Assembly: GCA_041391605.1 (NCBI GenBank)
Contig: JAWKNQ010000007.1
Coordinates: 23,195 to 87,194, forward strand
From: Bacteroidia bacterium
GTDB taxonomy: Bacteria; Bacteroidota; Bacteroidia; NS11-12g; UBA955
Direction of reading: 5' to 3'
DNA: 64,000 bases
Shown here: one piece after another, positions 1-64,000 of the stretch
How the letters are laid out: each line of letters opens with the position of its first letter
How positions within the stretch are numbered: position 1 is the stretch's first letter
Notes under the pieces: generated by a model
Database searches by the model: none
What the model saw: the letters and a program-made list of their open reading frames with translations, nothing else
Told to the model about the DNA's origin: nothing
Translations under genes and position numbers: made by a program

Positions 1-1
1 T

Positions 2-199
2 CATAGTAAAGATTATAAAAAAGAAACATTTTTGAAATATTTCAGACAAGAGAAAGAGGCCGTTGAAAAATTATACAATTTCGCTGAAACCGTCTTGTTA
101 TCTGTTAAAGAAACTGATTTAGCATTTGAAAGAGCACAAGAAAAAGTAGAAAAACTTGCTGAAAGTCTTAAAGATACAGAGAAAACAGACTTAAAGTAA
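2..199 (+). CDS. C-terminal fragment of a hypothetical protein (window edge, 5' partial)
   Basis: Open frame 2 from the window start to TAA at 197-199; K/E-rich helical tail. Confidence 0.35.
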   Translation, partial: HSKDYKKETFLKYFRQEKEAVEKLYNFAETVLLSVKETDLAFERAQEKVEKLAESLKDTEKTDLK

Positions 200-316
200 A
201 CAATTCGACCATATAGAGGGTTCTAAAGAAGCTATATTTAGAATCAAAAAAAAATAATTGCCTTTGTAGTTTTTAAAACTTACTTTTGCACCCTTTTTTA
301 CCCTAAATATAGTCCA

Positions 317-1363
317 ATGAAATTATCAAAATTCAGCTTCGAATTACCACCAAATTTAATCGCTCAAGACCCTAACAAAAATAGAGATGAGAGCAAGTTG
401 ATGATTTTGAATAGAAGTACTCAAAAAATTGAACATAAAAAGTTCAAGGATATTTTGGATATTTTTGATGAAAATGACTTGATGGTGTTAAACAACACAA
501 AAGTATTTCCTGCTCGTATGTTTGGAAATAAAGAGAAAACTGGAGCAAAAATTGAAGTATTCCTTTTACGTGAACTAAACGAAGAGAATAAACTATGGGA
601 CGTTCTTGTTGATCCAGCCAGAAAAATTAGAGTTGGAAATAAATTGTACTTTGGAGATGATGATTTAGTAGCTGAGGTTGTAGATAATACAACAAGTAGA
701 GGAAGAACAATTCGATTCCTATTTGACGGAAGCAAGGAAGAGTTTAATAACATTGTTAAGAAATTAGGAGAAACTCCAATTCCAAAATACATTGATAGAG
801 CAGTAAAAAAGGATGACGAAGAGAGATATCAAACTATATTTGCTTCTGTTGAAGGTGCCGTTGCTCCACCTACCGCCGGATTGCATTTCAGTAGGGAATT
901 GTTAATGCGATTGGATATAAAGGGTGTTAACTTTACAGAACTAACGCTTCACCAAGGCCTAGGTACAGTTAGAAATGTTGAAGTTGAAGATTTAAGTAAG
1001 CATAAAATGGATTCTGAGAATTACATTATCAGCGAAAAAACGGCTGATCTTGTAAATGCGACAAAACAACAAAAAAAGCGAATCGTAGCTGTTGGTGCTG
1101 GAGCAATGAGAGCACTTGAATCTTCTGTATCATCAACTGGAACATTGAATGCGAGTTCAGGTTGGACAGATAAATTTATCTCTCCAGAATATGATTTCTC
1201 AATTGCGAATGCTTTTATCACTAATATGCACGCACCACAAAGTACATTGTTGATGTTGGCGGCTGCATTTGGAGGATATGATTTTGTAATGGATGCTTAT
1301 AAAGAAGCCATTAAAAAGAAATATTCATTCCAGTGTTATGGCGATGCAATGTTGATACTTTAA
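317..1363 (+). CDS. queA: S-adenosylmethionine:tRNA ribosyltransferase-isomerase
   Basis: 348 aa; N-terminal [17 protein letters not shown] and overall length and architecture typical of QueA. Confidence 0.92.
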
Positions 1364-1373
1364 GCAACAATGG

Positions 1374-2105
1374 ATGGGTAATCCATTTTTTCATTTCAAA
1401 CAATTTAGTATTCTGAAGCAAGAAAAAGGCTTGAAAGTCACAACAGACTCATGCCTACTCGGTGCTTTAGCTAATTATTATTCACCAAAGAGATGTCTTG
1501 ATATTGGAACGGGAACTGGTGTTATAGCAATGATGCTGGCTCAAAAATTTCCAAATTCTAAGATTGATGCCATTGATATTGAGGATGAAATCGTGAAACA
1601 GGCTCAATTTAACATTAATCACTCAATCTTTTCGTCACAGATAGAAATCTCAAATTCTGATGTTCTGAACTTTTCTAAGGTATACTTGTACGACTTAATC
1701 ACCTGCAATCCTCCTTATTTTTCAAATCACCTAAAAAAGGCATCAAGCGAAAAGAATTCGGCCATTCATAATTTACAACTTCCTCTTGATCAATTTATTA
1801 AATCAATTAAATCCCTACTTAATCCTAACGGAGTATTTTGGGTGATTTATCCAAATTATGAATCAGAACTTTTTAAGGAGTTGGCCATTCAATCAAACTT
1901 ATTTCCAATAGAGGAATATCAAATCTTTACAAGACCTGAAAAGATGTTTCGCAAGATTACGTCTTATTCGTTACAAGCAGTTTCAAATATTCAAGATTCA
2001 ATTCTAGTCTTAAATAATGATGAAGGAGAAAAAACTGCACAGTTTACAAATCTCATGCGACCTTTTTATCTAGAAAATACCGAATTATATCAAAGCAAGG
2101 CATAG
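1374..2105 (+). CDS. tRNA1(Val) (adenine37-N6)-methyltransferase (YfiC/TrmN6-like class I SAM methyltransferase)
   Basis: FKQF..TDSCLLGA..LDIGTGTGVIAMMLAQ motif I and NPPYF motif IV; collinear with E. coli YfiC. Confidence 0.8.
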   Translation: MGNPFFHFKQFSILKQEKGLKVTTDSCLLGALANYYSPKRCLDIGTGTGVIAMMLAQKFPNSKIDAIDIEDEIVKQAQFNINHSIFSSQIEISNSDVLNFSKVYLYDLITCNPPYFSNHLKKASSEKNSAIHNLQLPLDQFIKSIKSLLNPNGVFWVIYPNYESELFKELAIQSNLFPIEEYQIFTRPEKMFRKITSYSLQAVSNIQDSILVLNNDEGEKTAQFTNLMRPFYLENTELYQSKA

Positions 2106-2136
2106 AATATAATATTTGGCCTATTTTTGCATTTAA

Positions 2137-2868
2137 ATGGAAGACATTCTAAGTTCCGCTGGATTAATTAGTTTACTCACTTTAACCTTTATGGAAGTGA
2201 TACTTGGAATTGATAACATAATTTTCGTAAGCATCGTTGCTGGTAGAGCAGAAAAAAAAGATCAACGAAAAGCAAGAAACATTGGATTAATTCTCGCCAT
2301 GTTGCTAAGGTTGTTGCTATTGTTATTAATTCAAATAATCATTGATGCGCAATCTACCTTATTTACCATTCCACTTGATTTTGTAGGGAAAGATATTAGT
2401 GTAAAAGATTTAATCCTTCTAACTGGAGGTTTATTTTTAATTTACAAATCAACCACTGAAATTCACGATAAAATAAACGATGACGAACAACACGAAATTG
2501 CGGGGGGTAAGAAACATAAATTAAGTAACTTAATCGGTCAAATACTTTTATTAAACTTAGTATTTTCAATTGATTCAATTATTACTGCAATTGGACTTAC
2601 TCAAAGTATTTCTATTATGTTTGTTTCAATAATTATTTCAATGATTATTATGATGTTGGTTTCAAGCGGAATTAGTAAATTCGTCAACAAACATCCTACT
2701 GTTAAAATACTTGCACTCTCCTTCCTATTAATGATTGGCTTTATGTTAATCGTTGAAGCTTTCGAAATTCATGTACCAAAAGGGTATATCTATTTCTCAA
2801 TGGCATTCAGCTTGTTTGTCGAAATGTTAAATATTAAACTAAGAACTAAATTGACCAAATCGAAATAA
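2137..2868 (+). CDS. TerC family integral membrane protein
   Basis: ILGIDNIIFVSIVAGR TerC signature; multiple TM helices. Confidence 0.8.
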   Translation: MEDILSSAGLISLLTLTFMEVILGIDNIIFVSIVAGRAEKKDQRKARNIGLILAMLLRLLLLLLIQIIIDAQSTLFTIPLDFVGKDISVKDLILLTGGLFLIYKSTTEIHDKINDDEQHEIAGGKKHKLSNLIGQILLLNLVFSIDSIITAIGLTQSISIMFVSIIISMIIMMLVSSGISKFVNKHPTVKILALSFLLMIGFMLIVEAFEIHVPKGYIYFSMAFSLFVEMLNIKLRTKLTKSK

Positions 2869-2925
2869 TGTTTAAAAAAGAATTTGACTGTAATTACCGA
2901 TTTGAATCATTTATAAATTTTAATC

Positions 2926-4068
2926 ATGTTGAAAGTGTCTGGACTGAAATATTACCACAAAATCATTTCACTTTGCAAAGATATTAAAGCACTAGAAGTC
3001 TCAAATCCAGCAGATATTAATTTTAATTATGTCAACATATTCAGGAATGAGAAATTAATTGGTGTTATGTATGTACAATGTTTAAACTTTAACAAGAAAC
3101 ATTACAATCATGATATTTTCGATCAAAATGTTCTAAAACTTTTAAAGGAATGCATTGTAAAACAATCCGTCAATATCCTTATATGCGGGAACATCTTTAG
3201 GGTAAATTTCCAAGGATTTTATTTTGTAGATAAAGCAGATAAAGAATCTATATTTGATTGTCTTCAGCTATATCGCAAAAGCATTAAAAACGAAAAAGAG
3301 ATTTGTGGTATTCTTGTTAAGGATTGTGCTAGAGAATTTAATAGCAATCAATTCACTTGTCATAAGTTCAAGTCATTTAAGCAAGACCTGACAATGGAAA
3401 TGAAGATTGAACCTAATTGGAATACTTTTGAATCTTACACCGCGGACTTAAGCAGAAAATACAGACAAAGAGCTTCGAAAATCAGAAAATCACTCAATGA
3501 TATCCAAATAAAGGCACTGACCATTGAAGAAATTGAACTTTATAAAAGCCGTATCGAAGAATTGTATTTGAATATAGTTAATAAGCAAAGTTTAGCATTA
3601 GGTATACTCAATGTTAATTATTTTATTGAAATGAAATCAGCCTTGCAAGATAAATTCAAAATATATGGATTTTTCAAGGAGAATGAATTACTTGCATTTA
3701 GTAGTCATATATACTATCCTTTAAAAAACAGAATGGAAATACACTACATTGGCTTGGATTATAAATTCAATCAAGAGTTCAACTTGTATTTCAATATTTT
3801 ATTTAATGGAATAGAAAAGGCAATCGAAGGGAATTACAATTCAATTGAAATGGGTAGAACTGCAAGAGAAGCTAAAGCAAACGCAGGAGCATATCCTGTC
3901 GAAAACTACAATTACGTATGGATAAAGCCGGGATTAATTAAACTTGCATTTAAATTTGTAGGCACATGGTTTGACCGCAATATTGGTGAAGACTGGCTAA
4001 AAAGAAGTCCTTTTAAAACCAAGTTGAATACGGAGCCAAGCTTGAAATCTGCTCAAAACCATTCTTAA
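2926..4068 (+). CDS. Hypothetical protein, possibly a GNAT/FemAB-like acyltransferase fold
   Basis: 380-aa intact ORF; weak resemblance to FemAB-like GNAT proteins; function uncertain. Confidence 0.45.
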   Translation: MLKVSGLKYYHKIISLCKDIKALEVSNPADINFNYVNIFRNEKLIGVMYVQCLNFNKKHYNHDIFDQNVLKLLKECIVKQSVNILICGNIFRVNFQGFYFVDKADKESIFDCLQLYRKSIKNEKEICGILVKDCAREFNSNQFTCHKFKSFKQDLTMEMKIEPNWNTFESYTADLSRKYRQRASKIRKSLNDIQIKALTIEEIELYKSRIEELYLNIVNKQSLALGILNVNYFIEMKSALQDKFKIYGFFKENELLAFSSHIYYPLKNRMEIHYIGLDYKFNQEFNLYFNILFNGIEKAIEGNYNSIEMGRTAREAKANAGAYPVENYNYVWIKPGLIKLAFKFVGTWFDRNIGEDWLKRSPFKTKLNTEPSLKSAQNHS

Positions 4069-4462
4069 TCGGGTTCCATTGCAGAAATACATGCTGAATT
4101 CCATTTGTGAGAAATATTTTCTTTACACCTAAATTCTTTTGATAGATTCCAGCCTGATGTAAAACTTTATTATCTAAATTAACATAAGGGGCTTTACACT
4201 CAATTAATAGTTCTAATTCACCTTTGCTATTTGCAACAACAACATCAAATCGCTTTTGCAATCCATTGAAATGAAATGCACGTTCAACTGATATCAATCC
4301 TTTAGGCACACCTATATCTTCAACCAAATAACACAACACATGTTGTCTTACCCATTCCTCAGGAGTTAGAACAAAATACCCTTTTCGAATAATGTCGAAA
4401 ATTAGTGTATTACCTTGTTCTTGTTTTGTCGTAAAATTGTAGGACTTAAAATTGAGCTTCAA
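4013..4462 (-). CDS. Type I restriction enzyme HsdR N-terminal domain-containing protein (stand-alone)
   Basis: 149 aa; LIECKAP and WVRQHVL match HSDR_N domain proteins conserved next to holA in Flavobacteriia. Confidence 0.65.
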   Translation of the reverse strand: MKLNFKSYNFTTKQEQGNTLIFDIIRKGYFVLTPEEWVRQHVLCYLVEDIGVPKGLISVERAFHFNGLQKRFDVVVANSKGELELLIECKAPYVNLDNKVLHQAGIYQKNLGVKKIFLTNGIQHVFLQWNPIKNGFEQISSLAPYSTWF

Positions 4463-4482
4463 GAGGGCAAACTTAATTCATA

Positions 4483-5445
4483 ATGGCGAATCAGACCAAC
4501 TTAAAATTCGAACAAATACTAGCAGATATTGACAAGCGAAAATTTACGCCATTATATTTGTTGGAGGGCGATGAGTCATATTTCATTGATGAAATTAGCA
4601 AAGAGCTAGAAAACAAAGTTTTAAAGCCAGAAGAAAAAAGTTTCAACCAAACAATTGCATACGGCAAAGACATCACAGCTCTTGAAATCAAAATGGCGTG
4701 TAAACGTTATCCTATGATGAGTGAATATCAACTTATCATTATCAAGGAAGCTCAGAATCTGGAAGAAATCGAACAACTAGAAGATTATTTGGAAAACCCA
4801 ATGAACACAACTATCCTCGTATTGTGTTACAAAGGTAAAAAAGTGGATAAGAGAAAGAAAGTTGGGAAACTATTCTCAAAATACACTCATTTCACGGCAG
4901 ATCGATTGAGAGATTATGAAATTACTCCATGGATAGAACGATTTGTGAAAGGAAAAGGTCGTAATATCGATGTAAAGGCAATTCAAATGATTGCTGATTT
5001 TTTAGGAAGTGATCTTGGTAAAATTGCAAATGAAATTGAGAAAATGTTGGTAAATGTCAAAAAAGATGTTGCCATAATAGGCATTTCTCATGTGGAGGAA
5101 AACATAGGAATAAGCAAGGAGTATAATGTTTTTGAGTTACAGAAGGCGTTAGGTCATAAAAATTTCAACAAAGCTATTCAAATCACACATTATTTTGCGT
5201 CAAACCCAAAAATATATAATTCCAATTATAGCAAATTTATACTCATACTTTTTCCAAAGTATACGCACCACAACTTAAAAGGAAATCGAAAAAGAATTTC
5301 TCAGGCAATTGGGGTACATGAATTCTTTGTTGATTATAAAGTTGCAGCCAATAATTTTCATCCAAACTCGATTGAGCAAATTTTTGCCAACTTAAAGTAT
5401 TATGATTTGCGTTCAAAGGGAGTTGATGATACGAACTTTAGATGA
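4483..5445 (+). CDS. holA: DNA polymerase III subunit delta
   Basis: 320 aa; YLLEGDESYFIDEIS N-terminus and AAA-lid architecture typical of HolA. Confidence 0.85.
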   Translation: MANQTNLKFEQILADIDKRKFTPLYLLEGDESYFIDEISKELENKVLKPEEKSFNQTIAYGKDITALEIKMACKRYPMMSEYQLIIIKEAQNLEEIEQLEDYLENPMNTTILVLCYKGKKVDKRKKVGKLFSKYTHFTADRLRDYEITPWIERFVKGKGRNIDVKAIQMIADFLGSDLGKIANEIEKMLVNVKKDVAIIGISHVEENIGISKEYNVFELQKALGHKNFNKAIQITHYFASNPKIYNSNYSKFILILFPKYTHHNLKGNRKRISQAIGVHEFFVDYKVAANNFHPNSIEQIFANLKYYDLRSKGVDDTNFR

Positions 5446-5710
5446 TGGTCAATTATTGATTGAATTAGTGGTTAAAATTTTGAGAATTGATGAAAATCAA
5501 TCCTGATGAAACATTGTAGAATTTGTTTGTCTCGTGTCTAATTTACCTAAATAAATTGATAGACAAACAGATAATAAGACTAATGTAGACACAATATAAC
5601 TCAAACTTATATTTACTATCAAAAGGCATTAATTATTTCTTAAATTGTTTTAATAATTTACGATTTTCATTTATTTTACACCTTTAAATATATATATTCC
5701 ATTGTTAATC

Positions 5711-7672
5711 ATGAACAAAAAATTACTTTTATCTGCTTTTTAATGCATTTTTTGGCATTTTCACAAAGCAAAGACGCATCTAGATTTGGGCAAACTGTTA
5801 TCGGGGGAGCTCAGAAGATCAACGCAAATCAAACTGCCTCAAAGATCCAAGCACCTTGGACTCTATGTTGAATGCAGGATCAAAATCAGATACGAAAATT
5901 CTTCCAATTCAAAAGAGGAATAATCAACTACAACTTTATCAAAGTAGGTAGTACTTATTACGATTTACAGACAAATGCCAGTATGGTTGAACGTATTCAC
6001 TTACACGACGATGGTAAAATTTCTTTGGCTTGGACAACCTCCACAATTGCTGCATACCAACGTGGCACAGGCTACAATCATTATGATTTAAGCAATTGGC
6101 TTACTGTAATGACCCAACACAAGACTTGAATCGGCTCGTTCCGTTTAGGTTGGCCCTCAATTAGGTTAACAACGGAAAAGAATGGGTTATGGGTCACTCT
6201 GCTGCTAATGGAGGTTTTGTAATGTCAACCAATGCAGTATTGAGTACTTTTACTTGGACAGGAAAGGATCTGCAATTCTTACAGAATCAGGACGTGGTAA
6301 TTTGGGGTCGTGTAATGAATTCTGGTGATATTTTCCATTGTGTAGCTAGTTATTCCTGACTCATCAAGTGCTGGCGGTAAGGCTCAAAGGTAATGGTGTT
6401 TATGCCAATGACATACAGTCGTTCAATGGATGGTGGTGTGAATTGGGATATTGAACATATTTTACTTCCTGGTTATGACAGTGCTAGAATTACTTCTGGG
6501 TGGCGGCGACCAATATGCAATTGATGTTCGCGATTCCTATTGTTGCTATTGTAACAGGCGGATTATTAAGAGATGTTGCAGTATGGAAATCTACTGACAA
6601 TGGTTCTACCTTTACAAAAATGATTTGTGACTCGTTATGTATGCTCCATATGATGCTAAAAAATTAATGCTTGATACGCCTTATACATCTGATGGTTCTG
6701 TTGATGTATTAATTGACAATAACTTGGTAAAATCCACATTTTGGGGAGTTGGAAGAGTGTTAGACACCGATACAACAGATGAATCTTATAGTTTCTATCC
6801 CTGGAACTTCATTGTTAGGTTACTGGAATGAAAATATTATGATGCCACAATTTATTGCTGGTGGTCTTCAATTTGATCGTGATGGAAGTGGTACAATTAC
6901 AATCTCAGCTGGTAACACTGCTACTCTTGAAAATGGTCTTGTCCCACAAGCACTTAAAAACAACGGTATTTCGTCAGTAGCGCGTTTAGGTAATACTTCA
7001 TTACTCCATATGCCTTCTGCTGGTATCGATGCAAATGGAAATATTTTCGTAACCTTCTCTTATCCATTAGAACAAGATTTAGATCCAAACAATGTTAACT
7101 TGAGAGATATTATGATTGTTCACTCTACAGACGGAGGTAACACATGGGCAGATCCACAAGACATCACTCAAATCAGAGGTTTTTGAAGAAAGAATTTGCT
7201 TGTATCGCGAAAAGTAAATGATTTCGTTCACGTTGTTTTTCCAACAAGATCAATTGGCTGAAACAATCTTCAAACAATAGTAATGTAGATAACAACCGCC
7301 TGCAGGTGTAAATGATATCGTTTATGCTGCTGTTCCTGTTGCTAAAATATTAGATGGTTCAATAGAGCTTTTATTGAATACAAACGTTTCAAAACTACAA
7401 TGCAATCAAAGAAGTGTTTATCGTTTCTCAAAACTACCCTAACCCATTCAGTTCTTCTTCAGAAGTTATTGTTTGGTTAGATACTGAATCAAACATTCAG
7501 CATTGATATTACAAATATTTCAGATAGGTAGTTTAACGCACTCAAAGTCAAGGGACTAAAGGTGCTGGAAATCGTTTTAAATATTAATGCGGATGGATTA
7601 ACTGCTGGAATTTACTTTTATACTGTAAAAACAGCGACTCACTCTGTAACCAAAAAGATGACCGTGAACTAA
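5711..7672 (+). pseudogene. Decayed gene for a T9SS-secreted BNR/sialidase-like repeat protein (multiple frameshifts and stops)
   Basis: Signal-peptide start MNKKLLLSAF then stop at 5711. Fragments 5872-6129, 6637-6831 and 6779-7186 sit in different frames. BNR motif STDGGNTWADP is present. An intact T9SS CTD reading (GIYFYTVKTATHSVTKKMTVN*) ends at 7672. Confidence 0.5.
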
Positions 7673-7710
7673 GCTACTAATTTGGTTAAAATCGATTAAA
7701 TCATGTAAAT

Positions 7711-7738
7711 GCCCTCACCAATGTGAGGGCATTTTTTA
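7711..7738 (+). terminator. Rho-independent terminator
   Basis: GCCCTCAC-caat-GTGAGGGC hairpin followed by ATTTTTTATT. Confidence 0.7.
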
Positions 7739-7803
7739 TTTGAAATCTAAGAGTGACTGAAATCATTGGAAACTTTCAATTATTCTTCTATTTTTGGCTA
7801 CTT

Positions 7804-8070
7804 ATGAGTTCAACACATATTTGCCAAAGTTGTAGTTTACCGATTGAAACAAATGAGATGAGAGGCACAGAAAAAAATGGTACAAAGAGCTTAATTTACT
7901 GTCAATATTGTTATATAGATGGTGCATACACTAACCCAAACTTAACATTAAGTGAAATGAAAGACATTGTGGGAGGTCAAATCAATAGCATGAAACTCCC
8001 AATTAATTTAAAAACAGAAATGATAGAATTGTCAGAAAAATTACTCCCTGGATTGAAAAGGTGGGAGTGA
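7804..8070 (+). CDS. Putative zinc-ribbon domain protein (Zn_ribbon_2-like)
   Basis: CQSC...YCQYCY double Cys pairs; ~89 aa counted from Met18 of the ORF. Confidence 0.6.
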   Translation: MSSTHICQSCSLPIETNEMRGTEKNGTKSLIYCQYCYIDGAYTNPNLTLSEMKDIVGGQINSMKLPINLKTEMIELSEKLLPGLKRWE

Positions 8071-8410
8071 TGCCTATTGAATTTATCCTTCTTCAAATAA
8101 AAACCAATGACTTTATATTAATTATATTAAATAAAAGGCATAAATAATCACTGAAAACAATAAGTTCTTTCTAAATCGGAGTTCTGGGTTTAAAGCATTA
8201 AATCACCCTTTCCAAACTTTAATATCCTTGTTCTTTTTTTAGTACTTTTCCTCGAATACATCTGCAACATCACCCAATCCACCGGTAAATCCCCTATGAT
8301 TACTATTGTGTTTACTCAAACGTGATGACATATCATCGCAAGTATGACCAATTTAATAGCGGTCTTTGAGCTTAGAATATAATATGTAAAACGTACACAT
8401 ATGAAATAGA

Positions 8411-8436
8411 AAAAGCCGCAAATATTTGCGGCTTTC
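8411..8436. terminator. Bidirectional stem-loop terminator
   Basis: AAAA-GCCGCAAAT-a-ATTTGCGGC-TTT. Confidence 0.5.
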
Positions 8437-8484
8437 TAGTGGGAGCTACTGGGTTCGAACCAGTGACCCTCTGCTTGTAAGGCA
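8437..8484. repeat. attL-type direct repeat: 48-bp copy of the tRNA-Val 3' end
   Basis: tagtgggagctactgggttcgaaccagtgaccctctgcttgtaaggca is identical to 16891-16938. Confidence 0.85.
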
Positions 8485-8601
8485 TAATACCAACATTCTA
8501 TCTAGTATCACATTACTAGCACAAATATAAGTATTTCAATGCTTTAACCTATTGTTTTAGCACTCTGTTTGTTTAACGTTAGTTGTTAATTTATCAACAC
8601 T

Positions 8602-8624
8602 GTATGCAAATCGTATGCAAATCG
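8602..8624 (+). promoter_or_regulatory. Tandem 11-mer GTATGCAAATC x2 (candidate integrase arm-type site / int operator)
   Basis: Exact tandem repeat directly upstream of, and overlapping, the int start; related copy at 16825-16846. Confidence 0.4.
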
Positions 8625-8638
8625 CTTATATTCGTGTT

Positions 8639-9892
8639 ATGAAAAACGAAGTATTCATTTCTATTTACCTAGATACCAGAAGAAGCAAGTCGAATGGTAA
8701 GTATCCAGTAAAACTGAGGGTATTTACTACCAATCCCAGAGTTCAGAAGCTTTACCCGACTAAATATGAGTATACCGACAAAGAATTTGATAGCATCTGG
8801 AATACTTTAAAGCCCAGAAAAGAATTTAAACATCACAGAAAACAATTACTGGATATTGAAGACAACGCAACCGAGATTTCTAAAGAAATGGAATACTTTG
8901 ATTTCACTTTATTTGAAAAAAAGTACTTTAGGAATAACGGTGAAGGCAGCGATGTATTTTATCATTACGGTAAAACCATTGAGTCTCTTATAAAATATAA
9001 ACAACTAGGGACCGCCAGTAATTATAGATTAAGTGAGAAATCTATAAAAAAATATTTGAAGGATAAGACTGGTAAGGAAATAGACAAGTTGCATTTTAAA
9101 GAAATTACAATTAATTGGTTAAAAGATTATGAATCTTATATGGTTGATGCTAACAATAGAAGTTATACTACCGTATCCATGTATCTAAGAGCCTTGCGAA
9201 CGCTATTTAATAATGCAATCAAAGATAAAGACATTGAATCAACTATTTACCCATTTGGAGACGGTAAGTATGTAATACCAGCATCGCAAAACATAAAAAA
9301 AGCATTAAGCAAAGCCGATTTGAAATCTTTGTTTCATTCAAAACCATTGACTCCAGAGCAAGAAAAGGCAAAGGACTTTTGGTTTTTTAGCTATGCTTGT
9401 AATGGTATGAATATTAAAGATATTGCTTTATTGAAATGGGGCAATATAAAAGGCGAAACGATTGAGTTCTACAGGTCCAAAACTAAAAACACTAGCAAAT
9501 CGAAATTAAAGCCTGTTCAAATAATTCTGAATGACTTTACAAAACAAACCATTGAAAAATACGGAAGTTCCAACAAAGAAAGGGACCAATTGATATTTCC
9601 ATTTATTATGAATGGGAAATCTGATTTAGAAAATTTCAATAAGATAAAGAACTTTACTAAGTTTATCAATCAAAACTTAAAGAAATTAGCCATTTCAAAT
9701 GGTATTACTGGAGATATTTCAACTTACTGGGCGAGACATAGCTTTGCAACTAATGCTGTCCGTTTGGGGGCTTCTATGGAGTTCGTTAGTGAAGCATTGA
9801 GCCATAATAATCTCAAAACAACGCAGAGTTATTTTGCAGGTTTTGAAGAAGATAGTAAGATTGAAATAATGGAAAAATTAATGGCATTTTAA
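8639..9892 (+). CDS. int: Site-specific tyrosine integrase (Bacteroidota Arm-DNA-binding type)
   Basis: YLDTRRSKSNGKYPVKLRV arm-binding N-terminus; C-terminal ARHSFAT (HxxR) and TTQSYF catalytic Tyr. ATG at 8639 preferred over 8615, which lies inside the repeat. Confidence 0.9.
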   Translation: MKNEVFISIYLDTRRSKSNGKYPVKLRVFTTNPRVQKLYPTKYEYTDKEFDSIWNTLKPRKEFKHHRKQLLDIEDNATEISKEMEYFDFTLFEKKYFRNNGEGSDVFYHYGKTIESLIKYKQLGTASNYRLSEKSIKKYLKDKTGKEIDKLHFKEITINWLKDYESYMVDANNRSYTTVSMYLRALRTLFNNAIKDKDIESTIYPFGDGKYVIPASQNIKKALSKADLKSLFHSKPLTPEQEKAKDFWFFSYACNGMNIKDIALLKWGNIKGETIEFYRSKTKNTSKSKLKPVQIILNDFTKQTIEKYGSSNKERDQLIFPFIMNGKSDLENFNKIKNFTKFINQNLKKLAISNGITGDISTYWARHSFATNAVRLGASMEFVSEALSHNNLKTTQSYFAGFEEDSKIEIMEKLMAF

Positions 9893-9899
9893 TAATAAA

Positions 9900-10076
9900 A
9901 TGAATAGACATTCTACATTCTTTATTGATAAAATTAAAAGATTTGATATTTGCAATACCAGTATTACTGAGTTAATCGGTGGCAAATTAGAGTGGGCTTT
10001 TGAAACTAAACCAACCATGGGAGAACACAATTATTTGGTTGTAGCGGTTGTCTTAAAACAAATTTGCATGTATTAA
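9900..10076 (+). CDS. Small hypothetical protein (58 aa) on the element
   Basis: Uninterrupted ATG-to-TAA ORF not in the supplied track (<60 aa); no homology recognised. Confidence 0.2.
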   Translation: MNRHSTFFIDKIKRFDICNTSITELIGGKLEWAFETKPTMGEHNYLVVAVVLKQICMY

Positions 10077-10085
10077 ATGTAGTGA

Positions 10086-10463
10086 ATGAAAAGTTCAAAG
10101 AATTTCCATTTTGGTTGCGATATGCATAGACGAATGGTTAAGAATGATTGGTCCGACAAATCTAAAATGGGAGATTATCCCTTATTACTTGCCAATAAAC
10201 TTTCTTATACGTACCAACATGTAATCAATAACATTAACAAAGATGACTGGTACAGCGATATTTATAATTACATTGACTACACTGTAGAAAGTTTTGGTTC
10301 CTTTCCTTATCAGTATGGAGGACCATTGTACATAGATTACTATTATAAAAGTCTAATAAATCTAATTAGTAATATCGCAGGGATTGAAGCAAACAAAAAG
10401 AAGCTTCTAATTTCTTTAATAAATCAGTTCGCAAAACCAAGTATAAAAAATGATAAAGGCTAA
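10086..10463 (+). CDS. Hypothetical protein (element cargo)
   Basis: 125-aa ORF, Tyr-rich; no recognisable domain. Confidence 0.4.
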   Translation: MKSSKNFHFGCDMHRRMVKNDWSDKSKMGDYPLLLANKLSYTYQHVINNINKDDWYSDIYNYIDYTVESFGSFPYQYGGPLYIDYYYKSLINLISNIAGIEANKKKLLISLINQFAKPSIKNDKG

Positions 10464-11038
10464 AAACATCAGAAGTTTATAAAAAATGGGTTGATTCATT
10501 TCCTTTTGGATTACCTTTTTAGAACCCTATAAAAACAACTCTTTTGATATGTTTTTGATGTTTAAAAATACAGATGAATTTAATCCGTATAGTTGGCAAA
10601 ACCAAAATTCACATTTTAAGCAATCTGGAGTTGATAGAAATTCTAGTTCAAAAACAAAAGACATCTTAATTGCAGCTAATCGAGAGCTTAAAGCAAATAC
10701 TTATTCTATTACTGAAGCAAATAGAAATGCAAATGTTGATACTAAATGAAGACCATAGAATTGAACAAGAAAGTTTATTAATTGAGTTCACAAGAGGCGA
10801 GAAAAAATATATAAGCATATTAAGAAGATGGCTAAAGAAAGAGAATACTTTGACAAATTAAGACCTTATTTGAATGAAGATTCAACTCCTTTAACCCCCA
10901 ACAAAAAGGGACTTATTAAGAACGGCTTTAAAAGAAAAATGTTTTTTTAATCTTTCTAAAGTCAAAGATTTAAATGAAAACTCTACAGAACTTTTAATTC
11001 AACTTCTTTTTGACAACAAAATTCCTTATCAAATCGCA

Positions 11039-11278
11039 ATGTTTGACTATTTAGATTTTCTACCTTATTTATTGAAAGAACAATTCTATGGGAATAAATC
11101 GAAAATGATATTTTGGCTAACAAAGGTATTGAACAATGGGAAAAATGAACGTCAAATTAAGGGAAATATCAATATTTTAAATGAGAAAACAAACGAAAAA
11201 TCGGATAAATATACATCTCATTTGCATACCGAAAAAGTAATTAAAGATTATCAAATATTAAAAATTGGGGGTATTTGA
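11039..11278 (+). CDS. Hypothetical small protein (element cargo)
   Basis: 79-aa ORF; the upstream 10549-10895 region has overlapping short ORFs and in-frame stops, so it may be decayed. Confidence 0.3.
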   Translation: MFDYLDFLPYLLKEQFYGNKSKMIFWLTKVLNNGKNERQIKGNINILNEKTNEKSDKYTSHLHTEKVIKDYQILKIGGI

Positions 11279-11333
11279 CTTAATTTCCCCCAAAATAACC
11301 CTCTCATAATTGCAGTATTAAATAAATACTGTA

Positions 11334-11624
11334 ATGGAATTAACATTTGAACAACTCCCTTTAGCGATTAGGGACCTCACCAGCAAAGTAGAAAGAATTG
11401 AATCTTTACTACTCAATCGTTCGACCTCAGACAATGATACAGACCAGTTAATTTGTATCAAAGAAACTGCAAAGTATCTCAAATTATCGGTCCCAACCAT
11501 TTACCGAAAAGTTAGTAGAGGTGAAATACCTTATTGCAAGAAGTCCAACCGTTTATACTTTTCTAAATCTGAACTAATTGATTGGATTAAAACTAGCAGT
11601 TTCCCAGTTCTAAACAAAAAATAA
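11334..11624 (+). CDS. Helix-turn-helix DNA-binding protein, excisionase/Xis-like
   Basis: KETAKYLKLSVPTIYRKVSRGEIPYCK is a HTH_17-like motif typical of Bacteroidota mobile-element Xis/regulators. Confidence 0.65.
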   Translation: MELTFEQLPLAIRDLTSKVERIESLLLNRSTSDNDTDQLICIKETAKYLKLSVPTIYRKVSRGEIPYCKKSNRLYFSKSELIDWIKTSSFPVLNKK

Positions 11625-11628
11625 GATT

Positions 11629-12693
11629 ATGAAATTAAGTAATTTTGATAAGAACCAATTCAATAAGTTAGGACAACAAAGGACCGATAACAAGACAAAG
11701 CCTAAAAACACAAGCGACAAAACACTTAAAGGTAAGGGGTCCAAAATCAATCCAGAAAAGACAGGAAACTGGGCAAAGCGAAAGACAATATCATCAGTGT
11801 TGCTGCTCAATCTAATCACTGTAGCTGAAAAGAAAAGCAGAAATCCAAAAATAATTAAATCCTATAGGAATGCTTACTATTGTCTTAATGAGGTTGAAAC
11901 AAGCGGCAATAAGCTATTTGGCAAGTACTGTAAAAATAGGCATTGTTTGAATTGTGCTGCTATTAGAAAAGCGGAATTAATTAACAAATATTTACCTATT
12001 GTAAAGCAATGGAAGGACCCTCAATTGGTTACTCTTACAATTAAAGCTATACCCGCCAAAAACCTAAAGAAGTTTATGAAAGAAGGTATGGTGAAAGCAA
12101 TAAAAAGAATAATAGCAAGATACCGTAAAAGAAGCTACAGAAATGATTCAAAACCAATGATAGGAATAAGAGCATTAGAATGTAATTTTAACCCACAAAA
12201 ACGAACATACAATCCTCATTACCATTTGATAGTTTCAGACTTAGAAACCGCAAAAAATCTAGTAAAAGATTGGATGGCACTTTGGACCAACAAACACACT
12301 GGAATATATTCTCAAAACATAAGACCAGTAAAAGACACAACCAAAGATTTAATTGAGGTCATTAAATACGGTACTAAGATTTTTACAGACCCAACAATGA
12401 AAAAAGGCAGAAACAAAAAAACACCTCACTTTGTATACGTTTCTGCAATTGATAATATCCTAAATGCTATGATTGGTATTAGGCAATTTGAACACTTTGG
12501 GTTTAAAATCCCGAAACAAAACAAAGTAAAGTTTGACCCTGAAATAGCTGAAGAATTAAAACAATGGCAATTTGATTTAAGAAAAGCAGATTGGACTGAT
12601 ATCGAATCTGATGACAACTCTCTTTCTGGTCATTCATTAGACCCTAATACACAAAACACGTTAGAAAATAATATAAATCTGGATTTAGAATAG
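11629..12693 (+). CDS. rep: Rolling-circle replication initiator, pC194/pUB110 (Rep_1, HUH) family
   Basis: Zn-finger CKNRHCLNC; motif 2 NPHYHLIV (HUH); motif 3 VIKYGTK catalytic Tyr. Confidence 0.7.
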   Translation: MKLSNFDKNQFNKLGQQRTDNKTKPKNTSDKTLKGKGSKINPEKTGNWAKRKTISSVLLLNLITVAEKKSRNPKIIKSYRNAYYCLNEVETSGNKLFGKYCKNRHCLNCAAIRKAELINKYLPIVKQWKDPQLVTLTIKAIPAKNLKKFMKEGMVKAIKRIIARYRKRSYRNDSKPMIGIRALECNFNPQKRTYNPHYHLIVSDLETAKNLVKDWMALWTNKHTGIYSQNIRPVKDTTKDLIEVIKYGTKIFTDPTMKKGRNKKTPHFVYVSAIDNILNAMIGIRQFEHFGFKIPKQNKVKFDPEIAEELKQWQFDLRKADWTDIESDDNSLSGHSLDPNTQNTLENNINLDLE

Positions 12694-12700
12694 TTTTTCA

Positions 12701-12723
12701 GCGGAGAACAAATGATTCTCCGC
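12701..12723. other. Perfect 8-bp stem-loop GCGGAGAA-caaatga-TTCTCCGC between rep and the RM gene
   Basis: GC-rich hairpin with no 3' U-tract; candidate RCR origin hairpin or processing/attenuation structure. Confidence 0.3.
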
Positions 12724-12760
12724 CAAAATTCCTATGTTTGTGCAAAGCAAACAAAACTAA

Positions 12761-15700
12761 ATGACCGTATCTGAATACATTGAAAACCTTAATAAACGCT
12801 ATCAATTAGGCAACGCCACAGAACATACTTTCCGCGGCGACTTACAATCACTAATTGAAAGTCTGGTCCCAGAAGTAGCAGCAACCAACGAACCAAAACG
12901 AATCCAATGCGGCGCCCCCGATTATGTTATAACTAGGAAAGATATACCTATAGGATTCATTGAAGCCAAAGACGTTGGGACCGACCTAAGTAGCAAATCA
13001 CTAAAAGAACAATTCGACCGATACAAGGCATCTTTAAACAATCTTATCATTACAGATTATTTAGACTTTCATTTATATATAGACGGCGCTTTTGTCACCA
13101 GTATACGAATTGGAGAAATCTATAAAGGTGCCATCATAGCCAAACCTGAAAATTTAGAAACATTTGAAAATTTAATCAAAGATTTTTGTTTGCATATTGG
13201 GCAAACGATTAAAAGCAGTAAGCGTTTAGCTGAAATGATGGCAGCAAAAGCAAGAATGTTGTCTGATGTTATAGAAAAATCGCTAAACAGCGATGAAGAC
13301 AAAGATGCCAATAGCTCACTTAAAGACCAGATGACAGCGTTTAAGCAAATACTTATACATGACATCAAACCAAAGGAATTTGCAGACGTTTACGCTCAAA
13401 CTATTGCTTATGGTATGTTTGCGGCAAGATTACACGACCCTACATTAGAAACATTTACCAGACAAGAAGCGGCTGAACTAATACCAAAATCAAATCCGTT
13501 TCTTAGAAAATTGTTTGGTTATATCGCTGGACCCGACATCGACGACCGTATTAAATGGATAGTTGCGAGTTTAGCCGATGTTTTCAGAGCTTCAGATGTA
13601 GCAGCCATCTTAAAGAACTTTGGAAAATCAACACAAACCCAAGACCCTATTATTCATTTTTATGAAACCTTTCTAAGCGAATACGACCCCAAATTAAGAA
13701 AAGCCAGAGGGGTTTGGTATACGCCAGAGCCAGTAGTTAATTTTATAGTTCGTGCAGTAGATGACATATTAAAGACTGAATTTGATTTGCCACAGGGTTT
13801 AGCAGACACAAGTAAAACAAAAATTAAAGTAAATGTCCAAGGCAAGAAAGTAGAACAAGAAGTTCACCGAGTACAGATATTGGACCCAGCAACGGGAACG
13901 GGCACTTTCTTAGCAGAAGTGATAAAACAAATTCATGCGAAATTTGAAGGTCAAAAAGGCATTTGGTCCAACTATGTAGAAAATCAATTGTTACCACGTT
14001 TAAATGGTTTTGAGTTACTGATGGCATCTTATGCAATGGCTCATTTAAAATTAGATTTACTATTGACTGAAACAGGCTATAAACCAACTCGGAACCAACG
14101 ATTCAAAGTATATCTTACAAACAGCTTAGAAGAACACCATCCCGAGACAGGTACTTTATTTGCCAATTGGTTAAGCAGCGAAGCCAATGAAGCGAATCAA
14201 ATCAAAAGAGATACTCCTGTAATGTGTGTAATTGGGAATCCTCCATATGCTGTAAGTAGCAATAATAAAAGTATTGATACGGATGGACATAAAACTTGGA
14301 TTGGACGTTTAATTGATGATTACAAAAAAAACCTAAATGAAAGAAAAATTAACTTAGATGACGATTATATAAAATTCATTCGCTACGGTCAGTATTTTAT
14401 AGACAAGAATGGGAGTGGTGTTTTGGCTTATATATCAAATAATAGTTTCATAGATGGAATTACTCACAGGCAAATGAGAAAAAGTCTATTAGAATGTTTT
14501 AACAAGATTTACATTCTGGATTTACATGGGAGTTCTAAAAAGAATGAAGTTTCAATTAGTGGCGGTAAAGACGAAAATGTTTTTGATATTCAGCAGGGTG
14601 TGAGTATTAATATATTTATTAAATATAACCAGAAAAAACAAAGTAAATCAACCGAAGTGCTACATTCAGATATATTTGGTTTGCGAAAGGAAAAGTATTT
14701 AACTCTTGCCTCAAATTCTTTAAAAACAATCAAATGGGATAAATTAACATTGAAGCCGCCATATCATTTTTTTGTACCAAAGGATTACAATTCAATTAAC
14801 GAATATAACAAAGGTTTTCAGTTTACAGACTTATTTGTAAATTATAATTCTGGTATCCAAACTAAGAATGATAGTTTATCAATACAATTTCATCAAAATC
14901 AAATTGAAGCTGTGGTAAATGATTTCAAAACTGAAGGTGTAAATGAATTGAAAATCAAATATAATTTAAAAGATACAAGTGGATGGACAGTATTAAATGC
15001 TAAAAATGACTTGTTGAAAAATGAAGGCAATTTTTATAAAATATATTATAGACCCTTTGATTTGAGATATATTTATATGACAAATAAGTCAGGCGGATTT
15101 GTAGGCAGACCCAGAATGGATACTATGAGGCACTTTTTGAATGGAGATAATTATGGATTGATAACCGTGAGGCAACAAAGTACATTTGATTTTCAACATA
15201 TACTTATCTCAAATACAATTATGGAAAGTGGTGCAATTTCCCTTCAAACTAAAGAATGGGGCTATATTTTCCCCTTATACTTATACCCTGTTTCAAATAG
15301 CCAATTAAAAATAAATCAAACTGAAAAAAGGATTCCGAATTTGAACATAGAAATTATAAAATTAATTTCTGATAAATTAGGGTTTATATTTTCAAATGAA
15401 AAGGAAATTAGCAAAAATTCTTTTGCCCCTATTGACATATTAGATTACATCTATGCGGTATTATATTCACCAAAGTATCGAGAGAAATACAAAGAATATT
15501 TAAAAATAGATTTCCCCCGTGTACCTTATCCAAAGGACCAGAAAACATTTTGGGCATTGGTTAAACTAGGCAGTGAGTTAAGGCAAATACATTTATTAGA
15601 TAGCCCTGTCATTGAAAAGTATATTACCCAATACCCTATCGACGGCGATAACATTGTTGTAAAACCGATTTTCAAAGATGGCAAGGTATATATAAACGAA

Positions 15701-15901
15701 ACGCAGTATTTTGAAGCGGTCCCTGAGATAGCATGGAATTTTTACATAGGTGGTTACCAACCTGCCCAGAAATGGCTAAAGGACCGCAAAGACAGGGTTT
15801 TAGATTTTGATGACATTCTGCACTATCAGAAGATAATTGTAGCTTTGTTTGAAACAGATAGGATTATGAAGAAAATAAATCAGTTAATTTATAAAGATTA
15901 A
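12761..15901 (+). CDS. Type IIG (MmeI-like) restriction-modification enzyme: N-terminal PD-ExK nuclease, gamma-class N6-adenine methyltransferase, C-terminal TRD
   Basis: GAPDYVITRKD...IGFIEAKD (PD...EAK); LDPATGTGTFL (motif I); VIGNPPYA (motif IV); 1046 aa with no helicase or separate S subunit. Confidence 0.75.
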   Translation: MTVSEYIENLNKRYQLGNATEHTFRGDLQSLIESLVPEVAATNEPKRIQCGAPDYVITRKDIPIGFIEAKDVGTDLSSKSLKEQFDRYKASLNNLIITDYLDFHLYIDGAFVTSIRIGEIYKGAIIAKPENLETFENLIKDFCLHIGQTIKSSKRLAEMMAAKARMLSDVIEKSLNSDEDKDANSSLKDQMTAFKQILIHDIKPKEFADVYAQTIAYGMFAARLHDPTLETFTRQEAAELIPKSNPFLRKLFGYIAGPDIDDRIKWIVASLADVFRASDVAAILKNFGKSTQTQDPIIHFYETFLSEYDPKLRKARGVWYTPEPVVNFIVRAVDDILKTEFDLPQGLADTSKTKIKVNVQGKKVEQEVHRVQILDPATGTGTFLAEVIKQIHAKFEGQKGIWSNYVENQLLPRLNGFELLMASYAMAHLKLDLLLTETGYKPTRNQRFKVYLTNSLEEHHPETGTLFANWLSSEANEANQIKRDTPVMCVIGNPPYAVSSNNKSIDTDGHKTWIGRLIDDYKKNLNERKINLDDDYIKFIRYGQYFIDKNGSGVLAYISNNSFIDGITHRQMRKSLLECFNKIYILDLHGSSKKNEVSISGGKDENVFDIQQGVSINIFIKYNQKKQSKSTEVLHSDIFGLRKEKYLTLASNSLKTIKWDKLTLKPPYHFFVPKDYNSINEYNKGFQFTDLFVNYNSGIQTKNDSLSIQFHQNQIEAVVNDFKTEGVNELKIKYNLKDTSGWTVLNAKNDLLKNEGNFYKIYYRPFDLRYIYMTNKSGGFVGRPRMDTMRHFLNGDNYGLITVRQQSTFDFQHILISNTIMESGAISLQTKEWGYIFPLYLYPVSNSQLKINQTEKRIPNLNIEIIKLISDKLGFIFSNEKEISKNSFAPIDILDYIYAVLYSPKYREKYKEYLKIDFPRVPYPKDQKTFWALVKLGSELRQIHLLDSPVIEKYITQYPIDGDNIVVKPIFKDGKVYINETQYFEAVPEIAWNFYIGGYQPAQKWLKDRKDRVLDFDDILHYQKIIVALFETDRIMKKINQLIYKD

Positions 15902-16638
15902 ATTAAAGTTTGTTGATATACTTTTGTGAAGTATTTACTATAGTCGATTACTGGATATGGCAAATTTGGCTTTCCAAGCTTGTGTTTAATCAAATAAAAA
16001 AATAAATCTATCCTTACACTAGCAACAAATCCTTTATCCATATAATCTTCTATTAATACTCCTATTAATTTATATCTCGTTAATTTCCTTTTGTGAAAAT
16101 TAGTATTCCAGTCTGGTACAAACCAAAGTCCACTGCCACTCATTCCTGTTAATGAACTTAAATAGGTTTCTTTTACACCTCCAAATTTAACGCCCTTTTT
16201 CGAAATCCTTATTAAAAGATGAGACTCGTAATTAAACCCCCATTTATTATAATATTTTGGGTGAAAAGGAAAAGTCAATAAACTTTGTGGCTTGACAAGC
16301 TTTTTCTTTAATCCCTTTTTTAAGTTTGTTAAGGGAAAACCAGAAATAATATAGTCAGGTTTATTCATTAATTGATGATTTACCCACGTTGCAGATGGGA
16401 TTAATGCCTTCTGTTTGTTAATTAATAAAAACTGCTTAATTTCATTTGACAACTTCAATACAGAAACATCAATCTTTCCATTATTAGATGAAGAATCTAA
16501 GTAAGTGGTGCATAATGTTCCTTTTAGGTTAATATTCGTAAATCCAGTTAAATTTAACACCAACCCCTTTTTAAAGTTTTCTATTGAAAGTAAGTGACCT
16601 GCGGTCAACAAATAATAATCACCATAGATATAAAACAA
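15898..16638 (-). CDS. Trypsin-fold (S1-like) serine protease, cytoplasmic; 5' end disrupted or non-canonical (open frame to ~16795; ATG at 16751 is out of frame)
   Basis: LLTAGHLL (His), DVSVLKL (Asp) and GMSGSGLW (Ser) with chymotrypsin-like spacing. Its stop overlaps the RM stop by 4 bp (convergent). The track start is TTG. Confidence 0.55.
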   Translation of the reverse strand: MFYIYGDYYLLTAGHLLSIENFKKGLVLNLTGFTNINLKGTLCTTYLDSSSNNGKIDVSVLKLSNEIKQFLLINKQKALIPSATWVNHQLMNKPDYIISGFPLTNLKKGLKKKLVKPQSLLTFPFHPKYYNKWGFNYESHLLIRISKKGVKFGGVKETYLSSLTGMSGSGLWFVPDWNTNFHKRKLTRYKLIGVLIEDYMDKGFVASVRIDLFFYLIKHKLGKPNLPYPVIDYSKYFTKVYQQTLI

Positions 16639-16824
16639 TAAAGAGCACCCTAAAGGCTCTAATTTACTATCATCATTTTTTATAAATATGACGTATGTAA
16701 AATCAATTGCATCCTTAATTATATTATGAAACTTGTTTCTATTAATTTCATACGTTTTTTGGTAATAATCCTTTAAATTGTTTAATCTTTTATTTTACTG
16801 CTTTTTACTTTCATTATTAAAATT

Positions 16825-16846
16825 ATATGCAAATTGTATGCAAATG
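16825..16846 (+). promoter_or_regulatory. Tandem TATGCAAAT-type repeats near attR (candidate arm-type integrase site)
   Basis: aTATGCAAATtGTATGCAAATg in the same orientation as the copy at 8602-8624. Confidence 0.4.
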
Positions 16847-16886
16847 AAAAAAGGGTTTCAATCTGAATCGACCGAAACCCTTTTGT
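16847..16886. terminator. Stem-loop terminator
   Basis: AAAAAA-GGGTTTC-(14 nt)-GAAACCC-TTTTGTT. Confidence 0.5.
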
Positions 16887-16890
16887 TATC

Positions 16891-16938
16891 TAGTGGGAGC
16901 TACTGGGTTCGAACCAGTGACCCTCTGCTTGTAAGGCA
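16891..16938. repeat. attR-type direct repeat (overlaps the tRNA-Val 3' half)
   Basis: Identical to 8437-8484. Confidence 0.85.
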
Positions 16939-16968
16939 GATGCTCTGAACCAGCTGAGCTAAGCTCCC
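16894..16968 (-). tRNA. tRNA-Val (anticodon TAC)
   Basis: 75-nt cloverleaf hand-folded: acceptor GGGAGCT/AGCTCCC, D-stem GCTC/GAGC, anticodon loop CTTACAA, T-loop TTCGAAC, discriminator A. Confidence 0.9.
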
Positions 16969-17056
16969 TTGTTTTTAAGGACTGCAAAAATAATTAATAT
17001 TCAGACTTTCCAAATAAATTTTATTTATTTTTATTTATCCTTATAATCTAATTGTG

Positions 17057-17422
17057 CTATTCTGAGATTTCCTTAATCTCAGCATCACTCCACAACTCCT
17101 CTATTCCATAAAAATCTCGTTTGTCCTCTTGAAAAATATGCACAACGATGTCAAAGTAATCTATTAATATCCACTCAGACAATTCAGCACCCTCGACATG
17201 CCATGGCCTTTCATCTGCATTCTTCTTTGCAAATTCCTCCACACTATGAGCAATTGCATTTACTTGTTTATCGCTGTTTCCATGACATACTATAAAATAA
17301 TCAGCCATGGAGGTTTTTAGTTTTCTTAAATCTAATACTTTAATACTATTGGCTTTCTTGTCGAGCATACCCGCTAGTATGGCATCCTTTAAATCAGTTT
17401 TGGCGGTTTTCTTTTTTGGCAT
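17057..17422 (-). CDS. rsfS: Ribosome silencing factor RsfS (Iojap)
   Basis: DYFIVCHGNSDKQVNAIAHSV...IDYFDIVVHIF; start at MPKKK Met preferred. Confidence 0.8.
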   Translation of the reverse strand: MPKKKTAKTDLKDAILAGMLDKKANSIKVLDLRKLKTSMADYFIVCHGNSDKQVNAIAHSVEEFAKKNADERPWHVEGAELSEWILIDYFDIVVHIFQEDKRDFYGIEELWSDAEIKEISE

Positions 17423-17439
17423 TAACCTTGTAACTTTAA

Positions 17440-18237
17440 TTGGTCTTGTATATTGTGTTCGCAAAAGTAAAACCAAATACCCGAATAATAGGTCAAAATA
17501 TTATTTATTTTAATCAAGTACCGTCCACCAATTCATATGCATTTGAATTGTTAAAACAAAAAATTGCAGTAAACGGTTCTGTAATCATTGCTGAATACCA
17601 AACTGAAGGCAAAGGGCAATCGGGTAAACTTTGGTATAGTGAAGCGTATAAAAACTTACTTTTTTCTTTGATTATCAAGCCTGTAACAAAGCATAACCTA
17701 AATCCGTTTAGTATTAATAAAGCAATCGCTATAGCTATGCAAAAGACAATACAAACACTGTTACCTAATCAAAATGTTAACATCAAATGGCCAAATGATA
17801 TTTTAATAAAAAGACAAAAAGTTTGTGGAATTCTTACAGAAAATAATTTTACGGGTCAACAGTTAAACGCTTGTGTTATAGGAATTGGCTTAAATGTGAA
17901 TCAAATCATGAAAAAAAACGATCAATTTCTCTCGTGTTCCCTTTGTATGTTCTCAGATAATGAATTTGATCGCCAAGTGATCTTAAAGCAAATATTGGAA
18001 TCTATTGAATATGAAGTAGACAAACTTTTTACTGGGAAAGAGCATGAAGTTCAATCTCAATACAATGAATTACTACTTGGATATAAACAAGTTCAAGGTT
18101 TTTTATTAAATTCACAACAAATTTCAGCAAAACTACAAGGCTGTGATATCAATGGTTCTCTTATTATACAACAAGGAGATGGAAGTGAAGAATCCTATCT
18201 TCATGGCACAATCAAACAACTAATTAATAATGAATAA
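17440..18237 (+). CDS. birA: Biotin--[acetyl-CoA-carboxylase] ligase
   Basis: EGKGQSGKLWYS (GRGRxGxxW-type) motif; 265 aa without HTH. Confidence 0.8.
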   Translation: MVLYIVFAKVKPNTRIIGQNIIYFNQVPSTNSYAFELLKQKIAVNGSVIIAEYQTEGKGQSGKLWYSEAYKNLLFSLIIKPVTKHNLNPFSINKAIAIAMQKTIQTLLPNQNVNIKWPNDILIKRQKVCGILTENNFTGQQLNACVIGIGLNVNQIMKKNDQFLSCSLCMFSDNEFDRQVILKQILESIEYEVDKLFTGKEHEVQSQYNELLLGYKQVQGFLLNSQQISAKLQGCDINGSLIIQQGDGSEESYLHGTIKQLINNE

Positions 18238-18940
18238 AGGTGTTATAGATATTGGAAACACAAGGATAAAATCTGCAATTTTCAATGCTCAAGGAGAAAT
18301 TACCAAGCTCGATACCTTTCAAATCGCTAAAAACGCTGTTGATTGGCTAAAATCTAATCAAGTTGATTCTATTTTTGTGAGTTCTGTATCTCAAAAACAT
18401 TCAGAACTTGAGATCGATTCAAACATCCAATTCTTAAGACCTGATAGTATTTTGCCATTTAAAAACCTTTATAAAAGTCAAGAAACTTTAGGTTTAGACC
18501 GAATTGCAGCCATGGCCGCCGCTTCTGTGCTTTATCCAAATCAAGCCGTATTGGTTTTTGATATCGGTACCTGCATGACAATCGACTTTCTTTATCCTGA
18601 CAACTCATACAAAGGTGGGAATATATCTCCAGGTATAGAAATGCGCTTAAATTCGATGCATACCATGACAGGTCGTCTACCTCTTGCGGCAAAAGATATG
18701 ACGACACCCTTAATGGGAGATAGCACACATTCTGCCTTAGCCACAGGTGCAATGCTAGGAATGAAGTATGAAATTGAAGGTTATTTAAATGAATTTTCGA
18801 AAAAGTATCCAAATTTAATTGCCATAGGATGTGGGGGTGATTTTATGTATTTTGATATCCCATCGAAATACAAGATATTTGCCGCTCCAAATTTTGTGCT
18901 ATACGGTCTATATCACTTGTTATTACTGAATGAAAAATAA
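18230..18940 (+). CDS. coaX: Type III pantothenate kinase
   Basis: MNKGVIDIGNTRIKSAIF N-terminus with an ASKHA fold pattern. Confidence 0.85.
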   Translation: MNKGVIDIGNTRIKSAIFNAQGEITKLDTFQIAKNAVDWLKSNQVDSIFVSSVSQKHSELEIDSNIQFLRPDSILPFKNLYKSQETLGLDRIAAMAAASVLYPNQAVLVFDIGTCMTIDFLYPDNSYKGGNISPGIEMRLNSMHTMTGRLPLAAKDMTTPLMGDSTHSALATGAMLGMKYEIEGYLNEFSKKYPNLIAIGCGGDFMYFDIPSKYKIFAAPNFVLYGLYHLLLLNEK

Positions 18941-20381
18941 AAATATTGCATTAATTGCCATTTGTATCGGGCTTTCAACCATATCATTTGCACAAAACAA
19001 TACAAGCTCCCCATATTCAACTAGAGGTTATGGTGAATTGGAATCATTTTCAAACGCATTCACTCGTTCTTTAGGAGGTTCAATAAATGGAATTCGAACT
19101 AACAGAAGCATTTCATTTAGTAATCCTGCATCTATCGGCGCTTTGAAGCAAGTGTCCTTAGATTTTGGATTTAGAGGTGAACAAAGCAAAATTTACAATG
19201 CCGAAATTGCTAAAACTGTTTACAATGGCAACTTTAGCTATTTTGGACTAGCCTTTCCTGTTTATAAAAAGCTAGTAGTTAAAGACACTTCAGGAGGGAA
19301 AACAGATAGCAAGCTTTATCGTGAATATAAAACAATTTGGAGCCTAGGCTTTGGCTTAACTCCCTTTAGCAATGTAAATGCATCCTATTATAAAATCCAA
19401 GACACGTCCTACGGACAAATTGGAAACTACTATTCTAAAAGCGGCGGACTGAACAGAGTTTATCTCATGAATGCCGTGAACATTACACCGAATTTGAGTG
19501 TTGGATTAAATACATCGTATTTATTTGGTCAAGTTAAATCTAATGAATCGTACTTCTTGTTTGATTCTGGTATAAGTAGGGCGAGTTTTGTTGAGAACAA
19601 CACACAACTTAGTGGTTTTCGTTTTGATTTCGGAATCCAAGGTGAACGCAACAGGGATACAATAATAAGAAAGGATTCAGTTTTTGAAAACGGAAGGATG
19701 ATTTTAAAAACTTTTAGATACCCAGTTCGTTTTGTTTATGGTGCAACATTGAGCAATAACTCGGTTATTAAATACAATGAGTTTAGACAGATTTTAAACA
19801 GAAGTAATTATTACACTAACGCTGCCATTGACACGATATTAAGCGAGAATAACATAAATGGTAATAGCAATTTACCGATGAGCTTTTCTGCAGGTTTTAG
19901 CGTCACATTCAATAAATATTGGATGATTGCAGCTGATTATAAGTCAGACTTATGGTCGAATATGGATAGAAGCATATTTAAGGATTCTTTTACGAATAGC
20001 TCTCAAATTAGCATTGGTATTGCGTACAAGCCTGATATCGATATTTCCTACTCTGAAGTGATGACTTCTGGTAAAAGAAAAGCCAGAATGGAATATAGAC
20101 TCGGTGCTCGTATGTTAAATACAGGTTATCTTTTCAAAGATAATATAGGAAATATTAACCCTTTGAAGGAATATGGCATAAGTTTTGGAATAGGTATACC
20201 GAAAACCAGAGTTACATACGATGGAAGAACCAAGGTCTTACTCAAAAACATGTTCAATATTACGGGCGAGTACATCCGAAGAGGGAACACACAAAATGGC
20301 ATGATTGCCGAAAATATTGTCAGACTTACCATTGGTTTTACACTATCTGACATCTGGTTTAGGCAAAGAAAATTTTATTAA
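18930..20381 (+). CDS. Putative outer-membrane beta-barrel protein
   Basis: Signal peptide; alternating beta-strand pattern; C-terminal aromatic residue (RKFY); conserved position after coaX. Confidence 0.5.
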   Translation: MKNKNIALIAICIGLSTISFAQNNTSSPYSTRGYGELESFSNAFTRSLGGSINGIRTNRSISFSNPASIGALKQVSLDFGFRGEQSKIYNAEIAKTVYNGNFSYFGLAFPVYKKLVVKDTSGGKTDSKLYREYKTIWSLGFGLTPFSNVNASYYKIQDTSYGQIGNYYSKSGGLNRVYLMNAVNITPNLSVGLNTSYLFGQVKSNESYFLFDSGISRASFVENNTQLSGFRFDFGIQGERNRDTIIRKDSVFENGRMILKTFRYPVRFVYGATLSNNSVIKYNEFRQILNRSNYYTNAAIDTILSENNINGNSNLPMSFSAGFSVTFNKYWMIAADYKSDLWSNMDRSIFKDSFTNSSQISIGIAYKPDIDISYSEVMTSGKRKARMEYRLGARMLNTGYLFKDNIGNINPLKEYGISFGIGIPKTRVTYDGRTKVLLKNMFNITGEYIRRGNTQNGMIAENIVRLTIGFTLSDIWFRQRKFY

Positions 20382-20385
20382 AAAA

Positions 20386-21738
20386 ATGAACGACAAACAA
20401 AAATTTATCACTCTTATTTTAGCACTAATGTGCAATTTCACCTTTTTAGCTAATGCTCAAAACAATGAGCCAACTCCTGCAGCTAAAAAATTACCTGAAT
20501 GTATTAAATCACACGGCGAAGATTCTCTTGAAACACGTAGAACAATGTCTGTTTTACAGGAGGATTACAACAACAGAGATTATTTTTATGCATACAAATG
20601 GTTCACATACATGTTTACCAAAGCCCCTTGTGCATACAAAACCGTTTATTTATACGGTCAATACACAATTAAAGAATTAATTGCGGATTCAAATTATGCG
20701 AGTAGAAAAGAAGACCTTGTGGATACTCTCCTAATGATATTCCCTACCCGTATTAAATACTTTGGGGAAGAAGGACTTGTTAAAGGTACTTGGGCATTTA
20801 ATTTAGGTAAATACAGACCAGATAGCATTAAAACGGTTTTAGCCTTGTACGAGGACTATGTAAACAGCCAAAGAGACAACTTAGACGATGTAATCTACAT
20901 TAGAGACTATATGCGTAATGCAGTAAATGGGCATATCAAGAAACTTCTAACTAAAGAAGAATTATTCAACGTATATGATTTATTAAGTACTATATCTGAG
21001 GAAAACAAAGTAAAATATGGTGCAGAGGATAGTTCTCAATACATTAATTGGAACAACACCATCATACTTGTGGATAGCTACATGGCACAATTCTTAAAAT
21101 GTGCAGATATTGATGCTATTTATGCTCCTAAGATTCAAAAAGATCCAGATAACATTGATCTAACCAATAAAGTAATTAAGCTTTATAAAACTGCTGGATC
21201 ATGTAACGACAACCCCAATTTTGTAGCCTTGCTAGAAAAGAGTTTTGCCCTTTCACCAAACGCTATTGCTGCTGAAGGTTTAGCAAATTACTTCGAAAAG
21301 AAAGGCAATAACGCTAAAGCCAATGATTACTTTGAAAAAGCGGCTGATTTAAGCACTGATCCAAAGAAAAAAGAAGATTTATACCTTAAATTAGCAGATA
21401 AAAATAGAAGTAGTAGCTCAGTGGCTAAATCATTTGCTCGAAAGGTGTTAGATATTAATCCTAATAACGGTTATGCAATAATTATTATTGGTAGTTCAAT
21501 TTACAGTTCTGCTTGTGGAGATGAATTTGACAAAGCAATGGCCGCGTGTGCAGCTGTTGAAATGTTCCAAAAGGCTAAAAACCTAGATCCTTCAGTAACT
21601 GCTGATGCAAACAAACTAATATCAAGTTATAGCAAATATTTCCCAAATAGCGAACAAGTGTTCTTTAGAGGATTAAAAGAAGGACAATCATATACCATTC
21701 CATGTTCTGGCATATCAGCAACAATAAAGGTTAAATAA
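20386..21738 (+). CDS. Secreted hypothetical protein (helical, TPR-like?)
   Basis: Start at MNDKQKFITLILALMC signal peptide (ATG 20386). Confidence 0.5.
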   Translation: MNDKQKFITLILALMCNFTFLANAQNNEPTPAAKKLPECIKSHGEDSLETRRTMSVLQEDYNNRDYFYAYKWFTYMFTKAPCAYKTVYLYGQYTIKELIADSNYASRKEDLVDTLLMIFPTRIKYFGEEGLVKGTWAFNLGKYRPDSIKTVLALYEDYVNSQRDNLDDVIYIRDYMRNAVNGHIKKLLTKEELFNVYDLLSTISEENKVKYGAEDSSQYINWNNTIILVDSYMAQFLKCADIDAIYAPKIQKDPDNIDLTNKVIKLYKTAGSCNDNPNFVALLEKSFALSPNAIAAEGLANYFEKKGNNAKANDYFEKAADLSTDPKKKEDLYLKLADKNRSSSSVAKSFARKVLDINPNNGYAIIIIGSSIYSSACGDEFDKAMAACAAVEMFQKAKNLDPSVTADANKLISSYSKYFPNSEQVFFRGLKEGQSYTIPCSGISATIKVK

Positions 21739-21745
21739 AATCAAA

Positions 21746-22312
21746 TTGAAGAGGGCTTATTACATCCTCGTAAACATACTACTTTTGGTATCCGCTTGTA
21801 GTGACTACGCCGAAAAAAATGTGGCGAAAATGCTCCAATCGGATACCACTATTTTTACCCAAGAAGGGAAAAATGTAACCATCAATTATACCGATTCCGG
21901 GAATTTAAAGGCCAAAATATTCGCTAAACAGCTCATTGGTTTTAAAAAAGATGGTCAAGACATCGTTAGGATGCCACTGGGAATTTCTGGAAACTTTTAC
22001 AACGATACAGGTGCTGTTGAAAGTTATTTAACTGCAGAAAAAGGTATTTCATATCAAACTCAAAAAATAATGGAAGTCACCCAAAATGTACAAGTCATGA
22101 ATAATAAAGGTGAAAAGTTAAATACTGAGAAATTAATTTGGGATCAAAAAAAACAGATTATTTACACCGATAAATTTGTCAAAATCACAACTGACAAAGA
22201 AATTCTAACTGGCATTGGATTAACTACCAAGCAAGATTTTAGCAATATGCAAATCCTTAAACCAAGAGGAACTATTCTTTTGGATCAAGACAGCTCAAAC
22301 ACTAATAAATAA
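21746..22312 (+). CDS. LptC-like periplasmic LPS-export protein (lipoprotein)
   Basis: LLVSAC lipobox and a 188-aa beta-jellyroll-like pattern; conserved order coaX-OMP-X-LptC in Flavobacteriia. Confidence 0.45.
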   Translation: MKRAYYILVNILLLVSACSDYAEKNVAKMLQSDTTIFTQEGKNVTINYTDSGNLKAKIFAKQLIGFKKDGQDIVRMPLGISGNFYNDTGAVESYLTAEKGISYQTQKIMEVTQNVQVMNNKGEKLNTEKLIWDQKKQIIYTDKFVKITTDKEILTGIGLTTKQDFSNMQILKPRGTILLDQDSSNTNK

Positions 22313-22533
22313 TGAATAAAAAATCCTTACTCAAACAGCAAATTATTATTGTTCTTTATTTTCTTGCCGCGGCAATCTCGGTTATTGAAGCAAGTAAACA
22401 ATTTTCTAATGGCGGTTTTAGCAATTGGCGTTTTTATTTCTTCGTCGGTATTTTTCTGTTCTGTATTGCAATGTATTTTGTACGCAGAAAACAGCGTTGG
22501 CAAGATATAAACAAACCTCAGGACGATTCATAA
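22312..22533 (+). CDS. Small membrane protein
   Basis: 73 aa with two TM helices. Confidence 0.4.
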   Translation: MNKKSLLKQQIIIVLYFLAAAISVIEASKQFSNGGFSNWRFYFFVGIFLFCIAMYFVRRKQRWQDINKPQDDS

Positions 22534-22540
22534 ACTAACG

Positions 22541-23569
22541 TTATTCGGGTTCCGTCGACCATATCCGATGCCACAGTTGAGCTAAGGCTTTTGAGAATTC
22601 AATTTTACCAAACTCTGGTCTGTGCATCTTCATTTTAATTTCCCCATCCTTCCGAATTAACTGGTAATAAAAAATAAATGCTTTATTAGCCTCCTTCTCA
22701 CTAAAATTACTCCTTCCATATTTCACAACATAAAAGTTGATGATATCTTTGCTCTCCTTTTCCAAAATATAGGCTCCTTGACTATACCATTTTAGAGTTT
22801 CTAAAGCCTTTCCCTCAAATCCATTCTCCAAATTTAGGTTGCGCTTGTAAGCAACAAAATCTATCCCCTTTTCCTTTTGCAACAAAGAGTACTCCCCCAT
22901 ATAAATACTTGAATCAGAAATTCCCATTCCTACCCATAATGCATTATTGAAAATGGTTGGTGATGTGTTAACTGTATTGTGTGCAATCGACTTTGATTTT
23001 AGTTCTTCTGAAAACTTATAATGCATATACCCTTTAACAACAAGGGTTAATGCCATATATGTTGAACTTATATAAAAAGCGCGCCAAGCCCATTTTAAAC
23101 GCTTTGGATTATCCCGTTTGAGAAATAAACAGCCAATTAAAATAACCATAAAAGGCAATGTGTATAATGGATCTATTACGGAGATATTGTTAAACCCTAC
23201 AGGGTAACTCGTAAATGGTAAAAACAATCGAGTACCATAGGTGGTAAATGAATCAAGTATTGCATGTGTCGAAAAACCAAGAAACCACAGTAAATACCAA
23301 TCTTTAAATGTTGTCTTAGTTTTAAATACTTGATGCATGAGCCAAGCCAAAGGAAATGCTGCCAAGACATGTGTTAACAATGCGTGAGAGTATCCCCTAT
23401 GCAAAACCAATTCAGATAAATCATCTGCATACATCCGAATCGCAATTATATCCAAATCGGGTAAAGTTCCAGCTATAGCGCCAAAAGCCATTGCCTTGTT
23501 TCCAATTTTCTTTCCTAAAACTAATTCGCCTACCCCAGCTCCTAATACAATCTGTGTTAATGAATCCAT
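22541..23569 (-). CDS. Membrane-bound metal-dependent hydrolase (YdjM/DUF457-like)
   Basis: N-terminal MDSLTQIVLGAGVGE...HRGYSHALLTH motif. Confidence 0.65.
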   Translation of the reverse strand: MDSLTQIVLGAGVGELVLGKKIGNKAMAFGAIAGTLPDLDIIAIRMYADDLSELVLHRGYSHALLTHVLAAFPLAWLMHQVFKTKTTFKDWYLLWFLGFSTHAILDSFTTYGTRLFLPFTSYPVGFNNISVIDPLYTLPFMVILIGCLFLKRDNPKRLKWAWRAFYISSTYMALTLVVKGYMHYKFSEELKSKSIAHNTVNTSPTIFNNALWVGMGISDSSIYMGEYSLLQKEKGIDFVAYKRNLNLENGFEGKALETLKWYSQGAYILEKESKDIINFYVVKYGRSNFSEKEANKAFIFYYQLIRKDGEIKMKMHRPEFGKIEFSKALAQLWHRIWSTEPE

Positions 23570-23651
23570 TTTTCTAATTCGATTGCAAGTATAACATTAT
23601 CTCACGCCCTTTATGAACAATTAAGTTAAGCTTATGGTTTTATCGTTTAAT

Positions 23652-24761
23652 TTATCGATTTTTCTTTTTAATGGGTCTTCCCTTCCATTCAGGAACTATA
23701 AAATTGGATAAAATTAAAACCAAGACACTATACATTAAATAAATTGGCATAATTATGACTAGGTATAACTTGGTATTGAAAATTTTATTCAACTTTGAAG
23801 AGTATATAAAATCAATGGTGAGTTTTATTCCAATCAATATCAAAAACCACCAATTTTGTTCGAAGACTAACAAATACACACTTAACCAAAATGCAAGCAA
23901 GTGAGCAACAACTAATGCTTGTACAAAAACATTGTACAAATAGAAGTACAACTTGCTTTTACTGGCCCACCTTAGCCTTTGTTTAAAAAAATCAATTACA
24001 CCCTTACATGTGCTTGTATAAACAAACGTTTTTTTATTTAAGGTATATCTTGTGGTACGGAAATCAAAGTCGTAGAACCTCTGCATCAATAAATCGTCAT
24101 CTCCAGAAGACACATGCAATTGATGACCATACCCTCCTATTTTAAAAAAAATATCCTTGCGATACAGCATATTCGCACCATTGCACGTACATGGTTTTTT
24201 GGCATTCAACATAACTGCTGAAATCCCTATAATAGCAGCCGATTCTGCCGATTGTAAATGTGAAAAAACAGAGGAATCAGTTCGCAATTTTACAGGGCCG
24301 CATAACATCTTTAAATTCTTATTGGTAAACTCGGCAAGCATTGAACTCAACCACTCTTCTCCCACCTCGCAATCTGCATCAAGTGTAAGAATCAATGGGT
24401 ATTTTGACTTTTCAATTCCGGCGTTTAATGCCAACTTTTTCCCTCCAGATTTTACAGAAAGTACTGTTAGATATAATGAATCAAGATAAGTATTTGCAAT
24501 TTCTATGGTTGTATCACTCGAAAAATCATCTATCACAATAACCTCAAAATATGAGCTATCATAAGTTTGCTTAAGAATACTTTCCAAACATTTTGAAATA
24601 TTACTTTCTTCATCTCTGCAAGGTATAAGTATACTTACCTTTGGAAATTCTTTTAATGGTTCAATTGAATCTTGACCACTTACTTTGAGACTAATATAGC
24701 CAATAAATGTTGCATATATGATTATAGGAATCCCTAGTATAATTAGAAAAAAAACGGTCAT
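23652..24761 (-). CDS. Glycosyltransferase family 2
   Basis: VSILIPCRDEE...VIVIDDFSSD GT-A motifs. Confidence 0.8.
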   Translation of the reverse strand: MTVFFLIILGIPIIIYATFIGYISLKVSGQDSIEPLKEFPKVSILIPCRDEESNISKCLESILKQTYDSSYFEVIVIDDFSSDTTIEIANTYLDSLYLTVLSVKSGGKKLALNAGIEKSKYPLILTLDADCEVGEEWLSSMLAEFTNKNLKMLCGPVKLRTDSSVFSHLQSAESAAIIGISAVMLNAKKPCTCNGANMLYRKDIFFKIGGYGHQLHVSSGDDDLLMQRFYDFDFRTTRYTLNKKTFVYTSTCKGVIDFFKQRLRWASKSKLYFYLYNVFVQALVVAHLLAFWLSVYLLVFEQNWWFLILIGIKLTIDFIYSSKLNKIFNTKLYLVIIMPIYLMYSVLVLILSNFIVPEWKGRPIKKKNR

Positions 24762-25713
24762 CTTTTCAATTTTAACAAAATTAAAACAAAAGCACCAATA
24801 AGCATTGGAATTAATACATTGAACACATATATCACCATGCCTGGTACATAATCTAAGGTGTTCATTTCACCTAATGTACCTGAAAGCACTAGTGTTGAAA
24901 CTCCAATTCGAATGGCGATATCGGTTAATATAAAATTTGGTGAAACCGTCTGAAGAAAGTATATACAAGCCACTGCCGTAATTCCATAAAACAGTGTAGT
25001 TTCGCTACCTAATCCAAAATATAAAATCAACAAACTGAATGGAATGACAAATGTTAGATACCTTAAACAAGACATAAACAGCAAATACACTAAATCTCTA
25101 CTATGCAATAATTCGAGAGCATGTTTCAGTGTTTTAAAAAAGGCTAGTTGATTAAATGCCTTAAATTGAGGCAAATACATATAACCAAAAATCAGTAAAA
25201 GTAATAATGCCAGGAATGAAACTAGAAATGATGTGGGATAAGGAATTGGTTCAAGATAAATAAATGCAGCTACACCGAAAAACAAGGTAATTAAGAGTTG
25301 ACTAAAACTTCCTGCTACGGATAATATACCTGCTTCAATTTTATGTTCATCTTTAATAAAAGCTAAACGACCCAAATACTCTCCTGTTCGATATGGCAAC
25401 AATTGCGACACAGCCACTCCTGACATCACACCCTTTGCTGCTTCTTTGACGTATGCTTTTCTAATTTATTAACTAGAAACTGCCATTTCTTCATTTCTAT
25501 ACTCCAATTCAGAATTGCACAAATTGGCAAAACAACAAACCAATACCAAGGTAAGGACAAAAAATGATATTTGAAGACCTCAATAGAAATTGTTCCATTC
25601 TTGAAAAACTTCTTATACACAATTAACACAATAAGAAAAGGCACCAACCATTTAAGTACTCTGAAGACAGATTGCCAATTCGATTTTTTAAGTATCTTTG
25701 TCTTGTGTTGCAA
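24758..25713 (-). pseudogene. Flippase-like (LPG-synthase TM domain) membrane protein, split by a frameshift at 25426-25429
   Basis: The two ORFs (95 + 223 aa) abut. A +1 reading across the junction gives ...KAKGVMSGVAVSQLLPYRTGE, containing the family LLPxRxGE motif. May be a sequencing error. Confidence 0.5.
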
Positions 25714-26286
25714 AGGCAGGAATTAGAGGATTTTGATAAAATTGTTTTAGGTATTGATCCTGGCACAAATATAATGGGTTATGGTGTAGTTGGATTAATA
25801 GGCAAGCAATATTATTTAGTGAGTATTGGAATTATCCGATTAGACAAATTGGAAGACCACGCCGTTAAACTGAAACACATTTTTGAACGGGTTAGTGGTT
25901 TAATTGAAAGTTATAAGCCTGATGAAATGTCCGTAGAGGCTCCATTTTATGGGAAAAATGTCCAATCCATGCTAAAATTAGGTCGTGCGCAAGGTGTAGC
26001 AATGGCGGCGGCACTTGTTCGAAACATTCCTATCTATGAATACCAACCAAGAAAAATCAAATTAAGCATAACAGGATCGGGCAATTCAAGCAAAGAGCAA
26101 GTTGCAGAAATGTTGCAAAGACTTTTAAATTTTGAGGATATGCCAACTCATTTGGATGCCACAGATGGATTAGCCGCAGCCATGTGTCACATTTTTCAAT
26201 ATAGTCCAAGAGGATTCGGTGCAAAAAGCAGTAAAAAGGCGGGTTGGGGGAAATTTGTGGCGGAAAATAAGGATCGTGTGAAGTAA
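25672..26286 (+). CDS. ruvC: Crossover junction endodeoxyribonuclease RuvC
   Basis: ILGIDPGTNIMGYGVV; exact start uncertain (no ATG close to the conserved N-terminus). Confidence 0.85.
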   Translation: MPIRFFKYLCLVLQRQELEDFDKIVLGIDPGTNIMGYGVVGLIGKQYYLVSIGIIRLDKLEDHAVKLKHIFERVSGLIESYKPDEMSVEAPFYGKNVQSMLKLGRAQGVAMAAALVRNIPIYEYQPRKIKLSITGSGNSSKEQVAEMLQRLLNFEDMPTHLDATDGLAAAMCHIFQYSPRGFGAKSSKKAGWGKFVAENKDRVK

Positions 26287-26327
26287 TATTCACTAATAGA
26301 AGTTCAATATATTATTGAATAAGAGAA

Positions 26328-27257
26328 TCATCGAACCCTCAATCTCTTTCCTAAACTCAAGATCGAAGTTGAACGAATATGATTTAACTTACAAAGTTTC
26401 GAAACTGATGTTCTGTATCGTCTTGCAATTGCACTTAAAGTATCACCTTGACGAACCGTGTGGTACTTCTTGCCAGACTTAGAACTACTCTTAACCCCTG
26501 TACTGCCATTCTTGGCATATTTCTGTTTGCGAATTAATTTACCATTGTCGAACATCGAACTATCGATCATTACTTCATTGTTTAACAACGAAAAGTTCTC
26601 GAATGCAATAAATTTAAACGGATCTATTGGTTGACCCATAAATCGTATTTCAAAATGAAGATGTGATTCACGACTGTGACCGGTATTACCACCTAATCCT
26701 ATTTGCTCTCCAGCTTTCACAGTCTGACCTGGTTCAACTAGCACTTTTGATAAATGTCCATACAATGTTTCTAAACCATTGTGATGACGTACTACAACCA
26801 TGTTTCCATATCCGTAGTAATACCTTGACATTCTTACAACACCGTTAAATGCAGATACAACTGTGTCTCCAGTAACTAAATCAATGTCAACACCTTGGTG
26901 TTGCCTACCCTTTCTCGGACCAAAACTGGAGGTCACCACATTTACTACCGGCATTACAAACTCAGTTGAATCTGCAGCTAAACAAATATGAACAGGTTGA
27001 TTAAAACTACTGTAATCGTATTCATACGGATTTAATACATCCGTTTCCCAAGTATTAATATAGTAATCCCAAGCCGTACTAAAGGTAGAATCGAATTCAT
27101 TTTCGGCCTTTTTAGGGTCGTCAGAAGTATTTTTAGCAGTCTTCGCCTCTTTTTCTACACCGTTAGCGTATGTAAAAGCAGAATTGAAACAAATGATAGC
27201 TATGAAAACCAGACATTTAGAAATGAGAGATCTTTTCAAGAGCATTTTTTTTATCAA
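26328..27257 (-). CDS. M23 family metallopeptidase with C-terminal LysM domain
   Basis: HQGVDID...GNTGHSRESHLHFEIR; C-terminal YHTVRQGDTLSAIARRY LysM. Confidence 0.8.
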   Translation of the reverse strand: MIKKMLLKRSLISKCLVFIAIICFNSAFTYANGVEKEAKTAKNTSDDPKKAENEFDSTFSTAWDYYINTWETDVLNPYEYDYSSFNQPVHICLAADSTEFVMPVVNVVTSSFGPRKGRQHQGVDIDLVTGDTVVSAFNGVVRMSRYYYGYGNMVVVRHHNGLETLYGHLSKVLVEPGQTVKAGEQIGLGGNTGHSRESHLHFEIRFMGQPIDPFKFIAFENFSLLNNEVMIDSSMFDNGKLIRKQKYAKNGSTGVKSSSKSGKKYHTVRQGDTLSAIARRYRTSVSKLCKLNHIRSTSILSLGKRLRVR

Positions 27258-28164
27258 GTTGCAAAATTAATGATAAATCTTGGATATTATCAAATTTTTT
27301 TTCATCTCTAAGTCTTGATAAGAGATAGACTTCCAGATTCTTACCATAAATATCTTCATCAAAATCAAAGATATTGACCTCAATACTAAAGGGTTTATTT
27401 GGGATAGTTGGATTGTCTCCTATGTTCATCATCCCACCGTAGACCTTGTTTTCCAACTTGCAATGCACCGCATATACTCCATTTGCTGGTATCAACTTGT
27501 TTTTACTATTAATCTCTAAATTAGCGGTTGGATAACCTAATTTTCTTCCTAATTGCATCCCTTTAATCACTTCTCCTGTAAAATTGTATGGTCGGCCCAA
27601 GTATGCATTTGCAGTTTCAACATCTCCCGCGCTTAATGCTTGTCTAATTTTAGTGCTACTTATCGTGATTTCATCAACCTCTTCTGCTCCAATTTCAATA
27701 ACTTCGTATTTATATTGCTCTTTAAATGAATTAAGTAGCGCTATATCTCCTTCCCTATTTCGACCAAATCGGTGATCGTATCCAATTATAGCTGTGTGAA
27801 TATTCAAAGTATTGACCAAAAACTCTTTGATATAGTCCTCTGGTAAAATATTGCTAAATTCCTTGGTAAAAGGCAAAACAATAACATTATCAATTTGACA
27901 TTTTGATAGGATCTCTAGCTTCTCATCTAATGTTTGAAGCAACTTCAGTTGATTGTCTTCTGGAAATAATAACAAACGCGGGTGCGGCCAAAACGTAAGT
28001 AATACACTTTCTCCTCCTGCCTTTTCCTTAAAACCTTTCATGGTTTCAAAGATTTTTTGATGTCCCAGATGAACACCATCAAATGTTCCTTGGGTAAATA
28101 TTGAATTTTTAAACTCCGGAAGTTTTTGTGTTGTGTGAAAGACCCGCATGTCTATTTGCCGCAA
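27217..28164 (-). CDS. ribF: Bifunctional riboflavin kinase / FAD synthetase
   Basis: GTFDGVHLGHQKI nucleotidyltransferase motif plus a C-terminal riboflavin kinase domain. Confidence 0.85.
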   Translation of the reverse strand: MRQIDMRVFHTTQKLPEFKNSIFTQGTFDGVHLGHQKIFETMKGFKEKAGGESVLLTFWPHPRLLLFPEDNQLKLLQTLDEKLEILSKCQIDNVIVLPFTKEFSNILPEDYIKEFLVNTLNIHTAIIGYDHRFGRNREGDIALLNSFKEQYKYEVIEIGAEEVDEITISSTKIRQALSAGDVETANAYLGRPYNFTGEVIKGMQLGRKLGYPTANLEINSKNKLIPANGVYAVHCKLENKVYGGMMNIGDNPTIPNKPFSIEVNIFDFDEDIYGKNLEVYLLSRLRDEKKFDNIQDLSLILQLDKKNALEKISHF

Positions 28165-28886
28165 AGTTCTTGAAATTTATCAATTTGCAAAGCATTCTCT
28201 ATTCTAAATTGTCCTATTGCCGTTCTTCTTAATTCGTTTAGATAGGCTCCACTTTTTAATTGATGTGCAAAATCATGTGTTAATGTTCTAATGTATGTGC
28301 CTTTACTGCAGTTTACTTTAAACCTCATTTTGGGTAAATTCTTATCGACTTCGAAATGCCTGATCTGTATGACTCTGCTCTTGATTACAATTTCTTCTCC
28401 TGCCCTTGCCTTCTTATAAGCGCGTGTTCCATCTACCTTTATTGCAGAATAGACAGGTGGAGTTTGAACTACATCTCCTGTATTCTTAAGTACAGCCTCA
28501 TCTATATCTGCATTTGTAATGTGTTCATACGGATATTCCCCATTAAACTCTGTTTCTAAATCGATAGAAGGTGTTGTCTTTCCAAAATTAAAGACTCCAG
28601 TGTATTCCTTTTCAAGAGCTTGAATAGACTCAATCATCTTTGTGCATTTACCAGTTGCAATAATCAATAAGCCGGTTGCCAATGGATCTAATGTGCCAGC
28701 ATGCCCAACTCGTGCTGCTTTTGTGAAGTACTTTACTTTTTTAACCAGCTTAAACGACGACCAATGCTCAGGTTTATCAAACAATAGTATCGCACCATTG
28801 CGAATTCTTTGTAAATCGAAATTAGCTTCATTAACTAAGAATTCATCAAGACCTTTATTTTCTTTATTGCTTACTGAAACTTCCAT
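28152..28886 (-). CDS. truB: tRNA pseudouridine(55) synthase
   Basis: GHAGTLDPLATGLLIIATGKCTK catalytic Asp motif. Confidence 0.9.
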   Translation of the reverse strand: MEVSVSNKENKGLDEFLVNEANFDLQRIRNGAILLFDKPEHWSSFKLVKKVKYFTKAARVGHAGTLDPLATGLLIIATGKCTKMIESIQALEKEYTGVFNFGKTTPSIDLETEFNGEYPYEHITNADIDEAVLKNTGDVVQTPPVYSAIKVDGTRAYKKARAGEEIVIKSRVIQIRHFEVDKNLPKMRFKVNCSKGTYIRTLTHDFAHQLKSGAYLNELRRTAIGQFRIENALQIDKFQELCGK

Positions 28887-30732
28887 TGGAAATAATTTGC
28901 TTTCCAGAAACTATGCGGTAATGATAAATTCCAGTAGTCAATCTAGATGTATTGATAAATGCTTTTTGCAATCCCTTATTCTGAAACTCTTTAAGTGTTA
29001 GAATAAGCTTACCAGTATTATCTAAAATAGTAATAACAACTTCAGAGTCTGAATGAATTTCAAATGGCAATGTCAAAACGTCTTTCACAGGATTCGGATA
29101 GGCATTAAAATCATTTTTCATAGCTTGCTGGTGTTGAACCCCAACTTCTGGATCGTTTACACTAATTTTACTCACCCAAGTTCCAACAGCATTTGTGCTT
29201 TTACCATATGATCCAACTACCCAAAACTCATTTTTAACATTGTATCTTCTTTGAATTGATGTGTAATCGCCCCATCTTTCAGCAGTATCTGCAATAAAAC
29301 TGTTGATATAACCTTCACCTTCCTTAAACATAACCAAATCAGAATATTCGCCATCGTTGTCAAAATAAACAATAGTGCTACCTGGGTAGGTATTCTCTCC
29401 ACTGTGTGAAAATGTGATTAAACTTTGCTTTCCAAACACTTCATTTCCGGCGGAAACTATAGTAGGATACGCGAAATCAAGCGTGTCGTTAGAAATAATA
29501 TTTGCCGTAACTGTTGGCAATGGGTTGTCTGGAAATTGAATAATACCGTGGTAAATTGAGGATTTACCGTTAATGGTATTCATACTCGTTTGCACAAATT
29601 GTATTTTATTATTCACATAGAATGCACCTAAAACTCTTGCATCATTCGTTTGCAATCGAAACCCTTGTTGCTTTTGTGGTGCTTCTGGTGGTAATCCATA
29701 CTTTTTATCCGATTTCAATACTTTATAAGAGTACTCTGGGTTTCCATGGCTGTAATTGTGGTTAATACTGTGCAAGAAAACAGTGTCATTGCTTGCATCT
29801 CCAGGACGCACTGACAAAAAATACAAACCTTCCTTTCCGGGTTGAAAAGCATCTTGAACTGGACAAATACTCCAAATTGATTTACCATTGTGCTTGATAT
29901 TACTCCATAAATTGAATTTCATGGTGTCTGCAGAATACCCTTTTATTTTAGGCAATTGCCAAATTACTGATTCCGTAAACCCTTCTCTCCAATCGGTGTT
30001 GTCTTTTAAAATATTAACAGTGATGAATAAGTCTTCTCCGTTAATGGCAATCATAGGATAATCGGTCCAATAGGTTCCTCCAAAAGGATTGCCGTTTAAT
30101 TGATAGACATTCCAACCATCTAAAGGGTTATTCGTTTTACTAAACGCAACAATAATTCTTGTATCAGAACTTAAACTCCCTTCTAAGTAAACGATAATAA
30201 AACGATTGGCTACTGGATCAAAAACTATTTTTGGATCATAACTTCTATCTAGGGCACCAATAACAGTATCGGGATGAGTGTTTTTTGGGTCTTTAGGGAA
30301 AAACTCCAAACTCCAATTTTTAAGAAACTTACCACTGCTCGAATACACACGAATAAAAGTATTTAACACGCTAATCACCATACTATCGTTGTTAATGGCC
30401 ATGTTATTATCATTAGGAGTTCCTTCATTTAAAGCTCCTGAAAAACCCATTTCAACTTGTGGACTTAAAGCAGATCTTTTTATTGACTGAGGGAAATGTG
30501 TGCTTGATAAGCGTTCCCTTCTTTGATTTGCTTGATATATTATGGCTGGATCTATTCCTGCTGGAACAGGATACGAGGTATTCACATTATATATGCCATT
30601 CTGGATACTTGGCAAACTATCGGGTTCAAACACATTATGCAAAGGGGCAGTGCCTTTAGTTAGGATTACTCCGTTCTGGGCATTTAACACACCAAATCCG
30701 AGGCACATCATCCATAAAGTCAATTTTCTCAT
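28864..30732 (-). CDS. T9SS type A CTD-containing secreted protein (function unknown)
   Basis: Signal peptide MRKLTLWMMCLGFGVLNAQ; C-terminal YPNPVKDVLTL...GIYHYRIVSGKQIISNGSFSKQ sorting domain. Confidence 0.6.
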   Translation of the reverse strand: MRKLTLWMMCLGFGVLNAQNGVILTKGTAPLHNVFEPDSLPSIQNGIYNVNTSYPVPAGIDPAIIYQANQRRERLSSTHFPQSIKRSALSPQVEMGFSGALNEGTPNDNNMAINNDSMVISVLNTFIRVYSSSGKFLKNWSLEFFPKDPKNTHPDTVIGALDRSYDPKIVFDPVANRFIIVYLEGSLSSDTRIIVAFSKTNNPLDGWNVYQLNGNPFGGTYWTDYPMIAINGEDLFITVNILKDNTDWREGFTESVIWQLPKIKGYSADTMKFNLWSNIKHNGKSIWSICPVQDAFQPGKEGLYFLSVRPGDASNDTVFLHSINHNYSHGNPEYSYKVLKSDKKYGLPPEAPQKQQGFRLQTNDARVLGAFYVNNKIQFVQTSMNTINGKSSIYHGIIQFPDNPLPTVTANIISNDTLDFAYPTIVSAGNEVFGKQSLITFSHSGENTYPGSTIVYFDNDGEYSDLVMFKEGEGYINSFIADTAERWGDYTSIQRRYNVKNEFWVVGSYGKSTNAVGTWVSKISVNDPEVGVQHQQAMKNDFNAYPNPVKDVLTLPFEIHSDSEVVITILDNTGKLILTLKEFQNKGLQKAFINTSRLTTGIYHYRIVSGKQIISNGSFSKQ

Positions 30733-30963
30733 GTCACAAAAATAACACAAGATTCTGATATATTTAACGTTAAGACTATAAGATTACTCGACATTGCACA
30801 CATTGTCGCTAACAATTTAAGGCTTATTTGAATTCAACTTTATTCTAAGTGATTGATAAAATGAATTTTCACTTGATTTTAAAAGCAGAATAACTGTTGT
30901 TTTGTGAGCACACTTTGTTTAAAACTCCTTTTGCAACAGAGAAGGGTAATTGTTTAATTTGCA

Positions 30964-32200
30964 TTGAAAATCATGATCATCCGAAGTTCCCCAAAAATCT
31001 TGTTCATTATACTCTTAAGTGTATTAACATTTGATATTTACGCGCAAAAAACTGCAGCAAATGAAGACAAGATAAAATTGTATAACACTGCAATTGAACT
31101 CTATGACAAACAGCTTTACAATGCGGCTATCTCCAATTTTATGGATTACTTGCCATTTGCATCTGATGCTGTTAACATTAGCGATGTTGAATATTACATC
31201 GCTAGTTGCAAGTTAAAACTGCTGCACAACAATGCACTTTCAAATATGTTGGATTTTATCGACCGTTACCCAAATAGTCGTAAAATAAATAATGCGAACC
31301 TCGAAGTTGGTGATTATTATTTTAACATTAAAAAGACAAGAAGTGCGCTTTCGTATTATAAAAAAGTAGATTTATATGGCTTAAGTAAGGAAGACAAACA
31401 AAGGTTTTATTACCGCAGATAGTATTCATACATGAAATCAAACAAGTACGATGATGCTCGTGAATCTCTTTATCCCCTTACGACAACAGAAAACCCATAC
31501 AGAACTGAAGCCACCTATTATTACGGGTATTGCAGTTATATGGAAAAGGACTACAACAAAGCGCTTTTAGCCTTTAAAATGGTTGAAAACAAAAACATTG
31601 GCGCTGTTCAATTATACATTGCAGAAATCTATTATTTGAAAGATGATCACCAAAAAGCAATCGACTACGCATCCGGAAAGACTTCGGTGAATTGAACAAA
31701 AACCGCGATATGTTACTCGGTAAATCTTATTACCGATTGGGTGACTACAAAAACGCTCAAGAATTCTTCGAAAGAAGTAACTACAAAATAGCTGATCTCA
31801 CTAATGCTGAAGCCTATGAAATTGATACACCTATTACTCAAATAAAAACTGTATTAAAAGTTCTGAGCTTTTCGAAAAGATTGCGAATACTGGAGATGCA
31901 ATGGCTCAAAGTGCGAGTTATCACTTAGGTGATTGCTTTCTTAAAGTTGGCAAGAAACAAAATGCTTTTAACGCTTTCTTTGAAGCTCAACGCACCGACT
32001 TTGATAAGAAAATCCAAGAAGAAGCTATGTTTACCTTTGCAAAACTCGCTCAGGAATTGGAGTTTAACAATAAGGCCATCGCCGCCTACCAGCGTTTTAA
32101 AGAACTGTTTCCACTGTCGTCTTACAAGAATGAGGTTGGAAAAACTTGGCCACCCTTCTATACAGCAGTAACGATTATAAAACAGCAATTGATGTTTTAG
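30964..32200 (+). pseudogene. Decayed N-terminal ~400 codons of a large TPR-repeat protein (in-frame TAG at 31420-31422 plus 3 frameshifts)
   Basis: Four successive TPR-containing ORFs in different frames (30964-31422, 31432-31695, 31692-31928, 31901-32200); signal peptide at 30964. Confidence 0.5.
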
Positions 32201-33987
32201 AAGAAATGAAGATTTCGGATGAGTCGACTAAAGAATTATATCAAAAAATCTTGTTTTTAAGAGCACAAGAATTATACATTCAAAAAGACATGAGCAATGC
32301 CGAAGAAATGTTTAAACGTTCTTTAGCCAATAAAGTTGACAATGGTATTGCTGGGCAATGTTATTTTTGGTTAGGTGAAATTGAATACTTGCGTCAACGC
32401 AATGACAATGCTAGAACTTACTACCAGAAATTCCTTGACAATGCTGAGTCGAAAAAGACCAGTTATTATCCAAATGCGATATACGGAATTGGGTATACTT
32501 ATTACAAGCAAAAAAAATACGCCGAAGCTTCAAATTACTTCAACAAATACAAACAAAGCATTGGCTATACCCTTCCTGAAAACATGTTTCACGATGCCAC
32601 TATGCGTTTAGGCGATTGTTATTTTGCAATTTCAAATTACAACGCAGCATTAGATGCATATACCTATATTATAAGTAATAGAAAAAGTGGTGCCGACTAC
32701 GCCATGTTCCAACAAGGTATGATCTATGGTCTTCAAGGTAAGTCTACAGCTAAGATTAATATCCTTAAAAAAATCTCTCGCGATTACCCGAATTCATTAT
32801 TTATTCCTGAAGCCATTTTCCAAACCGGTGAAGTGTATTTGTCGCTAGAGAATTACATTGAATCAGAAAGGAACTACAAATACTTAATTACTGATTATCC
32901 GAATAGTCCTCTTGTTAAAGAATCTCACGTGAAACTGAGCAGTATTTACTACATCCAAGGCGAATACGACAAGGCAATTGATGAGTACAAATACATTGCT
33001 TCTACTTATCCTGGAACTCCAGAAGCTCAAAAAGCCATTAAAAATGCTGAAACCGCATACAAAAAGAAAAGCGATGTAAAATCTTATGTAGAATGGGTAA
33101 AAACTTTACCGAATGTCAACATCAGCACAAGTCAAGAAGACAGTTTGTATTACGATGTAGCTTACAGAAAATATAATTTAGGCAAATATCAGGAAGCTAA
33201 TCGCGACTTCAAAGAATACCTGAATAATTTCAGTGATGGATATTTTACGCTTCACGCTCATTACTATTCTGGGTTGAGTTACTTACAACTTAAGGATACC
33301 AACAATTGCATCTCTGAGCTAAAATACATCGCTGATTATCAAAACTCGGAATTCAAAGAGAATGCACTTTTACAATTGTGTAACATCTACACAAAACGCA
33401 ACGACTGCCTTTCGGGACAAGCCTACTTTGAATTGCTTGAAAAATACAGCAGCAACACGGTTTCTTCGCGTAAGGCAATCTTTGGCCAAATGGTGTGTTT
33501 AAATAAGAACAAGAACTATGAGAAAGCCAAAATCAAAGCTGAACAACTTCTTAAGTACGATTTGCTTACCAATACTGAAAAAGGAGAGTCTAATAATACC
33601 ATTGCACGTTATTACCTAAATGACAGTTTATATAAAGTTGCCTCTGTTTATTTTGGACGCACCTTAAAAAACCAACAGGATGTGTATGCAGCTGAAGCAA
33701 AATACTATGAGGGATACTCTAGGTTTATGCAAGACAGCTTGGATAAATGCCGCAAGAGTATAATGGAGTTTAACAACCAGTTTAATAACTATGATTTCTG
33801 GCTTGGTAAAACCTTTATTTTGTTATCCGACTATTATCTAAAGAAAGGCGAAGAATTCCAATCCAAAGCAACCTTGAACAGTGTTTTAGAAAACTTTACA
33901 AATCCTGAAATATTAGCAATCGCTCGTGAAAAACTAAGCTTACTAGAAGCTAAGAATAAGTCGAAAGCCAAACCCCAAGGCGACTAA
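32146..33987 (+). CDS. Tetratricopeptide-repeat protein (major intact C-terminal part of the ~1000-aa TPR gene)
   Basis: 613 aa of tandem TPR motifs (YxxA...Y...G pattern). Confidence 0.6.
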   Translation: MATLLYSSNDYKTAIDVLEEMKISDESTKELYQKILFLRAQELYIQKDMSNAEEMFKRSLANKVDNGIAGQCYFWLGEIEYLRQRNDNARTYYQKFLDNAESKKTSYYPNAIYGIGYTYYKQKKYAEASNYFNKYKQSIGYTLPENMFHDATMRLGDCYFAISNYNAALDAYTYIISNRKSGADYAMFQQGMIYGLQGKSTAKINILKKISRDYPNSLFIPEAIFQTGEVYLSLENYIESERNYKYLITDYPNSPLVKESHVKLSSIYYIQGEYDKAIDEYKYIASTYPGTPEAQKAIKNAETAYKKKSDVKSYVEWVKTLPNVNISTSQEDSLYYDVAYRKYNLGKYQEANRDFKEYLNNFSDGYFTLHAHYYSGLSYLQLKDTNNCISELKYIADYQNSEFKENALLQLCNIYTKRNDCLSGQAYFELLEKYSSNTVSSRKAIFGQMVCLNKNKNYEKAKIKAEQLLKYDLLTNTEKGESNNTIARYYLNDSLYKVASVYFGRTLKNQQDVYAAEAKYYEGYSRFMQDSLDKCRKSIMEFNNQFNNYDFWLGKTFILLSDYYLKKGEEFQSKATLNSVLENFTNPEILAIAREKLSLLEAKNKSKAKPQGD

Positions 33988-34068
33988 GACATTTACTCTA
34001 TTTCAAGACCCCGTATCTTTACTTGAAAAGGATTAACCACATTTTCGAACTATATTTGTTCGGTTTTT

Positions 34069-35610
34069 ATGCCTCAAGAAGTTGAACTTAAACTCAATCC
34101 TGATAAAGCTTTTGATGAGCTATATATCCGTAATGAGCTTGCTCGACAATTGAAAATTGAACTTACTCAAATCAAAGCAGTAAAATACCTTCGTCGCTCT
34201 ATTGACGCACGAAAGAAACCCATCTATTTACTTCGTGTCAAAGTTTATCAAATACATGAAGCAATCGAAGATGATTTAAAAGGATTTGATTTAAGAAAAC
34301 AAACTCTAAAAAAACGCATAGCCATTATCGGTTTCGGACCAGCAGGTATGTTCGCAGCTTTGCAATTGATTGAAAACGGGTACCTGCCAATTGTGATTGA
34401 ACGCGGTAAAACGGTTAAAGACAGAAGACGCGATTTAGCTGCTTTGAATAAAGAATTACAAGTAAACCCTGAAAGTAATTACTGTTTCGGTGAAGGTGGT
34501 GCAGGAACATACAGCGATGGAAAACTATACACCAGAAGTAAAAAACGAGGCAATGTCCTGAAGGTTCTGCAAACTTTTGTGGATCACGGAGCAGACCAAG
34601 ATATATTAGTTAATGCCCATCCGCACATCGGCACAAATAAATTGCCTGGCATAATTGAAAACATTAGAGAACATATCCTTGAATTTGGAGGCGAAATTCA
34701 TTTCAACAGCAAACTCACGAATTTCAAAACGATAGAAAACAAAATTTCCTCAATAGAAATAAATGGAGCAAAAGAAATGGAAGTAGATGCCGTTATTCTT
34801 GCTACTGGTCATTCAGCTCGAGATATTTTTGAATTGTTGCACAGTAAACAGATTGAGATTGAAGCAAAGCCATTTGCCTTAGGAGCTCGCATTGAACATC
34901 CTCAAGAACTCATCGATCAAATTCAATACAAAGTACAAGACCGTGGTGAATATTTACCTCCTGCTTCCTATAGCATGGTCACTCAAGCTGCAGGAAATGG
35001 TGTATTCTCATTTTGTATGTGTCCGGGTGGAATAATTGCTCCTGCTGCCACAGATACGAAAGAAGTAGTCGTGAATGGATGGAGTCCGAGTAAACGCAAC
35101 GGACGCTTTGCCAACAGTGGCATGGTTGTAACGGTAAATCCAGAACACTGGCAGAAGAATTATGGAGAAGGACCTTTAGCAGCCCTTAACTTACAGAAAC
35201 AAATCGAATTCGCGGCTTTTGAAGTCAATAAAAGTATAGTTGCTCCTGCACAGCGAATGGTTGATTTTATTCGCAATAAACACTCAGGTGATTTACCTGA
35301 ATGCAGTTATATTCCAGGAGTTAGTGCCTACAACTTACACGATATACTTCCTAAATTTATTGGGCGTTCTCTGGCTGAAGGTCTCTCTCATTTTGGTAAA
35401 AGTGCTAAGGGGTATTTAAGTGATCAAGCCATCTTGGTTGGTGTTGAGAGCAGAACATCCTCTCCTGTTCGTATCCCGAGAAATAAAGAGAATTTCAGAC
35501 ATGTACAAATAGAAAACTTATTTCCTTGCGGTGAAGGTGCTGGTTATGCTGGAGGAATAGTAAGTGCAGCCTTAGATGGAATGGCTTGTGCTGAAGTTGT
35601 TGCGCTGTAA
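34069..35610 (+). CDS. NAD(P)/FAD-dependent oxidoreductase (COG2509-like FAD-dependent protein)
   Basis: IAIIGFGPAGMFAALQL Rossmann motif; 513 aa. Confidence 0.7.
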   Translation: MPQEVELKLNPDKAFDELYIRNELARQLKIELTQIKAVKYLRRSIDARKKPIYLLRVKVYQIHEAIEDDLKGFDLRKQTLKKRIAIIGFGPAGMFAALQLIENGYLPIVIERGKTVKDRRRDLAALNKELQVNPESNYCFGEGGAGTYSDGKLYTRSKKRGNVLKVLQTFVDHGADQDILVNAHPHIGTNKLPGIIENIREHILEFGGEIHFNSKLTNFKTIENKISSIEINGAKEMEVDAVILATGHSARDIFELLHSKQIEIEAKPFALGARIEHPQELIDQIQYKVQDRGEYLPPASYSMVTQAAGNGVFSFCMCPGGIIAPAATDTKEVVVNGWSPSKRNGRFANSGMVVTVNPEHWQKNYGEGPLAALNLQKQIEFAAFEVNKSIVAPAQRMVDFIRNKHSGDLPECSYIPGVSAYNLHDILPKFIGRSLAEGLSHFGKSAKGYLSDQAILVGVESRTSSPVRIPRNKENFRHVQIENLFPCGEGAGYAGGIVSAALDGMACAEVVAL

Positions 35611-38600
35611 TTAACGCATCAGCATAAACATTTGCTCGTATGCTTGCATAACGCCCTTAAATGGCACTATTTGAACGCGACAGAGGTAAGCGCCTTCCAT
35701 ACACAACTCGCCGTTGTAATATCCATCCCAACCTTTTGTAATATCATTCGTTTCATAAAGTTTTTCTCCCCAACGGTTGAAAATCTCCATCTTGAATTCG
35801 AATACAAACTTACTGCCCAATCCTCTGTATATGTTGTTGTGCACATCGCCATTCGGACTGAAAGCATTAGGTAGATAGTAGAAGAAATCAGGGATAATCA
35901 TGCCAGTGTTTCTAACAAATGTATCTGAACATCCAGCATCAGTGAATGCAACTAGAGACACATTGTATCTTCCAGTATCTTCAAATATTCCAATTGGATG
36001 TTCTTCTGAGCTTCCAGTCTGATTGCCAAAATCCCATTCATAAGAAGTGGAGTTACTAGAGGATTTGTTGTTAAACTTAAACCTCGATTGATCCTGTTGT
36101 ACGGTTGGCAACTGATTAAAGTCGAAGTTGGCTTTCGGCTTTTCGTCAACTCGAGCTGCTGAAGCCACAAAAACTGTATCAGAACACATATACTCCGAGA
36201 ATGAAATTAATTGAACATCATACAAGCCTGCAAATGCGTAATTATGCTGTGGTGAAGGAACACCAGAACTAGTAAAGTCGCCGAAATCCCAAAGATATGT
36301 GCTTACGGTTCCACTTGAAATACTACTTGTATTCGTAAATTGAACTGGCTCAGGGAAACACACATCTTCCGCAGTGAAGCTTGTTACTGGATGTGGGTGA
36401 ATCACGACATCAACTGTGCTTGTATCTTGACAACCTATCGAAGATTCAGTTATTAAAGTCACGCTGTAATTTCCATCCTTAGAAAACTGCATTGGAGCTG
36501 GATCTATTCCGTTAGAGGTTTGACCATCGCCGTATATCCATTTAGCTGTAACAAAGCTTACTTTCGGGTTGGTGTTCAAGTTCGAGAAGTCAAATGCATT
36601 GCCTTTCCAACATTGTGAATCGTTCTCAGCAAATTGAATTTTTGAGTTTCTAGTATCCTCAAGGTAGATATAACGATAAGTAGTGTCTGCACAGCCATTG
36701 TTTGAAATCACAGCCAAGCGGACTTGATGTGTTTCTGGATCTATGAACTGCTTACCTAAGAAATCAGTATTTGTGCCTGTTTCTAAATCATCAAACCACC
36801 AATCTTGGGTAAACGTACCAGAAGCAATTTGACTTGTATTCGTAAAGTCGAATCGGTGTTCATTTAAGCACTGATCGGTATCGTTGATGTTAAAACTGGC
36901 TATTGGAGTTGGATGAAAACCAATTGGATAATCGAAAGAATCTAAGCAGTTGTAATTTGTATTTACAAGCAATTTAATGGTATATCCAGCTTCAGTTGAA
37001 TATGTTTTAGTAGGATTTGTTGCTGTATCGCTGCTTCCATCTCCAAAATCCCATGTGTATTCCATTGTACCAAACTTCACATTCGATTGGTTGTTCAAGT
37101 TGAATTCATTTGACCTGAAACACTGTGAATCTAGATTCATAGAGAAATTCACATTGGCATGTGGTGCTGGAATAACCACCTTAATTGCAGTGTCAAAACA
37201 GTTAGTTAGCGTAGAATAAGTCACCAAACTCACATTATAAAAGTCGGGAGTGTTGTAAGTCGCGTCTTGAGGAGTAAACCCTTGATGCTTTATTCCATTA
37301 TCATAATCCCACCAGTAACTCAAGGTATTCATTGCACTGAAATCAGTGGTGTTGTTAAATTGGAACAAATGTCCATTGAAACATTGAATCGAATCGTTAA
37401 TTGTAAAGTCGGAGATTGGACGCTCTAACAATGCCACCATGTGTTGCATAGAATCACTGCATCCATTATCGCTAACTGCCTTGTATTTGATTAAATAGGA
37501 AGCAGACGTATTTGGATAATTCTTAGTTATTGGCGTAAAATCAGATGAGTAAGTATTATCTCCAAAATCCCAGGAGTTGCTTAAACTTCCATATTTTAAG
37601 GTTGTATTGTTGTTGATGACAAAGTAATTCTTTTGCCAGCATTGACTGTCATTTGGAACTGTAAAGTCTACCATTGGTTGAGCAAATGTGATAGCCATTT
37701 GGTTAAAAGTGTCTTTACAATTTAAATCAGAAGTGGTGATTAACTGAACATCAAATGTGTCTTCTGTTGCGTATGAGTATCCATTCACGTCTCGACTTGT
37801 GAATCCATTGTTATCGCCCATAAACCAGCGGTATATACTAATATTACCCGATGCAATCGTGCTGTTGTTTGTAAAGTTAAAGATATTGTCTTTAAAACAT
37901 TGTTTGTCTTTGTCAATTGCGAATTCAGCTTTCGGACTCACATTCAATACAACTTGTTGTATACTTGTGTCTCGGCATTGATTCTCACTGCTGCTAATTA
38001 ATCGAATGTCGTAGGTTCCTGCATTTAAATAGGTAATTCTCACATTGGTATCCGTACTTGAATTTCCATCACCAAAATCCCATTGATACGTGAGGTCGCC
38101 ATATTTCAGTTTGGATTGATTCACTAGATCAAAGTCTTGTTGATTAAAACACTGAATACTGTTATTGATTGAGAACAAGGCTGTCGGCTGTGCAAAGGTA
38201 TACACCATGCTTGACAAAGTATCTTTACAAGCATTGTCTGAACTCACCACTAACTGAACAGTGAAACTGTCTTCTGAGTTGTAGTGTTTGTTCGCAACAT
38301 CTTGTGTAGTTGCACTTGTATTGTCACCAAAGGTCCAATTGTATTGCGTGATACTTCCGTTTGTGATTGAGGAACCACTTGTGAAGTTAAAGGAGTTGTT
38401 TCTGTAACATTGTTTGTCCTTATCTACTGTAAATTTGGCAATAGGACTAGCAAACACAGTAACAAGTTTGGTAAGTGTGTCTTTACAATCTAAGTTTGTT
38501 GTACTTATTAATTCTACGGTGTATGCTCCAGCTTTTGTATACTTATGTGTAGCGTTTGTATTGATGGAAGTAATGTTATCACCGAAATTCCATATAAAAT

Positions 38601-38961
38601 TCTGGCTTCCAGTTTTCACACTTGAGTTATTGGTAAATGAATATAAATTTTGATCTAGACATTGATTCGAAAGTGAAACACTAAAATCAGCTATTCCTTG
38701 AGGATGCGTTACAACTAACATTTGAGTTGTGTCCATACAGTTCAAATCGGATGTTCCAATTAATCGAACTGTAAAACTATCTTCTGTATCATAATTGTGA
38801 TTGGCTACTGACTTCAATCGTGAAGAATCTCCATTTCCAAATGTCCATAGGTAATCCAAGAGTTGACCTTTCTTAATGGTAGAATTATTCGTGAAATTAA
38901 ACGCATTGTTTCTGAAACATTGTTGTTGAAAGTCGACTAAACTTAACATCTGGATATCCAC
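35611..38961 (-). CDS. C-terminal part of a giant PKD-repeat gliding-type adhesin with T9SS type B (gliding motility-associated) C-terminal domain
   Basis: >10 PKD-like repeats (WDFGDG / NFTNNS / QCF motifs); terminal PNAFSPNGDVHNN...IFNRWGEKLYE...WDGYYNG type B CTD. GTG start is an artefact of disruption. Confidence 0.65.
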   Translation of the reverse strand: MDIQMLSLVDFQQQCFRNNAFNFTNNSTIKKGQLLDYLWTFGNGDSSRLKSVANHNYDTEDSFTVRLIGTSDLNCMDTTQMLVVTHPQGIADFSVSLSNQCLDQNLYSFTNNSSVKTGSQNFIWNFGDNITSINTNATHKYTKAGAYTVELISTTNLDCKDTLTKLVTVFASPIAKFTVDKDKQCYRNNSFNFTSGSSITNGSITQYNWTFGDNTSATTQDVANKHYNSEDSFTVQLVVSSDNACKDTLSSMVYTFAQPTALFSINNSIQCFNQQDFDLVNQSKLKYGDLTYQWDFGDGNSSTDTNVRITYLNAGTYDIRLISSSENQCRDTSIQQVVLNVSPKAEFAIDKDKQCFKDNIFNFTNNSTIASGNISIYRWFMGDNNGFTSRDVNGYSYATEDTFDVQLITTSDLNCKDTFNQMAITFAQPMVDFTVPNDSQCWQKNYFVINNNTTLKYGSLSNSWDFGDNTYSSDFTPITKNYPNTSASYLIKYKAVSDNGCSDSMQHMVALLERPISDFTINDSIQCFNGHLFQFNNTTDFSAMNTLSYWWDYDNGIKHQGFTPQDATYNTPDFYNVSLVTYSTLTNCFDTAIKVVIPAPHANVNFSMNLDSQCFRSNEFNLNNQSNVKFGTMEYTWDFGDGSSDTATNPTKTYSTEAGYTIKLLVNTNYNCLDSFDYPIGFHPTPIASFNINDTDQCLNEHRFDFTNTSQIASGTFTQDWWFDDLETGTNTDFLGKQFIDPETHQVRLAVISNNGCADTTYRYIYLEDTRNSKIQFAENDSQCWKGNAFDFSNLNTNPKVSFVTAKWIYGDGQTSNGIDPAPMQFSKDGNYSVTLITESSIGCQDTSTVDVVIHPHPVTSFTAEDVCFPEPVQFTNTSSISSGTVSTYLWDFGDFTSSGVPSPQHNYAFAGLYDVQLISFSEYMCSDTVFVASAARVDEKPKANFDFNQLPTVQQDQSRFKFNNKSSSNSTSYEWDFGNQTGSSEEHPIGIFEDTGRYNVSLVAFTDAGCSDTFVRNTGMIIPDFFYYLPNAFSPNGDVHNNIYRGLGSKFVFEFKMEIFNRWGEKLYETNDITKGWDGYYNGELCMEGAYLCRVQIVPFKGVMQAYEQMFMLMR

Positions 38962-39304
38962 CTAAGTAAACATTTTTACTTGCAGAGGCTTTACAACCAA
39001 CAGAGGTGGTGGTAGATAGGTTTACACTGTAAACAGAATCTGTTGCAAATACGATATTGGTTAGATTGCTATCCGTACTGAACTTCCATCACTTAATGCC
39101 CAATTGTAATTCAAACTGCCATTAAATTGTGTGGTATTTGTAAAATCAAATGAATGACCGACAAAGCACTGAGTATCTTTATTAATTACAAAATCGACAA
39201 TAGGAGTTTCCATTCACAAAGAATTTTCAATTGTATTCCTACAACCCAAAGGCGACCAAACGGATAATTTGACTTTGTTACTACCGTATTTGGTAAATGC
39301 CTTA

Positions 39305-41869
39305 TTACTCAAGGGAATCACTTGTAAAGGTTGAATCACCCCAATCCCATTGATAGCTTAGCGGTCTGAAGTCTGAATAAGTTGTGCTGACAAAAGGTAT
39401 GGTATCGAGCGAACAATAAGTTGCATTTGGAAATGAGAAATCGGCCTTTGGATTTGGAACAATATGAACGATCTTGGTGGCTGTATCTACACATCCATTG
39501 TTGTATTCGTAAATTAAATTGACCTTAAACTCGCCAGTATCGACATAAGTCCTAGGACCACCTGGGTCGTTGTTACTAATTACATAGCCCTCGCTAAAGA
39601 ACCATTTGTATCGTTTAAGTTCATTTTTATCTGAGACAGTTGTGTTTTTAAATTCAACGCCATTTGAATTCAAACAGGTGTCTTTTCTTGTAAATTCAAA
39701 ATCTACAAGCGGACCGGGAAGCACATCCACAAACATAAAGGTATCGTGGTAGCAACCAGCCTTTGTTACTGCTCTTAAAATAACTGGATATGTGTCAGCA
39801 CGCTTAAAGGTGCGCTTAATTACGGTGTCTAAAGAACTAAACGAAGTATCACTAAAGTCCCAAATGTATTCTTCTATTGGAGCTTTAGAGGTTGACTTAT
39901 TGGTGAAAGTCACTTCTTTATTTTTACTTAAACAAAACGAAGTCTCAGAAACATCGAAGCTTGCTTTAGGTATGGTGCTGCTGTTTACATTGAGTGTATC
40001 TCTAAAAATACAACCATTTCGCTCCATTACTTCAAGCCAATATAAGCCATCATTTTTAATGGCTCGGTAATATACTCTGTGATGATCGTTCCACTCGTAT
40101 TCATTGTCAAGAACAAAGCCTTTTGAGATAACAACCATGTCTACCTTACCACAAACCAGGGTATCTGATGTAAACAAATCTTTAATCTTCGTATCTGCAA
40201 CATACAAGGTTTTGGTCACAGAATCCATTGCATTAGTAATATTGTGATAGCAGTACATTTTTACTGTGTACCATCCCGTATCTTTGTATTTGTGTCTGAC
40301 ATTGGCTCCCGAATCGATAGTACCATCACCAAACACCCAATGGTAATTCCCAAAACTATCGTTTAACACTGCCTGAAAGCCGACGGTATCTGTGACGCAT
40401 TGAGCATCCACAATCACGAAGTTGTTTTGAATAGGTTTAAAGTTCGCAGCTGCAGCAAAGGCGTAACCTTCATAAACTAGGTAACCATAGACATATCCCA
40501 AAAAACCTTTGGCACTGTTGAGATAATGACTACCACTATCAACAGGGATTTTGGCAAAATGGTAACCATTGAGATTGCCTGCAGTTTCCCAGAGAGAATC
40601 ATTTATAGAGCTGTTATCCATTTTAAAACTTGCAGTATCTGTGGATTTAACCATCACATTGATATAATGCTCAGGCCCCCACTGACTCCACCAGTTGTTA
40701 TTCCACCACCACCAAAGCGTTTGAGAAACTGTGTTGATTGTAGCATTCTGTCCAAATTGTTCGTCGGCAAATAACATCATCATGGAAGGATCACCGTTGT
40801 ATGGTTTGTCGGGATGATTTTGACAACCGGAGTAATAATATCCCCCACCTAAAGTAATTTGTCCTACAGAAATTCTATTGTTAGCAGTGATTCGCATAAC
40901 AGAATCGCCAAACACTTCTCGGACATAATATTCGCCTTGATTCAGGGAAGCTTCTTGGTTATTGTTTATACGAATTTGAGTGTTGTTTTCCGCGGCAACA
41001 ATTTTCAGAGTGTACCCTCTGATATTTTTAGCAAAAGGCAGCGCTGTGTATTCTTTACCCCATGTAACTGTTGGTGTCATTTGCTCGTAAACATGGTCCC
41101 AGCTGCTCCAACAGGTTTGACTTCCGTTATTTCTGTATGTGAATACTTGACGATTTCCTGCATATACAGCATATTTGGATTTGATGTATTTTGAGCGGAC
41201 AATACTACCTGTCAAATCCACATCGGTTGTCATGTATTGAAAGGTTTCCCCTTTCTTCAGTGTGACCTGAAAAGGGACATTGGCCGGACTGTTCCGCGAG
41301 GATGCCCCTGTGGGGACAATTTCTATGACGGATGAGTCGGCAATACCTACAATAGTAAACTCGGGTGACTGTATGTTTTTTCCATTGCAATACCATCCCC
41401 AACTGTAGTTGTCGTGGTGAGTGGTAACAATATATTCGGGAGATTCAACTATAGAAGTTGTTGGGATAACAACAGTGGCTCCTTTGGAATACCACATTCG
41501 ATTTACAGCATACACATTAATGGTTGTATCCGACTCAATGTGCACACCATTCATGGTAACAGAATCTGAATATCGGCAAACCACATCACGAGGTAAGCTA
41601 ACAAGGGTGGTGACATTAGGTGCTAGTGTAAGAGACTTGGTATAATTCTGTCCAGGTGCAGTAATAGTAACTTTTGCAGCAAACTGTGAAGATAAAAATA
41701 ACTCAGCAGTATCGCGAGTCCAAAAGTTTTGGTTGTAGTAACAAGCCCAATCTTGTGCCATGTAGGCAACCCAAAAATCTTCGCCCGCTGTACCTTGGGC
41801 TTTTGCATCTGAGCTAGAAGAGACTAAAAAAATTAGGAGAAGAACTGGTATCAGTAATTTTTTAATCAT
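39305..41869 (-). CDS. N-terminal part of the same PKD adhesin (signal peptide, beta-rich N-domain, PKD repeats)
   Basis: MIKKLLIPVLLLIFLVSSSSDAKAQ signal peptide. Continues into 35611-38961 across a 344-bp lesion cluster. Confidence 0.65.
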   Translation of the reverse strand: MIKKLLIPVLLLIFLVSSSSDAKAQGTAGEDFWVAYMAQDWACYYNQNFWTRDTAELFLSSQFAAKVTITAPGQNYTKSLTLAPNVTTLVSLPRDVVCRYSDSVTMNGVHIESDTTINVYAVNRMWYSKGATVVIPTTSIVESPEYIVTTHHDNYSWGWYCNGKNIQSPEFTIVGIADSSVIEIVPTGASSRNSPANVPFQVTLKKGETFQYMTTDVDLTGSIVRSKYIKSKYAVYAGNRQVFTYRNNGSQTCWSSWDHVYEQMTPTVTWGKEYTALPFAKNIRGYTLKIVAAENNTQIRINNNQEASLNQGEYYVREVFGDSVMRITANNRISVGQITLGGGYYYSGCQNHPDKPYNGDPSMMMLFADEQFGQNATINTVSQTLWWWWNNNWWSQWGPEHYINVMVKSTDTASFKMDNSSINDSLWETAGNLNGYHFAKIPVDSGSHYLNSAKGFLGYVYGYLVYEGYAFAAAANFKPIQNNFVIVDAQCVTDTVGFQAVLNDSFGNYHWVFGDGTIDSGANVRHKYKDTGWYTVKMYCYHNITNAMDSVTKTLYVADTKIKDLFTSDTLVCGKVDMVVISKGFVLDNEYEWNDHHRVYYRAIKNDGLYWLEVMERNGCIFRDTLNVNSSTIPKASFDVSETSFCLSKNKEVTFTNKSTSKAPIEEYIWDFSDTSFSSLDTVIKRTFKRADTYPVILRAVTKAGCYHDTFMFVDVLPGPLVDFEFTRKDTCLNSNGVEFKNTTVSDKNELKRYKWFFSEGYVISNNDPGGPRTYVDTGEFKVNLIYEYNNGCVDTATKIVHIVPNPKADFSFPNATYCSLDTIPFVSTTYSDFRPLSYQWDWGDSTFTSDSLE

Positions 41870-41974
41870 GTAATTATCTCATTTGTAGTTGTTTTATCAA
41901 TAATCTGTTATATTTGTGTCAAATATAAGTAAAAACACTTATTTATTCCCAATTTAGCAAAACAATTTAGACGA

Positions 41975-42553
41975 ATGAAAACAGCGAGTAGCTACGTCAA
42001 ACAAATCTTCTGTATAGAAGGCGACTGGCACCCAGACTTAAGGCAGAAAGACACCATAGAAAATGCATTGCGTTTTATGGAAACTGCTAGTGGAATGAAA
42101 ATCAAATATATACACCGTCATTGCAGTACACCTCAAGAATTAGAGAACAGAATCAATGAATATACCAAGAAACGCTATGGCCAATTTAGTATTTTTTATC
42201 TGGCTTTTCATGGGGTTCCTAACGGACTAAAACTCAGTCCTAGAACAATTTTGTCCTTAGATGAATTAGCCGAAATGGCTGAAGGAAAGCTCGAAGACAA
42301 AATCTTACACCTAGGAAGTTGTGAAACACTAAATATTTCTAAACCTAAAATACGCGCTTTCATGAATAAAACTGGGGCTCTCTGCGTGAGTGGCTTTAAA
42401 AAAGAAGTGCCCTTTGTGAGCTCAACCATTTTTGATGTGCTTTACTTTGAAATGTGCCAATATTACAAGCAAATGCATGTAATTGAGAAACATATGAAAA
42501 ATTACTACGGCAAACTGATGAAAGAACTTCAATTTGTGATGGTTTACGAATAA
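41975..42553 (+). CDS. Small (192 aa) caspase/CHAT-like His-Cys dyad protein (hypothetical)
   Basis: Beta1-like KQIFCIEGDW; FYLAFHGVPNG (catalytic His context); ILHLGSCETLN (CHAT-like SACET Cys context); caspase-like spacing. Confidence 0.45.
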   Translation: MKTASSYVKQIFCIEGDWHPDLRQKDTIENALRFMETASGMKIKYIHRHCSTPQELENRINEYTKKRYGQFSIFYLAFHGVPNGLKLSPRTILSLDELAEMAEGKLEDKILHLGSCETLNISKPKIRAFMNKTGALCVSGFKKEVPFVSSTIFDVLYFEMCQYYKQMHVIEKHMKNYYGKLMKELQFVMVYE

Positions 42554-42619
42554 AATTTAATTCAAATTATGACAGTTTCATGACATTTCTAAGTTTTTAA
42601 AATTCAATTTCATCAATTC

Positions 42620-43015
42620 ATGAGAGTACTTGCTTCTGTTTTAATTGCCTTTTTCAGCTTCTCAGCATTTTGCTTGCCCTCTGGTGATTATTCTTATCTC
42701 CCTCAATTGCCTCAAATGTTTAAGCAGTGCAAAGCTCATGAAGACAAAGACTTAAATTTAATAGATTTTATAAGCGACCACCTTATTAATTTTGATTGCT
42801 TAATTGACAAGCATACAGGAAGTGATCATCAAAAACCTCATACTCCCTCTTTGCACCATTCCGTAATCAATATAGTGCTTATCAGTCCCACTGACCTTCG
42901 TTTTCAAATACTAAAAGGCTTTGTTAAGCAAGCAATAAGATCCGATTTTATCGTAAATCCCCTTAGCAAAGGACACACAGTTCAAGTATTCCGACCTCCA
43001 ATTCTTGCTGTTTAA
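42620..43015 (+). CDS. Secreted His-rich hypothetical protein
   Basis: Signal peptide; HTGSDHQKPHTPSLHH. Confidence 0.45.
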   Translation: MRVLASVLIAFFSFSAFCLPSGDYSYLPQLPQMFKQCKAHEDKDLNLIDFISDHLINFDCLIDKHTGSDHQKPHTPSLHHSVINIVLISPTDLRFQILKGFVKQAIRSDFIVNPLSKGHTVQVFRPPILAV

Positions 43016-43069
43016 TCTCCGTTAAACTGAAACACAAGTAAACATCTAACTTAATTACAATAATCAATC

Positions 43070-43531
43070 ATGAAAAAAATAATCATACTGTTGCTTTGTG
43101 CAACATGGATGGGAGCTAGTTTCGCCCAAGAAATTGAAACTGAAGAGGTTCCAACAGCAGTTAAAGCAGCATTCTCTGCAAAATACCCCAAAGCTCAAAA
43201 GGTAGAATGGGAAGCTGAAGAAGACAATACCTACGAAGCTGATTTTAAACTCTATAAAATCAATTACTCTGCAAGTTTTGATCAAACAGGAAAATGGTTG
43301 GAAACTGAAACTGAAATTAAAGTTTCCGAACTACCAGAAGCGGTGGCCAATGCCATTAAGACCAATTATCCAGAGTATAAAATCGAAGAGGCTGAGTTGG
43401 TAGAAACTCACGATAGAGGTACTGTTTACGAAGTAGATATCGAAAAAGGAGAAGAAGCCTTTAGCCTTGAAATATCAAGCACTGGTACTATCCTTAAAAA
43501 GGAAATGGAAATCGACACGGACGAAGACTAA
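43070..43531 (+). CDS. PepSY-like (beta-lactamase-inhibitor-like) periplasmic protein
   Basis: Signal peptide; two repeats of a K(A/T)xYPxxK(V/I)xExE PepSY_like pattern. Confidence 0.55.
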   Translation: MKKIIILLLCATWMGASFAQEIETEEVPTAVKAAFSAKYPKAQKVEWEAEEDNTYEADFKLYKINYSASFDQTGKWLETETEIKVSELPEAVANAIKTNYPEYKIEEAELVETHDRGTVYEVDIEKGEEAFSLEISSTGTILKKEMEIDTDED

Positions 43532-43550
43532 TTTCTTAAATACTCAATAA

Positions 43551-43584
43551 AAAAGGGGCAGAAATTCTGCCCCTTTTCTTTTGT
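43551..43584. terminator. Bidirectional rho-independent terminator
   Basis: AAAAA-GGGGCAG-aaatt-CTGCCCC-TTTTCTTTT. Confidence 0.8.
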
Positions 43585-43594
43585 CTAATATTCT

Positions 43595-43921
43595 TTATTC
43601 AATGATTTCTGCATCGATGATGTCCGAATCTTCTATCAAATCTTTGTTCTCCCATGAACGTTTAAGCATTTTATAAAACAACCAAACCGTAAGCAATCCA
43701 ATTGGCAAGGCAATTAAAGTTAACATAACCGTATGTTCTTCAAGGAGAGAACCATCTCCATAAGCGGCATTCAAAATACCAATAACGACACCAGTAAGCA
43801 GTGTAGCGGCATAATAAACCCCTATCGACAAGATGGCAAACAACCATTTGTTCTTTCCGTGCTTTAATGCCAAACGGTAAAATTCTCGAGCGAAAAAATA
43901 GCAAATTAATAAACCTAGCAT
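43595..43921 (-). CDS. Small membrane protein
   Basis: 108 aa with 2-3 TM helices. Confidence 0.45.
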   Translation of the reverse strand: MLGLLICYFFAREFYRLALKHGKNKWLFAILSIGVYYAATLLTGVVIGILNAAYGDGSLLEEHTVMLTLIALPIGLLTVWLFYKMLKRSWENKDLIEDSDIIDAEIIE

Positions 43922-44038
43922 CTTTATTTAAGTTTTTTCAAACATAAGAGTTCTCTTGGATTTATTTTAGAATATTTTCTTCCTACCCTTCTAATCTCTT
44001 ATTAATTTGCAACTTATATAATATTCTGCATCACATGC

Positions 44039-46210
44039 CTACAAATTATCAGTGATGAATTTGCTGATTTTCGTAAACAAATGCCACCTAATCTTCCCAC
44101 CATGTATACCGTGATTTGTGTTCGGATAATACGCTGCATCGTAAGGAATATTCTTTGCATTCATGGCCATAACCATTTCAGCTGAATTCTGAAAATGCAC
44201 ATTATCATCCGCTGTTCCATGCACAATCAAGTAATTGCCCTTTATCTTATCGATGTGATTAATCGGGGAATTATCGTCGTAACCCGAAGCATTTTCCTGT
44301 GGTGTGCGCATGTATCGCTCGGTGTAAATATTGTCGTAATAACGCCAATTGGTAACTGGAGCAACAGCAACTGCCGTTTTGAAGTAATCAGCGCCTATTG
44401 AAATACAATTGCTCGCCATAAAACCACCATAACTCCAACCAAATATACCGATTCTGGCTTTGTCAATATAGGTTTGTGCTCCAAAATATTTAGCGGCTTC
44501 GATATAGTCCTTGGTTTCGTATTTACCCAAATTCAGATACGTTACTTTTTTAAACGCTTCTCCTCTTCCTCCACTGCCTCTGTTGTCTACCGAGATTACA
44601 ATATACCCTTTTTGTGCCATGTATTGATACCACAAATAATTACTGCCCAACCATTGATTCTTCACGGTTTGATATCCAGGACCGCCATACACAAAGAATA
44701 AAACAGGGTACTTCTTATTTAGATCAAAATCAGGAGGAAGAATTTTCCAATAATCCAATTCGACATTCTCTGTCGTTTTAAAACTTCCAAAACTCACCTC
44801 TCCTAGTTTCTCCTTGCTTAGCTTTTCTTTCAATTCTTTATTGTCTTCTAAAACTCGAACCACCTCTCCAGTCAAATCATTCAACGTGATAACTGCAGGT
44901 GTTGTAATTGTTGAGAAATAATCCATGTAATATCCTGAATTATCTGAAAACACAACTGTATGCCAACCCTCTTTTCTGCTCAATTGGTAAACTGCTTTGC
45001 CCGCAATATCTAATCCATATACATGTCGTTTTGTTGGTGCATTCATGCCAGAGGTGAATAACAACTTTGCCCCCATTTCTGAAACGCCTAACAATTGATC
45101 AACATCCCATTTGCCATTTGACAAATTGACCGCCTTTCCATCTTTGCCCAAACCGTAAATTTGATTATAGCCATCTTGCTCGCTTGTAAAATACGCCTGA
45201 TACAATTGCTTTGGATCCGAAGCATCTGTAAATATCCAATCCACTACTTCTATGTATTTCTCATTGGTCTCCGTGTACAAAACATCTCCTTTCGGGTAAT
45301 AGTAACTGTATTTAATCAGTTCCATTTTATTCTGCAAACGATTCAACCTTTGCACACTCACATAGTTGGCACTCATCCATTTTATTCTAGGCAGATATTG
45401 ATCATTCTCAGATCCTGTCTCACATAAGACAGATTTCTTTTTACCAATCTTGTGAATGTATACATCAACTCTGCTATTATCTTCTCCTGCTTTTGGATAC
45501 TTCCACACTTCGCGTTCTGGATACAAGCTTCCAAATAAATCCATTCCAAACTCTTTCACCTTACTCTCGTCAAAACGGTAGTAGGCGATAAAGCTTCCAT
45601 CAGGACTCCATTGAAAGCCTTTGCTCATTGAGAACTCTTCCTCGTAAACCCAGTCTACTGCCCCATTTATTATTTCATTTTTCTTTCCATCAAATGTTAC
45701 TTGAACGTCTTTTGCTTTCTCCAAATCAAAATAGAATAAATTGTTGTCGGATACATAAGCCACTTTCTTCCCATCGGGACTTAAGGTCGCATACATCACC
45801 TTCTTATCGGAGATGCGATTCAGTGTTTTGGTTTTTAAATCATATAACCACACATTGCTTTTACCACTGTGACGATATACCGATTCAAAGCCGTTGCTCA
45901 ACAGAACCTTGTTCTCGTCTTCACTTAATTCGTACGATTGCAAACGAATTGGTTTATCATCCACTAGAATAGTGGCGGTGCTAAATATGGTAGAAAGTTT
46001 GTTACCTGTCTTGGCATCGTACTTCTCACAACTCTGAGAATTGTCGTCGTTTACCACCAATTTGCAATACGAAACTCCATCGTTTAAAAAATGAAATCCC
46101 GATACATACTTCGGACTGTATTCTCTAGTATTCCAGATGTTTTCTAAACTCAATTGAGCTTGTAAACTCATGGCTATACACAAAACGGATAGACTAATTA
46201 TTCGCAACAT
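44039..46210 (-). CDS. S9 family peptidase, dipeptidyl-peptidase IV-like
   Basis: GWSYGGFMASN (Ser), HGTADDNVHF (Asp) and NHGI (His); N-terminal beta-propeller; signal peptide. Confidence 0.85.
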   Translation of the reverse strand: MLRIISLSVLCIAMSLQAQLSLENIWNTREYSPKYVSGFHFLNDGVSYCKLVVNDDNSQSCEKYDAKTGNKLSTIFSTATILVDDKPIRLQSYELSEDENKVLLSNGFESVYRHSGKSNVWLYDLKTKTLNRISDKKVMYATLSPDGKKVAYVSDNNLFYFDLEKAKDVQVTFDGKKNEIINGAVDWVYEEEFSMSKGFQWSPDGSFIAYYRFDESKVKEFGMDLFGSLYPEREVWKYPKAGEDNSRVDVYIHKIGKKKSVLCETGSENDQYLPRIKWMSANYVSVQRLNRLQNKMELIKYSYYYPKGDVLYTETNEKYIEVVDWIFTDASDPKQLYQAYFTSEQDGYNQIYGLGKDGKAVNLSNGKWDVDQLLGVSEMGAKLLFTSGMNAPTKRHVYGLDIAGKAVYQLSRKEGWHTVVFSDNSGYYMDYFSTITTPAVITLNDLTGEVVRVLEDNKELKEKLSKEKLGEVSFGSFKTTENVELDYWKILPPDFDLNKKYPVLFFVYGGPGYQTVKNQWLGSNYLWYQYMAQKGYIVISVDNRGSGGRGEAFKKVTYLNLGKYETKDYIEAAKYFGAQTYIDKARIGIFGWSYGGFMASNCISIGADYFKTAVAVAPVTNWRYYDNIYTERYMRTPQENASGYDDNSPINHIDKIKGNYLIVHGTADDNVHFQNSAEMVMAMNAKNIPYDAAYYPNTNHGIHGGKIRWHLFTKISKFITDNL

Positions 46211-46365
46211 AGTGCTTCAAAAATAGTTTTTTTACCTTCAAAAGCAAGATATACAAATCAAATTCATTCCGAATCAATCGCTTACGTTTTCATTTTTAAT
46301 TATTTTATCAACTCGTGTAACAAAAAACAAATTCTAGCGTTTAAAAATTAAATCCACGAAACATC

Positions 46366-48045
46366 ATGAAACGCCTAATCCTCTCACTCTTTGTATTCGC
46401 TATTGTTTACGGCTCTCAAGCCCAAACCTCTGCAGCCCCCGATCTCCCTAAAAAACTCATTCGTATCTCCACTCCACAACTTTCTATTGAAGATGACGAT
46501 TCGAATGTGCTTGTCTTGAAAATGGAATTCAATGGCGCCATTCCAAAGTCGCGACTTTCTAAAATCAATCCCGCCGACATTCAATCAATTTCTCTAGTTT
46601 ATTCACGTTACCGTCTCAGTGAAATGTTTGATCAACTGACTTTAAACGCTCAGCGAATGGACAAACTATATGCCTCGCTTCCAGGACTCAAATCGAACTC
46701 CGGAATTCAATGGTATTGGATTGAACAAACAGGCTGTAACTCGCCTGATGATTGTAAAGACTTCTTTCACGGTTTTGTGATTAAACTAAAAAATGAAAGC
46801 GAAGAGCTGAGTTCGTTTGTTGAATCCTCCCTTCTAGACTACTACAGCAAAGTGTATGAAGGCATCGACGATTCAAAAACGATGGACTCACTGATAACAA
46901 TTGGTAAAGTTAAACTCTGCAAAGTATGCGATACCGCATTGATAAGAACCACTAACACAAGAAACAGAATTGCTAAGGTTAGAGGCTACCAAAACATCAA
47001 TCAAAGAAAATTTAAACGCTACTTCAAAGAGGAACTTGCAAATTCGATAAACACCATACAATTCATAGCTGATAAACGTGGCAATTTGAATTTTGCTAAT
47101 GACAGTCATTTAACAAAAAGACAAGCTAGACAGTTGAGATACATCAATAATCAATTGCGAATTACTTCAAGTCGGTATCGAGGGCGCAAGATTGAAACAC
47201 GCATTTCAATGTCCTTTTATTCCAGAGACAAGGAGATCGCCTTCAACTTCACTGAATTGCCAATTCTACCCAATGATGAAGAATTTAATTTGGATAGTTT
47301 CATGTTCACGGAACATGTTAATATACGCTGTGAATATATGGATACAACAGCTGGCAAAAAACGTCTTGCCCATTCATTTGTCAAATCGTATTACACGCCT
47401 GATATTATCTTTAAAGTATTCAACCGCAACAAGCAGTGGAAGAATTGTTTAATTGCAACAGATGTTACTGGAAGCATGTCGCCTTACCTCGCTCAATTTA
47501 GAGTTTGGCATAAAATGAATCTAAATGTCCACAGTTCGAATCACGATTTCATTTTCTTTAACGACGGCGACAACATGCCCGACCGATTAAAAGTACGAGG
47601 TAAAGTAGGTGGTTTGTATTACATCAACACCAAAGAGTTTACCGCATTAGACCAAGCCTTAACTATTGCCATGAAAAGTGGTGGTGGTGGCGATGCTCCT
47701 GAGAATAACATCGAAGCCGTGATAGAAGGACTTAAAAAGAATCCAAATATCAAAGAAGGCATTATGATTGCCGACAATTGGGCTATTCCTCGTGATTTAA
47801 AACTCTTAGACAAGGTTCATGTTCCAATTCGTTTAATTCTTTGTGGTGCTCAAAACGGCATTAATACCGCATACTTAGATATGGTGCGCAAAAACAAAGG
47901 CAGTATTCACACCATGGAAAACGATTTATACAACTTAGGTACTCTCATGGAAGGCAAATCAATTGTCTTGGACGGAATAGAATACCAATTAAAGAATGGA
48001 AGTTTTGTTAAGATAGTTCCTGACACACTTACAGTTCGTCGTTGA
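46366..48045 (+). CDS. Secreted vWA-domain protein
   Basis: Signal peptide; IATDVTGSMS MIDAS-like motif and GGGGDAPEN. Confidence 0.55.
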   Translation: MKRLILSLFVFAIVYGSQAQTSAAPDLPKKLIRISTPQLSIEDDDSNVLVLKMEFNGAIPKSRLSKINPADIQSISLVYSRYRLSEMFDQLTLNAQRMDKLYASLPGLKSNSGIQWYWIEQTGCNSPDDCKDFFHGFVIKLKNESEELSSFVESSLLDYYSKVYEGIDDSKTMDSLITIGKVKLCKVCDTALIRTTNTRNRIAKVRGYQNINQRKFKRYFKEELANSINTIQFIADKRGNLNFANDSHLTKRQARQLRYINNQLRITSSRYRGRKIETRISMSFYSRDKEIAFNFTELPILPNDEEFNLDSFMFTEHVNIRCEYMDTTAGKKRLAHSFVKSYYTPDIIFKVFNRNKQWKNCLIATDVTGSMSPYLAQFRVWHKMNLNVHSSNHDFIFFNDGDNMPDRLKVRGKVGGLYYINTKEFTALDQALTIAMKSGGGGDAPENNIEAVIEGLKKNPNIKEGIMIADNWAIPRDLKLLDKVHVPIRLILCGAQNGINTAYLDMVRKNKGSIHTMENDLYNLGTLMEGKSIVLDGIEYQLKNGSFVKIVPDTLTVRR

Positions 48046-48256
48046 GACGGATTGCGTAGTTCAGAAACTAAAGATAATTTGAAACGGTCTCACGCTTTGC
48101 GAGGGCAGTGAAACTTTTCTAAAAGCTCAACAATAAAGCGTTTACTCACAAAATATACGAAATATTCCTTTCGAAGAAATTTGCCCAGCTCTTGCTAAGC
48201 GTGTGTTATAGCTATTTCCCAGCTGAAGTCCATTCACAATTTGTGTTAATCAACTT

Positions 48257-48556
48257 TTAATCTATTTGTCGTCTCGTTAAATCCCTTGCGGAGTGATGAA
48301 TTGTTAAAATGTGAATAGTTTCGGTATTAATAATCTTATAAATAATTCGATAATTTCCTTCAATAAGTTCACGAAATATCTCATTATTCATCTCTGGAAC
48401 CAGCTTTCCAGCATATGCATGCTGTTTCAGAATATTGGTTCTTACCTTCAATTTAATGATTTCTATTTTCGCATACTTTACAGAATCTTTTGAGATGTAA
48501 TCATAAATTCCTTTTAAATCATCAATTGCGAGTTTGGTCCATTTTACTTGAACCAT
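48257..48556 (-). CDS. Type II TA toxin, RelE/ParE family
   Basis: 99 aa; ...NYRIIYKIINTETIHILTIHHSARD RelE/ParE fold signature. Confidence 0.7.
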   Translation of the reverse strand: MVQVKWTKLAIDDLKGIYDYISKDSVKYAKIEIIKLKVRTNILKQHAYAGKLVPEMNNEIFRELIEGNYRIIYKIINTETIHILTIHHSARDLTRRQID

Positions 48557-48726
48557 TTCTGCATTTCAATTTCAAGTTCTTGCTCATTCAAAACTTCGTT
48601 ACCCTCTGATTGTTGATTTCCTCTTTCAATTTTGTCCAAAAGGATAATTTTATCAATCAGTTCCTCCAAAGTGAACTCATCCGGAAACTGTTCAAGCGTT
48701 AAAGTCAGTTGTTTCTTGGTGATCAT
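48544..48726 (-). CDS. Cognate antitoxin (small acidic protein)
   Basis: 60 aa; overlaps the toxin start by 13 bp, upstream in an operon. Confidence 0.5.
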   Translation of the reverse strand: MITKKQLTLTLEQFPDEFTLEELIDKIILLDKIERGNQQSEGNEVLNEQELEIEMQKWFK

Positions 48727-48849
48727 TATTAGATTGTTTCATACAAAGATAAGAAATTTCAGCTTTTCAAAGTGAATTGCTTGAGAAAATTTGGATGCTA
48801 TTATTAAGAAAAATGTTTCTTCGGTACTAGAATCCGACATGTAGTATAA

Positions 48850-51693
48850 CTACTCAGTAGGTCTTCTACGCGGTGATGAAGAGCTTGCTTCTCCCGCTTT
48901 AATCTTCGACTTCACTTTAAAGTGGCGAATGGAATATGTGAAGGTTAACATGTAAAAACGCGTTAGAATTTGAGTGTTCTTATCTTCTATATACGTTTCT
49001 GTTACAGTTCTTGAGATGCTTGTATTTTGTTTCAAGGCATCAAAGACCGACAATTTCAATTCTCCCCTATTTCCTTTTAAAAACTTATAACCGATTCCTC
49101 CGTTTACCAACCATATACTTTGATTGAAGGCGTTGCCCAATCCGTTATATGAACTGTTCGTAATATCTGCGTTGAACACAAGATGTGAAGTTGGTAGATA
49201 ATTTACACGCGCGTTGAAGTTTCCAATAACATACGATGTGTTTAAGTTTTTCTGCAAGGAGTTTTGAACTGTGCTGTAATTGACTGAATAGTTAAACGTA
49301 AAATCGATATCCTCACTGATGTTACTCGCTAATACCGCCCCGAGTGTTGTGGTTGAATTGATGCTGATGTTATTCGCTCCATTGATTAAAGTAGGTGTCC
49401 TCGAAATGGTTTCTCCCAATTTGAAGTTTAAAACACTCTTAATTGGTTTGATTGGCATTCCAAACATGGAGAACACACGTAATCTTCTGTAGCCTTCTAA
49501 GTTTTGTGGAAGTGTTAGTTGAGCGCCCTTTTTCAATTCAATCTTGCCATTGATGGTGGTGTCATTGCGAGCAAGAATAGTTGTATTAGCAATATAATCA
49601 GAAGTTGTAGACAAATGACTGAAGATGAAGAAGGTCCGTTCTTTTTTGCTGTTACTTGTTTTATATCGCACAAATAAACTGTTCTCAAACTCTTGGTTCA
49701 AATTGCTATTACCACTCGATAAAAGCAAGGGATTACTGTTGTTTAACACCTCCTGCAATTGTGTGGCTGAAGGCAAGTTGGTCCTGCTTCGATAGGATAA
49801 TCTTAAGTTGCTCGATTTACTAAAAGCATAGGTAAAACGCGCATTGGGCAAAACGTTGAAATACGATTTTTCAACTTTGTTGGTAGAGGGAAAACTTTGA
49901 TCCACTAACATCTCCACACTTTGTGCGTCTGCTCCAATATCCAAGGACACTTTACCTGAATTGTATCGGTAAGACATTCCTGCTTTTTGAGTATTTGTAG
50001 CATTTGAAAAAGTGTTGCTCAAGATGCTGTCAACTGTGCTGTACTCGCCTGTTAACGAATCGTATCGAGACGTGTATTTATCGGTATTCGAATTAGCAAA
50101 CGTTGGATTGTACGTCAGTTCCATAAGAACCTTTTTACTCAACGCATGCGTGTAAGACAAATCGGGTGAAAAGGAATAGCCATCGTTAGCACTTGTGCTA
50201 TTTTGTTTAAAGAAATCCTCAGAAAAACTCGGTTGGTAATAGGCGTTCTGTGAGTTCAAGTTGGATTCTCCAGAATTGTTATTGACCGACCCTTTCAAAT
50301 CTAATGATAGGGTCTGACCCACTCGCTTGAATTTGTGTCTGAATAAAAGCGACTGACTGTAATTGTAACCACTGAACAAGGAAGAAGAACTGCTTTGTGA
50401 AAGATTTAACAAACTCACTTCTTGTGAATTGGTGCTTCCCAGAAAACTACTTGAACTTTCACTTTTCTGCAATTTCAAGCTCGGACGGAAAATAATGGAG
50501 TTCATTGTGTCGATGGTGTACTCTAGTCTTGCATTTAAGTTGTGCATATTTCCACTGCTGTTTCCAGTATCGCCTTGTTGGTAAAGTTGGTTGCTAGCAG
50601 ACGATAAGAAGTAAGTCCGTTTTAAGAACGATTCGTTCACATTGGCACTTGTATTAAAGAAATAGGAAGCGGTGAGTTTAAATTTCTTACCACCAAAATA
50701 CGAGTAGTTCATACCAAACGCATTTGTGGTGTTTATACCACCGTTATTATCTACAAGAAAATTCCCAGCACTTCCTCCACCTCTATACGAACCATTTCTC
50801 CATCGTCCGCCTTTATCACCTGTAAGTCCTATGATGTCTTGCGACGAGAAGTTTTGTTGATTGATGTTGTTGCTCATGCCAATAAAGGAGAAGCGTTGTT
50901 TACCTGCAAACACATTGATGTTTGCTCCAGCAGCCCATCTATCGTCGGTGCCATAACCACCGTATACTTTTCCAAACTGACCGATGTTCTTTGCTGATTT
51001 CGTGACAATGTTTAGAGTTTTTTGACTGTTGCCATCGTCTACACCTGTAAACTGAGATTGATCACTTTGTTGATCATAGACTTGAATTTTATCAATTACT
51101 TCAGCAGGCAAATTCTTAAGTGCAACAGAGGCGTCGTCACCAAAGAAATCTTCACCATCAACAGTTACTTTCTTCACATCTTCACCATGGGCTTGAATGG
51201 TTCCGTTCTCGGTGGTGATACCTGGCATTTTCGTGACGAGATTTTCTGCAGAAGCGTCTTGATTCACTTTGTAATTGCTAGCGTTGTATTCGACGGTATC
51301 GTTCTTTTGACGCAATGCATCTTTCTTAATACGTATGCCTCCACCTGAAATCAAATCTACTTTATTGCTAAGTTGAAGAACCTTTCGAAGCGACTCACCT
51401 GAATCCAGTTTTACTTTAAACCATTGCGTTTCGTATTCATAGTTCTTCACTTCTAGAAGATAAACAGCGGGTTTTAAATCAGTAAATGAATACTTCCCCA
51501 GCGAATCCGTTTGAGTCCAGCGCACAGTTGAGGAATCGGATAACAAGTAAAGATCTATACTGCTGTAGCTTAGGGGTTTTTTGTTTTCGTCAATCACCTT
51601 ACCACGAATCGATTGGGCATGACTTAAAGAGACAAATAAAGCAAAAAACACAAAAGCAGTAGCTTTAAGAGAGGGCGAGAAAAAATGCAACAT
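48850..51693 (-). CDS. TonB-dependent receptor-like outer-membrane beta-barrel protein with N-terminal carboxypeptidase-regulatory-like domain
   Basis: Signal peptide; SIRGKVIDENKKPLSYSSIDLYL CarbopepD_reg; long beta-barrel ending in an aromatic-rich C-terminus. Confidence 0.7.
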   Translation of the reverse strand: MLHFFSPSLKATAFVFFALFVSLSHAQSIRGKVIDENKKPLSYSSIDLYLLSDSSTVRWTQTDSLGKYSFTDLKPAVYLLEVKNYEYETQWFKVKLDSGESLRKVLQLSNKVDLISGGGIRIKKDALRQKNDTVEYNASNYKVNQDASAENLVTKMPGITTENGTIQAHGEDVKKVTVDGEDFFGDDASVALKNLPAEVIDKIQVYDQQSDQSQFTGVDDGNSQKTLNIVTKSAKNIGQFGKVYGGYGTDDRWAAGANINVFAGKQRFSFIGMSNNINQQNFSSQDIIGLTGDKGGRWRNGSYRGGGSAGNFLVDNNGGINTTNAFGMNYSYFGGKKFKLTASYFFNTSANVNESFLKRTYFLSSASNQLYQQGDTGNSSGNMHNLNARLEYTIDTMNSIIFRPSLKLQKSESSSSFLGSTNSQEVSLLNLSQSSSSSLFSGYNYSQSLLFRHKFKRVGQTLSLDLKGSVNNNSGESNLNSQNAYYQPSFSEDFFKQNSTSANDGYSFSPDLSYTHALSKKVLMELTYNPTFANSNTDKYTSRYDSLTGEYSTVDSILSNTFSNATNTQKAGMSYRYNSGKVSLDIGADAQSVEMLVDQSFPSTNKVEKSYFNVLPNARFTYAFSKSSNLRLSYRSRTNLPSATQLQEVLNNSNPLLLSSGNSNLNQEFENSLFVRYKTSNSKKERTFFIFSHLSTTSDYIANTTILARNDTTINGKIELKKGAQLTLPQNLEGYRRLRVFSMFGMPIKPIKSVLNFKLGETISRTPTLINGANNISINSTTTLGAVLASNISEDIDFTFNYSVNYSTVQNSLQKNLNTSYVIGNFNARVNYLPTSHLVFNADITNSSYNGLGNAFNQSIWLVNGGIGYKFLKGNRGELKLSVFDALKQNTSISRTVTETYIEDKNTQILTRFYMLTFTYSIRHFKVKSKIKAGEASSSSPRRRPTE

Positions 51694-51787
51694 GTTGGTG
51701 ATTAGACAATGCAAATATAAAAAGGTTTAAGTTGCTTGAGAAAAATTTGTACTAATTCCTCTATCTATTTAGCGAAAAGAAAATTGA

Positions 51788-54003
51788 CTATCGAATTAAA
51801 TGAATCACACCATTTGATTTAATGTGTTCTAGCGCTCCATTTTCATTCACATGTTTGAGTTCCAATAAGTAATAATACACACCAGAAGAAAGTTCGCCTC
51901 CTTTGTTGCAAAGAGTTCCATTCCAACATTCTTCTAATACATCCCCATGAAAGACCTCAATTCCCCAGCGATCAAAAATCCAAATCTCACCTTCGTCACC
52001 ACAGACCTTATCCAAACCACCTAGTGAATAGCAATCATTATACCATCCGAATTTGGAGTAAAGGTATTTGGAATTATCAGTTCGCCACCGTTGCTGCGCA
52101 GTATATCCACAGTTTGGATGAGCGTATCAGGACAGATTCGATTTGAATCACTCACAATCAAACGAATTGAATATGTCCCAGCGTCTTTAAAATGATAACT
52201 CAAATTGTTACTACTTCCTTGAAATGAATCAATGTTCCATTGTATAAGTGCTGCATTGCTTGAAGTGTTTGTAAATATGAGCGTGTTGTTGCAAGTGTTC
52301 TGTAATATATCAAAGCCCACTTCTGGTCCCCAATCCACACGTAAGGAATCAGAAAATCCACATAAATTCTGTGTGCTTTGAATACTGTATACACCTGGTT
52401 TGGTCACAATATAAAAGGAGTCAGTGCTTCCGTCTTGCCATCTAATTGTATTAGGTTTAAGTTTAGAATCAATTGTTAGGGTATTCCCCTTACAAATCAC
52501 GGTATCCGCACCTAGTATTTTTGTTAACGAAGCGATACGATCATTTAGATATGTGTATCCATCAATTTGATCAGGTAGAAACATCGCATCACCTTCTACT
52601 TTTATGTTATTAATTGAGGCAGTTGATAAGTCAATTTCTGAAGGAACCAAGTTTTGAGGCATAAGTGCATTCGCATTAGGAAGAACAAACAATGTAGAGC
52701 TCGCTCCTTTGGTAAAATACAAATTGCCATCGTAAGATGAGGCGATACTAATTAAGGCATGCCAGTTGTCATAGCCATTTGCGTAGGAATCACCGTTACC
52801 AGAAATGGGATTAAAAATTCCCGAAGGTTTTTGAATTTGTAAACGTACATCGTAGGGATAAGTTGCTGGTGAGCTCGGCAGACCTAAATCTATCTGTGCA
52901 AGATAGGTCATATGTGTTTGTCCACTTCCTGCATAACCACCGCCACAGAAATACAAAAAACGCCCATTAGGACTAAACTCTAATCCTCTTATCTTTCTCT
53001 CAATGCTTTTTATAAACGATAAGTTTGAATTTGAATATGCTACTTGATTAATTGAATTGGAAGTCAATAACACATTATTATCCGCTTGAAGAATCAAATC
53101 ACTTAATGTTATTGAGGTATAATCTGAACTTCTATTGGAGAATGTTGAGGTTTTAAAAATAAATATATCCGATGAGTTACTTGATTCGTTTCTGTTTATC
53201 AAAGCCAATCGATCTTCAGTAGGACTTAACTCCATAACTGAACCAGCCACAGTTTGGTACCACCATCGCGCTGATACATTGCCTGTATTCGCATCAAAGG
53301 AGATTCCACTTGAATCGATTATAAAACGATCAATAGATAAATAATTAACATCTCCTGGTCTTCGGCACAAATAGAGATAATGTGTTTTATCCAGAACAGC
53401 CGTTCTCGATACCGCTTTTCCAATTGTATAAACGTGTGCAACACCTGATACCTTTAGTACAGAATCACGAGTGAGAAGTTTAAAAACACCATTCTTATAC
53501 TCCACTTTCGAATACAATACTTCTGCAGGTGTGTATGATCCAGAATTCCCATAAGGTGCATTCAACTTATCCTTCCATTTGCAGTATATGATGTACCACT
53601 GATGTTCTTGATAAGGCACTTTAACAACTTGAATTTCTGGATCGGTATTCTTACAACTCAGCCCAGGTTTATTTGGAGTTTGATTGTTCAACAATGGAGT
53701 GCCATTAATGGTGTAAATAAATAAATTATTGTCATCCAAAGTGCCTGAATGAATGACATAGAATAATGGTTTTCCGCATGAATCGAAAGCGGCGCCTGTT
53801 GGTCCGTTTTCAGAAGGAGCAGTGTTTGGAACATCTTGACTCATTGTTGGAGCTAAGGACCAGTCCACTACTTGAGCTTCATCACCACCTTTGACGGCTA
53901 TTGGCCAAACGGGATATCCTGTGTTTTTCTGGGCATAGAAAGGCTGAACTAAGAAACACAAACTTAGAGTTAACCATACTGATAACTTAATAGGAGAAAA
54001 CAT
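51788..54003 (-). CDS. T9SS type B CTD-containing secreted protein, carrying a 1-nt frameshift at 52015-52021 inside the CTD (GINDC read as GIMIAIH*)
   Basis: 660-aa ORF ends ...FTPNSDGIMIAIH*. The downstream 75-aa ORF carries IFDRWG...VYYYLL type B CTD. Restoring one A in ATAATG at ~52032-52037 (cf. ATAAATGAT, DGIND) rejoins them. Confidence 0.6.
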
Positions 54004-54183
54004 AATAATAATACTTTAAAACAAGTTACAATATAAGAAATTATTATTTAAATCTAAAATTACCATTAAATGACAATTATTCATCGTGCTTTATTCATTT
54101 ATCTTTCTTCACTTGAATTCTATTTAATTTAATAAGAACATCCTAGTTTATCCTTATGAATGCTCCTAAATGAGCTCCCACTC

Positions 54184-56598
54184 CTACCTCAACACTACTT
54201 GTATGGCTTGTTCCTTATCCAATCGGATAAAAATGATACCCTTAGCTTCAAAGTTTAAATCTATTTGGTTCATTCCGGAAGTTAATTTGCCCTTCATCAT
54301 TTCCTCACCCAGTATGTTGTAGATGTGGTATTCAGTGTTCTTGTTTAGGTTGTTCAATTGAATATTCCTTGTCGCATTCGGATTGGGATATACATAAGAT
54401 TTTATAAGTGGTACTTCAAATGTCACTATTCCAGTAGGACCACTGTATTCCACAGCACCGCGATCAGAATACTGATTGTTGCGCGAGTTGCCATACACAT
54501 CCAAAAGATTGTAAGAAACAGAAGGAACATTGTTTTGATTCCAAAACAATTTGGACGCGTATGTGGAGCTGTCAAAATGATTTCCATTTGAACTATCTGC
54601 ATTGAACTCTTTTATACCCATGTTTAAACCAATCCATCCATCAATGGTTGAGTCCATTCCGTTGTTGAATTGTGTGGTGTATGTTTGACTGTCTACATTG
54701 TTCACATAATAGGTATTATGACTCACATCAAGTGAGGTATTACTCAAGACTTGGATATCCGCAAACTTACTATTCTGCACATCGAAAATATTTCCAATTA
54801 TATTTGTATTCGCGTACCTGTACATCAAACTTCTCAGGGCTGTTGCTTCGTGATCTGAATATGTACTCATGCTGCCATCTATCTTCACTGTGTTTTGTCT
54901 AAGTTCGTAATTCGAATTTACAGAATCTATACTGTAAGCGTATATGCCTGTTGTTCCATACACCCCAATATTGTCGACAATTAAATTACTCAATATCTCC
55001 ATCTTAATATTGTTGTAAGCATATATCCCGTAATTGTATCCGATGATACCAGTATTCTTATTGTTCTTTATCACATTCCTGGCGAGGTGATAATTACCTG
55101 ATTGATACAAATACATATTGTACATGTAGTAATGTTTGGTTTCGTTGCCTTCAATTAAGTTATCGGTGATTTTAAAGTCGCCATTATTAAAACAAAAGAT
55201 ATTGTAGGTGTAGTAATAATCTGATTCGTTGTTTCGTATGGTGTTCCCTTTAATATGTATTGTTCCAAAGGTGTCCAATTTAGAATTGCCGTAAAAATAA
55301 ATGCGGTAGGTGTAGAAATTTGATTTTCCATTGTTCTCAATCACGTTGTCATTTATTTCCTTTGTTCCAGCGCTTAGCTGAGGTAACACATTTTGTATAC
55401 CATACCATTCATAGCCCCCATCGCAATCTATAATCTTGTTGCCATTTATTTTATAATGACCACCTATCAGGCTATTGTGAAACCCATAAAAATTTTTACC
55501 AGATGCACTGGTCACTGGTACATCATTATTTCTTGAGACATTGGATAGGATTTCAATGTTTTTGCAATTTCGCGTGTAGCAAACGGTCAAATCTTTTGCT
55601 GCACGCAATCCGAGAATGTTATTGCCCTCAATTAAAACTCTTCGAGCATCAGTTCCAATCATGTCAATGCAAGTTATTCCGTACATGATGCCTATACTTC
55701 CAAATTGTTGGGAAGTGTCTCTATTCCAATTGAGCAAATAGTTGTTTCGAATCACATTTTGCCTTGATGTGGAATATGCCTTCTCTGAATAAATCCCCAT
55801 TAAAGTATAAGCGCAATCGTCTGCTTTGGTGCTAAGTCGGGTGACGATATTACTCTCAAGTAAATTGCCATTTGTATGCAACATAAAAATACCGATATCC
55901 GAAAAGTTCTGAATGAGGTTTCCAACGATGTTGGTATTCTGAGCAACGGTCTTGTAATTGGTTTTGTTTCCTTTTACGACTATGGCATAACTCGGCCCAG
56001 GACTGTTGGCATTAGTGGTCCACATTTTATTGTATGAAAAGGTGTTGTATAAACCTAGGTCCGTGCTGCTGCTATCGGCTAAAGAAGTAGCAGATTCTGC
56101 CATGGCAATGTAGGCCGCGTATTTTGCAGAGTAGTTAACGAGATTATTAAATTCAATTGTACATTTAGTAATGGTGTTATAAGAAGAGGCATTGCTTAAT
56201 CGTACCCCAATTGCGTAAAAACTAGAGGACGTATTTAATATCCGCAAGCTGTCAATTGAGAGGTAATTAATGCCTTTTAACAAAACAACAGCATCCCCCA
56301 GATTAGCACTCAAGGTATAACCATTCCCATTTACAGTAATGGTATTTGTTGCCGACACACCAGATATGGCAGGAAAAGAAACGGAGTTTTGTTCCACGCG
56401 ATCACTCATCACATTTAACACAACCGCAGCAGATACGCCATTGTTGAGAAGAGCTTGGGAAAAGTCTTGCCAATTCTGAAAATTTGTTCCTGAAGTTGCG
56501 CTAGTCGAATCCAGGGTATAGGTACCTTGAAGCGGAGCAGCATATGCACACTGTACAAGAAAGACAAGAACGAAGACGAACTGTATTTTTTTTATCAT
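54184..56598 (-). CDS. Right-handed beta-helix repeat protein with T9SS type A CTD
   Basis: Signal peptide; repeated NxxIxxN beta-helix turns; C-terminal YPNPNATRNIQLNNL...IFIRLDKEQAIQVVLR. Confidence 0.7.
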   Translation of the reverse strand: MIKKIQFVFVLVFLVQCAYAAPLQGTYTLDSTSATSGTNFQNWQDFSQALLNNGVSAAVVLNVMSDRVEQNSVSFPAISGVSATNTITVNGNGYTLSANLGDAVVLLKGINYLSIDSLRILNTSSSFYAIGVRLSNASSYNTITKCTIEFNNLVNYSAKYAAYIAMAESATSLADSSSTDLGLYNTFSYNKMWTTNANSPGPSYAIVVKGNKTNYKTVAQNTNIVGNLIQNFSDIGIFMLHTNGNLLESNIVTRLSTKADDCAYTLMGIYSEKAYSTSRQNVIRNNYLLNWNRDTSQQFGSIGIMYGITCIDMIGTDARRVLIEGNNILGLRAAKDLTVCYTRNCKNIEILSNVSRNNDVPVTSASGKNFYGFHNSLIGGHYKINGNKIIDCDGGYEWYGIQNVLPQLSAGTKEINDNVIENNGKSNFYTYRIYFYGNSKLDTFGTIHIKGNTIRNNESDYYYTYNIFCFNNGDFKITDNLIEGNETKHYYMYNMYLYQSGNYHLARNVIKNNKNTGIIGYNYGIYAYNNIKMEILSNLIVDNIGVYGTTGIYAYSIDSVNSNYELRQNTVKIDGSMSTYSDHEATALRSLMYRYANTNIIGNIFDVQNSKFADIQVLSNTSLDVSHNTYYVNNVDSQTYTTQFNNGMDSTIDGWIGLNMGIKEFNADSSNGNHFDSSTYASKLFWNQNNVPSVSYNLLDVYGNSRNNQYSDRGAVEYSGPTGIVTFEVPLIKSYVYPNPNATRNIQLNNLNKNTEYHIYNILGEEMMKGKLTSGMNQIDLNFEAKGIIFIRLDKEQAIQVVLR

Positions 56599-56725
56599 AG
56601 TAGTTGAAAATGAAAGCGTGTGAAATTAAAACTTAATTCAAATATATATGGAATTATTAAATAAGATACAAACACAAAGCATAATGACGAAATTATGACA
56701 AAATCGTTGAGAAGTTTCGACTCAT

Positions 56726-59115
56726 TTACCTCAACACCACTTGTATGGCTTGTTCCTTATCCAATCGTATAAAAAAGATACCCTTAGCTTCAAAGTTTAA
56801 ATCTATTTGGTTAAGTCCAGAAATTAATTCGCCCTTCATCAATTCCTCACCTAGAATGTTGTAAATGTGGAACTCTTCGTTATTGTTTAAATTATTCAAT
56901 TGAATTTGCCTTGTCGCATTCGGGTTGGGGTATACATAGGATTTAATAGCTGGAGTTTCAAATGTCTTTACTGAAGTTGGACCGCTGTACTCCACTCCAC
57001 CTCGATCAGACAATTGCTTGTTGCGCGGGTTGCCGTATACATCAAAAGATTGTAAGAAACAGATGGAACATTGTTTTGGTTGCCGAACAAAAGACTTTCA
57101 AATTTAGTGTTAAAAAATGATGTCCCTCAGAATTCATTGTATTAAATTCTCCTTCACCTTGAGTGGAAGCTATCCAGTCATCTATGTTTGAAAAGAAAAT
57201 GTTTATACTTGAAGTTCTGTATTCTTGTTTAATCGAATCTTCAATAAAATACGAATTGTGTTCAATCACTTCATCTGATTTTCCTTTAAAACGCAATATC
57301 ATTGAAGTCACGCGTTGAACATCAATTATATTACCAATACATTTTGAACTCACATAGTTCTCCATGGACAAGTCTAATGGATATACATCTTTATTTCCTG
57401 TGCTCGAATTTCCTCCAGCAATAAGGATAGTATTTTGCCTTACTTCAAAAGTATTATTGTTATTTCCTCCACCATTAGAAAATATGGACTTAACCGTGCT
57501 TTGCTGAAAATACTGATGAACTAAGTTACTAGCAATTCGGATATTGAAGTTATCCCACAAATATATCGCCACGTGTAAATTACCTAAAGAACTATTTTCA
57601 ACAATTCTATTTCTTGCGATATCTAAGTCGCATTGATTGTAAGCATAAATATGATAGATTGAACCTTTAATGGATTCATTAATTGATATTGAATTATCTA
57701 AAATATTTATTCTCCCTTGCAAACAATAAATACCGTAAGTACTGACAACTTCAGAAGAGTTTTCAATAGTATTCCCTTTTATTTCTATTGTTTCATTTGA
57801 GTCTAAACTCCTTGAACCGTTACAGTATATTCTATAGGTATTAATTCCAGAATTGAAATTAAACGTTATCCTATTGTGATTAATTTCCCGTTTTTTGTTT
57901 CCAATAGCAGGATCAGCACTCACTATGCCAAACCATTCTTTTCCACCATCACAATTCTGAATTGTATTACCATTTATCAAATAAGAACCTTTCGTATATT
58001 CACATAAAACTCCATAAGATAAAGAAGCATAATTTGGATCAGCATCATTATCCTCGAAATTATTATTCTGTACAATTATGTAACTGCAATCAAATATCCC
58101 AATACTAAATAAACTATTTTTTACCCTAAGCCCGCGCAATGTATTATTTGATACCTTAAAGTTTAAGTCTTCGCTCCCTGAAATCTGCCTAGCATAAATA
58201 CCTTTCAAGTGCTGTATCCTTTCGAACAAATTTGATGAATCTCTATTCAAGTGGTGAATGTAATTATTTAAAATTGTATTTGACCTTAAACTTGCACCTG
58301 CTTTCTCTGAATAAATAACATACATAGTAATTCCACATTTATCATGTCGAACATTCAGTCTCGAAATATCATTCCCTTCAATTTGATTACCATTGGTGTG
58401 TAACATGAATATACCATACATGGAAAAATTCAATATTCGATTTTCAAGAATTGTGTTGTTTTGTGCTAGTGTTTTATAGGTGTCATAATTCCCCTTGATT
58501 ACAATTCCGTAACTCGGTCCGGGACTTTCAGAATTTGTTGTTTGTAAAACATTCTTATAAATTGTGTTGAATGAACCTAAATTAACGTTCGAACTATCTT
58601 CCAGTTTTAATATGGATTCTGTGAACGCTATATAGGCTCCACTTTTCAGAGCTAAAGAATCTAAATTCGAAAATTCAACTAAACAACGCGAAATTTGGTT
58701 GAAGGATGAAGCATCACTAAACAGAATACAAATGGCATTTACATTGTTTGATGTATTCTGTATTCGTAAACTGTCTACAGTTAAATACTGAATTGCCAAA
58801 TGTATCACGGCTTCAGCGATTGGAACTAAGCAAATGACCATTCCCATTAATTCGAATTGTTTGGGTTGAAGATGTCCCTGCAACACTTGAGAAAAATTGA
58901 TAACTTGAGATTCAATGCAATCCTCATTACATTTAGAACTACAGATGCAGAAACACCTTCGCTTACAAGACTTTGGGTAAAGTCTTGTCAATTTTAAAAT
59001 TAGTCCCTGAAGTAGGACTGTCGAATCTATGTATTTAGTGTGCCTTGAAGGGGAGCTGCATACATTGTTTGTAAAAGAACAAAAGAAAGAAAGTGCTTAG
59101 TAAATTTTTAATCAT
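56726..59115 (-). pseudogene. Tandem paralog of 54184-56598, pseudogenised (in-frame TAG at 59027-59029, multiple frameshifts); C-terminal CTD nearly identical to the intact copy
   Basis: 95-aa CTD fragment ~85% identical to the CTD of the upstream gene; N-terminal MIKNLLSTFFLLFF...PLQGT* parallels MIKKIQFVFVLVFL...PLQGTYT; shared upstream 60-bp segment. Confidence 0.6.
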
Positions 59116-59235
59116 AGGAGTGCTAAGTTGATGAGTTTTAGAGATAATTCTATTTTCAAATATATGGAATTATTAAATAAGATACAAGCACATAGCATAA
59201 TGACGAAATTATGACAGATACAAGTTGTTCCTAAC

Positions 59236-59320
59236 TCTTGGGCGCCTTTTCCTCGTCAGCCTGAGGCGGATCTTTGCTCCCGTGTTGTGCACCAAGTTGC
59301 TGATCTCAGGGCGCGACATT
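59236..59320. other. GC-rich (~57%) structured intergenic island (nested inverted repeats GCGCC/GGCGC and CCTGAG/CTCAGG)
   Basis: Composition outlier in a 33% GC genome; no ORF; candidate small RNA or structured regulatory element. Confidence 0.3.
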
Positions 59321-59340
59321 TCGTTTCATTCAATCAGACT

Positions 59341-59712
59341 TTAAAATTCAGCATTTGTTACCACACTTGTAAAGGTGCCATTGTCGTAGCTCCACGTTTC
59401 ATTCGATCTGAAGTTGCGAGAGGAAACCAATGAATCTGCTCGCGTTACCTTAAAGTCTATGATGTCTAAATCCACATCGTGCACATATGGACCGTCTGGT
59501 CCTGGATCTTTGCGAAACAAAACAAACAAATCAACCGTTTCTCCACTTTCAACTTGTCTTGTAATTTCTTCAGACGCTGTTTTGTAGTACACATCAATAT
59601 GCTGGTCGCAAGTATTAATTATTCTGTACAAATATTCTGAACCGTAAGAACACGATAGTAAAGAACAAATGCATAAAAGCATTAAGCCAAATCTGCGAAT
59701 AAATTGAATCAC
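59341..59712 (-). CDS. Small lipoprotein (hypothetical)
   Basis: LLSCSYG lipobox; 123 aa. Confidence 0.5.
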   Translation of the reverse strand: MIQFIRRFGLMLLCICSLLSCSYGSEYLYRIINTCDQHIDVYYKTASEEITRQVESGETVDLFVLFRKDPGPDGPYVHDVDLDIIDFKVTRADSLVSSRNFRSNETWSYDNGTFTSVVTNAEF

Positions 59713-59824
59713 AATACAAAATTAAATCCTTTCACTTGATAATCTGTCATTTAAATGTCATTTTTATACAGAAGTCACTTTTTAAGTATAATTTGCGTCT
59801 ATGTTCTTATAACAAGCCACTAAT

Positions 59825-61282
59825 ATGAAACAAATAAAGCTACTCATCACCCTATTTACAGTTTTCTTCCTCTTCAATCAAGCCCAAGCCGCTTGTAATT
59901 GGAGCGCAAACATTCGAAGTTTCAATGTGCGTGACACCTGTAATAACACCACCTTAAAAATGATTCTTGGCAGTATTTCTCTCAATAACTCGAGTAATAT
60001 TAGCTATGAATGGTCAGTGTCTGAGAAAAAGGGAAATAAATGGCAAAACAATACCTATAACTACTATTACTTCCCAAGTAAGAACGGCAAATACAGCATC
60101 TGTCTTAAGTTGAGAGACTCTGCTAACAAATGCGACACAACACTCTGCACCACCATTAATTTTAATTGTTTACCAAAATGCAATTGGAAGGGTCAAAACA
60201 TCTTTTTTGGATACATCGACAGTTGCTGGAAAAAAATGATACAAACTGGCATGCATGGGTATGTAAGGATTAACAACAACTATGTCACCGACTACGTATA
60301 TACGTGGACAATTAATGGAGATACAATGAGTTCCGATTCGCACTCTATCAATCATATTTTTACTAAAAATGGGAAATACACATTGTGTGTGAATGTCAGA
60401 GATACCGTAAACAATTGCGACACTACTATGTGTGGTACAATGACAATAAATTGTTTGTCTAACTGCAATTGGAAAGACCGCAAAGCAGCTTTTGTCAGCG
60501 GAGATTCTTGTGGTAAAAACTTCAATTACATCCACAGTCGTATCTTATTTGCTGGCAAATACCGCAGCGATTACATTTACAAATGGACCGTTGATAGCAC
60601 AACACTGAATAGACCTTATGCAGATATCAATTACACGCCTAAATACAACGGAACTTATAAAGTATGTGTAAAGGTTATGGACACAGCAAACAATTGCGAT
60701 ACCACTTATTGCACGACCGTTAAAATGACTTGTATGCCTTCGTGTGATTGGAATGGCCGCAAAGCAGCCTTTACCAATGGCGACTCCTGTGGTTCGAACT
60801 TTAATTTCATTCACAGTCGCATTCTTTTTGGCGGCAAATACCGCAGCGATTACATCTACAAATGGACTGTAGACAACTCAACTCTTAAATCGCCTTACGG
60901 GTATATGAGTTACGACACAAAGAAAAACGGTACTTATAAAGTGTGTGTGAACGTTACCGATACTGCTAATAACTGCGATACCACCTACTGCACAACAGTT
61001 AAAATGACTTGTGCACCATCCTGCAATTGGAAAGATCGTAAAGCATCAATTACAGTTGCCGACTCATGCAATCAATACTTTAATATTATTCATGGAGGAA
61101 TGGTGTTCAACGGCAAATACCGCAGTGACTTTATATACAAATGGACCATAGACAGCGCTGTTGCTAAATCACCTTATGGTTCTTTTGATTACTCAGTAAG
61201 TAAAAACGGAACCTATAAAGTGTGTGAACAGTTTAGATTCAGCAAACAATTGCGACACAACTTATTGCAAGTGTTAAAGTAG
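59825..61282 (+). CDS. N-terminal part of a T9SS-secreted protein built from tandem ~90-aa cysteine-rich PKD-like repeats
   Basis: Signal peptide; repeats C(N/D)WK..RK..DSC...KYRSDYIYKWTV...NGTYKVCV.V.DTANNCDTTYC; the frame is lost at ~61240. Confidence 0.6.
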   Translation: MKQIKLLITLFTVFFLFNQAQAACNWSANIRSFNVRDTCNNTTLKMILGSISLNNSSNISYEWSVSEKKGNKWQNNTYNYYYFPSKNGKYSICLKLRDSANKCDTTLCTTINFNCLPKCNWKGQNIFFGYIDSCWKKMIQTGMHGYVRINNNYVTDYVYTWTINGDTMSSDSHSINHIFTKNGKYTLCVNVRDTVNNCDTTMCGTMTINCLSNCNWKDRKAAFVSGDSCGKNFNYIHSRILFAGKYRSDYIYKWTVDSTTLNRPYADINYTPKYNGTYKVCVKVMDTANNCDTTYCTTVKMTCMPSCDWNGRKAAFTNGDSCGSNFNFIHSRILFGGKYRSDYIYKWTVDNSTLKSPYGYMSYDTKKNGTYKVCVNVTDTANNCDTTYCTTVKMTCAPSCNWKDRKASITVADSCNQYFNIIHGGMVFNGKYRSDFIYKWTIDSAVAKSPYGSFDYSVSKNGTYKVCEQFRFSKQLRHNLLQVLK

Positions 61283-61776
61283 ATTGTATCATCGTGCAAT
61301 TGGGCTGCCCGCAAACCAAACTTCGACTTATTCGACTCGTGTAGCAAGACCAAAGATGGTATTGTCTGGTCGTATAACATTTAATGGCAAAGCTCGTGGA
61401 ACCATTTATCAATACAGCGTCAATCAAAAGCCTATTAACGGCAATGGTGCTGAGTTTGCACATTCCATATACATGCTAATGGTGGCTATACCAGTTTATG
61501 TAAATGGTCAGCACCGCCGACAATTGCGACACCACCTTCTACAGAATCCATTAGAAGTGTATTGCATTAAAGGCTGCAACTGGAAAGACCGCAAAGGCAA
61601 CATGACCTTATTTGATTCATTGCCAATAACTTCAAATTACTTTAGGTGAGTTTCAATTCGCTGGTAAATACAATACCAGTTACATTTATAAATGGACCGT
61701 CAATAACGATTCCATCAACACCAACTACCCATTTATTGGATACACATTAAAAAACAATGGAACATTCAATGTATGT

Positions 61777-63795
61777 GTGCGCGTTATAGACACAGTAAAC
61801 AACTGTGACACCACATATTGCAAAACCATTACCACCAATTGTTTTAAATCGTCTTGTATTTGGAAAGACAAAAAACCGGATTTCAAAGTGATCGATTCGT
61901 GTTTAGGAAATAACGCTGTCTTCATTGGATATGTTTTATTCAGAGGCAATACCAACAGCACCTACACCTATCAATGGACAGTCAACAATGTTCCAGACAC
62001 CAAATACAAAGGCAATTCCCTGTACTCTTACATCACTAAAAATGGCACTTACACCGTTTGTGTTCGTGTAAAAGACACCGCCAACAATTGCGACACCACT
62101 TTCTGTGAAACCTTTAAAATAACTTGCTTGCAAGCTTGTGATTGGAAAAGCCAAAAACCGAAATTTGAATTCAGTGATTCATGCTTCAAAAGCAGTGCAA
62201 AAATCTTTGCTCACTTGACTTTTAATGGTAAGTACAACACCAAATATGCTTACAAGTGGAGTATCAACCAAAATCAAACGAACTCTACTTCGCCTTATGT
62301 GGTCGAAACATTTAGTAAAAATGGCTATTATACATTCTGCGTCAACGTTTACGATTCTGTAAACAATTGCGACACCAACTTCTGTGAAACCATCCAAATA
62401 AAATGTCTCTCAGGTTGTGATTGGAAATCTATGAAACCGAATTTCTACTTAACGGATTCATGTAATGCGAAATCACTGCACTCAGGAATTTTCTTCAATG
62501 GTAAATCGCGTACTGATTTGCAATACACATGGCGTTTGAATGGCAAGGTATTCAATTACAACGATAATATTGTTTCGCAAACCATTAGCAGCAACGGTGG
62601 ATATACTGTATGTGTTACAGTATACGACTCCAGCAAAAACTGCGACACCACATTCTGCGAATCCATTAAAATTAATTGCTTTAAAGCATGCAACTGGAAA
62701 GACCGCAAGCCGGATTTATCCGTTATAGATACCTGTGGAAGAAACATCAACGCATTGAGTGGTATTATATACTTCAATGGTAAATACCGCAGCGATTACA
62801 TTTACAAATGGACTGTAAACAATACAACTCTTAACTACACAGGTCCTTCGATGTACCACAATCTGAATAAAAATGGAACCTACTTTGTGTGTGTAAATAT
62901 AAAAGACACTGCTAACAACTGCGATACTACTATCTGTAAGACAGTGCAAGTAAACTGCATCACTTCTTGCAATTGGAAAGACCGCAAAGCGAAACTAGAG
63001 GTGTGGGACACTTGCCGAAACACATGCAAAGAAGTATTCAACCGAATTGATGGTTGGATTACATTTAACAACAAAGTAAATACATCCTACAAATATACCT
63101 GGCGTATCAATGGAACAATTGTTCAAAAAGACTGGGCATTCTTGCTAAATCCAGTTTCTCAAAACGGGAAATACACAGTTTGCCTGACTGTTCATGACAC
63201 AATCAACAATTGCGATACAAGCTTCTGTGAAACTGTTTATATGAACTGCATTCAAAAATGCAACTGGTCGCGAAATATGCCGAAACTTTACTTAAAGGAT
63301 TCGTGTAGTAAGAACTTTACAAAAATCATTGGTGAAGTAGACTTCAAAGAATGTCGCAAATCGTCTTACCTATACAAATGGACTGTTAATGGTACGCGAT
63401 TAAATTACACAGGACCTGCAATGTTGTACGACTTGAAAAAGAATGGAACCTACACCGTTTGTATCAATGTGTACGACAGTGTGAACAGATGTGACACCAC
63501 AATCTGCGATACACTTCAAGTGAAATGCCCAACCCTCGGCATAGGAAAATCCTTCCAAGCAATTAAAACCATTATCGTTTATCCTAACCCAACACAAGGC
63601 GAGATAAAATTTGAGTGGAATGGAGGAGCTGCTAAGTACCAATTAAGCAACCAACTGGGACAAATCCTCATGGAAGGCGAAGTAAATGAAACCGTAAATG
63701 TCCTTAACCTCAAAGGCTACAAACCAGGTGTATATGGATTGAGAATCATTGAAAACAATCAAGTGTATGTTAAGTCGATACTCTTGTTGGAATAA
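61777..63795 (+). CDS. C-terminal part of the same repeat protein, ending in a T9SS type A CTD
   Basis: Seven more repeats, then VYPNPTQGEIKFEW...GVYGLRIIENNQVYVKSILLLE. The intervening 61283-61776 holds two decayed repeat copies in shifting frames. Confidence 0.6.
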   Translation: MRVIDTVNNCDTTYCKTITTNCFKSSCIWKDKKPDFKVIDSCLGNNAVFIGYVLFRGNTNSTYTYQWTVNNVPDTKYKGNSLYSYITKNGTYTVCVRVKDTANNCDTTFCETFKITCLQACDWKSQKPKFEFSDSCFKSSAKIFAHLTFNGKYNTKYAYKWSINQNQTNSTSPYVVETFSKNGYYTFCVNVYDSVNNCDTNFCETIQIKCLSGCDWKSMKPNFYLTDSCNAKSLHSGIFFNGKSRTDLQYTWRLNGKVFNYNDNIVSQTISSNGGYTVCVTVYDSSKNCDTTFCESIKINCFKACNWKDRKPDLSVIDTCGRNINALSGIIYFNGKYRSDYIYKWTVNNTTLNYTGPSMYHNLNKNGTYFVCVNIKDTANNCDTTICKTVQVNCITSCNWKDRKAKLEVWDTCRNTCKEVFNRIDGWITFNNKVNTSYKYTWRINGTIVQKDWAFLLNPVSQNGKYTVCLTVHDTINNCDTSFCETVYMNCIQKCNWSRNMPKLYLKDSCSKNFTKIIGEVDFKECRKSSYLYKWTVNGTRLNYTGPAMLYDLKKNGTYTVCINVYDSVNRCDTTICDTLQVKCPTLGIGKSFQAIKTIIVYPNPTQGEIKFEWNGGAAKYQLSNQLGQILMEGEVNETVNVLNLKGYKPGVYGLRIIENNQVYVKSILLLE

Positions 63796-63924
63796 TATGT
63801 CTGAACTTGGATTTGGGGAGATTATTTGGATTAAAGAGATATTGTGACTGGAAATTATTTGTAATCAAAGAAACAAACACAATCCAAATTCCGAAGATCA
63901 CTATAAAAAACACAATATAAATAA

Positions 63925-63958
63925 AAAAGTCCCGCACGATGTGTGGGATTTTTTTTAT
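63925..63958 (+). terminator. Rho-independent terminator
   Basis: CCCGCAC-gat-GTGTGGG (one G-U pair) followed by ATTTTTTTT. Confidence 0.6.
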
Positions 63959-64000
63959 CTGATCTAATAAGTTTGGTTTATCACTTAGATTGGCTTCGTT

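Follow-up and report, generated by a model that had tools for sequence, protein, structure and literature searches.

The window, the whole 64-kb stretch of DNA analyzed here, carries, in the 3' end of tRNA-Val(TAC), an integrated element that measures 8,454 bp between corresponding points of its two repeat copies. We place a probability of roughly 0.75 on the reading that it is a small integrated element from a family found across Bacteroidota and built on the backbone Int - X - HTH(Xis-like) - Rep_1, for which excision and rolling-circle replication are proposed. The first-pass annotation had described integration into the tRNA-Val 3' end by an element combining int, a rolling-circle Rep and a Type IIG enzyme, and this description held up in domain searches, in 19 delimited relatives and in the attP circle of one relative. 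Four features are additions to that annotation: the degraded backbone gene X, the arm-type repeats at the two ends, the candidate nick site and the lack of a canonical start in the peptidase ORF. The features are listed below.

8410-8437, minus strand: host terminator hairpin (12-bp stem plus T run)
8435-8484: attL core, left copy of the 50-nt repeat (100% match to 16889-16938)
8602-8622, plus strand: left arm-type repeats, GTATGCAAAT twice with 11-bp spacing, just 5' of int (repeat search)
8639-9892, plus strand: int, tyrosine recombinase of the Bacteroidota SAM_5 type, likely start 8639 (Pfam, PHROG)
10086-11278, plus strand: gene X pseudogene (tblastn of P0121, P0122 and P0124)
11334-11624, plus strand: HTH_17/excisionase-family protein (Pfam HTH_17, 4e-14; TIGR01764)
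11629-12693, plus strand: rep, intact Rep_1 (pC194/pUB110-type) HUH rolling-circle initiator (PF01446)
11659-11685, plus strand: candidate double-strand origin, with TTCA^ATAAGTTAG as nick box together with GACAA-caa-AGGACC (corresponds in position to the family consensus)
12761-15901, plus strand: intact Type IIG single-chain restriction-modification enzyme (PADLOC, Pfam, PDB sequence matches)
15898-16794, minus strand: chymotrypsin-fold serine peptidase homologue (predicted structure, Foldseek, conserved residues)
16825-16845, plus strand: right arm-type repeats, ATATGCAAAT then GTATGCAAAT, 11-bp spacing (repeat search)
16849-16884, minus strand: element-borne terminator hairpin right behind the rebuilt tRNA 3' end (15-bp stem plus T run)
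16889-16938: attR core, right copy of the 50-nt repeat (direct-repeat match)
16893-16968, minus strand: intact tRNA-Val(TAC), the integration target (ARAGORN; Rfam 71.8 bits)

The integration site

Sequence comparison within the window reveals a direct repeat that is 100% identical between 8435-8484 and 16889-16938. A perfect repeat of 48 bp had been reported earlier; it is real and perfect, and its length is 50 nt. Its 34-nt core occurs at only 2 sites in the window, against a chance expectation of 0. ARAGORN finds a single tRNA in the window, tRNA-Val(TAC), and Rfam matches the same gene. The repeat overlaps the end of this gene and therefore comprises the last 46 nt of the tRNA and 4 further nt, so that its earlier identification as the 3' part of an intact tRNA-Val(TAC) agrees with both searches.

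The attL core is the original 3' end of tRNA-Val, displaced as 46 nt plus 4 nt, and the hairpin at 8410-8437 is the original host terminator, which now lies behind the displaced fragment. The functional 3' end is supplied by the attR core. That is to say, the last 46 nt of the tRNA were replaced by the element's identical copy and the element's own terminator was added, and relatives likewise place their own hairpin behind the rebuilt tRNA. Housekeeping genes flank the site, with holA on the left and rsfS, a biotin ligase gene and coaX on the right. Two metagenome scans found neither an empty tRNA-Val site nor a circular form of this exact element.

Recombination genes and Rep

The int reading frame is open from 8615 (ORF 8615-9892). 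Its product contains Phage_int_SAM_5 (7e-15) and Phage_integrase (4e-12) domains, matches the PHROG for integrase and has all of the family-conserved residues K289, R374, H397 and Y406. The GTATGCAAAT arm repeats are candidate integrase arm-binding sites; the same tandem motif occupies the same position in relatives L002, L041, L043, L068, L084 and L086, and other lineages have different tandem 11-bp repeats at that place. Relatives have tandem 11-bp arm repeats at each of their two ends; the way in which arm repeats, hairpin and core are arranged is conserved, and the repeat sequence varies by lineage. The product of the HTH gene scores 34.3 bits against TIGR01764 excise (cut-off 28.8). Only 4 bp separate its stop codon from the rep start codon, and in relatives it always lies directly upstream of rep; the HTH_17 protein may act as a recombination directionality factor, as an accessory protein of Rep, or as both. 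Between Int and HTH lies a slot that is also occupied in relatives, where X is intact and encodes an all-helical protein of 270-480 aa and unknown function. Here tblastn recovers a frameshifted remnant whose N-terminal and C-terminal parts lie in different frames, interrupted by 6 or more in-frame stops.

Rep matches Rep_1 (PF01446) at 40.5 bits (cut-off 33.2). The TLT motif, NPH-x-H (H197, H199), E243, K246 and Y247 do not vary among 20 family members, nor does an N-terminal Cys4 cluster (C85/C101/C106/C109). These domain and motif matches bear out the first-pass calls of an integrase at 8639-9892, an Xis-like HTH at 11334-11624 and a pC194-family HUH Rep at 11629-12693. The Rep alignment shows no inactivating lesions, with catalytic motifs intact, and so leaves the element reading standing.

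Inspection of the 5' end of rep across the family reveals a conserved cis site, N^ATACATTAG...GGGACA, with the consensus T-N-N^ATACATTAG(C)A(C)AA-N3-GGGACA. Exact copies of ATACATTAG occur in 69 of 80 loci (86%), and flanking positions are at background conservation. It lies 5' of the first rep ATG in 21 of 76 loci, 3 of these 21 wholly outside the ORF. Many family copies of the box read CTTG^ATA, a form known from the nick sites of pC194 and phiX174. Some 10 independent loci are solo copies, which consist of Rep and cargo without Int, X or HTH; their left junction is the nick site, and the adjoining host DNA often ends in CTTG or TTCA. Because these truncated copies begin to match full elements exactly at this position, the conserved ATACATTAG site is likely the Rep nick site. 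The positional homologue in the window element, with its candidate nick position at 11663, has two changes in the 9-mer and two in the GGGACA box relative to consensus, while the closest relative, L080, keeps the consensus 9-mer. A search of the element for a single-strand origin identified none, nor is there a hairpin at the nick site.

Cargo genes

Both cargo genes had been named beforehand, and the first, the Type IIG gene at 12761-15901, is confirmed by a PADLOC REase_MTase_IIG match of 1160 bits and by Pfam matches to Type_ISP_C (7e-77, the specificity domain), N6_Mtase, Eco57I and MmeI_Mtase. Its translation contains a PD...EAK nuclease motif at residues 53-70, DPATGTG and NPPY. As in Type IIG/IIL enzymes of the MmeI family, one polypeptide of about 1,000 aa joins an N-terminal PD-ExK nuclease, a gamma-class N6-adenine methyltransferase with NPPY and a C-terminal specificity domain. 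PDB sequence matches are 7lo5_A, LlaBIII and LlaGI; unlike the Type ISP enzymes LlaGI and LlaBIII, the cargo enzyme has no helicase-like ATPase, and the C-terminal domain is common to both. The deposition title of 7lo5_A is site-specific adenine DNA-methyltransferase. The gene is 85% identical to that of L080, versus 59% between the Reps of the two elements.

The fold of the convergent trypsin-like protease is supported by a structure model with pLDDT 90 and by Foldseek hits in the PDB (E about 1e-7), and its His, Asp and Ser are invariant. The frame has 298 open codons, yet the first ATG/GTG/TTG comes only at 16638. A start there would remove the first helix and two strands, and the first 52 conserved residues are left without a canonical start codon.

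Relatives and a circular form

Species-representative genomes yield 171 relatives, essentially all in Bacteroidota, with the recurrent order Int - X - HTH - Rep - variable cargo - tRNA(-). The 19 delimited elements span 5.6-14 kb and eight different tRNA types, each with a tRNA 3'-end repeat of 14-47 nt located 100-200 bp upstream of int. The placement of int distal to the intact tRNA, previously regarded as unusual, is the layout of 19/19 of them.

For a relative whose Rep is 44% identical, six sequencing runs each gave the same circle of 7,604 bp, the contigs being exact rotations of one another with k-1 terminal overlaps. This circle is 66-73% identical in DNA to the integrated elements L041 and L023. 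Its rep-int spacer lacks a tRNA gene; read towards int, it contains arm repeats and a hairpin, then a tRNA-Asn 3' fragment of 46 nt and, some 150 nt further on, another arm repeat. This arrangement is that of an attP site. A closed assembly circle is proof of a circular molecule, not of Rep replicating that circle.

Proposed cycle and comparison with known systems

In the proposed cycle, the tyrosine integrase would recombine the two 50-nt cores, probably guided by the GTATGCAAAT arm repeats on both sides and assisted by the HTH_17 protein. Excision would release an 8.45-kb circle with attP between the cargo end and int, and would restore tRNA-Val followed by the host terminator. Rep would nick the circle just 5' of the ATA(C/A)(A/G)TTAG box at its own gene start and prime rolling-circle replication, which would maintain or amplify the excised form and yield single-stranded or concatemeric DNA that a helper, a conjugative element or phage, might export. 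Since no transfer function is encoded by the element itself, how its DNA would be exported is conjecture.

The pairing of int with a rolling-circle Rep has precedents in actinomycete AICEs (pSAM2) and in many streptococcal IMEs. AICEs pair int and xis with rep, replicate by rolling circle after excision and transfer themselves as double-stranded DNA via an FtsK-like Tra protein. PMC2440964 describes them as about 10-17 kb, integrated in tRNA genes and highly conserved in structural organization, and small size and tRNA-gene integration are shared with the present element. Unlike AICEs, it has no FtsK-like Tra gene, its Rep is a Rep_1, and its hosts are Bacteroidota rather than Actinobacteria. 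Streptococcal IMEs with Rep-type relaxases (Rep_trans/MobT, Rep_2, PHA00330) likewise combine a tyrosine integrase with an HUH/rolling-circle-type initiator, lack a type IV secretion system, are small and use tRNA or other specific targets (PMC5704250). In contrast to these IMEs, with other Rep families and often a TcpA coupling protein, the present element has Rep_1, no coupling protein and a host of a different phylum; Rep_1 is cited in PMC5704250 solely for free plasmids mobilized by ICEBs1.

The Rep_1 domain and the HUH and Glu/Tyr motifs are shared with pC194/pUB110-type plasmids and with pBFP35, which are free and have no integrase or att site, unlike the element. The nick-box consensus, situated just 5' of or at the rep start, resembles the pC194-type CTTG^ATA. 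The pBFP35 Rep is only 27% identical, and pBFP35 lacks a ATACATTAG box. NBU-type mobilizable Bacteroides elements share tRNA 3'-end integration, tyrosine integrases, arm-type sites and HTH_17-type excision proteins; they encode a Mob relaxase and a primase and contain an oriT, and have no rolling-circle Rep.

Alternative readings

A less probable reading is that the element is an integrative mobilizable element whose Rep is mainly a relaxase, with the ATACATTAG site as oriT and replication as a by-product of transfer; after excision, a co-resident Bacteroidota conjugative element would export the Rep-bound single strand. ICEBs1 mobilizes Rep_1 plasmids with their Rep acting as relaxase, and the relaxases of most streptococcal IMEs are related to rolling-circle initiators (PMC5704250). 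Domain searches detect neither a MOB relaxase nor a coupling protein in the element, and the nearest free plasmids with a related Rep are mobilizable Bacteroides plasmids. However, the one inspected, pBFP35, encodes a separate MOBV relaxase besides Rep, so Rep_1 in Bacteroides is not obviously the relaxase. Conjugation genes are absent beside every family member examined, and all known cases of Rep as relaxase involve Firmicutes TcpA-type coupling proteins (PMC5704250).

Similarly doubtful is that the window copy is what remains of a former element, no longer mobile and retained solely for its restriction-modification gene, in which int, HTH and rep have not yet degraded. The X pseudogene, the diverged nick box and the start-less peptidase gene are consistent with decay, and no second copy or circle is on record, the Rep cluster having one member on one contig. 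Against this, the two cores have stayed identical even though selection does not act on the left one. The left and right arm repeats are both intact, and int, the HTH gene and rep run to full length and lack none of the conserved residues; X may be dispensable.

Considerably less likely is a phage satellite of the marine VEIME type, in which rolling-circle concatemers would be packaged in helper-phage capsids and the restriction enzyme would serve phage interference. Marine virion-encapsidated integrative elements are of tRNA type, lack capsid genes and are found as concatemers; they occur in Flavobacteria, some with plasmid replication genes (PMC9618062), and the mostly defensive cargo of the family would fit. 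Yet a Rep relative occurs on only 1 of 2.9 million IMG/VR contigs, without the Int/HTH context, 50,697 phage records give no match, PHROGs match the integrase and HTH protein only, packaging or capsid-redirecting genes are absent, and metal-efflux cargo is not a satellite trait.

It is equally improbable that Rep and cargo form in effect an IS91-like rolling-circle transposon, with Rep rather than Int as the main mobility enzyme: the solo loci with their nick-site junctions, the Cys4 cluster and a weak IS91 transposase match (E 0.004) point that way, but the model score is 16 bits against a cut-off of 125, the window element is bounded by tRNA-derived repeats rather than nick-site junctions, no right-end (ter) sequence is defined, and solo copy L045 keeps a normal attR end, so that it, at least, is a left-truncated integrated element and not a transposition product.

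State of this copy and the family

We retain the reading of an integrated element with proposed excision and rolling-circle replication. In the window copy, int, HTH and rep are intact and the cores are identical. The X pseudogene, the mutated putative nick box and the start-less peptidase gene make present mobility uncertain; given the first two, this copy may excise yet replicate or transfer poorly. Across the family, cargo is modular: in other members it consists of RM systems of Type I or Type II, a Thoeris ThsB gene or, in three members, metal-efflux genes, and defense genes dominate. The family is widespread in Bacteroidota and apparently undescribed so far.

Boundaries of the element and its tRNA-Val target

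The minus-strand tRNA-Val(TAC) gene (Rfam 71.8 bits) is the sole tRNA gene that ARAGORN finds in the 64-kb window, and its 3' 46 nt plus 4 further nt form a perfect 50-nt direct repeat. Because it duplicates a tRNA 3' end and brackets the unit between its copies, this repeat places that unit among tRNA-targeting integrative elements. The first-pass annotation had given the repeat as 48 bp; its perfection and its origin in the tRNA-Val 3' end hold, whereas its length is 50 nt, with the left edge two bases further out. A 34-nt core of the repeat has no further occurrence in the 64-kb window, where 0 chance matches are expected.

Features of the window element
8437-8410, tRNA strand: host terminator hairpin, strong, directly 3' of the left repeat copy
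8435-8484: left copy of the 50-nt repeat (attL core)
8602-8622: left arm repeats, a tandem pair of the 10-mer GTATGCAAAT at 11-bp spacing, directly before int
8639-9892: int, ORF open from 8615; Phage_int_SAM_5 and Phage_integrase domains
11334-11624: HTH gene; HTH_17, NCBIfam excisionase-domain 34.3 bits (cut-off 28.8)
11629-12693: rep; Pfam Rep_1 (PF01446) 40.5 bits (cut-off 33.2)
11663: homologue of the box conserved near the rep start, TTCA directly followed by ATAAGTTAGGACAAcaaAGGACC; 2 changes in the 9-mer, 2 in the GGGACA box
12761-15901: Type IIG gene; PADLOC REase_MTase_IIG 1160.8 bits (full-length model, matching the N-terminal half and beyond)
15898-16794: peptidase gene, a convergent ORF open for 298 codons
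16825-16845: right arm repeats, a GTATGCAAAT pair whose first copy has one mismatch, followed by the element hairpin and then the core
16884-16849, tRNA strand: element hairpin, different from the host hairpin, 3' of the right copy that completes the functional tRNA
16889-16938: right copy of the 50-nt repeat (attR core)
16893-16968, minus strand: tRNA-Val(TAC)

Removal of 8485-16938 in silico leaves the tRNA intact with the host terminator hairpin behind it, which is the arrangement predicted for the site before insertion. The flanks outside the repeats are housekeeping DNA, with rsfS, a biotin-protein ligase gene and coaX on the right and holA on the left, and the GC content of the element shows no contrast with its surroundings in the window. 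Searches returned neither attB nor attP of the window element itself. For attB, the empty tRNA-Val site, exact and relaxed (tRNA plus promoter) patterns gave 0 matches in the metagenome collection; this negative carries little weight because the relaxed pattern should match the relative L086, whose contig is evidently absent from that collection.

Inspection of the delimited relatives reveals the same arm-repeat, hairpin and core geometry in every case, with a repeat sequence that varies by lineage: GTATGCAAAT in L002, L041, L043, L068, L084 and L086, ATGTTTTAA in L021, L027 and L031, GTGTCGGAA in L023, and TTGTCAAC in tRNA-Ser integrators. The tandem repeats are best read as putative arm-type integrase sites. 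A third exact GTATGCAAAT copy lies on the minus strand at 11220-11229, within the 3' end of the X pseudogene and ~100 bp ahead of the HTH gene; this copy may be due to chance (p ~0.04 by our own estimate) because it is unconserved in relatives.

Just left of the element, the plus strand of 5743-7186 carries a series of short same-strand ORFs (42, 85, 56, 43, 55, 64 and 135 aa) in an otherwise gene-poor stretch of slightly higher GC (0.39), which resembles another gene in decay. The nearby 3.1-kb Type IIG gene is intact, and this speaks against a general assembly error.

Genes of the window element

Domain searches and a model of the peptidase bear out the genes first annotated between the repeats, namely int, an Xis-like HTH gene, rep, a Type IIG gene and a trypsin-fold protease gene; together with a pseudogene of the backbone gene X, they constitute the whole gene set of the element. 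The integrase keeps K289, R374, H397 and Y406, which are conserved across 59 family integrases, and its start lies 155 bp from the core, so that a tyrosine recombinase with its catalytic residues adjoins one att site. The HTH gene ends with a stop codon 4 bp ahead of the rep start codon. Assignment of the HTH protein to the MADS defence system was rejected at 42 bits against a cut-off of 80. Alignment of Rep with 19 relatives shows motif I (TLT), the HUH motif (NPH-x-H, with H197 and H199; NPHYH in the window Rep), E243, K246 and Y247 to be invariant, as is a four-cysteine cluster. Since the catalytic motifs are all kept, Rep carries no inactivating lesion of the sort that would have counted against the first-pass annotation.

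The Type IIG enzyme combines nuclease, methyltransferase and specificity functions in a single chain, with PD...EAK, DPATGTG and NPPY motifs in its translation and Pfam domains N6_Mtase, Eco57I, MmeI_Mtase and Type_ISP_C. Its sequence matches in the PDB are 7lo5_A (an adenine-specific DNA methyltransferase), LlaBIII and LlaGI. The peptidase has ~205 distant relatives. A model built with 39 of them (pLDDT 90) gives chymotrypsin-fold matches (Foldseek PDB E ~1e-7), and the triad H67, D109 and S219 is invariant across 40 sequences; the predicted double beta-barrel with its His-Asp-Ser triad is that of a PA clan serine peptidase. The first ATG, GTG or TTG of the ORF is codon 53, and a start there would drop one helix and two strands, so the gene either uses a non-canonical start or is disabled.

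A family of related elements in Bacteroidota

A word-indexed protein search detects 161 relatives of Rep, many on very long contigs, and 171 stretches in Bacteroidota assemblies (one genome per species) encode one. Among the 79 loci fetched, the recurrent order is Int(+) - X - HTH(+) - Rep(+) - variable genes - tRNA(-). Nineteen loci carry a tRNA 3'-end repeat of 14-47 nt located 100-200 bp upstream of int, which delimits elements of 5.6-14 kb in genes for tRNA-Val, Ser, Asp, Asn, Pro, Met, Lys and Arg. Because the attL-side repeat lies just upstream of int in all 19, placement of int far from the intact tRNA is the rule of the family and not the oddity that it had first seemed. The initial interpretation as a whole, of a tRNA-Val-integrated element that pairs an integrase with a rolling-circle Rep and carries Type IIG cargo, is supported. 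A literature search, whose incomplete coverage makes this an absence of evidence only, returned no description of the Int - X - HTH - Rep_1 combination in Bacteroidota; the family is widespread in this phylum and apparently undescribed.

The minimal member, L002 (5,580 bp), is likewise inserted at this tRNA-Val site, and its 46-nt core is identical. Some 210 bp to the left of its attL, an extra right-end module (L002 5769-5848; arm repeat, hairpin and core start) is 92% identical to window 16821-16900 and suggests a remnant of an earlier element in that tRNA-Val site. L086 presents the same tRNA-Val - rsfS - birA - coaX neighbourhood with another member inserted (Rep 47% identical), in a host distant from that of the window (RsfS 69%, BirA 51% and CoaX 51% identical). 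Upstream of tRNA-Val, GGACTGCAAAAATAAT is common to window 16969-17000 and L086 2857-2900; on the tRNA strand it reads ATTATTTTTGCAGTCC and contains a -7 promoter element of the Bacteroidota TAnnTTTG type.

The 2.1-Mb contig of L070 contains a duplicated 3.6-kb segment of X, HTH, Rep and downstream DNA (8697-12299 and 17436-21038; 99.94% identity, 8,739 bp apart) with different genes upstream of the two copies, which could stem from tandem accretion or from two elements having exchanged modules. One MAG (JABDAO01) is the source of both L026, delimited in tRNA-Asp, and L016, a copy with Rep and cargo upstream of a tRNA-Val(TAC) gene, so a single genome holds two different members. The Logan contig of L084 (5447-5566) stops at the final base of the 46-nt tRNA-Val core, the assembly breaking at an att repeat that exceeds k=31; contigs that terminate in an att core may offer a cheap route to further family members.

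Cargo is modular across these loci. L080, the closest relative, has a Type IIG gene after rep whose product is 85% identical to the window enzyme, the two Reps being 59% identical, and L084 has one at 67% identity. Other members carry Type I RM systems, a CfrBI-type RM system, a ThsB TIR gene, or CzcCBA-type and P-type ATPase metal-efflux genes.

Decay of gene X in the window

Between int and the HTH gene lies a 1.4-kb stretch that resembles a run of small ORFs and represents a degraded gene, X, which the first-pass annotation had missed. L080 encodes a 427-aa protein in this slot. Aligned to the window, this protein and two homologues match 10089-10484 and, in a different frame, 10478-11263, where at least six in-frame stops interrupt the sequence. 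The slot in relatives nearly always holds one intact ORF of 270-480 aa, 32 of which fall in one BLAST cluster. X matches no Pfam or PHROG family, and its all-helical model (pLDDT 84) has no informative structural match. A few remote relatives of X, P0179 and P0180, share its C-terminal two-thirds and carry this part fused to SEFIR/TIR or CHAT domains. The fusions hint, without proving it, that X may serve in sensing or defence and not in replication or transfer. The loss of X in the window is a sign of decay or dispensability.

A relative assembles as a free circle

Contigs encoding P0027, a Rep relative of 44% identity, measure 7,634 bp in four runs and 7,630 and 7,625 bp in two more, with terminal overlaps of 30, 26 and 21 nt, respectively. 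One 7,604-bp circle accounts for all six contigs as exact rotations, which indicates that members exist as closed circles abundant enough to assemble alone. The circle carries genes in the order Int - Type IIG/ISP-like enzyme - X - HTH - Rep, and ARAGORN detects no tRNA gene in it. Its 280-bp rep-int spacer runs from arm repeats through a hairpin, a 46-nt tRNA-Asn 3' fragment, ~150 nt and a further arm repeat to int, and constitutes an attP site. The DNA of the circle is 66-73% identical to the integrated tRNA-Asn elements L041 and L023. The circular state is shown by these contigs, which by themselves are no demonstration of Rep-driven replication. Terminal overlaps number 0 in 16 small whole contigs with Rep relatives, the P0027 lineage being the only one with circles.

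A conserved site near the rep start marks truncation junctions

Scanning of whole elements from 80 loci for shared k-mers revealed a box, ATACATTAG, that 69 of them have, ~60 nt inside the reading frame of rep. Alignment of the copies gives the consensus T-N-N-ATACATTAG(C)A(C)AA-N3-GGGACA, with flanks conserved at background level only. An 11-mer containing the box occurs in 48/80 loci, against 26/80 for the best coding-driven 11-mers. The box lies upstream of the first rep ATG in 21 of 76 loci and outside the ORF in 3 of these 21, and the constraint therefore acts on DNA and not on protein. Many copies read CTTG directly followed by ATAC, a sequence reminiscent of CTTG^ATA, where pC194 and phiX174 are nicked.

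Comparison with 13 loci that carry Rep and cargo and lack X and HTH (L004, L008, L024, L013, L016, L030, L044, L045, L046, L053, L054, L057 and L079) gives this position a further significance. All except L057 also lack the upstream Int, and ordinary host genes lie upstream. In these solo copies the 5' edge of the box is the exact point from which homology with full elements runs, and the adjoining host DNA often ends in CTTG or TTCA; the first rep ATG follows ~30 to >300 nt downstream of the box (~130 nt in Flavobacteriia copies). L045 and L050, for example, are ~99% identical over the first 80 nt from ATACATTAG and 89% over a 935-nt match from the box, and unrelated upstream; L004, L008 and L024 show the same pattern against L003. 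Pairwise BLAST matches between solo and full copies start at the motif coordinate in nearly every pair, whereas those between full copies extend upstream. L045 is a left-truncated integrated element, since its normal right end at tRNA-Ser is kept. With L008 and L024 counted as one event for their shared flanks, ~10 independent junctions fall at one nucleotide position, which is otherwise hard to explain, and we infer cleavage and joining at the box.

The 5' edge of the box is accordingly taken as the putative Rep nick site, also written T-N-N^ATACATTAGCACAA, with ATAAGTTAG as the window variant. As a candidate double-strand origin, the box is strongly conserved across the family and marked by the truncation junctions, with the window copy off at 2/9 positions; L080 keeps the consensus 9-mer. 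The exact pC194 nick sequence CTTGATA has 0 copies in the element and a chance-level count in the window, no hairpin forms at the window nick site (z = 0.28), and neither the 300 nt that follow rep nor the stretch ahead of the HTH gene yielded a conserved motif in a simple k-mer search. Nor did the element yield a single-strand origin candidate.

It seems to us unlikely that Rep_1 has a dual use, replicating the circle and also cutting the element, integrated or circular, at N^ATACATTAG and joining that end to T-N-N (often CTTG) genomic sites. If it did, integrase-independent Rep-plus-cargo insertions or adjacent deletions would arise, and the family would unite lambda-like site-specific integration with IS91-like rolling-circle joining, the solo copies being its footprints.

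Two sets of features bear on the state of the window copy. Identical cores, together with int, HTH and rep genes that are all intact, speak for recent activity; the X pseudogene, altered nick box and start-less peptidase gene speak for decay. The window copy is possibly a decaying family member.

Proposed mechanism and relation to known systems

We propose that recombination between the two 50-nt cores is carried out by Int, which probably binds the arm repeats and has help from the HTH_17 protein; this step would release an 8,454-bp circle and restore tRNA-Val with its host terminator. Rep would then nick the rep sense strand 5' of the ATA box, and rolling-circle replication would maintain or amplify the circle, from which single-stranded or concatemeric products could exit the cell via a helper.

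In common with integrative mobilizable elements (IMEs), the window element has its own integration and excision module and no type IV secretion system. The pairing of an integrase with a rolling-circle Rep is established in streptococcal IMEs with Rep-type relaxases, and Rep_1 plasmids are mobilisable by ICEBs1 through their own Rep (PMC5704250). No MOB relaxase is encoded among the window element genes, and by analogy Rep could act as its relaxase. Among free plasmids, Rep_1 plasmids of Bacteroides come nearest, with 27% identity; pBFP35, the only such plasmid inspected, encodes a MOBV relaxase of its own, and it lacks the ATACATTAG box.

The AICEs of actinomycetes are defined by an FtsK/SpoIIIE-like Tra protein and double-stranded DNA transfer. 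The window element differs from them in that no ORF contains an FtsK/SpoIIIE-like Tra domain. The same integrase and rolling-circle Rep pairing is established in AICEs such as pSAM2 (PMC2440964). VEIMEs, which are marine virion-borne integrative elements, offer a phage-based route (PMC9618062). The gene content, with no packaging or capsid-hijacking genes, does not fit a phage satellite of the PICI or VEIME type; PHROGs matches in the element are confined to Int and the HTH protein, and Rep relatives number 1 in IMG/VR and 0 in a phage collection. An IS91-family transposon was dismissed at 16.3 bits against the 125-bit cut-off of NCBIfam transpos_IS91, with no IS91-type Y2 transposase. The concept thus has precedents; what is new is the backbone, the att architecture, a putative nick site at which truncation junctions fall, and the existence of a free circle.

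Significance of the family

The nick box, the truncation junctions and the 7.6-kb circle are testable handles on rolling-circle initiators in integrative elements, and cultured carriers exist. They include Aquimarina mytili KCTC 23302 (L003), Eudoraea chungangensis KCTC 42048 (L009), several Flavobacterium strains, one being Flavobacterium longum (L049), Aequorivita soesokkakensis (L051) and Wenyingzhuangia marina DSM 100572 (L057). The 5.6-kb minimal backbone, with defined att sites and an origin, could serve as an integrative vector for Bacteroidota. For the phylum itself, the family represents a compact, phylum-wide vehicle of 5.6-14 kb that carries metal-resistance and defence genes, the latter ranging over Type I, Type II and Type IIG restriction-modification systems and a Thoeris ThsB gene, into tRNA genes.

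Follow-up and report, generated by a model that had tools for sequence, protein, structure and literature searches.

A Rep_1-family HUH initiator as the probable replication module of a tRNA-Val island in Bacteroidota

The window, i.e., the whole 64,000-nt stretch of DNA analysed here, contains an ORF (11629-12693; rep) that, judged by its profile match and motifs, encodes a genuine plasmid-type Rep_1 (pC194/pUB110) HUH initiator with a complete catalytic domain. The host is a low-GC member of the Bacteroidota, in which a chromosomal tRNA-Val gene harbours, at its 3' end, the 8,454-bp island on which rep lies, and we propose that Rep is the probably active replication module of the island. We assign a probability of roughly 0.55 to this whole statement, including the life cycle described below. 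Taken alone, the identity of the protein and the structure of the element are very likely correct, and the mechanism of replication after excision has about an even chance of being right.

The island is bounded by perfect 50-bp direct repeats that comprise the 3' part of tRNA-Val, and housekeeping genes (holA, rsfS, birA, and coaX) are found on its flanks. This result is in agreement with the preliminary description, which had postulated a chromosomal integrative element. The island has both a recombinase and direct repeats of a tRNA 3' end, as expected for a tRNA-integrated island. A search of the region with Rfam returned the tRNA alone. The gene order is integrase, a decayed gene of about 440 aa, an HTH_17 excisionase-like gene, rep, a Type IIG restriction-modification gene, and one unknown gene. 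The features of the island are the following:

8435-8484 (no strand): attL, the displaced 3' 46 nt of tRNA-Val plus 4 nt, a perfect 50-bp repeat with 16889-16938
8437-8410 (- strand): original tRNA terminator hairpin beside attL, a terminator-like site
8602-8622 (+ strand): two tandem copies of GTATGCAAAT (8602-8611 and 8613-8622), candidate left-end arm-type integrase sites (repeat family D4)
8615-9892 (+ strand): tyrosine integrase with a Bacteroidota IntDOT/IntN1-like layout, from profile matches
9900-11278 (+ strand): pseudogene of a conserved protein of about 430-450 aa without assigned function, from tblastn matches over two frames
11334-11624 (+ strand): xis-like gene encoding a 96-aa HTH_17 (Xis/AlpA-like) DNA-binding protein
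11629-12693 (+ strand): rep, Rep_1-family HUH rolling-circle initiator, 354 aa, ATG start, TAG stop
12761-15901 (+ strand): cargo, a single-polypeptide Type IIG/Type ISP-like restriction-modification enzyme of 1046 aa, from profile matches
15898-16638 (- strand): cargo/unknown ORF of 246 aa, with LTAGH and GMSGSG motifs read from its translation
16825-16845 (+ strand): tandem ATATGCAAAT/GTATGCAAAT, candidate right-end arm-type integrase sites (repeat family D4)
16849-16884 (- strand): element-borne intrinsic terminator serving the reconstituted tRNA-Val, with 15 pairs and a T-run, conserved in the related locus L004
16889-16938 (no strand): attR, the second 50-bp repeat, inside the intact tRNA-Val(TAC) gene (16893-16968, - strand)

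The integrase matched the profiles Phage_int_SAM_5 (7e-15) and Phage_integrase (4e-12), weakly Arm-DNA-bind_5, and an integrase PHROG (9e-26). The left tandem repeat is identical in L004 despite the diverged flanks, and the right-end arm repeats are also conserved with this locus. In other loci, the tandem repeats located 5' of the integrase gene vary according to the integrase type.

The gene that follows the integrase has been inactivated by three stops near 10074-10085, a frameshift near 10460, and at least six more stops after it, so this copy of the island may be decaying, one of its conserved genes being a pseudogene. Intact versions were found in relatives (427 aa in L082 and 435 aa in L009). 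This family had no Pfam, PHROG, or PADLOC match, and its structural model is all-alpha with no match in the PDB. The position that it occupies is variable, with unrelated genes found there in Kordia, L004, and L031; therefore, the gene is probably accessory and dispensable for mobility.

The xis-like protein matched HTH_17 (4e-14) and the TIGR01764 'excise' family (34.3 bits vs. a cutoff of 28.8). The preliminary description had placed rep next to both an Xis-like gene and an integrase. This holds for the former, whose stop is located 4 nt 5' of the rep ATG, but the integrase is separated from xis by the 1.4-kb pseudogene. The rep gene is translationally coupled to the HTH_17 gene. Since the coupling is conserved and a palindrome is found at the promoter of xis itself, a role of the HTH_17 protein as regulator or as Rep accessory factor would fit equally well as that of excisionase. 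Concerning the cargo, the restriction-modification enzyme was recognized by PADLOC as REase_MTase_IIG (1160 bits) and matched Type_ISP_C (7e-77), N6_Mtase, and Eco57I. The 246-aa ORF had no match in Pfam, NCBIfam, PADLOC, or PHROG; its LTAGH and GMSGSG motifs are reminiscent of trypsin-like serine proteases.

The assignment of Rep to the Rep_1 family, already proposed in the preliminary description, was confirmed by a Pfam profile search (PF01446, 40.5 bits, E=2.8e-10, residues 99-252), the gathering cutoff of this profile being 33.2 bits, and the HMM scores identify the protein as Rep_1 and not as a MOB relaxase. The motifs were found where they had been described, i.e., motif 2 YNPHYHLIV at residues 194-202 (HYH, 197-199), motif 3 EVIKYGTK at residues 243-250 (E243-x-x-K-Y247-x-x-K250, with a single catalytic Tyr), and the N-terminal CKNRHCLNC at residues 101-109, within a CxxxxCxxC cluster. 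In addition, motif 1 (FVTLT) is located at residues 133-137. An alignment of 43 homologues shows no variation at C85, C101, C106, C109, T135, T137, E184, H197, H199, K246, Y247, or K250, and E243 is kept in at least 90% of them. Most of these residues, including E243, are also invariant when the alignment is made with the Rep of the Bacteroides plasmid pBFP35 and a Staphylococcus Rep_1, as is L136. The fourth cysteine, C85, is invariant inside the Bacteroidota clade but not in this wider alignment, whereas C101, C106, and C109 are shared even by the Staphylococcus protein (CKNRFCPMC). Thus, the cysteine cluster that had been described as a zinc finger is present, but it cannot be regarded as a special feature, since classical Rep_1 proteins share it invariantly. 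PF01446 was found on all 120 Rep homologues among the matches listed.

The AlphaFold model of Rep (pLDDT 86) has a beta-alpha-beta-beta-alpha-beta-alpha core of putative HUH type, preceded by an N-terminal helical region and a Cys4 ribbon (C85, C101, C106, C109). A structural search in BFVD yielded 55 matches at E<=1e-3, including replication initiators of Microviridae (ssDNA phages), while Foldseek found no significant HUH match among solved structures, the top one being a RAYT (E=0.22). The protein had no PHROG match. The C-terminal 100 aa and the N-terminal 98 aa, approximately, are clade-specific and fall outside the span of the Pfam profile. Rep is probably active as a rolling-circle initiator. 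The NCBI pipeline already labels this protein as 'protein rep', so the gene call is not new, and the interest lies in its genomic context.

The nearest plasmid relatives of Rep are encoded in 5.6-kb plasmids of Bacteroides/Phocaeicola. Plasmid Rep_1 proteins (pC194 RepA, pUB110 RepU, and the 'protein rep' of pBFP35) have in common with the island protein the CxxxxCxxC, FxTLT, HxH, and ExxKYxxK motifs as well as a similar length, but they share only 25-28% identity with it. Moreover, the island gene differs in being integrated in the chromosome, coupled to an HTH_17 gene, and devoid of a CTTGATA sequence. Plasmid pBFP35 carries a separate MOBV gene, which is lacking in the island, and this coexistence suggests that the job of Rep in the Bacteroides plasmids is replication.

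The following non-coding elements were found around xis and rep:

11265-11293 (no strand): inverted repeat TTGGGGG-15 nt-CCCCCAA, from folding
11309-11335 (no strand): palindrome ATTGCAGTATT-aaata-AATACTGTAAT, ending in the xis start codon and overlapping a -7-box-like TTG (fold z=-4.3)
12701-12723 (no strand): hairpin GCGGAGAA-caaatga-TTCTCCGC, with a perfect 8-bp stem and no T-run, from folding
12733-12740 (+ strand): TAtgTTTG, promoter-like -7 box match read from the sequence, 20 nt 5' of the restriction-modification ATG

The hairpin located downstream of rep had been proposed as part of a replication origin. The structure is exactly as described, and the 67-nt intergenic region that contains it folds better than expected (z=-4.7; none of 200 shuffled sequences folded as well), but the origin role is not sustained by the comparison with relatives. 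Among 81 related loci with readable sequence 3' of rep, a comparably strong stem is present in few and absent from 50, and the hairpin is missing in L082, the closest relative. It is found at the junction with the variable cargo, just 5' of the TAtgTTTG box, and no terminator was called there. Its probable role is that of a local boundary or of an element at the 3' end of the transcript of xis and rep. The promoters of Bacteroides and Flavobacterium follow the Bacteroidota -7 consensus TAnnTTTG, and the block CCTATGTTTGT at the promoter-like box of the restriction-modification gene is conserved with L082.

Neither of the two checks on the origin suggested in the preliminary description gave a positive result. 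The pC194-type nick motif CTTGATA, and also CTTGAT, have no occurrence in either strand of 8485-16888, and no recognizable single-strand origin (sso) was identified. Relaxed TTGATA matches (23 vs. about 12 expected) are scattered over coding DNA. The sequence AATTTATCAACA (GTTGATA on the bottom strand), located by the left arm sites, was discarded as a nick site of the family, since its conservation is limited to the window and L004 and is lost in L046 and L074, which have the same arm repeats. The non-coding DNA of the relatives contains no sequence-conserved nick motif, and a k-mer search for a common motif 5' of xis yielded only A-rich words. The preliminary description had set against its Rep_1 reading the joint occurrence of a missing nick motif and a truncated catalytic domain; here, the motif is absent and the catalytic domain is complete, and thus, the reading stands. 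The missing motif concerns the origin and not the protein, and diverged Rep_1 clades may use other nick sequences.

The best candidate for an operator and/or a double-strand origin, according to the sequence comparisons, is the palindrome at 11309-11335 together with the repeats upstream of it (11265-11335). At the position equivalent to 11265-11293, the relatives have element-specific, iteron-like direct or inverted repeats, such as three AATTACC plus inverted copies in L004 or a repeated CCACCAAAACCAC in L037/L052. A perfect stem of at least 6 bp within the 40 nt 5' of the xis ATG was observed in 47% of 58 loci vs. 14% of 895 control ORF upstream regions. These stems mostly abut the xis ATG; their sequences vary from locus to locus, with no bias in strand or G.U pairing. 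A positional peak of TTTG was also detected at -30 to -21 from xis in 24 of 55 loci. A function of the xis-proximal hairpin at the RNA level was rejected, given that there is neither strand asymmetry nor an excess of G.U pairs; in addition, with the -7 box at the left arm, this arm would be left out of the transcript, which favours an element acting at the DNA level. As it overlaps the promoter, the palindrome could be an operator alone.

The data show the identity of the protein and the completeness of its motifs, the borders of the element, and the conservation of both the module described below and the palindrome. The excision of the island, the nicking of its DNA, its replication as a rolling circle, and the position of the origin are inferences, and the cycle would proceed as follows. 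The tyrosine integrase, probably aided by the HTH_17 protein, would recombine attL and attR, restoring the tRNA gene and releasing a circle. The xis and rep genes would be co-transcribed from a promoter located about 25 nt 5' of xis. Rep would then nick one strand at the double-strand origin of the circle by means of its His-hydrophobic-His metal site and Tyr247, and the host helicase and polymerase would perform the rolling-circle replication, which would guard the excised form against loss at division and raise its copy number before re-integration or transfer. The 11265-11335 region would be the candidate origin and could double as an operator for autoregulation. Circular copies were not found in 17 complete genome contigs and 80 metagenome loci (about 50 complete short contigs included), and thus, the assemblies show no sign of free replicating copies.

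The module formed by an integrase gene, a variable gene, an HTH_17 gene, and a Rep_1 gene recurs across Bacteroidota, with members in Flavobacteriia, Chitinophagia, Saprospiria, Cytophagia, and Bacteroidia, including Kordia, L082, and L084. A xis-like gene is located directly 5' of rep in 98 of 125 unique loci (57 of 77 in a smaller set), and a co-oriented integrase gene precedes rep in 47 of 63. About 75 of 80 loci have kept an unbroken rep, implying selection. The related elements range from 5.6 to 13.6 kb, are bounded by tRNA 3'-end repeats, and occupy 8 other tRNA species, and a minimal relative of 5.6 kb was found at the same tRNA-Val site. Genes for restriction-modification are frequently found among the cargo of the family, which also carries metal efflux pumps and secreted proteins. 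No description of these islands was found in the searchable literature; the type is widespread in Bacteroidota yet undescribed there, and it resembles integrative elements of other phyla. The Riemerella '10K genomic island' was discarded as a described member, as no Rep appears in the portion of its gene table that was consulted. If Rep is active, these islands would be the Bacteroidota counterpart of the pSAM2-type and ICEBs1-type elements that replicate after excision, and this would explain the persistence and spread of small islands without transfer genes. They could also supply compact integrase and replicon parts for genetic tools in Flavobacteria and relatives, and the palindrome overlapping the promoter provides a concrete, testable candidate for the origin or operator.

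Among the known systems, the nearest analogues of the island are the pSAM2-type elements of actinomycetes (AICEs, actinomycete integrative and conjugative elements) and the Firmicutes elements with rolling-circle initiators. pSAM2 is a tRNA-integrated element with Int, Xis, and RepSA, a pC194-family Rep, whose rolling-circle replication has been demonstrated experimentally (PMC2440964). The island resembles the AICEs in its size of about 10 kb, its insertion at a tRNA gene, its tyrosine integrase, its excisionase-family gene, and its Rep of the pC194 family, which in pSAM2 replicates the excised circle (PMC2440964). However, it belongs to another phylum and lacks the FtsK-like TraSA, the Kor/Pra regulators, and the spread genes, and whereas the nick site of pSAM2 matches the pC194 consensus, no such site is present in the island, for which we infer replication. 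An FtsK/TraSA-like gene is also absent from the minimal relatives. From its gene content, the island would resemble the replication and integration module of an AICE without being a member of this group. ICEBs1 and Tn916 also undergo rolling-circle replication after excision (PMC5704250). In the ICEs and IMEs of Firmicutes whose relaxases are of the rolling-circle-initiator type (MobT of ICEBs1/Tn916; streptococcal Rep_trans, Rep_2, Viral_Rep, and PHA00330), DNA processing likewise depends on the recombinase and an HUH initiator alone, and this initiator may serve maintenance and transfer alike (PMC5357655; PMC5704250), but these initiators belong to other HUH families, Rep_1 having been reported in this context on plasmids only, many of the elements carry TcpA, and their hosts are Gram-positive. 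NBU1/NBU2, Tn4555, and Tn4399 share with the island the Bacteroidota host, an integrase that contains an arm-binding domain, repeats of the arm type, and small accessory proteins resembling Xis, as well as, for NBU1, the integration at a tRNA 3' end. Nevertheless, they encode canonical MobP/MobV relaxases with an oriT and no rolling-circle Rep (PMC5704250), the island being the reverse.

An integrative mobilizable element has its own relaxase and oriT, with which it exploits the conjugation system of a helper. No ORF of the island matched a MOB/relaxase family in Pfam, NCBIfam, PADLOC, or PHROG, and no transfer protein, coupling protein, or oriT was identified on it, although Rep alone could fill the relaxase role. 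Rep might be mainly a non-canonical relaxase that nicks an oriT-like site after excision; the single strand would be exported by the type IV secretion machinery of a Bacteroidota conjugative element present in the same cell, and the island would be an integrative mobilizable element without a canonical MOB gene. Neither the island nor its minimal 5.6-kb relatives encode a MOB relaxase or a transfer protein, yet the family is widely spread at many tRNA genes; furthermore, Rep_1 initiators of Firmicutes plasmids double as relaxases for ICEBs1, and most streptococcal IMEs have relaxases related to rolling-circle initiators (PMC5357655; PMC5704250). However, the Bacteroidetes IMEs reviewed in 2017 all have canonical MobP/MobV relaxases, and relaxases of the rolling-circle type have until now been associated with Firmicutes coupling proteins that resemble TcpA/FtsK (PMC5704250). 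Considering also that neither a coupling protein nor an oriT was identified, and that the homologous Rep coexists with a separate MOBV in Bacteroides plasmids, suggesting that Rep alone gives no transfer, we regard this explanation as unlikely. A satellite of the VEIME/PICI type, in which a helper phage would trigger excision, concatemers made by Rep would be packaged in the helper capsids, and the restriction-modification enzyme would act in interference, appears even less probable. The size (5-14 kb), the tRNA location, and the combination of an integrase, an AlpA/Xis-like HTH protein, a replication gene, and defence cargo do correspond to the description of marine VEIMEs (PMC9618062), and restriction-modification cargo is common in the family. 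Nevertheless, the family is nearly absent from viral contig collections, with relatives encoded on 2 of 2.9 million IMG/VR contigs and no match in 50,697 phage records. The island showed no gene for a terminase small subunit, a capsid, or packaging, and the metal efflux and secreted-protein cargo is typical of ordinary genomic islands; by gene content, it would not be classified as a phage satellite. An ssDNA-phage or prophage origin was rejected on the same near-absence from phage and viral records and on the lack of a PHROG match.

That this copy is an immobile, decaying remnant, in which rep and other genes stay open by chance or due to a recent arrival and replication has ceased, is also rather improbable. 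The middle gene contains at least nine stops and a frameshift, rep is broken in about 5 of 80 relatives, many loci have no int or xis, and circular forms were not seen. Against this, there is no disruption in int, xis, rep, or the gene of the 1046-aa restriction-modification enzyme, the two att repeats match at 50 of 50 positions, the copy retains its arm-type repeats and its promoter palindrome, and the decayed gene occupies a variable, probably accessory, position. Finally, the idea of a rolling-circle transposase of the IS91/ISCR-like kind in place of a replication initiator came from weak matches to two models, one of Pfam for the zinc-binding domain of IS91 (E=0.015) and one of NCBIfam for its transposase (E=0.0038, 16 bits vs. 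a cutoff of 125). Both scores are far under the cutoffs, unlike that of Rep_1, which effectively refutes it. Besides, the single catalytic Tyr in ExxKYxxK is that of pC194-type Reps, and the island is bordered, at a tRNA gene, by att repeats of the integrase type and not by IS91-type ends.

A bolder version of the replication module reading would regard the islands as a class of minimal mobile elements present throughout Bacteroidota, with Rep_1 as the one DNA-processing enzyme next to the integrase. Rep_1 would be both the replication initiator and the transfer relaxase (or a generator of concatemers for phage or vesicle transfer), acting with the HTH_17 partner at a hairpin origin whose stem co-evolves with each element. 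We consider this dual role a speculative and rather doubtful proposal, but if it were true, no family of integrative mobilizable elements driven by Rep_1 would have preceded these islands, and Bacteroidota would have its first relaxase system of a non-canonical kind.

Xis-Rep fusions, which would have been a sign of functional coupling, were discarded because the longer Rep homologues contain no HTH_17 domain. In two of them, P0185 and P0186, the extensions are similar to the N-terminal part of the middle gene product and probably represent deletions or gene-calling artefacts.

On the best-supported reading, the gene at 11629-12693 (rep), together with the small HTH_17 gene (xis) preceding it, is a replication module carried by an integrative island inserted in a tRNA-Val gene. 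The last 46 nt of this tRNA gene and the 4 nt downstream of it are copied perfectly at 8435-8484 (50/50), and thus the two copies make up an attL and attR set that encloses an insert of 8,454 bp. The original terminator is retained behind the displaced tRNA-Val 3' fragment at attL (8410-8437, minus strand), and the island supplies at its right end an intrinsic terminator for the reconstituted tRNA-Val (16849-16884, minus strand) that is also conserved in L004, a minimal 5.6-kb element sharing the tRNA-Val site with the window. Since housekeeping genes (holA, rsfS, birA, and coaX) lie outside both repeats, the setting of the island is chromosomal. Its main features are:

8602-8622: tandem GTATGCAAAT repeats, recurring near the right end at 16825-16845
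8615-9892: tyrosine integrase gene (int)
9900-11278: degraded middle gene
11265-11293: inverted repeat TTGGGGG-15 nt-CCCCCAA, equivalent to the repeats found upstream of xis in relatives
11309-11335: palindrome ATTGCAGTATT-aaata-AATACTGTAAT, before the xis ATG
11334-11624, plus strand: xis, HTH_17 protein of 96 aa that passes the TIGR01764 excisionase-family model
11629-12693, plus strand: rep, ATG to TAG, 354 aa, starting 4 nt past the xis stop
after rep: Type IIG / Type ISP-like restriction-modification enzyme, 1046 aa
15898-16638, minus strand: unassigned ORF of 246 aa, adjoining the Type IIG restriction-modification gene
16893-16968, minus strand: tRNA-Val(TAC)

The 246-aa ORF had no family match in Pfam, NCBIfam, PADLOC, or PHROGs. 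LTAGH and GMSGSG in its sequence look like trypsin-like protease motifs (His and Ser), and the protein may work with the restriction-modification enzyme in defence or abortive infection.

The preliminary description had proposed a Rep_1 initiator, and the ORF reads as described there, with its three motifs in the translation (CKNRHCLNC at 101-109, YNPHYHLIV at 194-202, and EVIKYGTK at 243-250). The profile search agrees with the proposal, assigning Rep to Rep_1 (PF01446, E=2.8e-10) with 40.5 bits against a curated cutoff of 33.2. The database holds an identical protein, already auto-annotated as 'MAG: protein rep [Bacteroidia bacterium]', and 160 more relatives; PF01446 is present in all of the 120 matches listed. 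Across 43 aligned homologues there is no variation at four cysteines (C85, C101, C106, and C109), at T135 and T137 of motif 1 (FVTLT), at E184, at Y194-N-P-H197-x-H199 (motif 2), or at K246, Y247, and K250 (motif 3), and E243 is found in at least 90%. Most of these residues, including E243 but excluding C85, remain invariant when the Bacteroides fragilis pBFP35 Rep and a Staphylococcus aureus Rep_1 are added, and therefore the catalytic domain is complete. Judged from sequence, the putative zinc finger is an ordinary Rep_1 trait and not a special one. The alignment-based AlphaFold model of Rep is confident (pLDDT 86), and between residues 132 and 250 its elements run beta-alpha-beta-beta-alpha-beta-alpha, the order that HUH nucleases are expected to show. 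Foldseek returned no significant solved structure (the top HUH match was a RAYT transposase, E=0.22), and 55 predicted viral structures at E<=1e-3, among them replication initiators of Microviridae and the replication protein of a filamentous phage.

Some Rep homologues carry N-terminal extensions of 90-130 aa in which no HTH_17 was found. In the homologues P0185 and P0186 they are similar to the N-terminus, rich in Cys and His, that the middle-gene family has (FPxCCxxHK...FPxCCDxHK). These two are probably deletion fusions without xis, or gene-calling artefacts.

The island belongs to a family that is widespread in Bacteroidota (Flavobacteriia, Chitinophagia, Saprospiria, Cytophagia, Sphingobacteriia, and Bacteroidia). 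We confirmed 206 relatives in one-genome-per-species contigs (79 loci kept) and 299 in metagenomes (80 kept), and further ones were added by exact look-up; in an exhaustive search, Rep cluster representatives numbered 193 with a threshold of E<=1e-30 and 1104 with E<=1e-10. The conserved order is int, a single variable gene of 1.0-1.4 kb, HTH_17, and Rep_1, with xis adjacent in 57/77 loci, the integrase upstream and co-oriented in 47/63, and, in the enlarged set, an xis-like gene directly upstream of rep in 98 of 125 unique loci. Many relatives are bounded by direct repeats of a tRNA 3' end (Val, Lys, Ser, Asn, Pro, Met, Asp, or Arg), with sizes of 5.6-13.6 kb. Downstream of rep, or else in the stretch separating int from xis, they carry cargo such as restriction-modification systems (Type I, IIG, and III), T9SS-secreted proteins, and an RND pump accompanied by a P-type ATPase. 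The related 13-kb islands L048 and L074, at tRNA-Lys and tRNA-Met, carry downstream of rep an RND (AcrB/CzcA-like, OEP-fused) pump, a P-type ATPase, and more genes, and no restriction-modification; thus, the family also spreads metal or efflux resistance.

The middle gene of the window is interrupted by three stops near 10074-10085 and no fewer than six others, as well as by a frameshift near 10460, and intact homologues of about 430-450 aa occupy the same slot in many islands. Because these homologues have no Pfam domain, their model is all-alpha with no PDB match, and two distant ones are fused to TIR/SEFIR (P0179) and CHAT (P0180), there are hints that this gene is accessory, perhaps defence-related, rather than a mobility function.

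Several other readings of Rep and of the island were weighed. The phage G2P-type Rep domain and the IS91 zinc-binding domain scored much weaker and below threshold in the Pfam scan, and the single NCBIfam match, IS91, was far below threshold, scores that effectively exclude an IS91-like transposase. Neither scan matched a relaxase family. That Rep is a relaxase serving mobilization has a precedent in Rep_1 plasmids with ICEBs1 (PMC5357655, PMC5704250), but none in Bacteroidota, where the 2017 IME review gives all IMEs with canonical relaxases (PMC5704250). Moreover, the nearest Reps on sequenced plasmids (about 27% identity), those of 5.6-kb Bacteroides/Phocaeicola cryptic plasmids, coexist with a separate MOBV mobilization gene. 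We regard this role as unlikely, even if it is the strongest of the alternatives.

The architecture would also fit a VEIME-like phage satellite (PMC9618062), but viral data contain almost no members of the family, with no match in the phage genomes searched and a Rep relative in only 2 of 2.9 million viral contigs, and we consider a satellite improbable. Slightly less improbable, though still doubtful, is a decaying remnant. No terminal overlap was detected in 17 complete short genome-derived contigs or in 80 metagenome loci, and nothing in the assemblies therefore points to free circles. About 75 of 80 loci have an intact rep. In the window, the att repeats are perfect, int, xis, rep, and the cargo genes are intact, and the sole pseudogene sits in the variable slot, which speaks in favour of a functional element.

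Regarding the origin, the hairpin that had been suggested for this role (GCGGAGAA-caaatga-TTCTCCGC) is perfect and lies exactly at 12701-12723, in an intergenic region that folds far better than shuffles (z=-4.7), but it is not a family feature and was discarded as origin: a stem of comparable strength directly after rep was seen in few of the 81 loci with readable downstream sequence, and 50 of them gave none. In L082, the closest relative (59% Rep identity), the hairpin is absent while the subsequent block CCTATGTTTGT is shared, and thus the hairpin marks the border of the xis-rep unit with the variable cargo. This block contains TAtgTTTG, which fits the -7 promoter consensus of Bacteroidota, 20 nt ahead of the restriction-modification gene. 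The pC194/phiX174-type nick core that was to be looked for, CTTGATA, is missing from the whole element, as is CTTGAT.

The region upstream of xis is, on the other hand, conserved in relatives. About 40-100 bp upstream of xis there are short, element-specific direct or inverted repeats (in L004, three AATTACC with inverted copies), followed right before the ATG by an inverted repeat that varies by locus in both sequence and loop length, e.g., TTGCAGTAT-caaaaac-ATACTGCAA in L082. Within 40 nt upstream of the xis ATG, 27/58 loci (47%) have a perfect stem (at least 6 bp), compared with 14% of 895 other ORF upstreams of the same loci and about 6/58 in shuffles (maximum 12); for stems of at least 7 bp the values are 31% vs 5%. 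Both strands fold equally well, with no G.U excess. TTTG peaks at -30..-21 from the ATG (24/55 loci vs 2-8 in other 10-nt bins), which puts a -7 box on the left palindrome arm; the transcript would then begin within the repeat, which is therefore an element at the DNA level that overlaps the promoter. In the pMV158 family and in CRESS-DNA viruses, the double-strand origin has this layout, with repeats and then a hairpin or palindrome just ahead of a small DNA-binding gene and rep. The arrangement would fit a double-strand origin and an autoregulated promoter equally well, and the conserved palindrome is a concrete lead.

The tandem pairs just upstream of int are a different matter. Across loci L001-L084 they consist of an 8-10-bp word that varies with integrase type (GTATGCAAAT, CTGTCAAC, TTGTACCT, TGTGCAAAT, ATGTTTTAAAA, and others) and in the window they recur near the other end of the element; they are thus probably arm-type integrase sites, not Rep sites. 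The annotated int ATG of the window (8615) falls inside the second repeat, and translation may in fact begin at the following Met (8639, MKNEV...).

In the replication module proposed here, Int, with or without the HTH_17 protein, would excise the island as a circle, xis and rep would be co-transcribed, and Rep would nick a putative origin, most likely within 11265-11335, priming rolling-circle replication by which the excised form could be kept or amplified. The direct precedent is pSAM2 of Streptomyces, likewise integrated at a tRNA gene with Int, Xis, and the pC194-family RepSA, whose rolling-circle replication has been shown experimentally (PMC2440964); ICEBs1 and Tn916 also replicate in this way after excision (PMC5704250). 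The combination of integrase, excisionase, and rolling-circle Rep on a tRNA-integrated element is known from Actinobacteria, and integrated elements with a rolling-circle initiator from Firmicutes; we found in the searchable literature no description of this int / variable gene / HTH_17 / Rep_1 island family of Bacteroidota.

In three related loci, L009 (11516-12727), L018 (11187-12344), and L051 (10531-11514), rep is followed 1.2-1.4 kb downstream by a second integrase gene, located just past the target tRNA in L009 and within the delimited element in L018, an arrangement suggestive of tandem or composite islands. In the window (5872-7186, plus strand), immediately to the left of the island, short consecutive ORFs in differing frames, with a higher GC content (0.36-0.39) and BNR/Asp-box-like motifs (STDGGNTW, STDNGSTF), look like a fragmented, pseudogenised BNR-repeat glycosidase/sialidase-like gene.

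Follow-up and report, generated by a model that had tools for sequence, protein, structure and literature searches.

A single-chain restriction-modification enzyme, very probably of the DrdV lineage, carried by a tRNA-Val-integrated island of a Bacteroidia bacterium

The stretch of Bacteroidia DNA analysed here (the window, 64 kb), which was taken from a MAG, contains an island of 8454 bp between two perfect copies of a 50-nt direct repeat that corresponds to the 3' part of tRNA-Val. The two att copies were identical at 50 of 50 positions, and the identity stopped at the repeat ends on both sides. The flanks of the island carry housekeeping genes. The features of the island and of its integration site were as follows.

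8410-8437, minus strand: hairpin of the original tRNA terminator, just left of attL
8435-8484, no strand: attL, the left 50-nt repeat copy, a displaced 3' part of tRNA-Val
8602-8622, plus strand: two tandem copies of GTATGCAAAT at a spacing of 11 nt, some 120 nt from attL on the island side
8615-9892, plus strand: tyrosine recombinase/integrase (Pfam Phage_int_SAM_5 7e-15, Phage_integrase 4e-12; PHROG integrase 9e-26)
11334-11624, plus strand: HTH_17 (MerR/AlpA-type) DNA-binding protein, excisionase-like (Pfam HTH_17 4e-14; PHROG excisionase/regulator families)
11629-12693, plus strand: Rep_1 family rolling-circle (HUH) initiator (Pfam Rep_1 2.8e-10; motifs HYHLIV and EVIKYGTK)
12761-15901, plus strand: restriction-modification (RM) ORF, uninterrupted, 1046 aa
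15898-16794, minus strand: divergent trypsin-like serine peptidase ORF, the other cargo ORF, transcribed towards the RM gene
16825-16845, plus strand: the other tandem pair, (A/G)TATGCAAAT, some 45 nt from attR on the island side
16849-16884, minus strand: terminator-like hairpin contributed by the island, immediately following the 3' end of the restored tRNA-Val
16889-16938, no strand: attR, the right 50-nt repeat copy, in which the intact tRNA-Val has its 3' part
16893-16968, minus strand: tRNA-Val (anticodon TAC), the integration target (ARAGORN; Rfam tRNA 71.8 bits)

The direct repeats at tRNA-Val and the tyrosine recombinase enclose the RM gene, and this confirmed the original prediction that the gene is the cargo of an element, here a tRNA-integrated island. 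The proposed horizontal origin is upheld by the repeats, the integrase and the tRNA, but not by the GC content, which had been described as higher than that of the flanking DNA. The RM ORF has 33.65% GC, compared with a window mean of 35.3%, and ranks at the 22nd percentile among stretches of its own size; the flanks have 32.8% (left) and 33.9-36.3% GC (right). Only the N-terminal half of the ORF, with 37.4% GC, exceeded its immediate neighbours, and the whole island, with 31.7% GC, is richer in AT. The GC3 of the gene (0.287) is inside the range of the chromosomal genes, and both GC and GC3 were rejected as signs of foreign origin.

The GTATGCAAAT tandem pair overlaps the first ATG of the integrase ORF, and the true start of the integrase may be the ATG at 8639. 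All four exact copies of the tandem-pair repeat in the window fall inside the island, and the GTATGCAAAT pair is a candidate for arm-type recombinase sites. The Rep_1 protein could have a role in the replication or mobilisation of an excised circle. A search of metagenome_contigs for the empty site (an exact 83-nt pattern of the left flank joined to the uninterrupted tRNA-Val) gave no matches, and an exact-protein look-up in the contig index gave no record for the coaX-like flanking protein or the RM protein. Because neither an empty site nor an excised circle was found, the current mobility of the island can only be inferred.

The RM ORF was divided into four regions.

12761-13195, plus strand, residues 1-145: PD-(D/E)xK endonuclease domain, with the proposed catalytic set E21, D54, E68, K70 and K82
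13196-13630, plus strand, residues 146-290: all-helical connector, with helices at 153-285 in the predicted model
13631-14710, plus strand, residues 291-650: gamma-class N6-adenine methyltransferase (Pfam N6_Mtase, Eco57I, MmeI_Mtase)
14711-15901, plus strand, residues 651-1046 and the stop codon: target-recognition domain (TRD) of the Type ISP / DrdV kind (Pfam Type_ISP_C)

The nuclease motif APDYVI...IGFIEAKD is present and supplies D54, E68 and K70. In alignments of 24-49 homologues E21, D54, E68 and K70 were invariant and K82 was invariant or nearly so. In the Pfam search this N-terminal domain gave a weak match to HSDR_N. Both predicted methyltransferase motifs were also found, motif I (LDPATGTGTFL) with DPATGTG at 375 (D375) and motif IV (NPPYA) with NPPY at 493 (N493-Y496), and both are invariant among the close homologues. 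The Type_ISP_C match covers residues 690-1037 (E 7.4e-77, 259 bits). The protein matched the full-length PADLOC Type IIG model PDLC03610 with 1160.8 bits. A scan for Walker A and DExx motifs and the Pfam search for a helicase were negative for the RM protein, and no HsdS or other S subunit, HsdR or BREX genes were present in the island or the scanned flanks. The original description of a single-polypeptide Type IIG enzyme, with nuclease, gamma-class m6A methyltransferase and recognition domain in one ORF and with helicase, S subunit and BREX partners all absent, was borne out. The C-terminal recognition region is likewise present, but it comprises about 400 aa (651-1046) and not about 500 aa as had been estimated. 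Judged from its sequence, the product is apparently an ordinary, intact one-protein RM enzyme with a nuclease, an adenine methylase, a recognition domain and no motor.

The best PDB sequence match of the RM protein was DrdV (1.2e-44), followed over the same methyltransferase and TRD region by LlaBIII (1.6e-44) and LlaGI (6.5e-40). A full-length AlphaFold model made with 24 close homologues was poor (pLDDT 57.7, below 50 in the methyltransferase core), and its role was limited to local Foldseek matches; the match of this model, with its pLDDT of 57.7, to full-length DrdV had an E value of 8e-22. Residues 1-295 were re-modelled with 49 sequences and reached a pLDDT of 83.8. The nuclease domain matched the endonuclease-only chains of DrdV with TM scores of 0.62-0.66 at a probability of 1.0 in the fold search, and the model of nuclease plus connector matched DrdV with E 4e-6 over about 313 columns. 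DrdV was the sole significant fold match of the N-terminal model among the matches listed, and neither MmeI nor BpuSI was among the 50 matches listed in either fold search.

DrdV of Deinococcus wulumuqiensis (PDB 7LO5/7LVV) is a Type IIL single-chain RM enzyme and the nearest solved relative by both sequence and fold, although the two hosts belong to separate phyla. The lengths are similar (1029 aa for DrdV, 1046 aa here), no ATPase is present in either protein, and both have the domain order nuclease, helical connector, methyltransferase, TRD. The domain boundaries also agree, the methyltransferase starting at about 291-295 and the TRD at about 636-651. E25, D64, E79, K81 and K94 of DrdV correspond to E21, D54, E68, K70 and K82, a correspondence that rests on residue order, spacing and the fold match. 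The identity in the fold alignments is only about 14-19%; by sequence DrdV can be aligned over the methyltransferase and TRD only, and the likeness of nuclease and connector is visible at the fold level only (14-18% identity). DrdV recognises CATGNAC and makes a 10/8 cut, but the recognition cores have diverged, so neither property can be assigned to the RM protein. From these comparisons the RM protein is very probably a complete single-chain Type IIG/IIL RM enzyme of the DrdV lineage.

The family is very large: relatives with E<=1e-20 number at least 8000, and all 120 listed members have about 1035-1083 aa. In blocks of 50 residues the column conservation was 0.57-0.66 in residues 651-850, compared with 0.71-0.94 elsewhere. 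The identity to homologues was 39-67% in residues 651-870, 74-82% in the methyltransferase and 56-72% in the nuclease. On these alignments residues 651-870 are the variable core of the TRD, and residues 871-1046 are its conserved part. Close homologues were found in defence islands and on plasmids, some of them beside CBASS, Abi or other defence genes, and plasmid-borne relatives were common (301 records). No partner gene of the RM enzyme was conserved across six homologue contexts, and a phage collection gave just two weak partial matches. Full-length homologues on Borrelia plasmids had about 35% identity at 100% coverage and carry the same NCBI name; BBE02 and BBQ67 of Borrelia burgdorferi are presumably among them. 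These two proteins produce m6A on a single strand at the asymmetric sites GNAAYG and CGRKA, and also restrict (10.1101/375352). They differ from the present enzyme in their distant phylum, their divergent recognition core and their location on linear plasmids instead of a tRNA-integrated island.

A mode of action can be proposed by analogy with DrdV and other Type IIL enzymes. The methyltransferase and TRD would close around a short asymmetric site, from which one adenine would be flipped out and methylated with AdoMet, on that strand only. For cleavage, several site-bound molecules would assemble, with their nuclease domains swapped onto the DNA of a neighbour, and the duplex would then be cut a short, constant distance downstream of the site. 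Invading DNA that has many unmodified sites would be cut fast, while isolated hemi- or unmodified host sites after replication would be methylated instead. How far from the site it would cut, its presumed need for several sites and its presumably slow methylation are carried over from DrdV and MmeI. The island, with its integrase, excisionase-like HTH protein and rolling-circle Rep, would carry this one-gene defence system between genomes.

NCBI names the exact protein "type ISP restriction/modification enzyme", and JGI gives the name "predicted helicase". If the NCBI name were correct, it would be an ATP-driven translocating nuclease-methylase that cuts far off, once two enzymes arriving from head-to-head sites have collided. 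Both names and the strong Type_ISP_C match speak for this reading, and the gamma-class methyltransferase and Type_ISP_C domain of LlaGI and LlaBIII are homologous to those of the RM protein, which by sequence comparison has the methyltransferase-TRD clamp of the Type ISP kind; single-polypeptide organisation and presumed methylation of one strand are shared as well. However, Type ISP enzymes are built like Type IIL enzymes into which an ATPase motor has been inserted (PMC4872093). This superfamily-2 helicase-like ATPase is located between nuclease and methyltransferase and drives their translocation-collision cleavage, and the RM protein has neither its motifs nor a helicase Pfam match. In the predicted model the gap between nuclease and methyltransferase is only about 145 all-helical residues. 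The chain of 1046 aa is short compared with LlaGI (1406 aa) and LlaBIII (1578 aa), and the aligned methyltransferase starts at 288, compared with 836 in LlaBIII and 672 in LlaGI. The architecture refutes a Type ISP identity, which we consider next to impossible; because such enzymes require the motor, the NCBI name is wrong in mechanism, and because the ATPase is absent, the RM protein should cut close to its site and need no ATP. Membership in the MmeI family in the strict sense, with a cut about 20/18 nt downstream, MmeI-type recognition rules and a predictable specificity, is very improbable. The overall domain order and the Type IIL class are those of MmeI, and the protein gave a weak Pfam match to MmeI_Mtase (1.1e-8, 35 bits). 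On the other hand, the MmeI-specific domains MmeI_N, MmeI_hel, MmeI_TRD and MmeI_C were unmatched at E<=0.1 and the TRD belongs to another Pfam family, Type_ISP_C; MmeI and BpuSI chains were absent from the PDB sequence matches at E<=1, as from the 50 listed fold matches. What remains of the predicted MmeI-like character is at the class level. MmeI, the Type IIL prototype, and BpuSI have the same layout, in which a PD-ExK nuclease is joined to a gamma-class m6A methyltransferase and TRD, and presumably share the logic of modifying a lone strand, cutting outside the site and requiring several sites, while the family is that of DrdV and is related to Type ISP.

The protein might instead act as a methyltransferase only, either as an orphan or epigenetic regulator or as a PglX-like BREX component, with an N-terminal domain that no longer cuts. 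Single-chain RM enzymes often lose their nuclease activity, and methylation by the Borrelia homologues alters transcription (10.1101/375352). This is nevertheless quite improbable, since the catalytic residues are retained across 49 homologues as described above, the conservation of the nuclease is comparable to that of the rest of the protein, and homologues are located in defence islands. No BREX model of PADLOC, PglX included, matched the RM protein, and none matched the neighbouring genes; a PglX/BrxX protein would lack the nuclease domain that is present here and would have brxA/B/C, pglZ and brxL as partners. Nor is the protein a Type I HsdM, which, as an M subunit of its own and about 500 aa long, would work with HsdS and HsdR; Type I methyltransferases gave weak local matches only (3khk 0.0033; PADLOC MTase_I 1e-6). 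The original prediction had named PglX or HsdM as best homologues, with no alignment of the nuclease domain, as the result that would speak against it; instead the full-length Type IIG model of PADLOC matched with the score given above, and the fold of the N-terminal domain can be superposed on that of the DrdV endonuclease. A main role in stabilising the island, by post-segregational killing or the exclusion of competitors and not by phage defence of the host, is unlikely, though less so than the loss of cleavage. RM systems act as addiction modules, the island that carries the gene is small, presumably self-mobilising and bounded by perfect att repeats, and relatives of the gene are frequent on plasmids. 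But such a role is compatible with defence and so not exclusive, post-segregational killing is not established for slow-methylating, multi-site Type IIL enzymes, and close relatives adjoin CBASS, Abi and other defence genes.

As what is very probably a single-chain Type IIG/IIL enzyme of the DrdV lineage, the RM protein adds another member to an already known kind. That a minimal island moves a single-gene defence system is useful context but, as one more such example, no surprise. Of more consequence is that a very large family labelled "type ISP" or "predicted helicase" appears from its sequence to have the architecture of ATP-independent Type IIL enzymes, so that the "type ISP" label implies the wrong mechanism, namely long-range translocation in place of short-range cutting by multi-site assembly. 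The relatives combine a catalytic scaffold of about 80% identity with a recognition core of only 39-67% identity, and natural series of this kind serve to decipher specificity codes and to discover further Type IIS-like cutters. We tentatively propose, as a possible but rather doubtful combination, both that the recognition sequence is new to REBASE and that the Int/HTH_17/Rep_1 backbone stands for a family, as yet undescribed, of very small tRNA-integrating, rolling-circle-replicating islands of Bacteroidota, which exchange defence cargo downstream of rep.

A sigma-70 promoter scan was uninformative (38 sites compared with 41 expected). The sequence TATGTTTG at 12733-12740 agrees with the Bacteroidetes -7 box, TAnnTTTG, and is given as a lead only. 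The gene contains no simple-sequence tracts besides A8 and T7 runs, and phase variation was rejected on this ground.

The trypsin-like ORF overlaps the RM stop by 4 nt. Its frame is open to 16794, next to a TAA at 16795-16797, without a canonical start codon, which may reflect a pseudogene, an assembly error or non-canonical initiation, and the NCBI version is a hypothetical protein of 246 aa that starts with TTG at 16638. A link of this ORF family to RM genes was considered and rejected, as its sole traceable relative sits among housekeeping genes. In the proposed family of Int/HTH_17/Rep_1 islands the cargo differs between locations, being the one-gene RM system and the divergent trypsin-like peptidase here and AbiE-type or unknown genes elsewhere.

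The RM gene is a single unbroken ORF (12761-15901, + strand; 1046 codons plus stop) carried on the 8454-bp island, and its product is an enzyme without a motor, with conserved catalytic residues and a variable recognition core. The methyltransferase motifs named in the original prediction, 'LDPATGTGTFL' (motif I) and 'GNPPYA' (motif IV), were present, as was the N-terminal nuclease motif 'CGAPDYVITRKDIPIGFIEAKD', which contains D54, E68 and K70. A regular-expression scan of the protein detected neither a Walker A motif nor a DExx box. In Pfam, residues 690-1037 gave a very strong match to Type_ISP_C ("Type ISP C-terminal specificity domain"; E 7.4e-77), residues 294 to 590 (approximately) gave moderate matches to N6_Mtase, Eco57I and MmeI_Mtase, and the N-terminus matched HSDR_N weakly. 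The MmeI-specific Pfam models for the N-terminal, helical, TRD and C-terminal regions did not match the protein. With the full-length Type IIG model of PADLOC (PDLC03610) a score of 1160.8 bits was obtained, and no BREX model was among the PADLOC matches. NCBIfam contained no specific model for this protein.

A single-sequence search of the PDB found DrdV (7LO5, 1.3e-33), LlaBIII (2.8e-31) and LlaGI (3e-29), and a profile of 24 homologues found them at 1.2e-44, 1.6e-44 and 6.5e-40, respectively. All three aligned with the methyltransferase and recognition domain only; the alignments to LlaBIII and LlaGI began at residues 836 and 672 of these enzymes, behind the nuclease and the helicase-like domain. 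Neither MmeI nor BpuSI was found in the PDB sequence searches, even at E<=1. DrdV is a Type IIL enzyme of 1029 residues with an N-terminal nuclease, a helical connector, a methyltransferase (295-635) and a TRD (636-1029) (10.1101/2021.01.06.425610), and its connector and domain boundaries are nearly identical to those of the RM protein. According to Kulkarni et al. (PMC4872093), the layout of Type ISP enzymes is that of Type IIL with a helicase-like ATPase inserted. [quoted passage not shown]

The full-length AlphaFold model, built with close homologues, was poor (pLDDT 57.7); at this quality it matched full-length DrdV with an E value of 8e-22 and the isolated DrdV endonuclease chain 7lvv_C with a TM of 0.65. 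A model of residues 1-295, for which 49 sequences were used, had a pLDDT of 83.8 and a pTM of 0.76, and showed helices (153-285) behind an alpha/beta domain (1-145). The only significant Foldseek matches of this model were to DrdV. The nuclease plus connector of DrdV matched over about 313 columns (E 4e-6 to 4e-5, probability 1.0), and nuclease-only chains gave TM values of 0.62-0.66. The weak tail of matches consisted mostly of other PD-(D/E)xK nucleases (VRR_NUC, an HsdR fragment, McrC and EcoRV). The active site of DrdV is formed by E25, D64, E79, K81 and K94 (10.1101/2021.01.06.425610). In the RM protein, E21, D54, E68, K70 and K82 follow one another as these do, at nearly equal spacing; the first four were invariant in both alignments (24 and 49 sequences), and K82 was invariant among the 24 and nearly so among the 49. 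From order, spacing and the modelled fold, these five residues are probably the counterparts of the DrdV active site.

By every feature that can be tested in sequence, the RM protein is a single-chain Type IIG/IIL restriction-modification enzyme. BREX PglX and Type I HsdM were both ruled out as its identity. Membership of Type ISP was rejected because the defining ATPase is absent, though a methyltransferase-TRD unit of the Type ISP kind is carried, and membership of the MmeI family was rejected on the failed domain tests. The designation "MmeI-like" thus holds at the level of the class, in which both enzymes presumably work alike, but not by lineage, as the RM protein is related to DrdV and Type ISP.

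The site of DrdV is CATGNAC, of which a single adenine is methylated, and the cut lies 10/8 bp downstream; cutting is far faster than methylation and depends on several site-bound molecules (10.1101/2021.01.06.425610). By analogy with DrdV and other Type IIL enzymes, the methyltransferase-TRD clamp would bind a short asymmetric site and flip one adenine, and AdoMet-dependent methylation of that one strand would protect the host. For cleavage, several site-bound molecules would assemble with their nuclease domains acting in trans, and both strands would be cut a fixed, short way downstream of the site. Foreign DNA with multiple sites would be cut fast, and isolated unmodified host sites would be methylated instead. 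Because the connector and domain boundaries are nearly as in DrdV, a DrdV-like cut geometry would be expected rather than the 20/18 of MmeI.

At least 8000 proteins were related to the RM protein at E<=1e-20. The best 120 of these were 1035-1083 aa long, had an identical Pfam set and 67-75% identity, and came mostly from Bacteroidota, such as Empedobacter, Chryseobacterium, Flavobacterium and Aequorivita. By translated searches, 301 plasmid records were found to contain relatives, among them records from Borrelia (35%, full length), Acinetobacter (56%), Agrobacterium and Pseudomonas, and phage records contained almost none. The Borrelia burgdorferi enzymes BBE02 and BBQ67 have GNAAYG and CGRKA as their methylated motifs, each modified on one strand, and are restriction barriers (10.1101/375352). 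Column conservation among the 24 homologues was 0.57-0.66 at residues 651-850 and 0.71-0.94 elsewhere. For most homologues the identity was 74-82% in the methyltransferase versus 39-49% over residues 651-870, where even the nearest relatives did not exceed 65-67%. This profile matches the published pattern of a conserved methyltransferase and a variable TRD core and jaw (PMC4872093). With the recognition core so variable, the specificity can therefore not be transferred from the relatives found. These proteins of about 1040 aa, the exact RM protein included, are on record at NCBI as 'type ISP restriction/modification enzyme', and JGI often names members "predicted helicase". This naming is systematically misleading, because helicase motifs are lacking in the window protein and the members are too short for a Type ISP motor. 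The RM protein is one more of a known and very abundant kind; automatic annotation already covers it, with a name that points to the wrong mechanism.

The island is bounded by a perfect 50-nt direct repeat (8435-8484 and 16889-16938, spacing 8454 bp), the identity of which stops at its edges on both copies. Besides small ORFs without assigned function, the following features were located:

8615-9892: tyrosine integrase
11334-11624: HTH_17 excisionase-like protein
11629-12693: Rep_1 rolling-circle protein with motifs 'HYHLIV' and 'EVIKYGTK'
12761-15901, + strand: RM gene, cargo between the att repeats
15898-16638, - strand: second cargo ORF, annotated as a 246-aa hypothetical protein with a TTG start, convergent with the RM gene
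16893-16968, - strand: tRNA-Val(TAC), intact, its 3' part being the right repeat copy

The flanking genes were queA, a small methyltransferase gene, holA, rsfS, a biotin/lipoate ligase-family gene, coaX and lptC. Since the RM gene lies between the att repeats and the housekeeping genes outside, it is cargo of an integrated island, as had been predicted. An exact empty site had no match in the metagenome collection. The prediction of a GC content above that of the flanking DNA was wrong: the ORF has 33.65% GC versus a window mean of 35.3% (22nd percentile among equal-sized windows), and just the first half of the ORF, at 37.4%, is above its immediate neighbours. The whole island (31.7%) is AT-richer than the chromosome, and the GC3 of the RM gene (0.287) is inside the range of the flanking housekeeping genes.

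A terminator-like hairpin follows each repeat copy on the - strand. That at 16849-16884 is island-borne and immediately follows the reconstituted tRNA-Val; that at 8410-8437 lies at attL, with the tRNA 3' fragment that was displaced, and is apparently the terminator that the tRNA gene had before. GTATGCAAAT occurs exactly four times in the window, each time within the island. Tandem pairs, 11 nt apart, lie just inside each att repeat (8602-8622, overlapping the first ATG of the integrase ORF, and 16825-16845), and a lone further copy lies upstream of the HTH gene (11220-11229, - strand); they are plausible candidates for arm-type recombinase or excisionase binding sites. The 67-nt spacer between rep and the RM gene contains a GC-rich hairpin without a T-run (12700-12727; GCGGAGAA...TTCTCCGC) and, 20 nt before the ATG, 'TATGTTTG' (12733-12740), which fits TAnnTTTG, the -7 promoter box of Bacteroidetes. 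The RM gene may be transcribed from a promoter of its own.

Rep relatives of 37-47% identity in Chitinophagaceae and Cytophagales MAGs had other genes downstream (ORFs without known function, an OMP/PKD pair, an AbiEii toxin), which tentatively suggests a variable cargo slot downstream of rep in such islands. The loci L004 (3301-5283) and L006 (2078-6781) hold Rep_1 relatives of 37-39% identity in the same order, a short ORF and then rep, and differ in the genes behind it, the OMP/PKD-Por-tail pair being among these. Close RM homologues were found outside this island type in six contexts, which included the neighbourhood of CBASS and AbiGi, an AIPR/AbiE/Fic island, a resistance-gene cluster and an Acinetobacter plasmid. 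As no partner gene was conserved across the six, the RM enzyme appears to act alone. In two of the six contexts, the ORF directly behind the homologue encodes about 590 aa and matches DUF7380/EMARD_N, and in a third it is an overlapping 464-aa ORF without known function (L001 11147-12916, L011 3320-5095, L012 11174-12568). Both kinds are absent from the window; they are possibly accessory partners in some lineages. At L002 (1-7662), a 75%-identical homologue (P0004) adjoins a cluster resembling antibiotic-resistance genes: an adenylyltransferase, a transpeptidase-family (beta-lactamase-like) protein, an EF-G-like GTPase of the ribosomal-protection type and an MFS transporter.

The small Int/Xis/Rep_1 island with its second cargo ORF is mildly interesting beside the RM enzyme. 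This ORF had no match of its own in Pfam, PADLOC or PHROG. An exhaustive HMMER scan gave 205 cluster representatives for its family, and the listed members are mostly about 260-290 aa long. In a 26-member alignment the His (TAGH), the Asp and the Ser of GxSGxG were all invariant, 10 of the 26 matched Pfam Trypsin_2, and the family profile found almost only chymotrypsin-fold proteases in the PDB (best E 7e-4). The ORF is thus a divergent member of the trypsin-like serine peptidases. With the annotated TTG start, about 40-55 N-terminal residues present in the family are lost; the 52 open codons upstream (frame to 16794) align with the family N-termini and contain no ATG, GTG or TTG. Therefore the gene may be a pseudogene, an assembly error of the MAG or initiated non-canonically. 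Outside the island, the chromosomal small methyltransferase (1374-2105, + strand; 243 aa) matched MTS/Methyltransf_31 and, weakly, Eco57I and N6_N4_Mtase; it is most likely an RNA methyltransferase outside any restriction-modification system here.

Follow-up and report, generated by a model that had tools for sequence, protein, structure and literature searches.

Introduction

PKD domains (PF00801/PF18911), with solved examples in Clostridium ColG/ColH, Vibrio PrtV and Epp PKD1, and human polycystin-1 PKD1, are beta-sandwiches of ~90 amino acids that occur as tandem extracellular modules and carry a hallmark WDFGDG motif. T9SS type A cargo, known from Flavobacterium johnsoniae and Porphyromonas gingivalis, pairs a signal peptide with a type A C-terminal sorting domain (CTD) and takes the route outlined in PMC12618676 and PMC10202324. 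Multi-PKD cargo of this kind (P0101 of bacterium SCSIO 12741; P0058/P0066 of Bacteroidetes MAGs) follows the plan signal peptide-(PKD)n-CTD, with units that keep WxFGDG and hold ~4 Cys. Two further kinds of surface gene resemble such arrays in layout: Ig-like repeat rod adhesins, such as Salmonella SiiE with its BIg repeats, and contingency or phase-variable genes, whose tandem repeats are near-identical.

Here we describe a plus-strand gene in a 64-kb window, the window being the whole stretch of DNA that was analysed. As in type A cargo, there is a signal peptide (putative here) and a type A CTD, and the adjoining genes also encode CTD cargo; in contrast to such cargo, the protein consists of PKD units only, without an enzymatic or lectin head domain, and in the assembly no unbroken frame links signal peptide and CTD. 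The plan is that of the multi-PKD cargo, but the units belong to a CNW...NCDTT subtype. With SiiE, which appeared as a Foldseek match, the protein shares a long string of beta-sandwiches that presumably projects from the surface, but SiiE is built from another domain family, is a T1SS substrate and owes its rigidity to Ca2+ rather than to disulfides. We regard it as reasonably probable that the gene encodes a T9SS cargo without a catalytic domain, made of 13 three-disulfide PKD domains, in which the array is old and the frameshifts are artefactual.

Gene architecture

The coding region at 59825-63795 (+) is a real gene and a single one, comprising ~1,320 codons once frame-corrected, in which a putative signal peptide precedes 13 tandem units of ~93 amino acids (spaced 273-291 bp), and a type A T9SS CTD follows after a short linker. 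The preliminary description had read this region as a T9SS type A cargo gene with ~13 Cys-rich PKD-like repeats at a period of ~270-290 bp, six conserved Cys per unit, a frame-scrambled centre and a type A CTD at the protein end, and on each of these points it was borne out. In GenBank the gene is split into MEZ4804645.1 (59825-61282), a 121-aa ORF (61284-61649) and MEZ4804647.1 (61777-63795).

Unit boundaries and spacing were taken from the positions of the CDT motif and the unit table, and all features lie on the plus strand. The putative Sec-type signal peptide (MKQIKLLITLFTVFFLFNQAQA, cut before A; 59825..59890) was recognised by inspection only, from its n/h/c regions and an AQA-A site. 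It is followed by unit 1 (59891..60178, 96 aa), which best matches unit 1 of homologues P0014, P0004 and P0003; unit 2 (60179..60463, 95 aa), which best matches unit 2 of homologues P0006, P0003 and P0002; and unit 3 (60464..60742, 93 aa), the closest paralogue of unit 4 (60743..61021, 93 aa), with 75% nucleotide and 76% amino-acid identity. Units 5 (61022..61298), 6 (61299..61572) and 7 (61573..61851) are crossed by a frameshift patch (61217..61640), and units 8 (61852..62136, 95 aa), 9 (62137..62415, 93 aa), 10 (62416..62688, 91 aa), 11 (62689..62967, 93 aa), 12 (62968..63258, 97 aa) and 13 (63259..63537, 93 aa) lead to the short linker GIGKSFQAIKTII (63538..63576). The C-terminal sorting domain itself (63577..63792) was matched at amino acids 601-668 of the 672-aa last ORF, above the cut-offs of both TIGR04183 (31.0 bits, cut-off 23) and PF18962 (31.4 bits, GA 27). 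Four other genes in the window bear such a domain and imply, as far as sequence can tell, a T9SS.

Downstream of the stop codon, a G+C-rich hairpin followed by a U-run (63923..63955, +; dG -18.3 kcal/mol, z -5.3) is likely the intrinsic terminator of the gene, being the single such hairpin beyond the stop codon; the plus strand within the gene has no terminator-like site. A sigma-70 promoter scan returned matches not above shuffled expectation, Bacteroidota promoters lying outside the tool's coverage, and Rfam and tRNA scans gave no match in or near the gene. Antisense ORFs within it (up to 121 aa) were unsupported and were set aside as repeat-induced.

Identity of the repeat unit

The units are all divergent PKD domains. 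Scored over whole ORFs, the two long reading frames exceed the Pfam thresholds for both PF00801 (38.5 and 35.4 bits, GA 23.5) and PF18911 (36.5 and 51.4 bits, GA 27). Lone units reach 12-19.5 bits, below the gathering cut-off, and their match is limited to profile positions ~28-84: the C-terminal two-thirds of the unit aligns to the PKD profiles (Y.W...(N)G.Y.V.L.V.D), and the first ~33 residues, which include a CNWK turn and DSC, are not represented in them. A profile built from the units matches the PKD domain of ColH in the PDB (E 1.5e-5) and aligns by hhalign with the canonical WxFGDG PKD units of P0101/P0058 at 98.7% (E 1.8e-16, 57 columns). Structurally, the AF2 model of unit 11 (pLDDT 94.3) is all-beta with 6-7 strands and shows a predicted PKD beta-sandwich, the top Foldseek PDB matches all being PKD (6aem, 4l9d, 4tn9, 2y72 and 1b4r; E ~3e-3), at TM-scores of only 0.57-0.69. 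The WDFGDG hallmark is not conserved but replaced by (Y)KWTVNG, in which the Trp (W41) is kept in at least 90% of units and GDG has given way to V/I-N/D-G/N/S.

The preliminary description had found no named domain in the repeat, and in this it was wrong as to the fold and right as to the profiles, since single units score below the Pfam cut-offs and the N-terminal CNW...DSC third and the Cys pattern are covered by no Pfam or NCBIfam model. The motifs it had listed for each unit (KYRSDYIYKWTV and others) occur in units 3, 4 and 11 and nearly so in unit 5, not in every unit. We conclude that units of the CNW...DSC...NCDTT type, which hold 6-8 Cys, make up a recognisable subtype of PKD domain; searches of the literature turned up no relevant description of a Cys-rich PKD/T9SS domain. 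Units of the P0101/P0058/P0066 type share with it the Cys positions VC...nC...C of strands F/G, and P0058 holds both unit types within one protein.

Six Cys per unit are conserved in this gene; most relatives have eight. Across 497 homologue units, C68 and C83, which face each other in the F-G hairpin of the AF2 model, were lost together in 46 of 46 cases, and C36 was missing from all 92 units that lacked C75. Such paired losses point to defined disulfides, an assignment based on these co-loss statistics, and three disulfides would be expected to form in each unit here.

Taxonomically, the family occurs widely among uncultured Bacteroidota, with 3-13 units per protein and usually eight Cys per unit. 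We found 269 homologues, of which the 120 examined have 3-11 units, and all seven that were sampled are undamaged single ORFs of the form signal peptide-(unit)n-CTD; one further member, P0123, has 13 units and is, jointly with the gene described here, the longest. The unit profile retrieved 523 cluster representatives at E<=1e-30, part of them generic Cys-bearing PKD proteins. Synteny with seven distant family loci was nil. The cluster-mate P0122 proved to be an unrelated 51-aa peptide, and its clustering is therefore an artefact.

Origin of the frameshifts

The centre of the array changes frame eight times (F0>F1>F2>F0>F1>F0>F2>F1>F2) in ~404-424 bp. Unit 5 is undamaged to 61216 and then carries three frame-breaking indels (61217, 61269 and 61291), unit 6 carries four (61364, 61467, 61502 and 61543), and unit 7 carries one, near 61620-61640. 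Unit 7 may also contain an in-frame TAA (61627), subject to the placement of this last shift, and is undamaged from ~61645. In the deposited sequence, signal peptide and CTD are thus not on a single uninterrupted polypeptide, eight frameshifts lying between them. The remaining 10 units are undamaged: all eight indels lie inside a 404-bp stretch (61217-61620), which leaves the other 3.57 kb of the 3971-bp gene free of them (P 8e-7 under uniform placement). Where it could be measured, the damage is indel-only and substitutions are not raised, the in-patch part of unit 5 (three indels in 80 nt) resembling units 3, 4 and 11 no less (0.75/0.65/0.61) than its undamaged part does (0.63/0.67/0.56). 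Once their frames are corrected, units 5, 6 and 7 still reach 79, 72 and 94 bits against the family HMM. The indels show no obvious association with homopolymers, and the patch has one homopolymer run of four or more where 8.2 were expected, the other damaged patches not being depleted.

Frameshift damage also affects at least three other genes of the window, namely a TPR gene with a similar indel cluster (31422-32200), a neighbouring beta-helix T9SS cargo gene with frame breaks, and a fragmented cargo-like gene with more dispersed breaks (5872-7669). A Markov-model frame scan of the window served as a pointer only, being too insensitive to list every broken gene. Of the four damaged genes, three encode T9SS cargo (roughly P 0.03, our own estimate from gene lengths), a bias that could reflect either genuine loss of surface proteins or poor assembly of strain-variable regions.

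Long-read metagenome assemblies are known to suffer from frameshifts caused by indels (PMC9262707; 10.1101/2021.08.23.457338), and the source record is a MAG from an uncultured organism. Given the eight clustered indels, the lack of raised substitutions, the damage in other genes and the metagenomic origin of the contig, we favour, with moderate confidence, an assembly or consensus artefact over a pseudogene as the source of the 61217-61640 frameshifts; since the frameshifts are most likely such errors, the organism itself probably carries an intact gene. No independent copy of the locus was found by exact-protein contig look-up, two GTDB genome scans or two JGI metagenome scans, nor were reads or an independent assembly of the organism; relatives above 39% identity were absent from the protein database, GTDB genomes and JGI metagenomes, and the nearest homologue of a flanking gene is only 43% identical.

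A true, recently inactivated pseudogene, in an organism that really carries the eight indels, is in our view rather unlikely, while clearly the strongest rival. Were it so, the gene would yield a 485-aa N-terminal fragment without a CTD and a C-terminal part without a signal peptide, and neither would arrive at the surface. Surface-protein genes are often hit by gene loss, the gene is broken as deposited, and so are two other T9SS cargo genes in its neighbourhood. Unit 6, the most divergent, also differs from the family at three near-invariant residues (W41, D73 and C83) and scores lowest against the family HMM. However, the confinement of all indels to about a tenth of the gene is unlike neutral decay, and natural decay is dominated by substitutions, which do not accompany the indels where measurable; tested against this pattern, the gene has its disruptions clustered rather than scattered and shows no excess of substitutions in the damaged stretch of unit 5. 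There is one nonsense codon at the most, and its presence depends on the alignment; the other ten units are undamaged, with a dN/dS of 0.07 for units 3 and 4.

An improbable variant is that the clustered indels are real and stem from a localised mutational process, such as error-prone repair, or abortive recombination involving diverged units or strain-variable segments, by which surface-protein genes are disabled in short bursts of indels. If so, the same pattern would be shared by four genes of the 64-kb window, three for T9SS cargo and one for a TPR protein, and the CNW-type PKD gene would exemplify an on/off switch targeted at surface antigens in an uncultured lineage of Bacteroidia.

Age of the array

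Evolutionarily, the analysis shows the array to be ancient and under purifying selection, and neither recently expanded nor slippage-prone. DNA identity over all unit pairs ranges from 42% to 75% (median 52%; adjacent pairs 46-75%), with units 3 and 4 the best pair, and protein identity from 30% to 76% (median 40%). The units had previously been called near-identical, with 85-90% DNA identity, and the pair offered as an example (60470-60735 against the segment 279 bp further on) is in fact 75.6% identical. Synonymous sites are saturated (pS 0.66-0.91 between units), even in units 3 and 4 (pS 0.71, dS >2), and exact matches extend to at most 23 nt in adjacent units and 32 nt in any two; TRF, suggested earlier as a check, reports 74-76% matches and detects just 2.1-2.3 copies. 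Because the best pair reaches only 75%, synonymous sites are saturated and exact matches between neighbours stop at 23 nt, the earlier proposal of a recent expansion that provides a substrate for repeat-number variation is unsupported, and with DNA identity between units this low that part of the preliminary description falls by its own criterion. The array is instead old, since units 1 and 2 are closer to units 1 and 2 of other proteins than to any unit of their own gene; most units either resemble units of other proteins more closely or lie at an equal distance from all, and units 3, 4 and 5 form a lineage-specific cluster.

We therefore consider it very improbable that the gene is a contingency locus, i.e., a recently expanded array of near-identical units whose copy number shifts by slippage or recombination, with the scrambled centre a by-product of rearrangement or a strain copy-number polymorphism collapsed by the assembler. 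The likeness to such loci lies in a tandem-repeat surface gene whose unit number varies across the family, from 3 to 13; the lineage-specific cluster of units 3-5 would fit, homologue P0123 carries a recent two-unit block duplication (u3/u5 94%, u2/u4 84% aa identity), and a mixed-strain consensus could yield local indel mosaics. Contingency genes are, however, near-identical in their repeats, which the diverged, synonymously saturated units described above, without long exact repeats, are not, and the protein database, GTDB and JGI held no close relative for a copy-number comparison.

It is hardly credible that the three ORFs, all present and two with protein accessions, are separate functional genes (485, 121 and 672 aa) or one gene with programmed frameshifting, since the 672-aa ORF begins at a GTG within PKD strand F of unit 7 and lacks a signal peptide, the 485-aa ORF stops within unit 5 without a CTD, the 121-aa ORF is an out-of-frame reading of units 5-7, the gene lacks an internal terminator and has no more promoter-like sites than chance would give, the seven complete homologues sampled are all single ORFs, and we know of no precedent for eight consecutive programmed shifts in both directions.

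Secretion and possible role

Returning to an intact cargo gene, the protein would be exported by Sec and then undergo oxidative folding in the periplasm, after which its CTD would be recognised by the T9SS translocon and cleaved off, and the PKD rod would be released or anchored at the surface. Functionally, a PKD rod so placed may form a protease-resistant, mechanically stable stalk or adhesin, with the variable C-C'/E loops as the likely contact surface; a disulfide-stabilised surface stalk or adhesin is, by inference from domain content and sorting signal, the most likely role, and both secretion and surface location are suggested on the same grounds.

If this reading is true, little changes, the gene being one more member of a widespread and uncharacterised family of T9SS-secreted PKD arrays in uncultured Bacteroidota. 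The practical gain is modest and twofold. A dedicated model for the CNW...DSC...NCDTT subtype would improve annotation of the family. In addition, short indel bursts on this contig split long genes into several GenBank 'hypothetical proteins', which calls for caution among users of the protein set of this MAG.

A T9SS cargo gene of 13 PKD domains

The gene at 59825-63795 (+) is a T9SS cargo gene that encodes 13 cysteine-rich PKD domains and is damaged at its centre. Three successive plus-strand ORFs fill it, by ORF call one of 485 aa (59825-61282, +), one of 121 aa in a different frame (61284-61649, +) and one of 672 aa (61777-63795, +), and accessions MEZ4804645.1 and MEZ4804647.1 place its ORFs in a record for a MAG named ‘Bacteroidia bacterium’, on a contig of 94,572 bp, with locus tags R2852_03940-03970. 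The motif TG(C/T)GA(C/T)AC, which encodes Cys-Asp-Thr, occurs 13 times at intervals of 273-291 bp, and with boundaries set at a constant distance from this motif the array divides into 13 tandem units (U1-U13) of 91-97 codons, ten of which are in frame and align well. Six cysteines are conserved in each in-frame unit (CNW, DSC, VCV, NCDTT, TxC and xxC). Upstream of U1 lies MKQIKLLITLFTVFFLFNQAQA, which on inspection looks like a typical Sec signal peptide, and U13 is followed by a 13-residue linker and a type A T9SS sorting domain (TIGR04183, 31.0 bits, cut-off 23; PF18962, 31.4 bits, cut-off 27). The unit count, period, cysteine content and sorting domain in the preliminary description all hold. 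About 130 nt past the stop codon there is a strong hairpin with a U-run (dG −18.3 kcal/mol, z −5.3), and no terminator-like sites were found on the plus strand within the gene.

The repeat unit is a divergent PKD domain

The unit had been described as matching no named domain in any obvious way. In the two long ORFs, however, both PF00801 (PKD; 38.5 and 35.4 bits) and PF18911 (PKD_4; 36.5 and 51.4 bits) score above Pfam thresholds as sums over units, a single unit reaching only 12-19.5 bits and covering just profile positions ~28-84. A profile was built from an alignment of 70 units, to which the window contributed 10 and homologues 60, and compared with PDB sequences; among solved proteins it matched Clostridium collagenase ColH best, through the PKD domains (E 1.5e-5), and the match pairs the unit's Y-K-W-x-V-N-G with Y-x-W-D-F-G-D-G. 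The profile comparison with PKD that had been proposed for the repeat bore the relationship out: hhalign against canonical WxFGDG PKD units of two homologous proteins, P0101 (bacterium SCSIO 12741) and P0058 (a Bacteroidetes MAG), gave a probability of 98.7% and E 1.8e-16 over columns 34-91. Structurally, AlphaFold2 with the same alignment predicted an all-beta fold for unit 11 (mean pLDDT 94.3), whose best PDB matches in Foldseek are PKD domains, namely those of Vibrio Epp and PrtV (PKD1), ColG and ColH, polycystin-1 (PKD1) and SorCS2 (TM 0.57-0.69, E ~3e-3). Together, the Pfam, ColH, hhalign and predicted-fold results show the unit to be one complete, divergent PKD domain. Whereas canonical PKD domains carry WDFGDG, the window unit keeps the Trp and has lost GDG; existing models have no counterpart to its first third (a CNWK turn, strand A, then DSC), and NCBIfam models gave no match to the unit.

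Family and cysteine covariation

A search with the 672-aa ORF returned 269 proteins at E ≤ 1e-5, nearly all with PF18962 and PKD matches and, self matches aside, all at ≤39% identity; named homologues come from MAGs of Bacteroidia, Bacteroidota, Flavobacteriaceae and Chitinophagaceae, and the best 120 homologues hold 3-11 units per protein (HMM of window units). Seven distant GTDB MAG loci each consist of a single intact ORF with signal peptide, n units and sorting domain, and share no synteny with the window. Among 1.84 billion cluster representatives, a profile search gave 15,457 matches at E ≤ 1e-3, 4,534 at E ≤ 1e-10 and 523 at E ≤ 1e-30, many of the weaker ones being generic Cys-bearing PKD proteins matched in the C-terminal half only.

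Eight cysteines, the extra two (C36 and C75) at ..C.KY.W and DTC, are present in 335 of 497 full-length homologue units. Numbered by unit position, C68 and C83, the VC/TxC pair, were jointly absent in 46 of 46 cases among the 497, and C36 was missing from all 92 homologue units that lack C75; the C36/C75 pair is absent from every unit of the window gene, as it is from 19% of homologue units. No homologue unit lacks C78 or C90; C1 is present in 94% of these units and C16 in 99%. In the AlphaFold2 model, C68 lies opposite C83 in a predicted F-G hairpin (strands 63-73 and 78-88). The A'-G strand pairing of PKD domains is usually parallel, and by this analogy we infer that C1 would pair with C78 and C16 with C90. 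The patterns of cysteine loss provide a covariation-based disulfide map for a PKD subtype that has lacked a model.

Age of the unit array

Evolutionarily, the units are far from the near-identical copies first reported. Tandem Repeats Finder, proposed there for period and copy identity, returned a 279-bp period with only 2.1-2.3 copies and 74-76% matches (60468-61154), and the stretch cited as 85-90% identical to its neighbour (60470-60735) is 75.6% identical, ungapped, to the sequence 279 nt downstream. Aligned with MAFFT, the 13 units have a median pairwise DNA identity of 52% (adjacent pairs 46-75%), U3/U4 being the closest pair at 75% and U3/U5 and U4/U5 the next at 66%; protein identity among intact units is 30-76% (median 40%). 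Synonymous sites are saturated or nearly so in all tested pairs (Nei-Gojobori pS 0.66-0.91), including U3/U4 (pS 0.71, dN 0.15, dN/dS ~0.07), and the longest exact matches are 23 nt between adjacent units and 32 nt between any two. Moreover, U1 and U2 resemble units 1 and 2 of other proteins more than units of their own gene, and a lineage-specific cluster comprises U3, U4 and U5 only. These results mark the array as old, under purifying selection and not recently expanded. It offers slippage or homologous recombination little to act on, contrary to the repeat-number variation once envisaged. The 32-nt match, AAATACCGCAGCGATTACATTTACAAATGGAC, joins U3 (60557-60588) and U11 (62782-62813) and encodes KYRSDYIYKWT; synonymous sites of this pair are saturated outside it, and either a short tract of gene conversion or codon-level constraint could account for the match.

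Elsewhere in the family, P0123, the top cluster representative (1,304 aa, 13 units), has amino-acid identities of 94% between its units 3 and 5 and 84% between units 2 and 4, which points to a recent duplication of a two-unit block (units 2-3 versus 4-5). Array growth by block duplication thus does happen in the family, but not recently in the window gene.

Proposed secretion and role

T9SS substrates are described as carrying a Sec signal peptide and a C-terminal domain recognised by the T9SS and, once translocated, as being released or anchored at the surface (PMC12618676, PMC10202324). The protein combines a probable signal peptide with the sorting domain and has only PKD domains in between. 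We posit that oxidative folding in the periplasm would form three disulfides per domain and that the T9SS would export the product. Whether kept at the cell surface or released from it, the 13 disulfide-stapled beta-sandwiches would make up an extended rod that might act as a stalk or adhesin. Within the unit, conservation is lowest between the KW motif and NGTY; the AlphaFold2 model puts this stretch in loops that follow strand C, which makes these predicted loops a natural candidate for a binding surface.

The frame-scrambled centre

The central copies are frame-scrambled, as first described. When 61022-61851 was aligned, with frameshifts allowed, to the unit profile in triplicate, eight frame changes were required (61217, 61269, 61291, 61364, 61467, 61502, 61543 and 61620), along the frame path F0, F1, F2, F0, F1, F0, F2, F1, F2, with which tblastn pieces concur. 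A TAA at 61627 is in frame only with the last shift at 61620; placing that shift near 61640 instead removes the stop and turns Cys16 into Leu. The damage is confined to 404-424 bp, with none in the remaining 3.57 kb (P = 8e-7 for so narrow a range, with eight events uniform over the gene). Over its last 80 nt, where three indels fall, U5 has identities of 75, 65 and 61% to U3, U4 and U11; over its undamaged first 195 nt the figures are 63, 67 and 56%. Where a close paralogue permits the test, the damage is thus indel-only. Once frame-corrected, U5, U6 and U7 score 79, 72 and 94 bits against an HMM of homologue units only (intact units, 89-105).

Other genes of the window are broken as well. 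A TPR gene (30964-33987, +) reads as five contiguous ORFs on one strand (30964-31422, 31432-31695, 31692-31928, 31901-32200 and 32146-33987, all +), four of which match TPR-type models (YbgF/BamD-type), and its breaks all fall within ~750 bp (31422-32200), the same burst-of-frameshifts pattern. The neighbouring gene for a right-handed beta-helix T9SS cargo protein (56726-59250, −) has its sorting domain in a separate-frame ORF of 95 aa (56726-57013 versus 57042-58991) and at least two frame changes in the first ~150 nt past the signal peptide (~59000-59250). At 5872-7669 (+), short same-strand ORFs in alternating frames (5872-6129, 6189-6359, 6500-6667, 6637-6831, 6779-7186 and 7293-7439, all +) end in a fragment like the end of a sorting domain (...GIYFYTVKT..., 7532-7669, +); a weak choice-of-anchor O match is the only database match, and the stretch probably represents a single cargo gene broken into many pieces. 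Many long ORFs of the window, up to 1,116 aa, are undamaged.

Short indel bursts that recur in several genes of a metagenome assembly, with no accompanying rise in substitutions, are in keeping with consensus errors, and long-read (meta)genome assemblies are reported to be prone to frameshifts from small indels (PMC9262707; 10.1101/2021.08.23.457338). We therefore lean towards an assembly or consensus artefact common to other genes of the contig. Three of the four damaged genes encode surface cargo, which would also suit real gene loss; even so, a true pseudogene seems rather unlikely. The same bias is consistent with strain-variable regions that assemble badly, which would also fit. A homopolymer test was inconsistent among the damaged patches, and no second assembly of the lineage was found by protein look-up, scans of GTDB genomes and JGI metagenomes, or a homologue search with a flanking gene.

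Other loci in the window

Type A T9SS cargo genes in the second half of the window lie at 28864-30750 (−), 54184-56598 (−), 56726-59250 (−) and 59825-63795 (+), three of them side by side at 54-64 kb, and the nearest homologue of the 804-aa cargo protein R2852_03940 is just 43% identical. A tyrosine-integrase-like ORF (8615-9892, +) is followed by a small excisionase-like ORF (11334-11624, +), with ORFs of 354 and 1,046 aa also in 8615-15901 (+) and a tRNA-Val nearby (16893-16968, −); this region may be a putative integrative mobile element. Lastly, adjacent small ORFs of 64 and 102 aa occupy 48260-48738 (−) in an otherwise empty 800-bp gap, and by eye the 102-aa product (…YRIIYKI…IHILTIHHSARD…) looks like a candidate RelE/ParE-type toxin.
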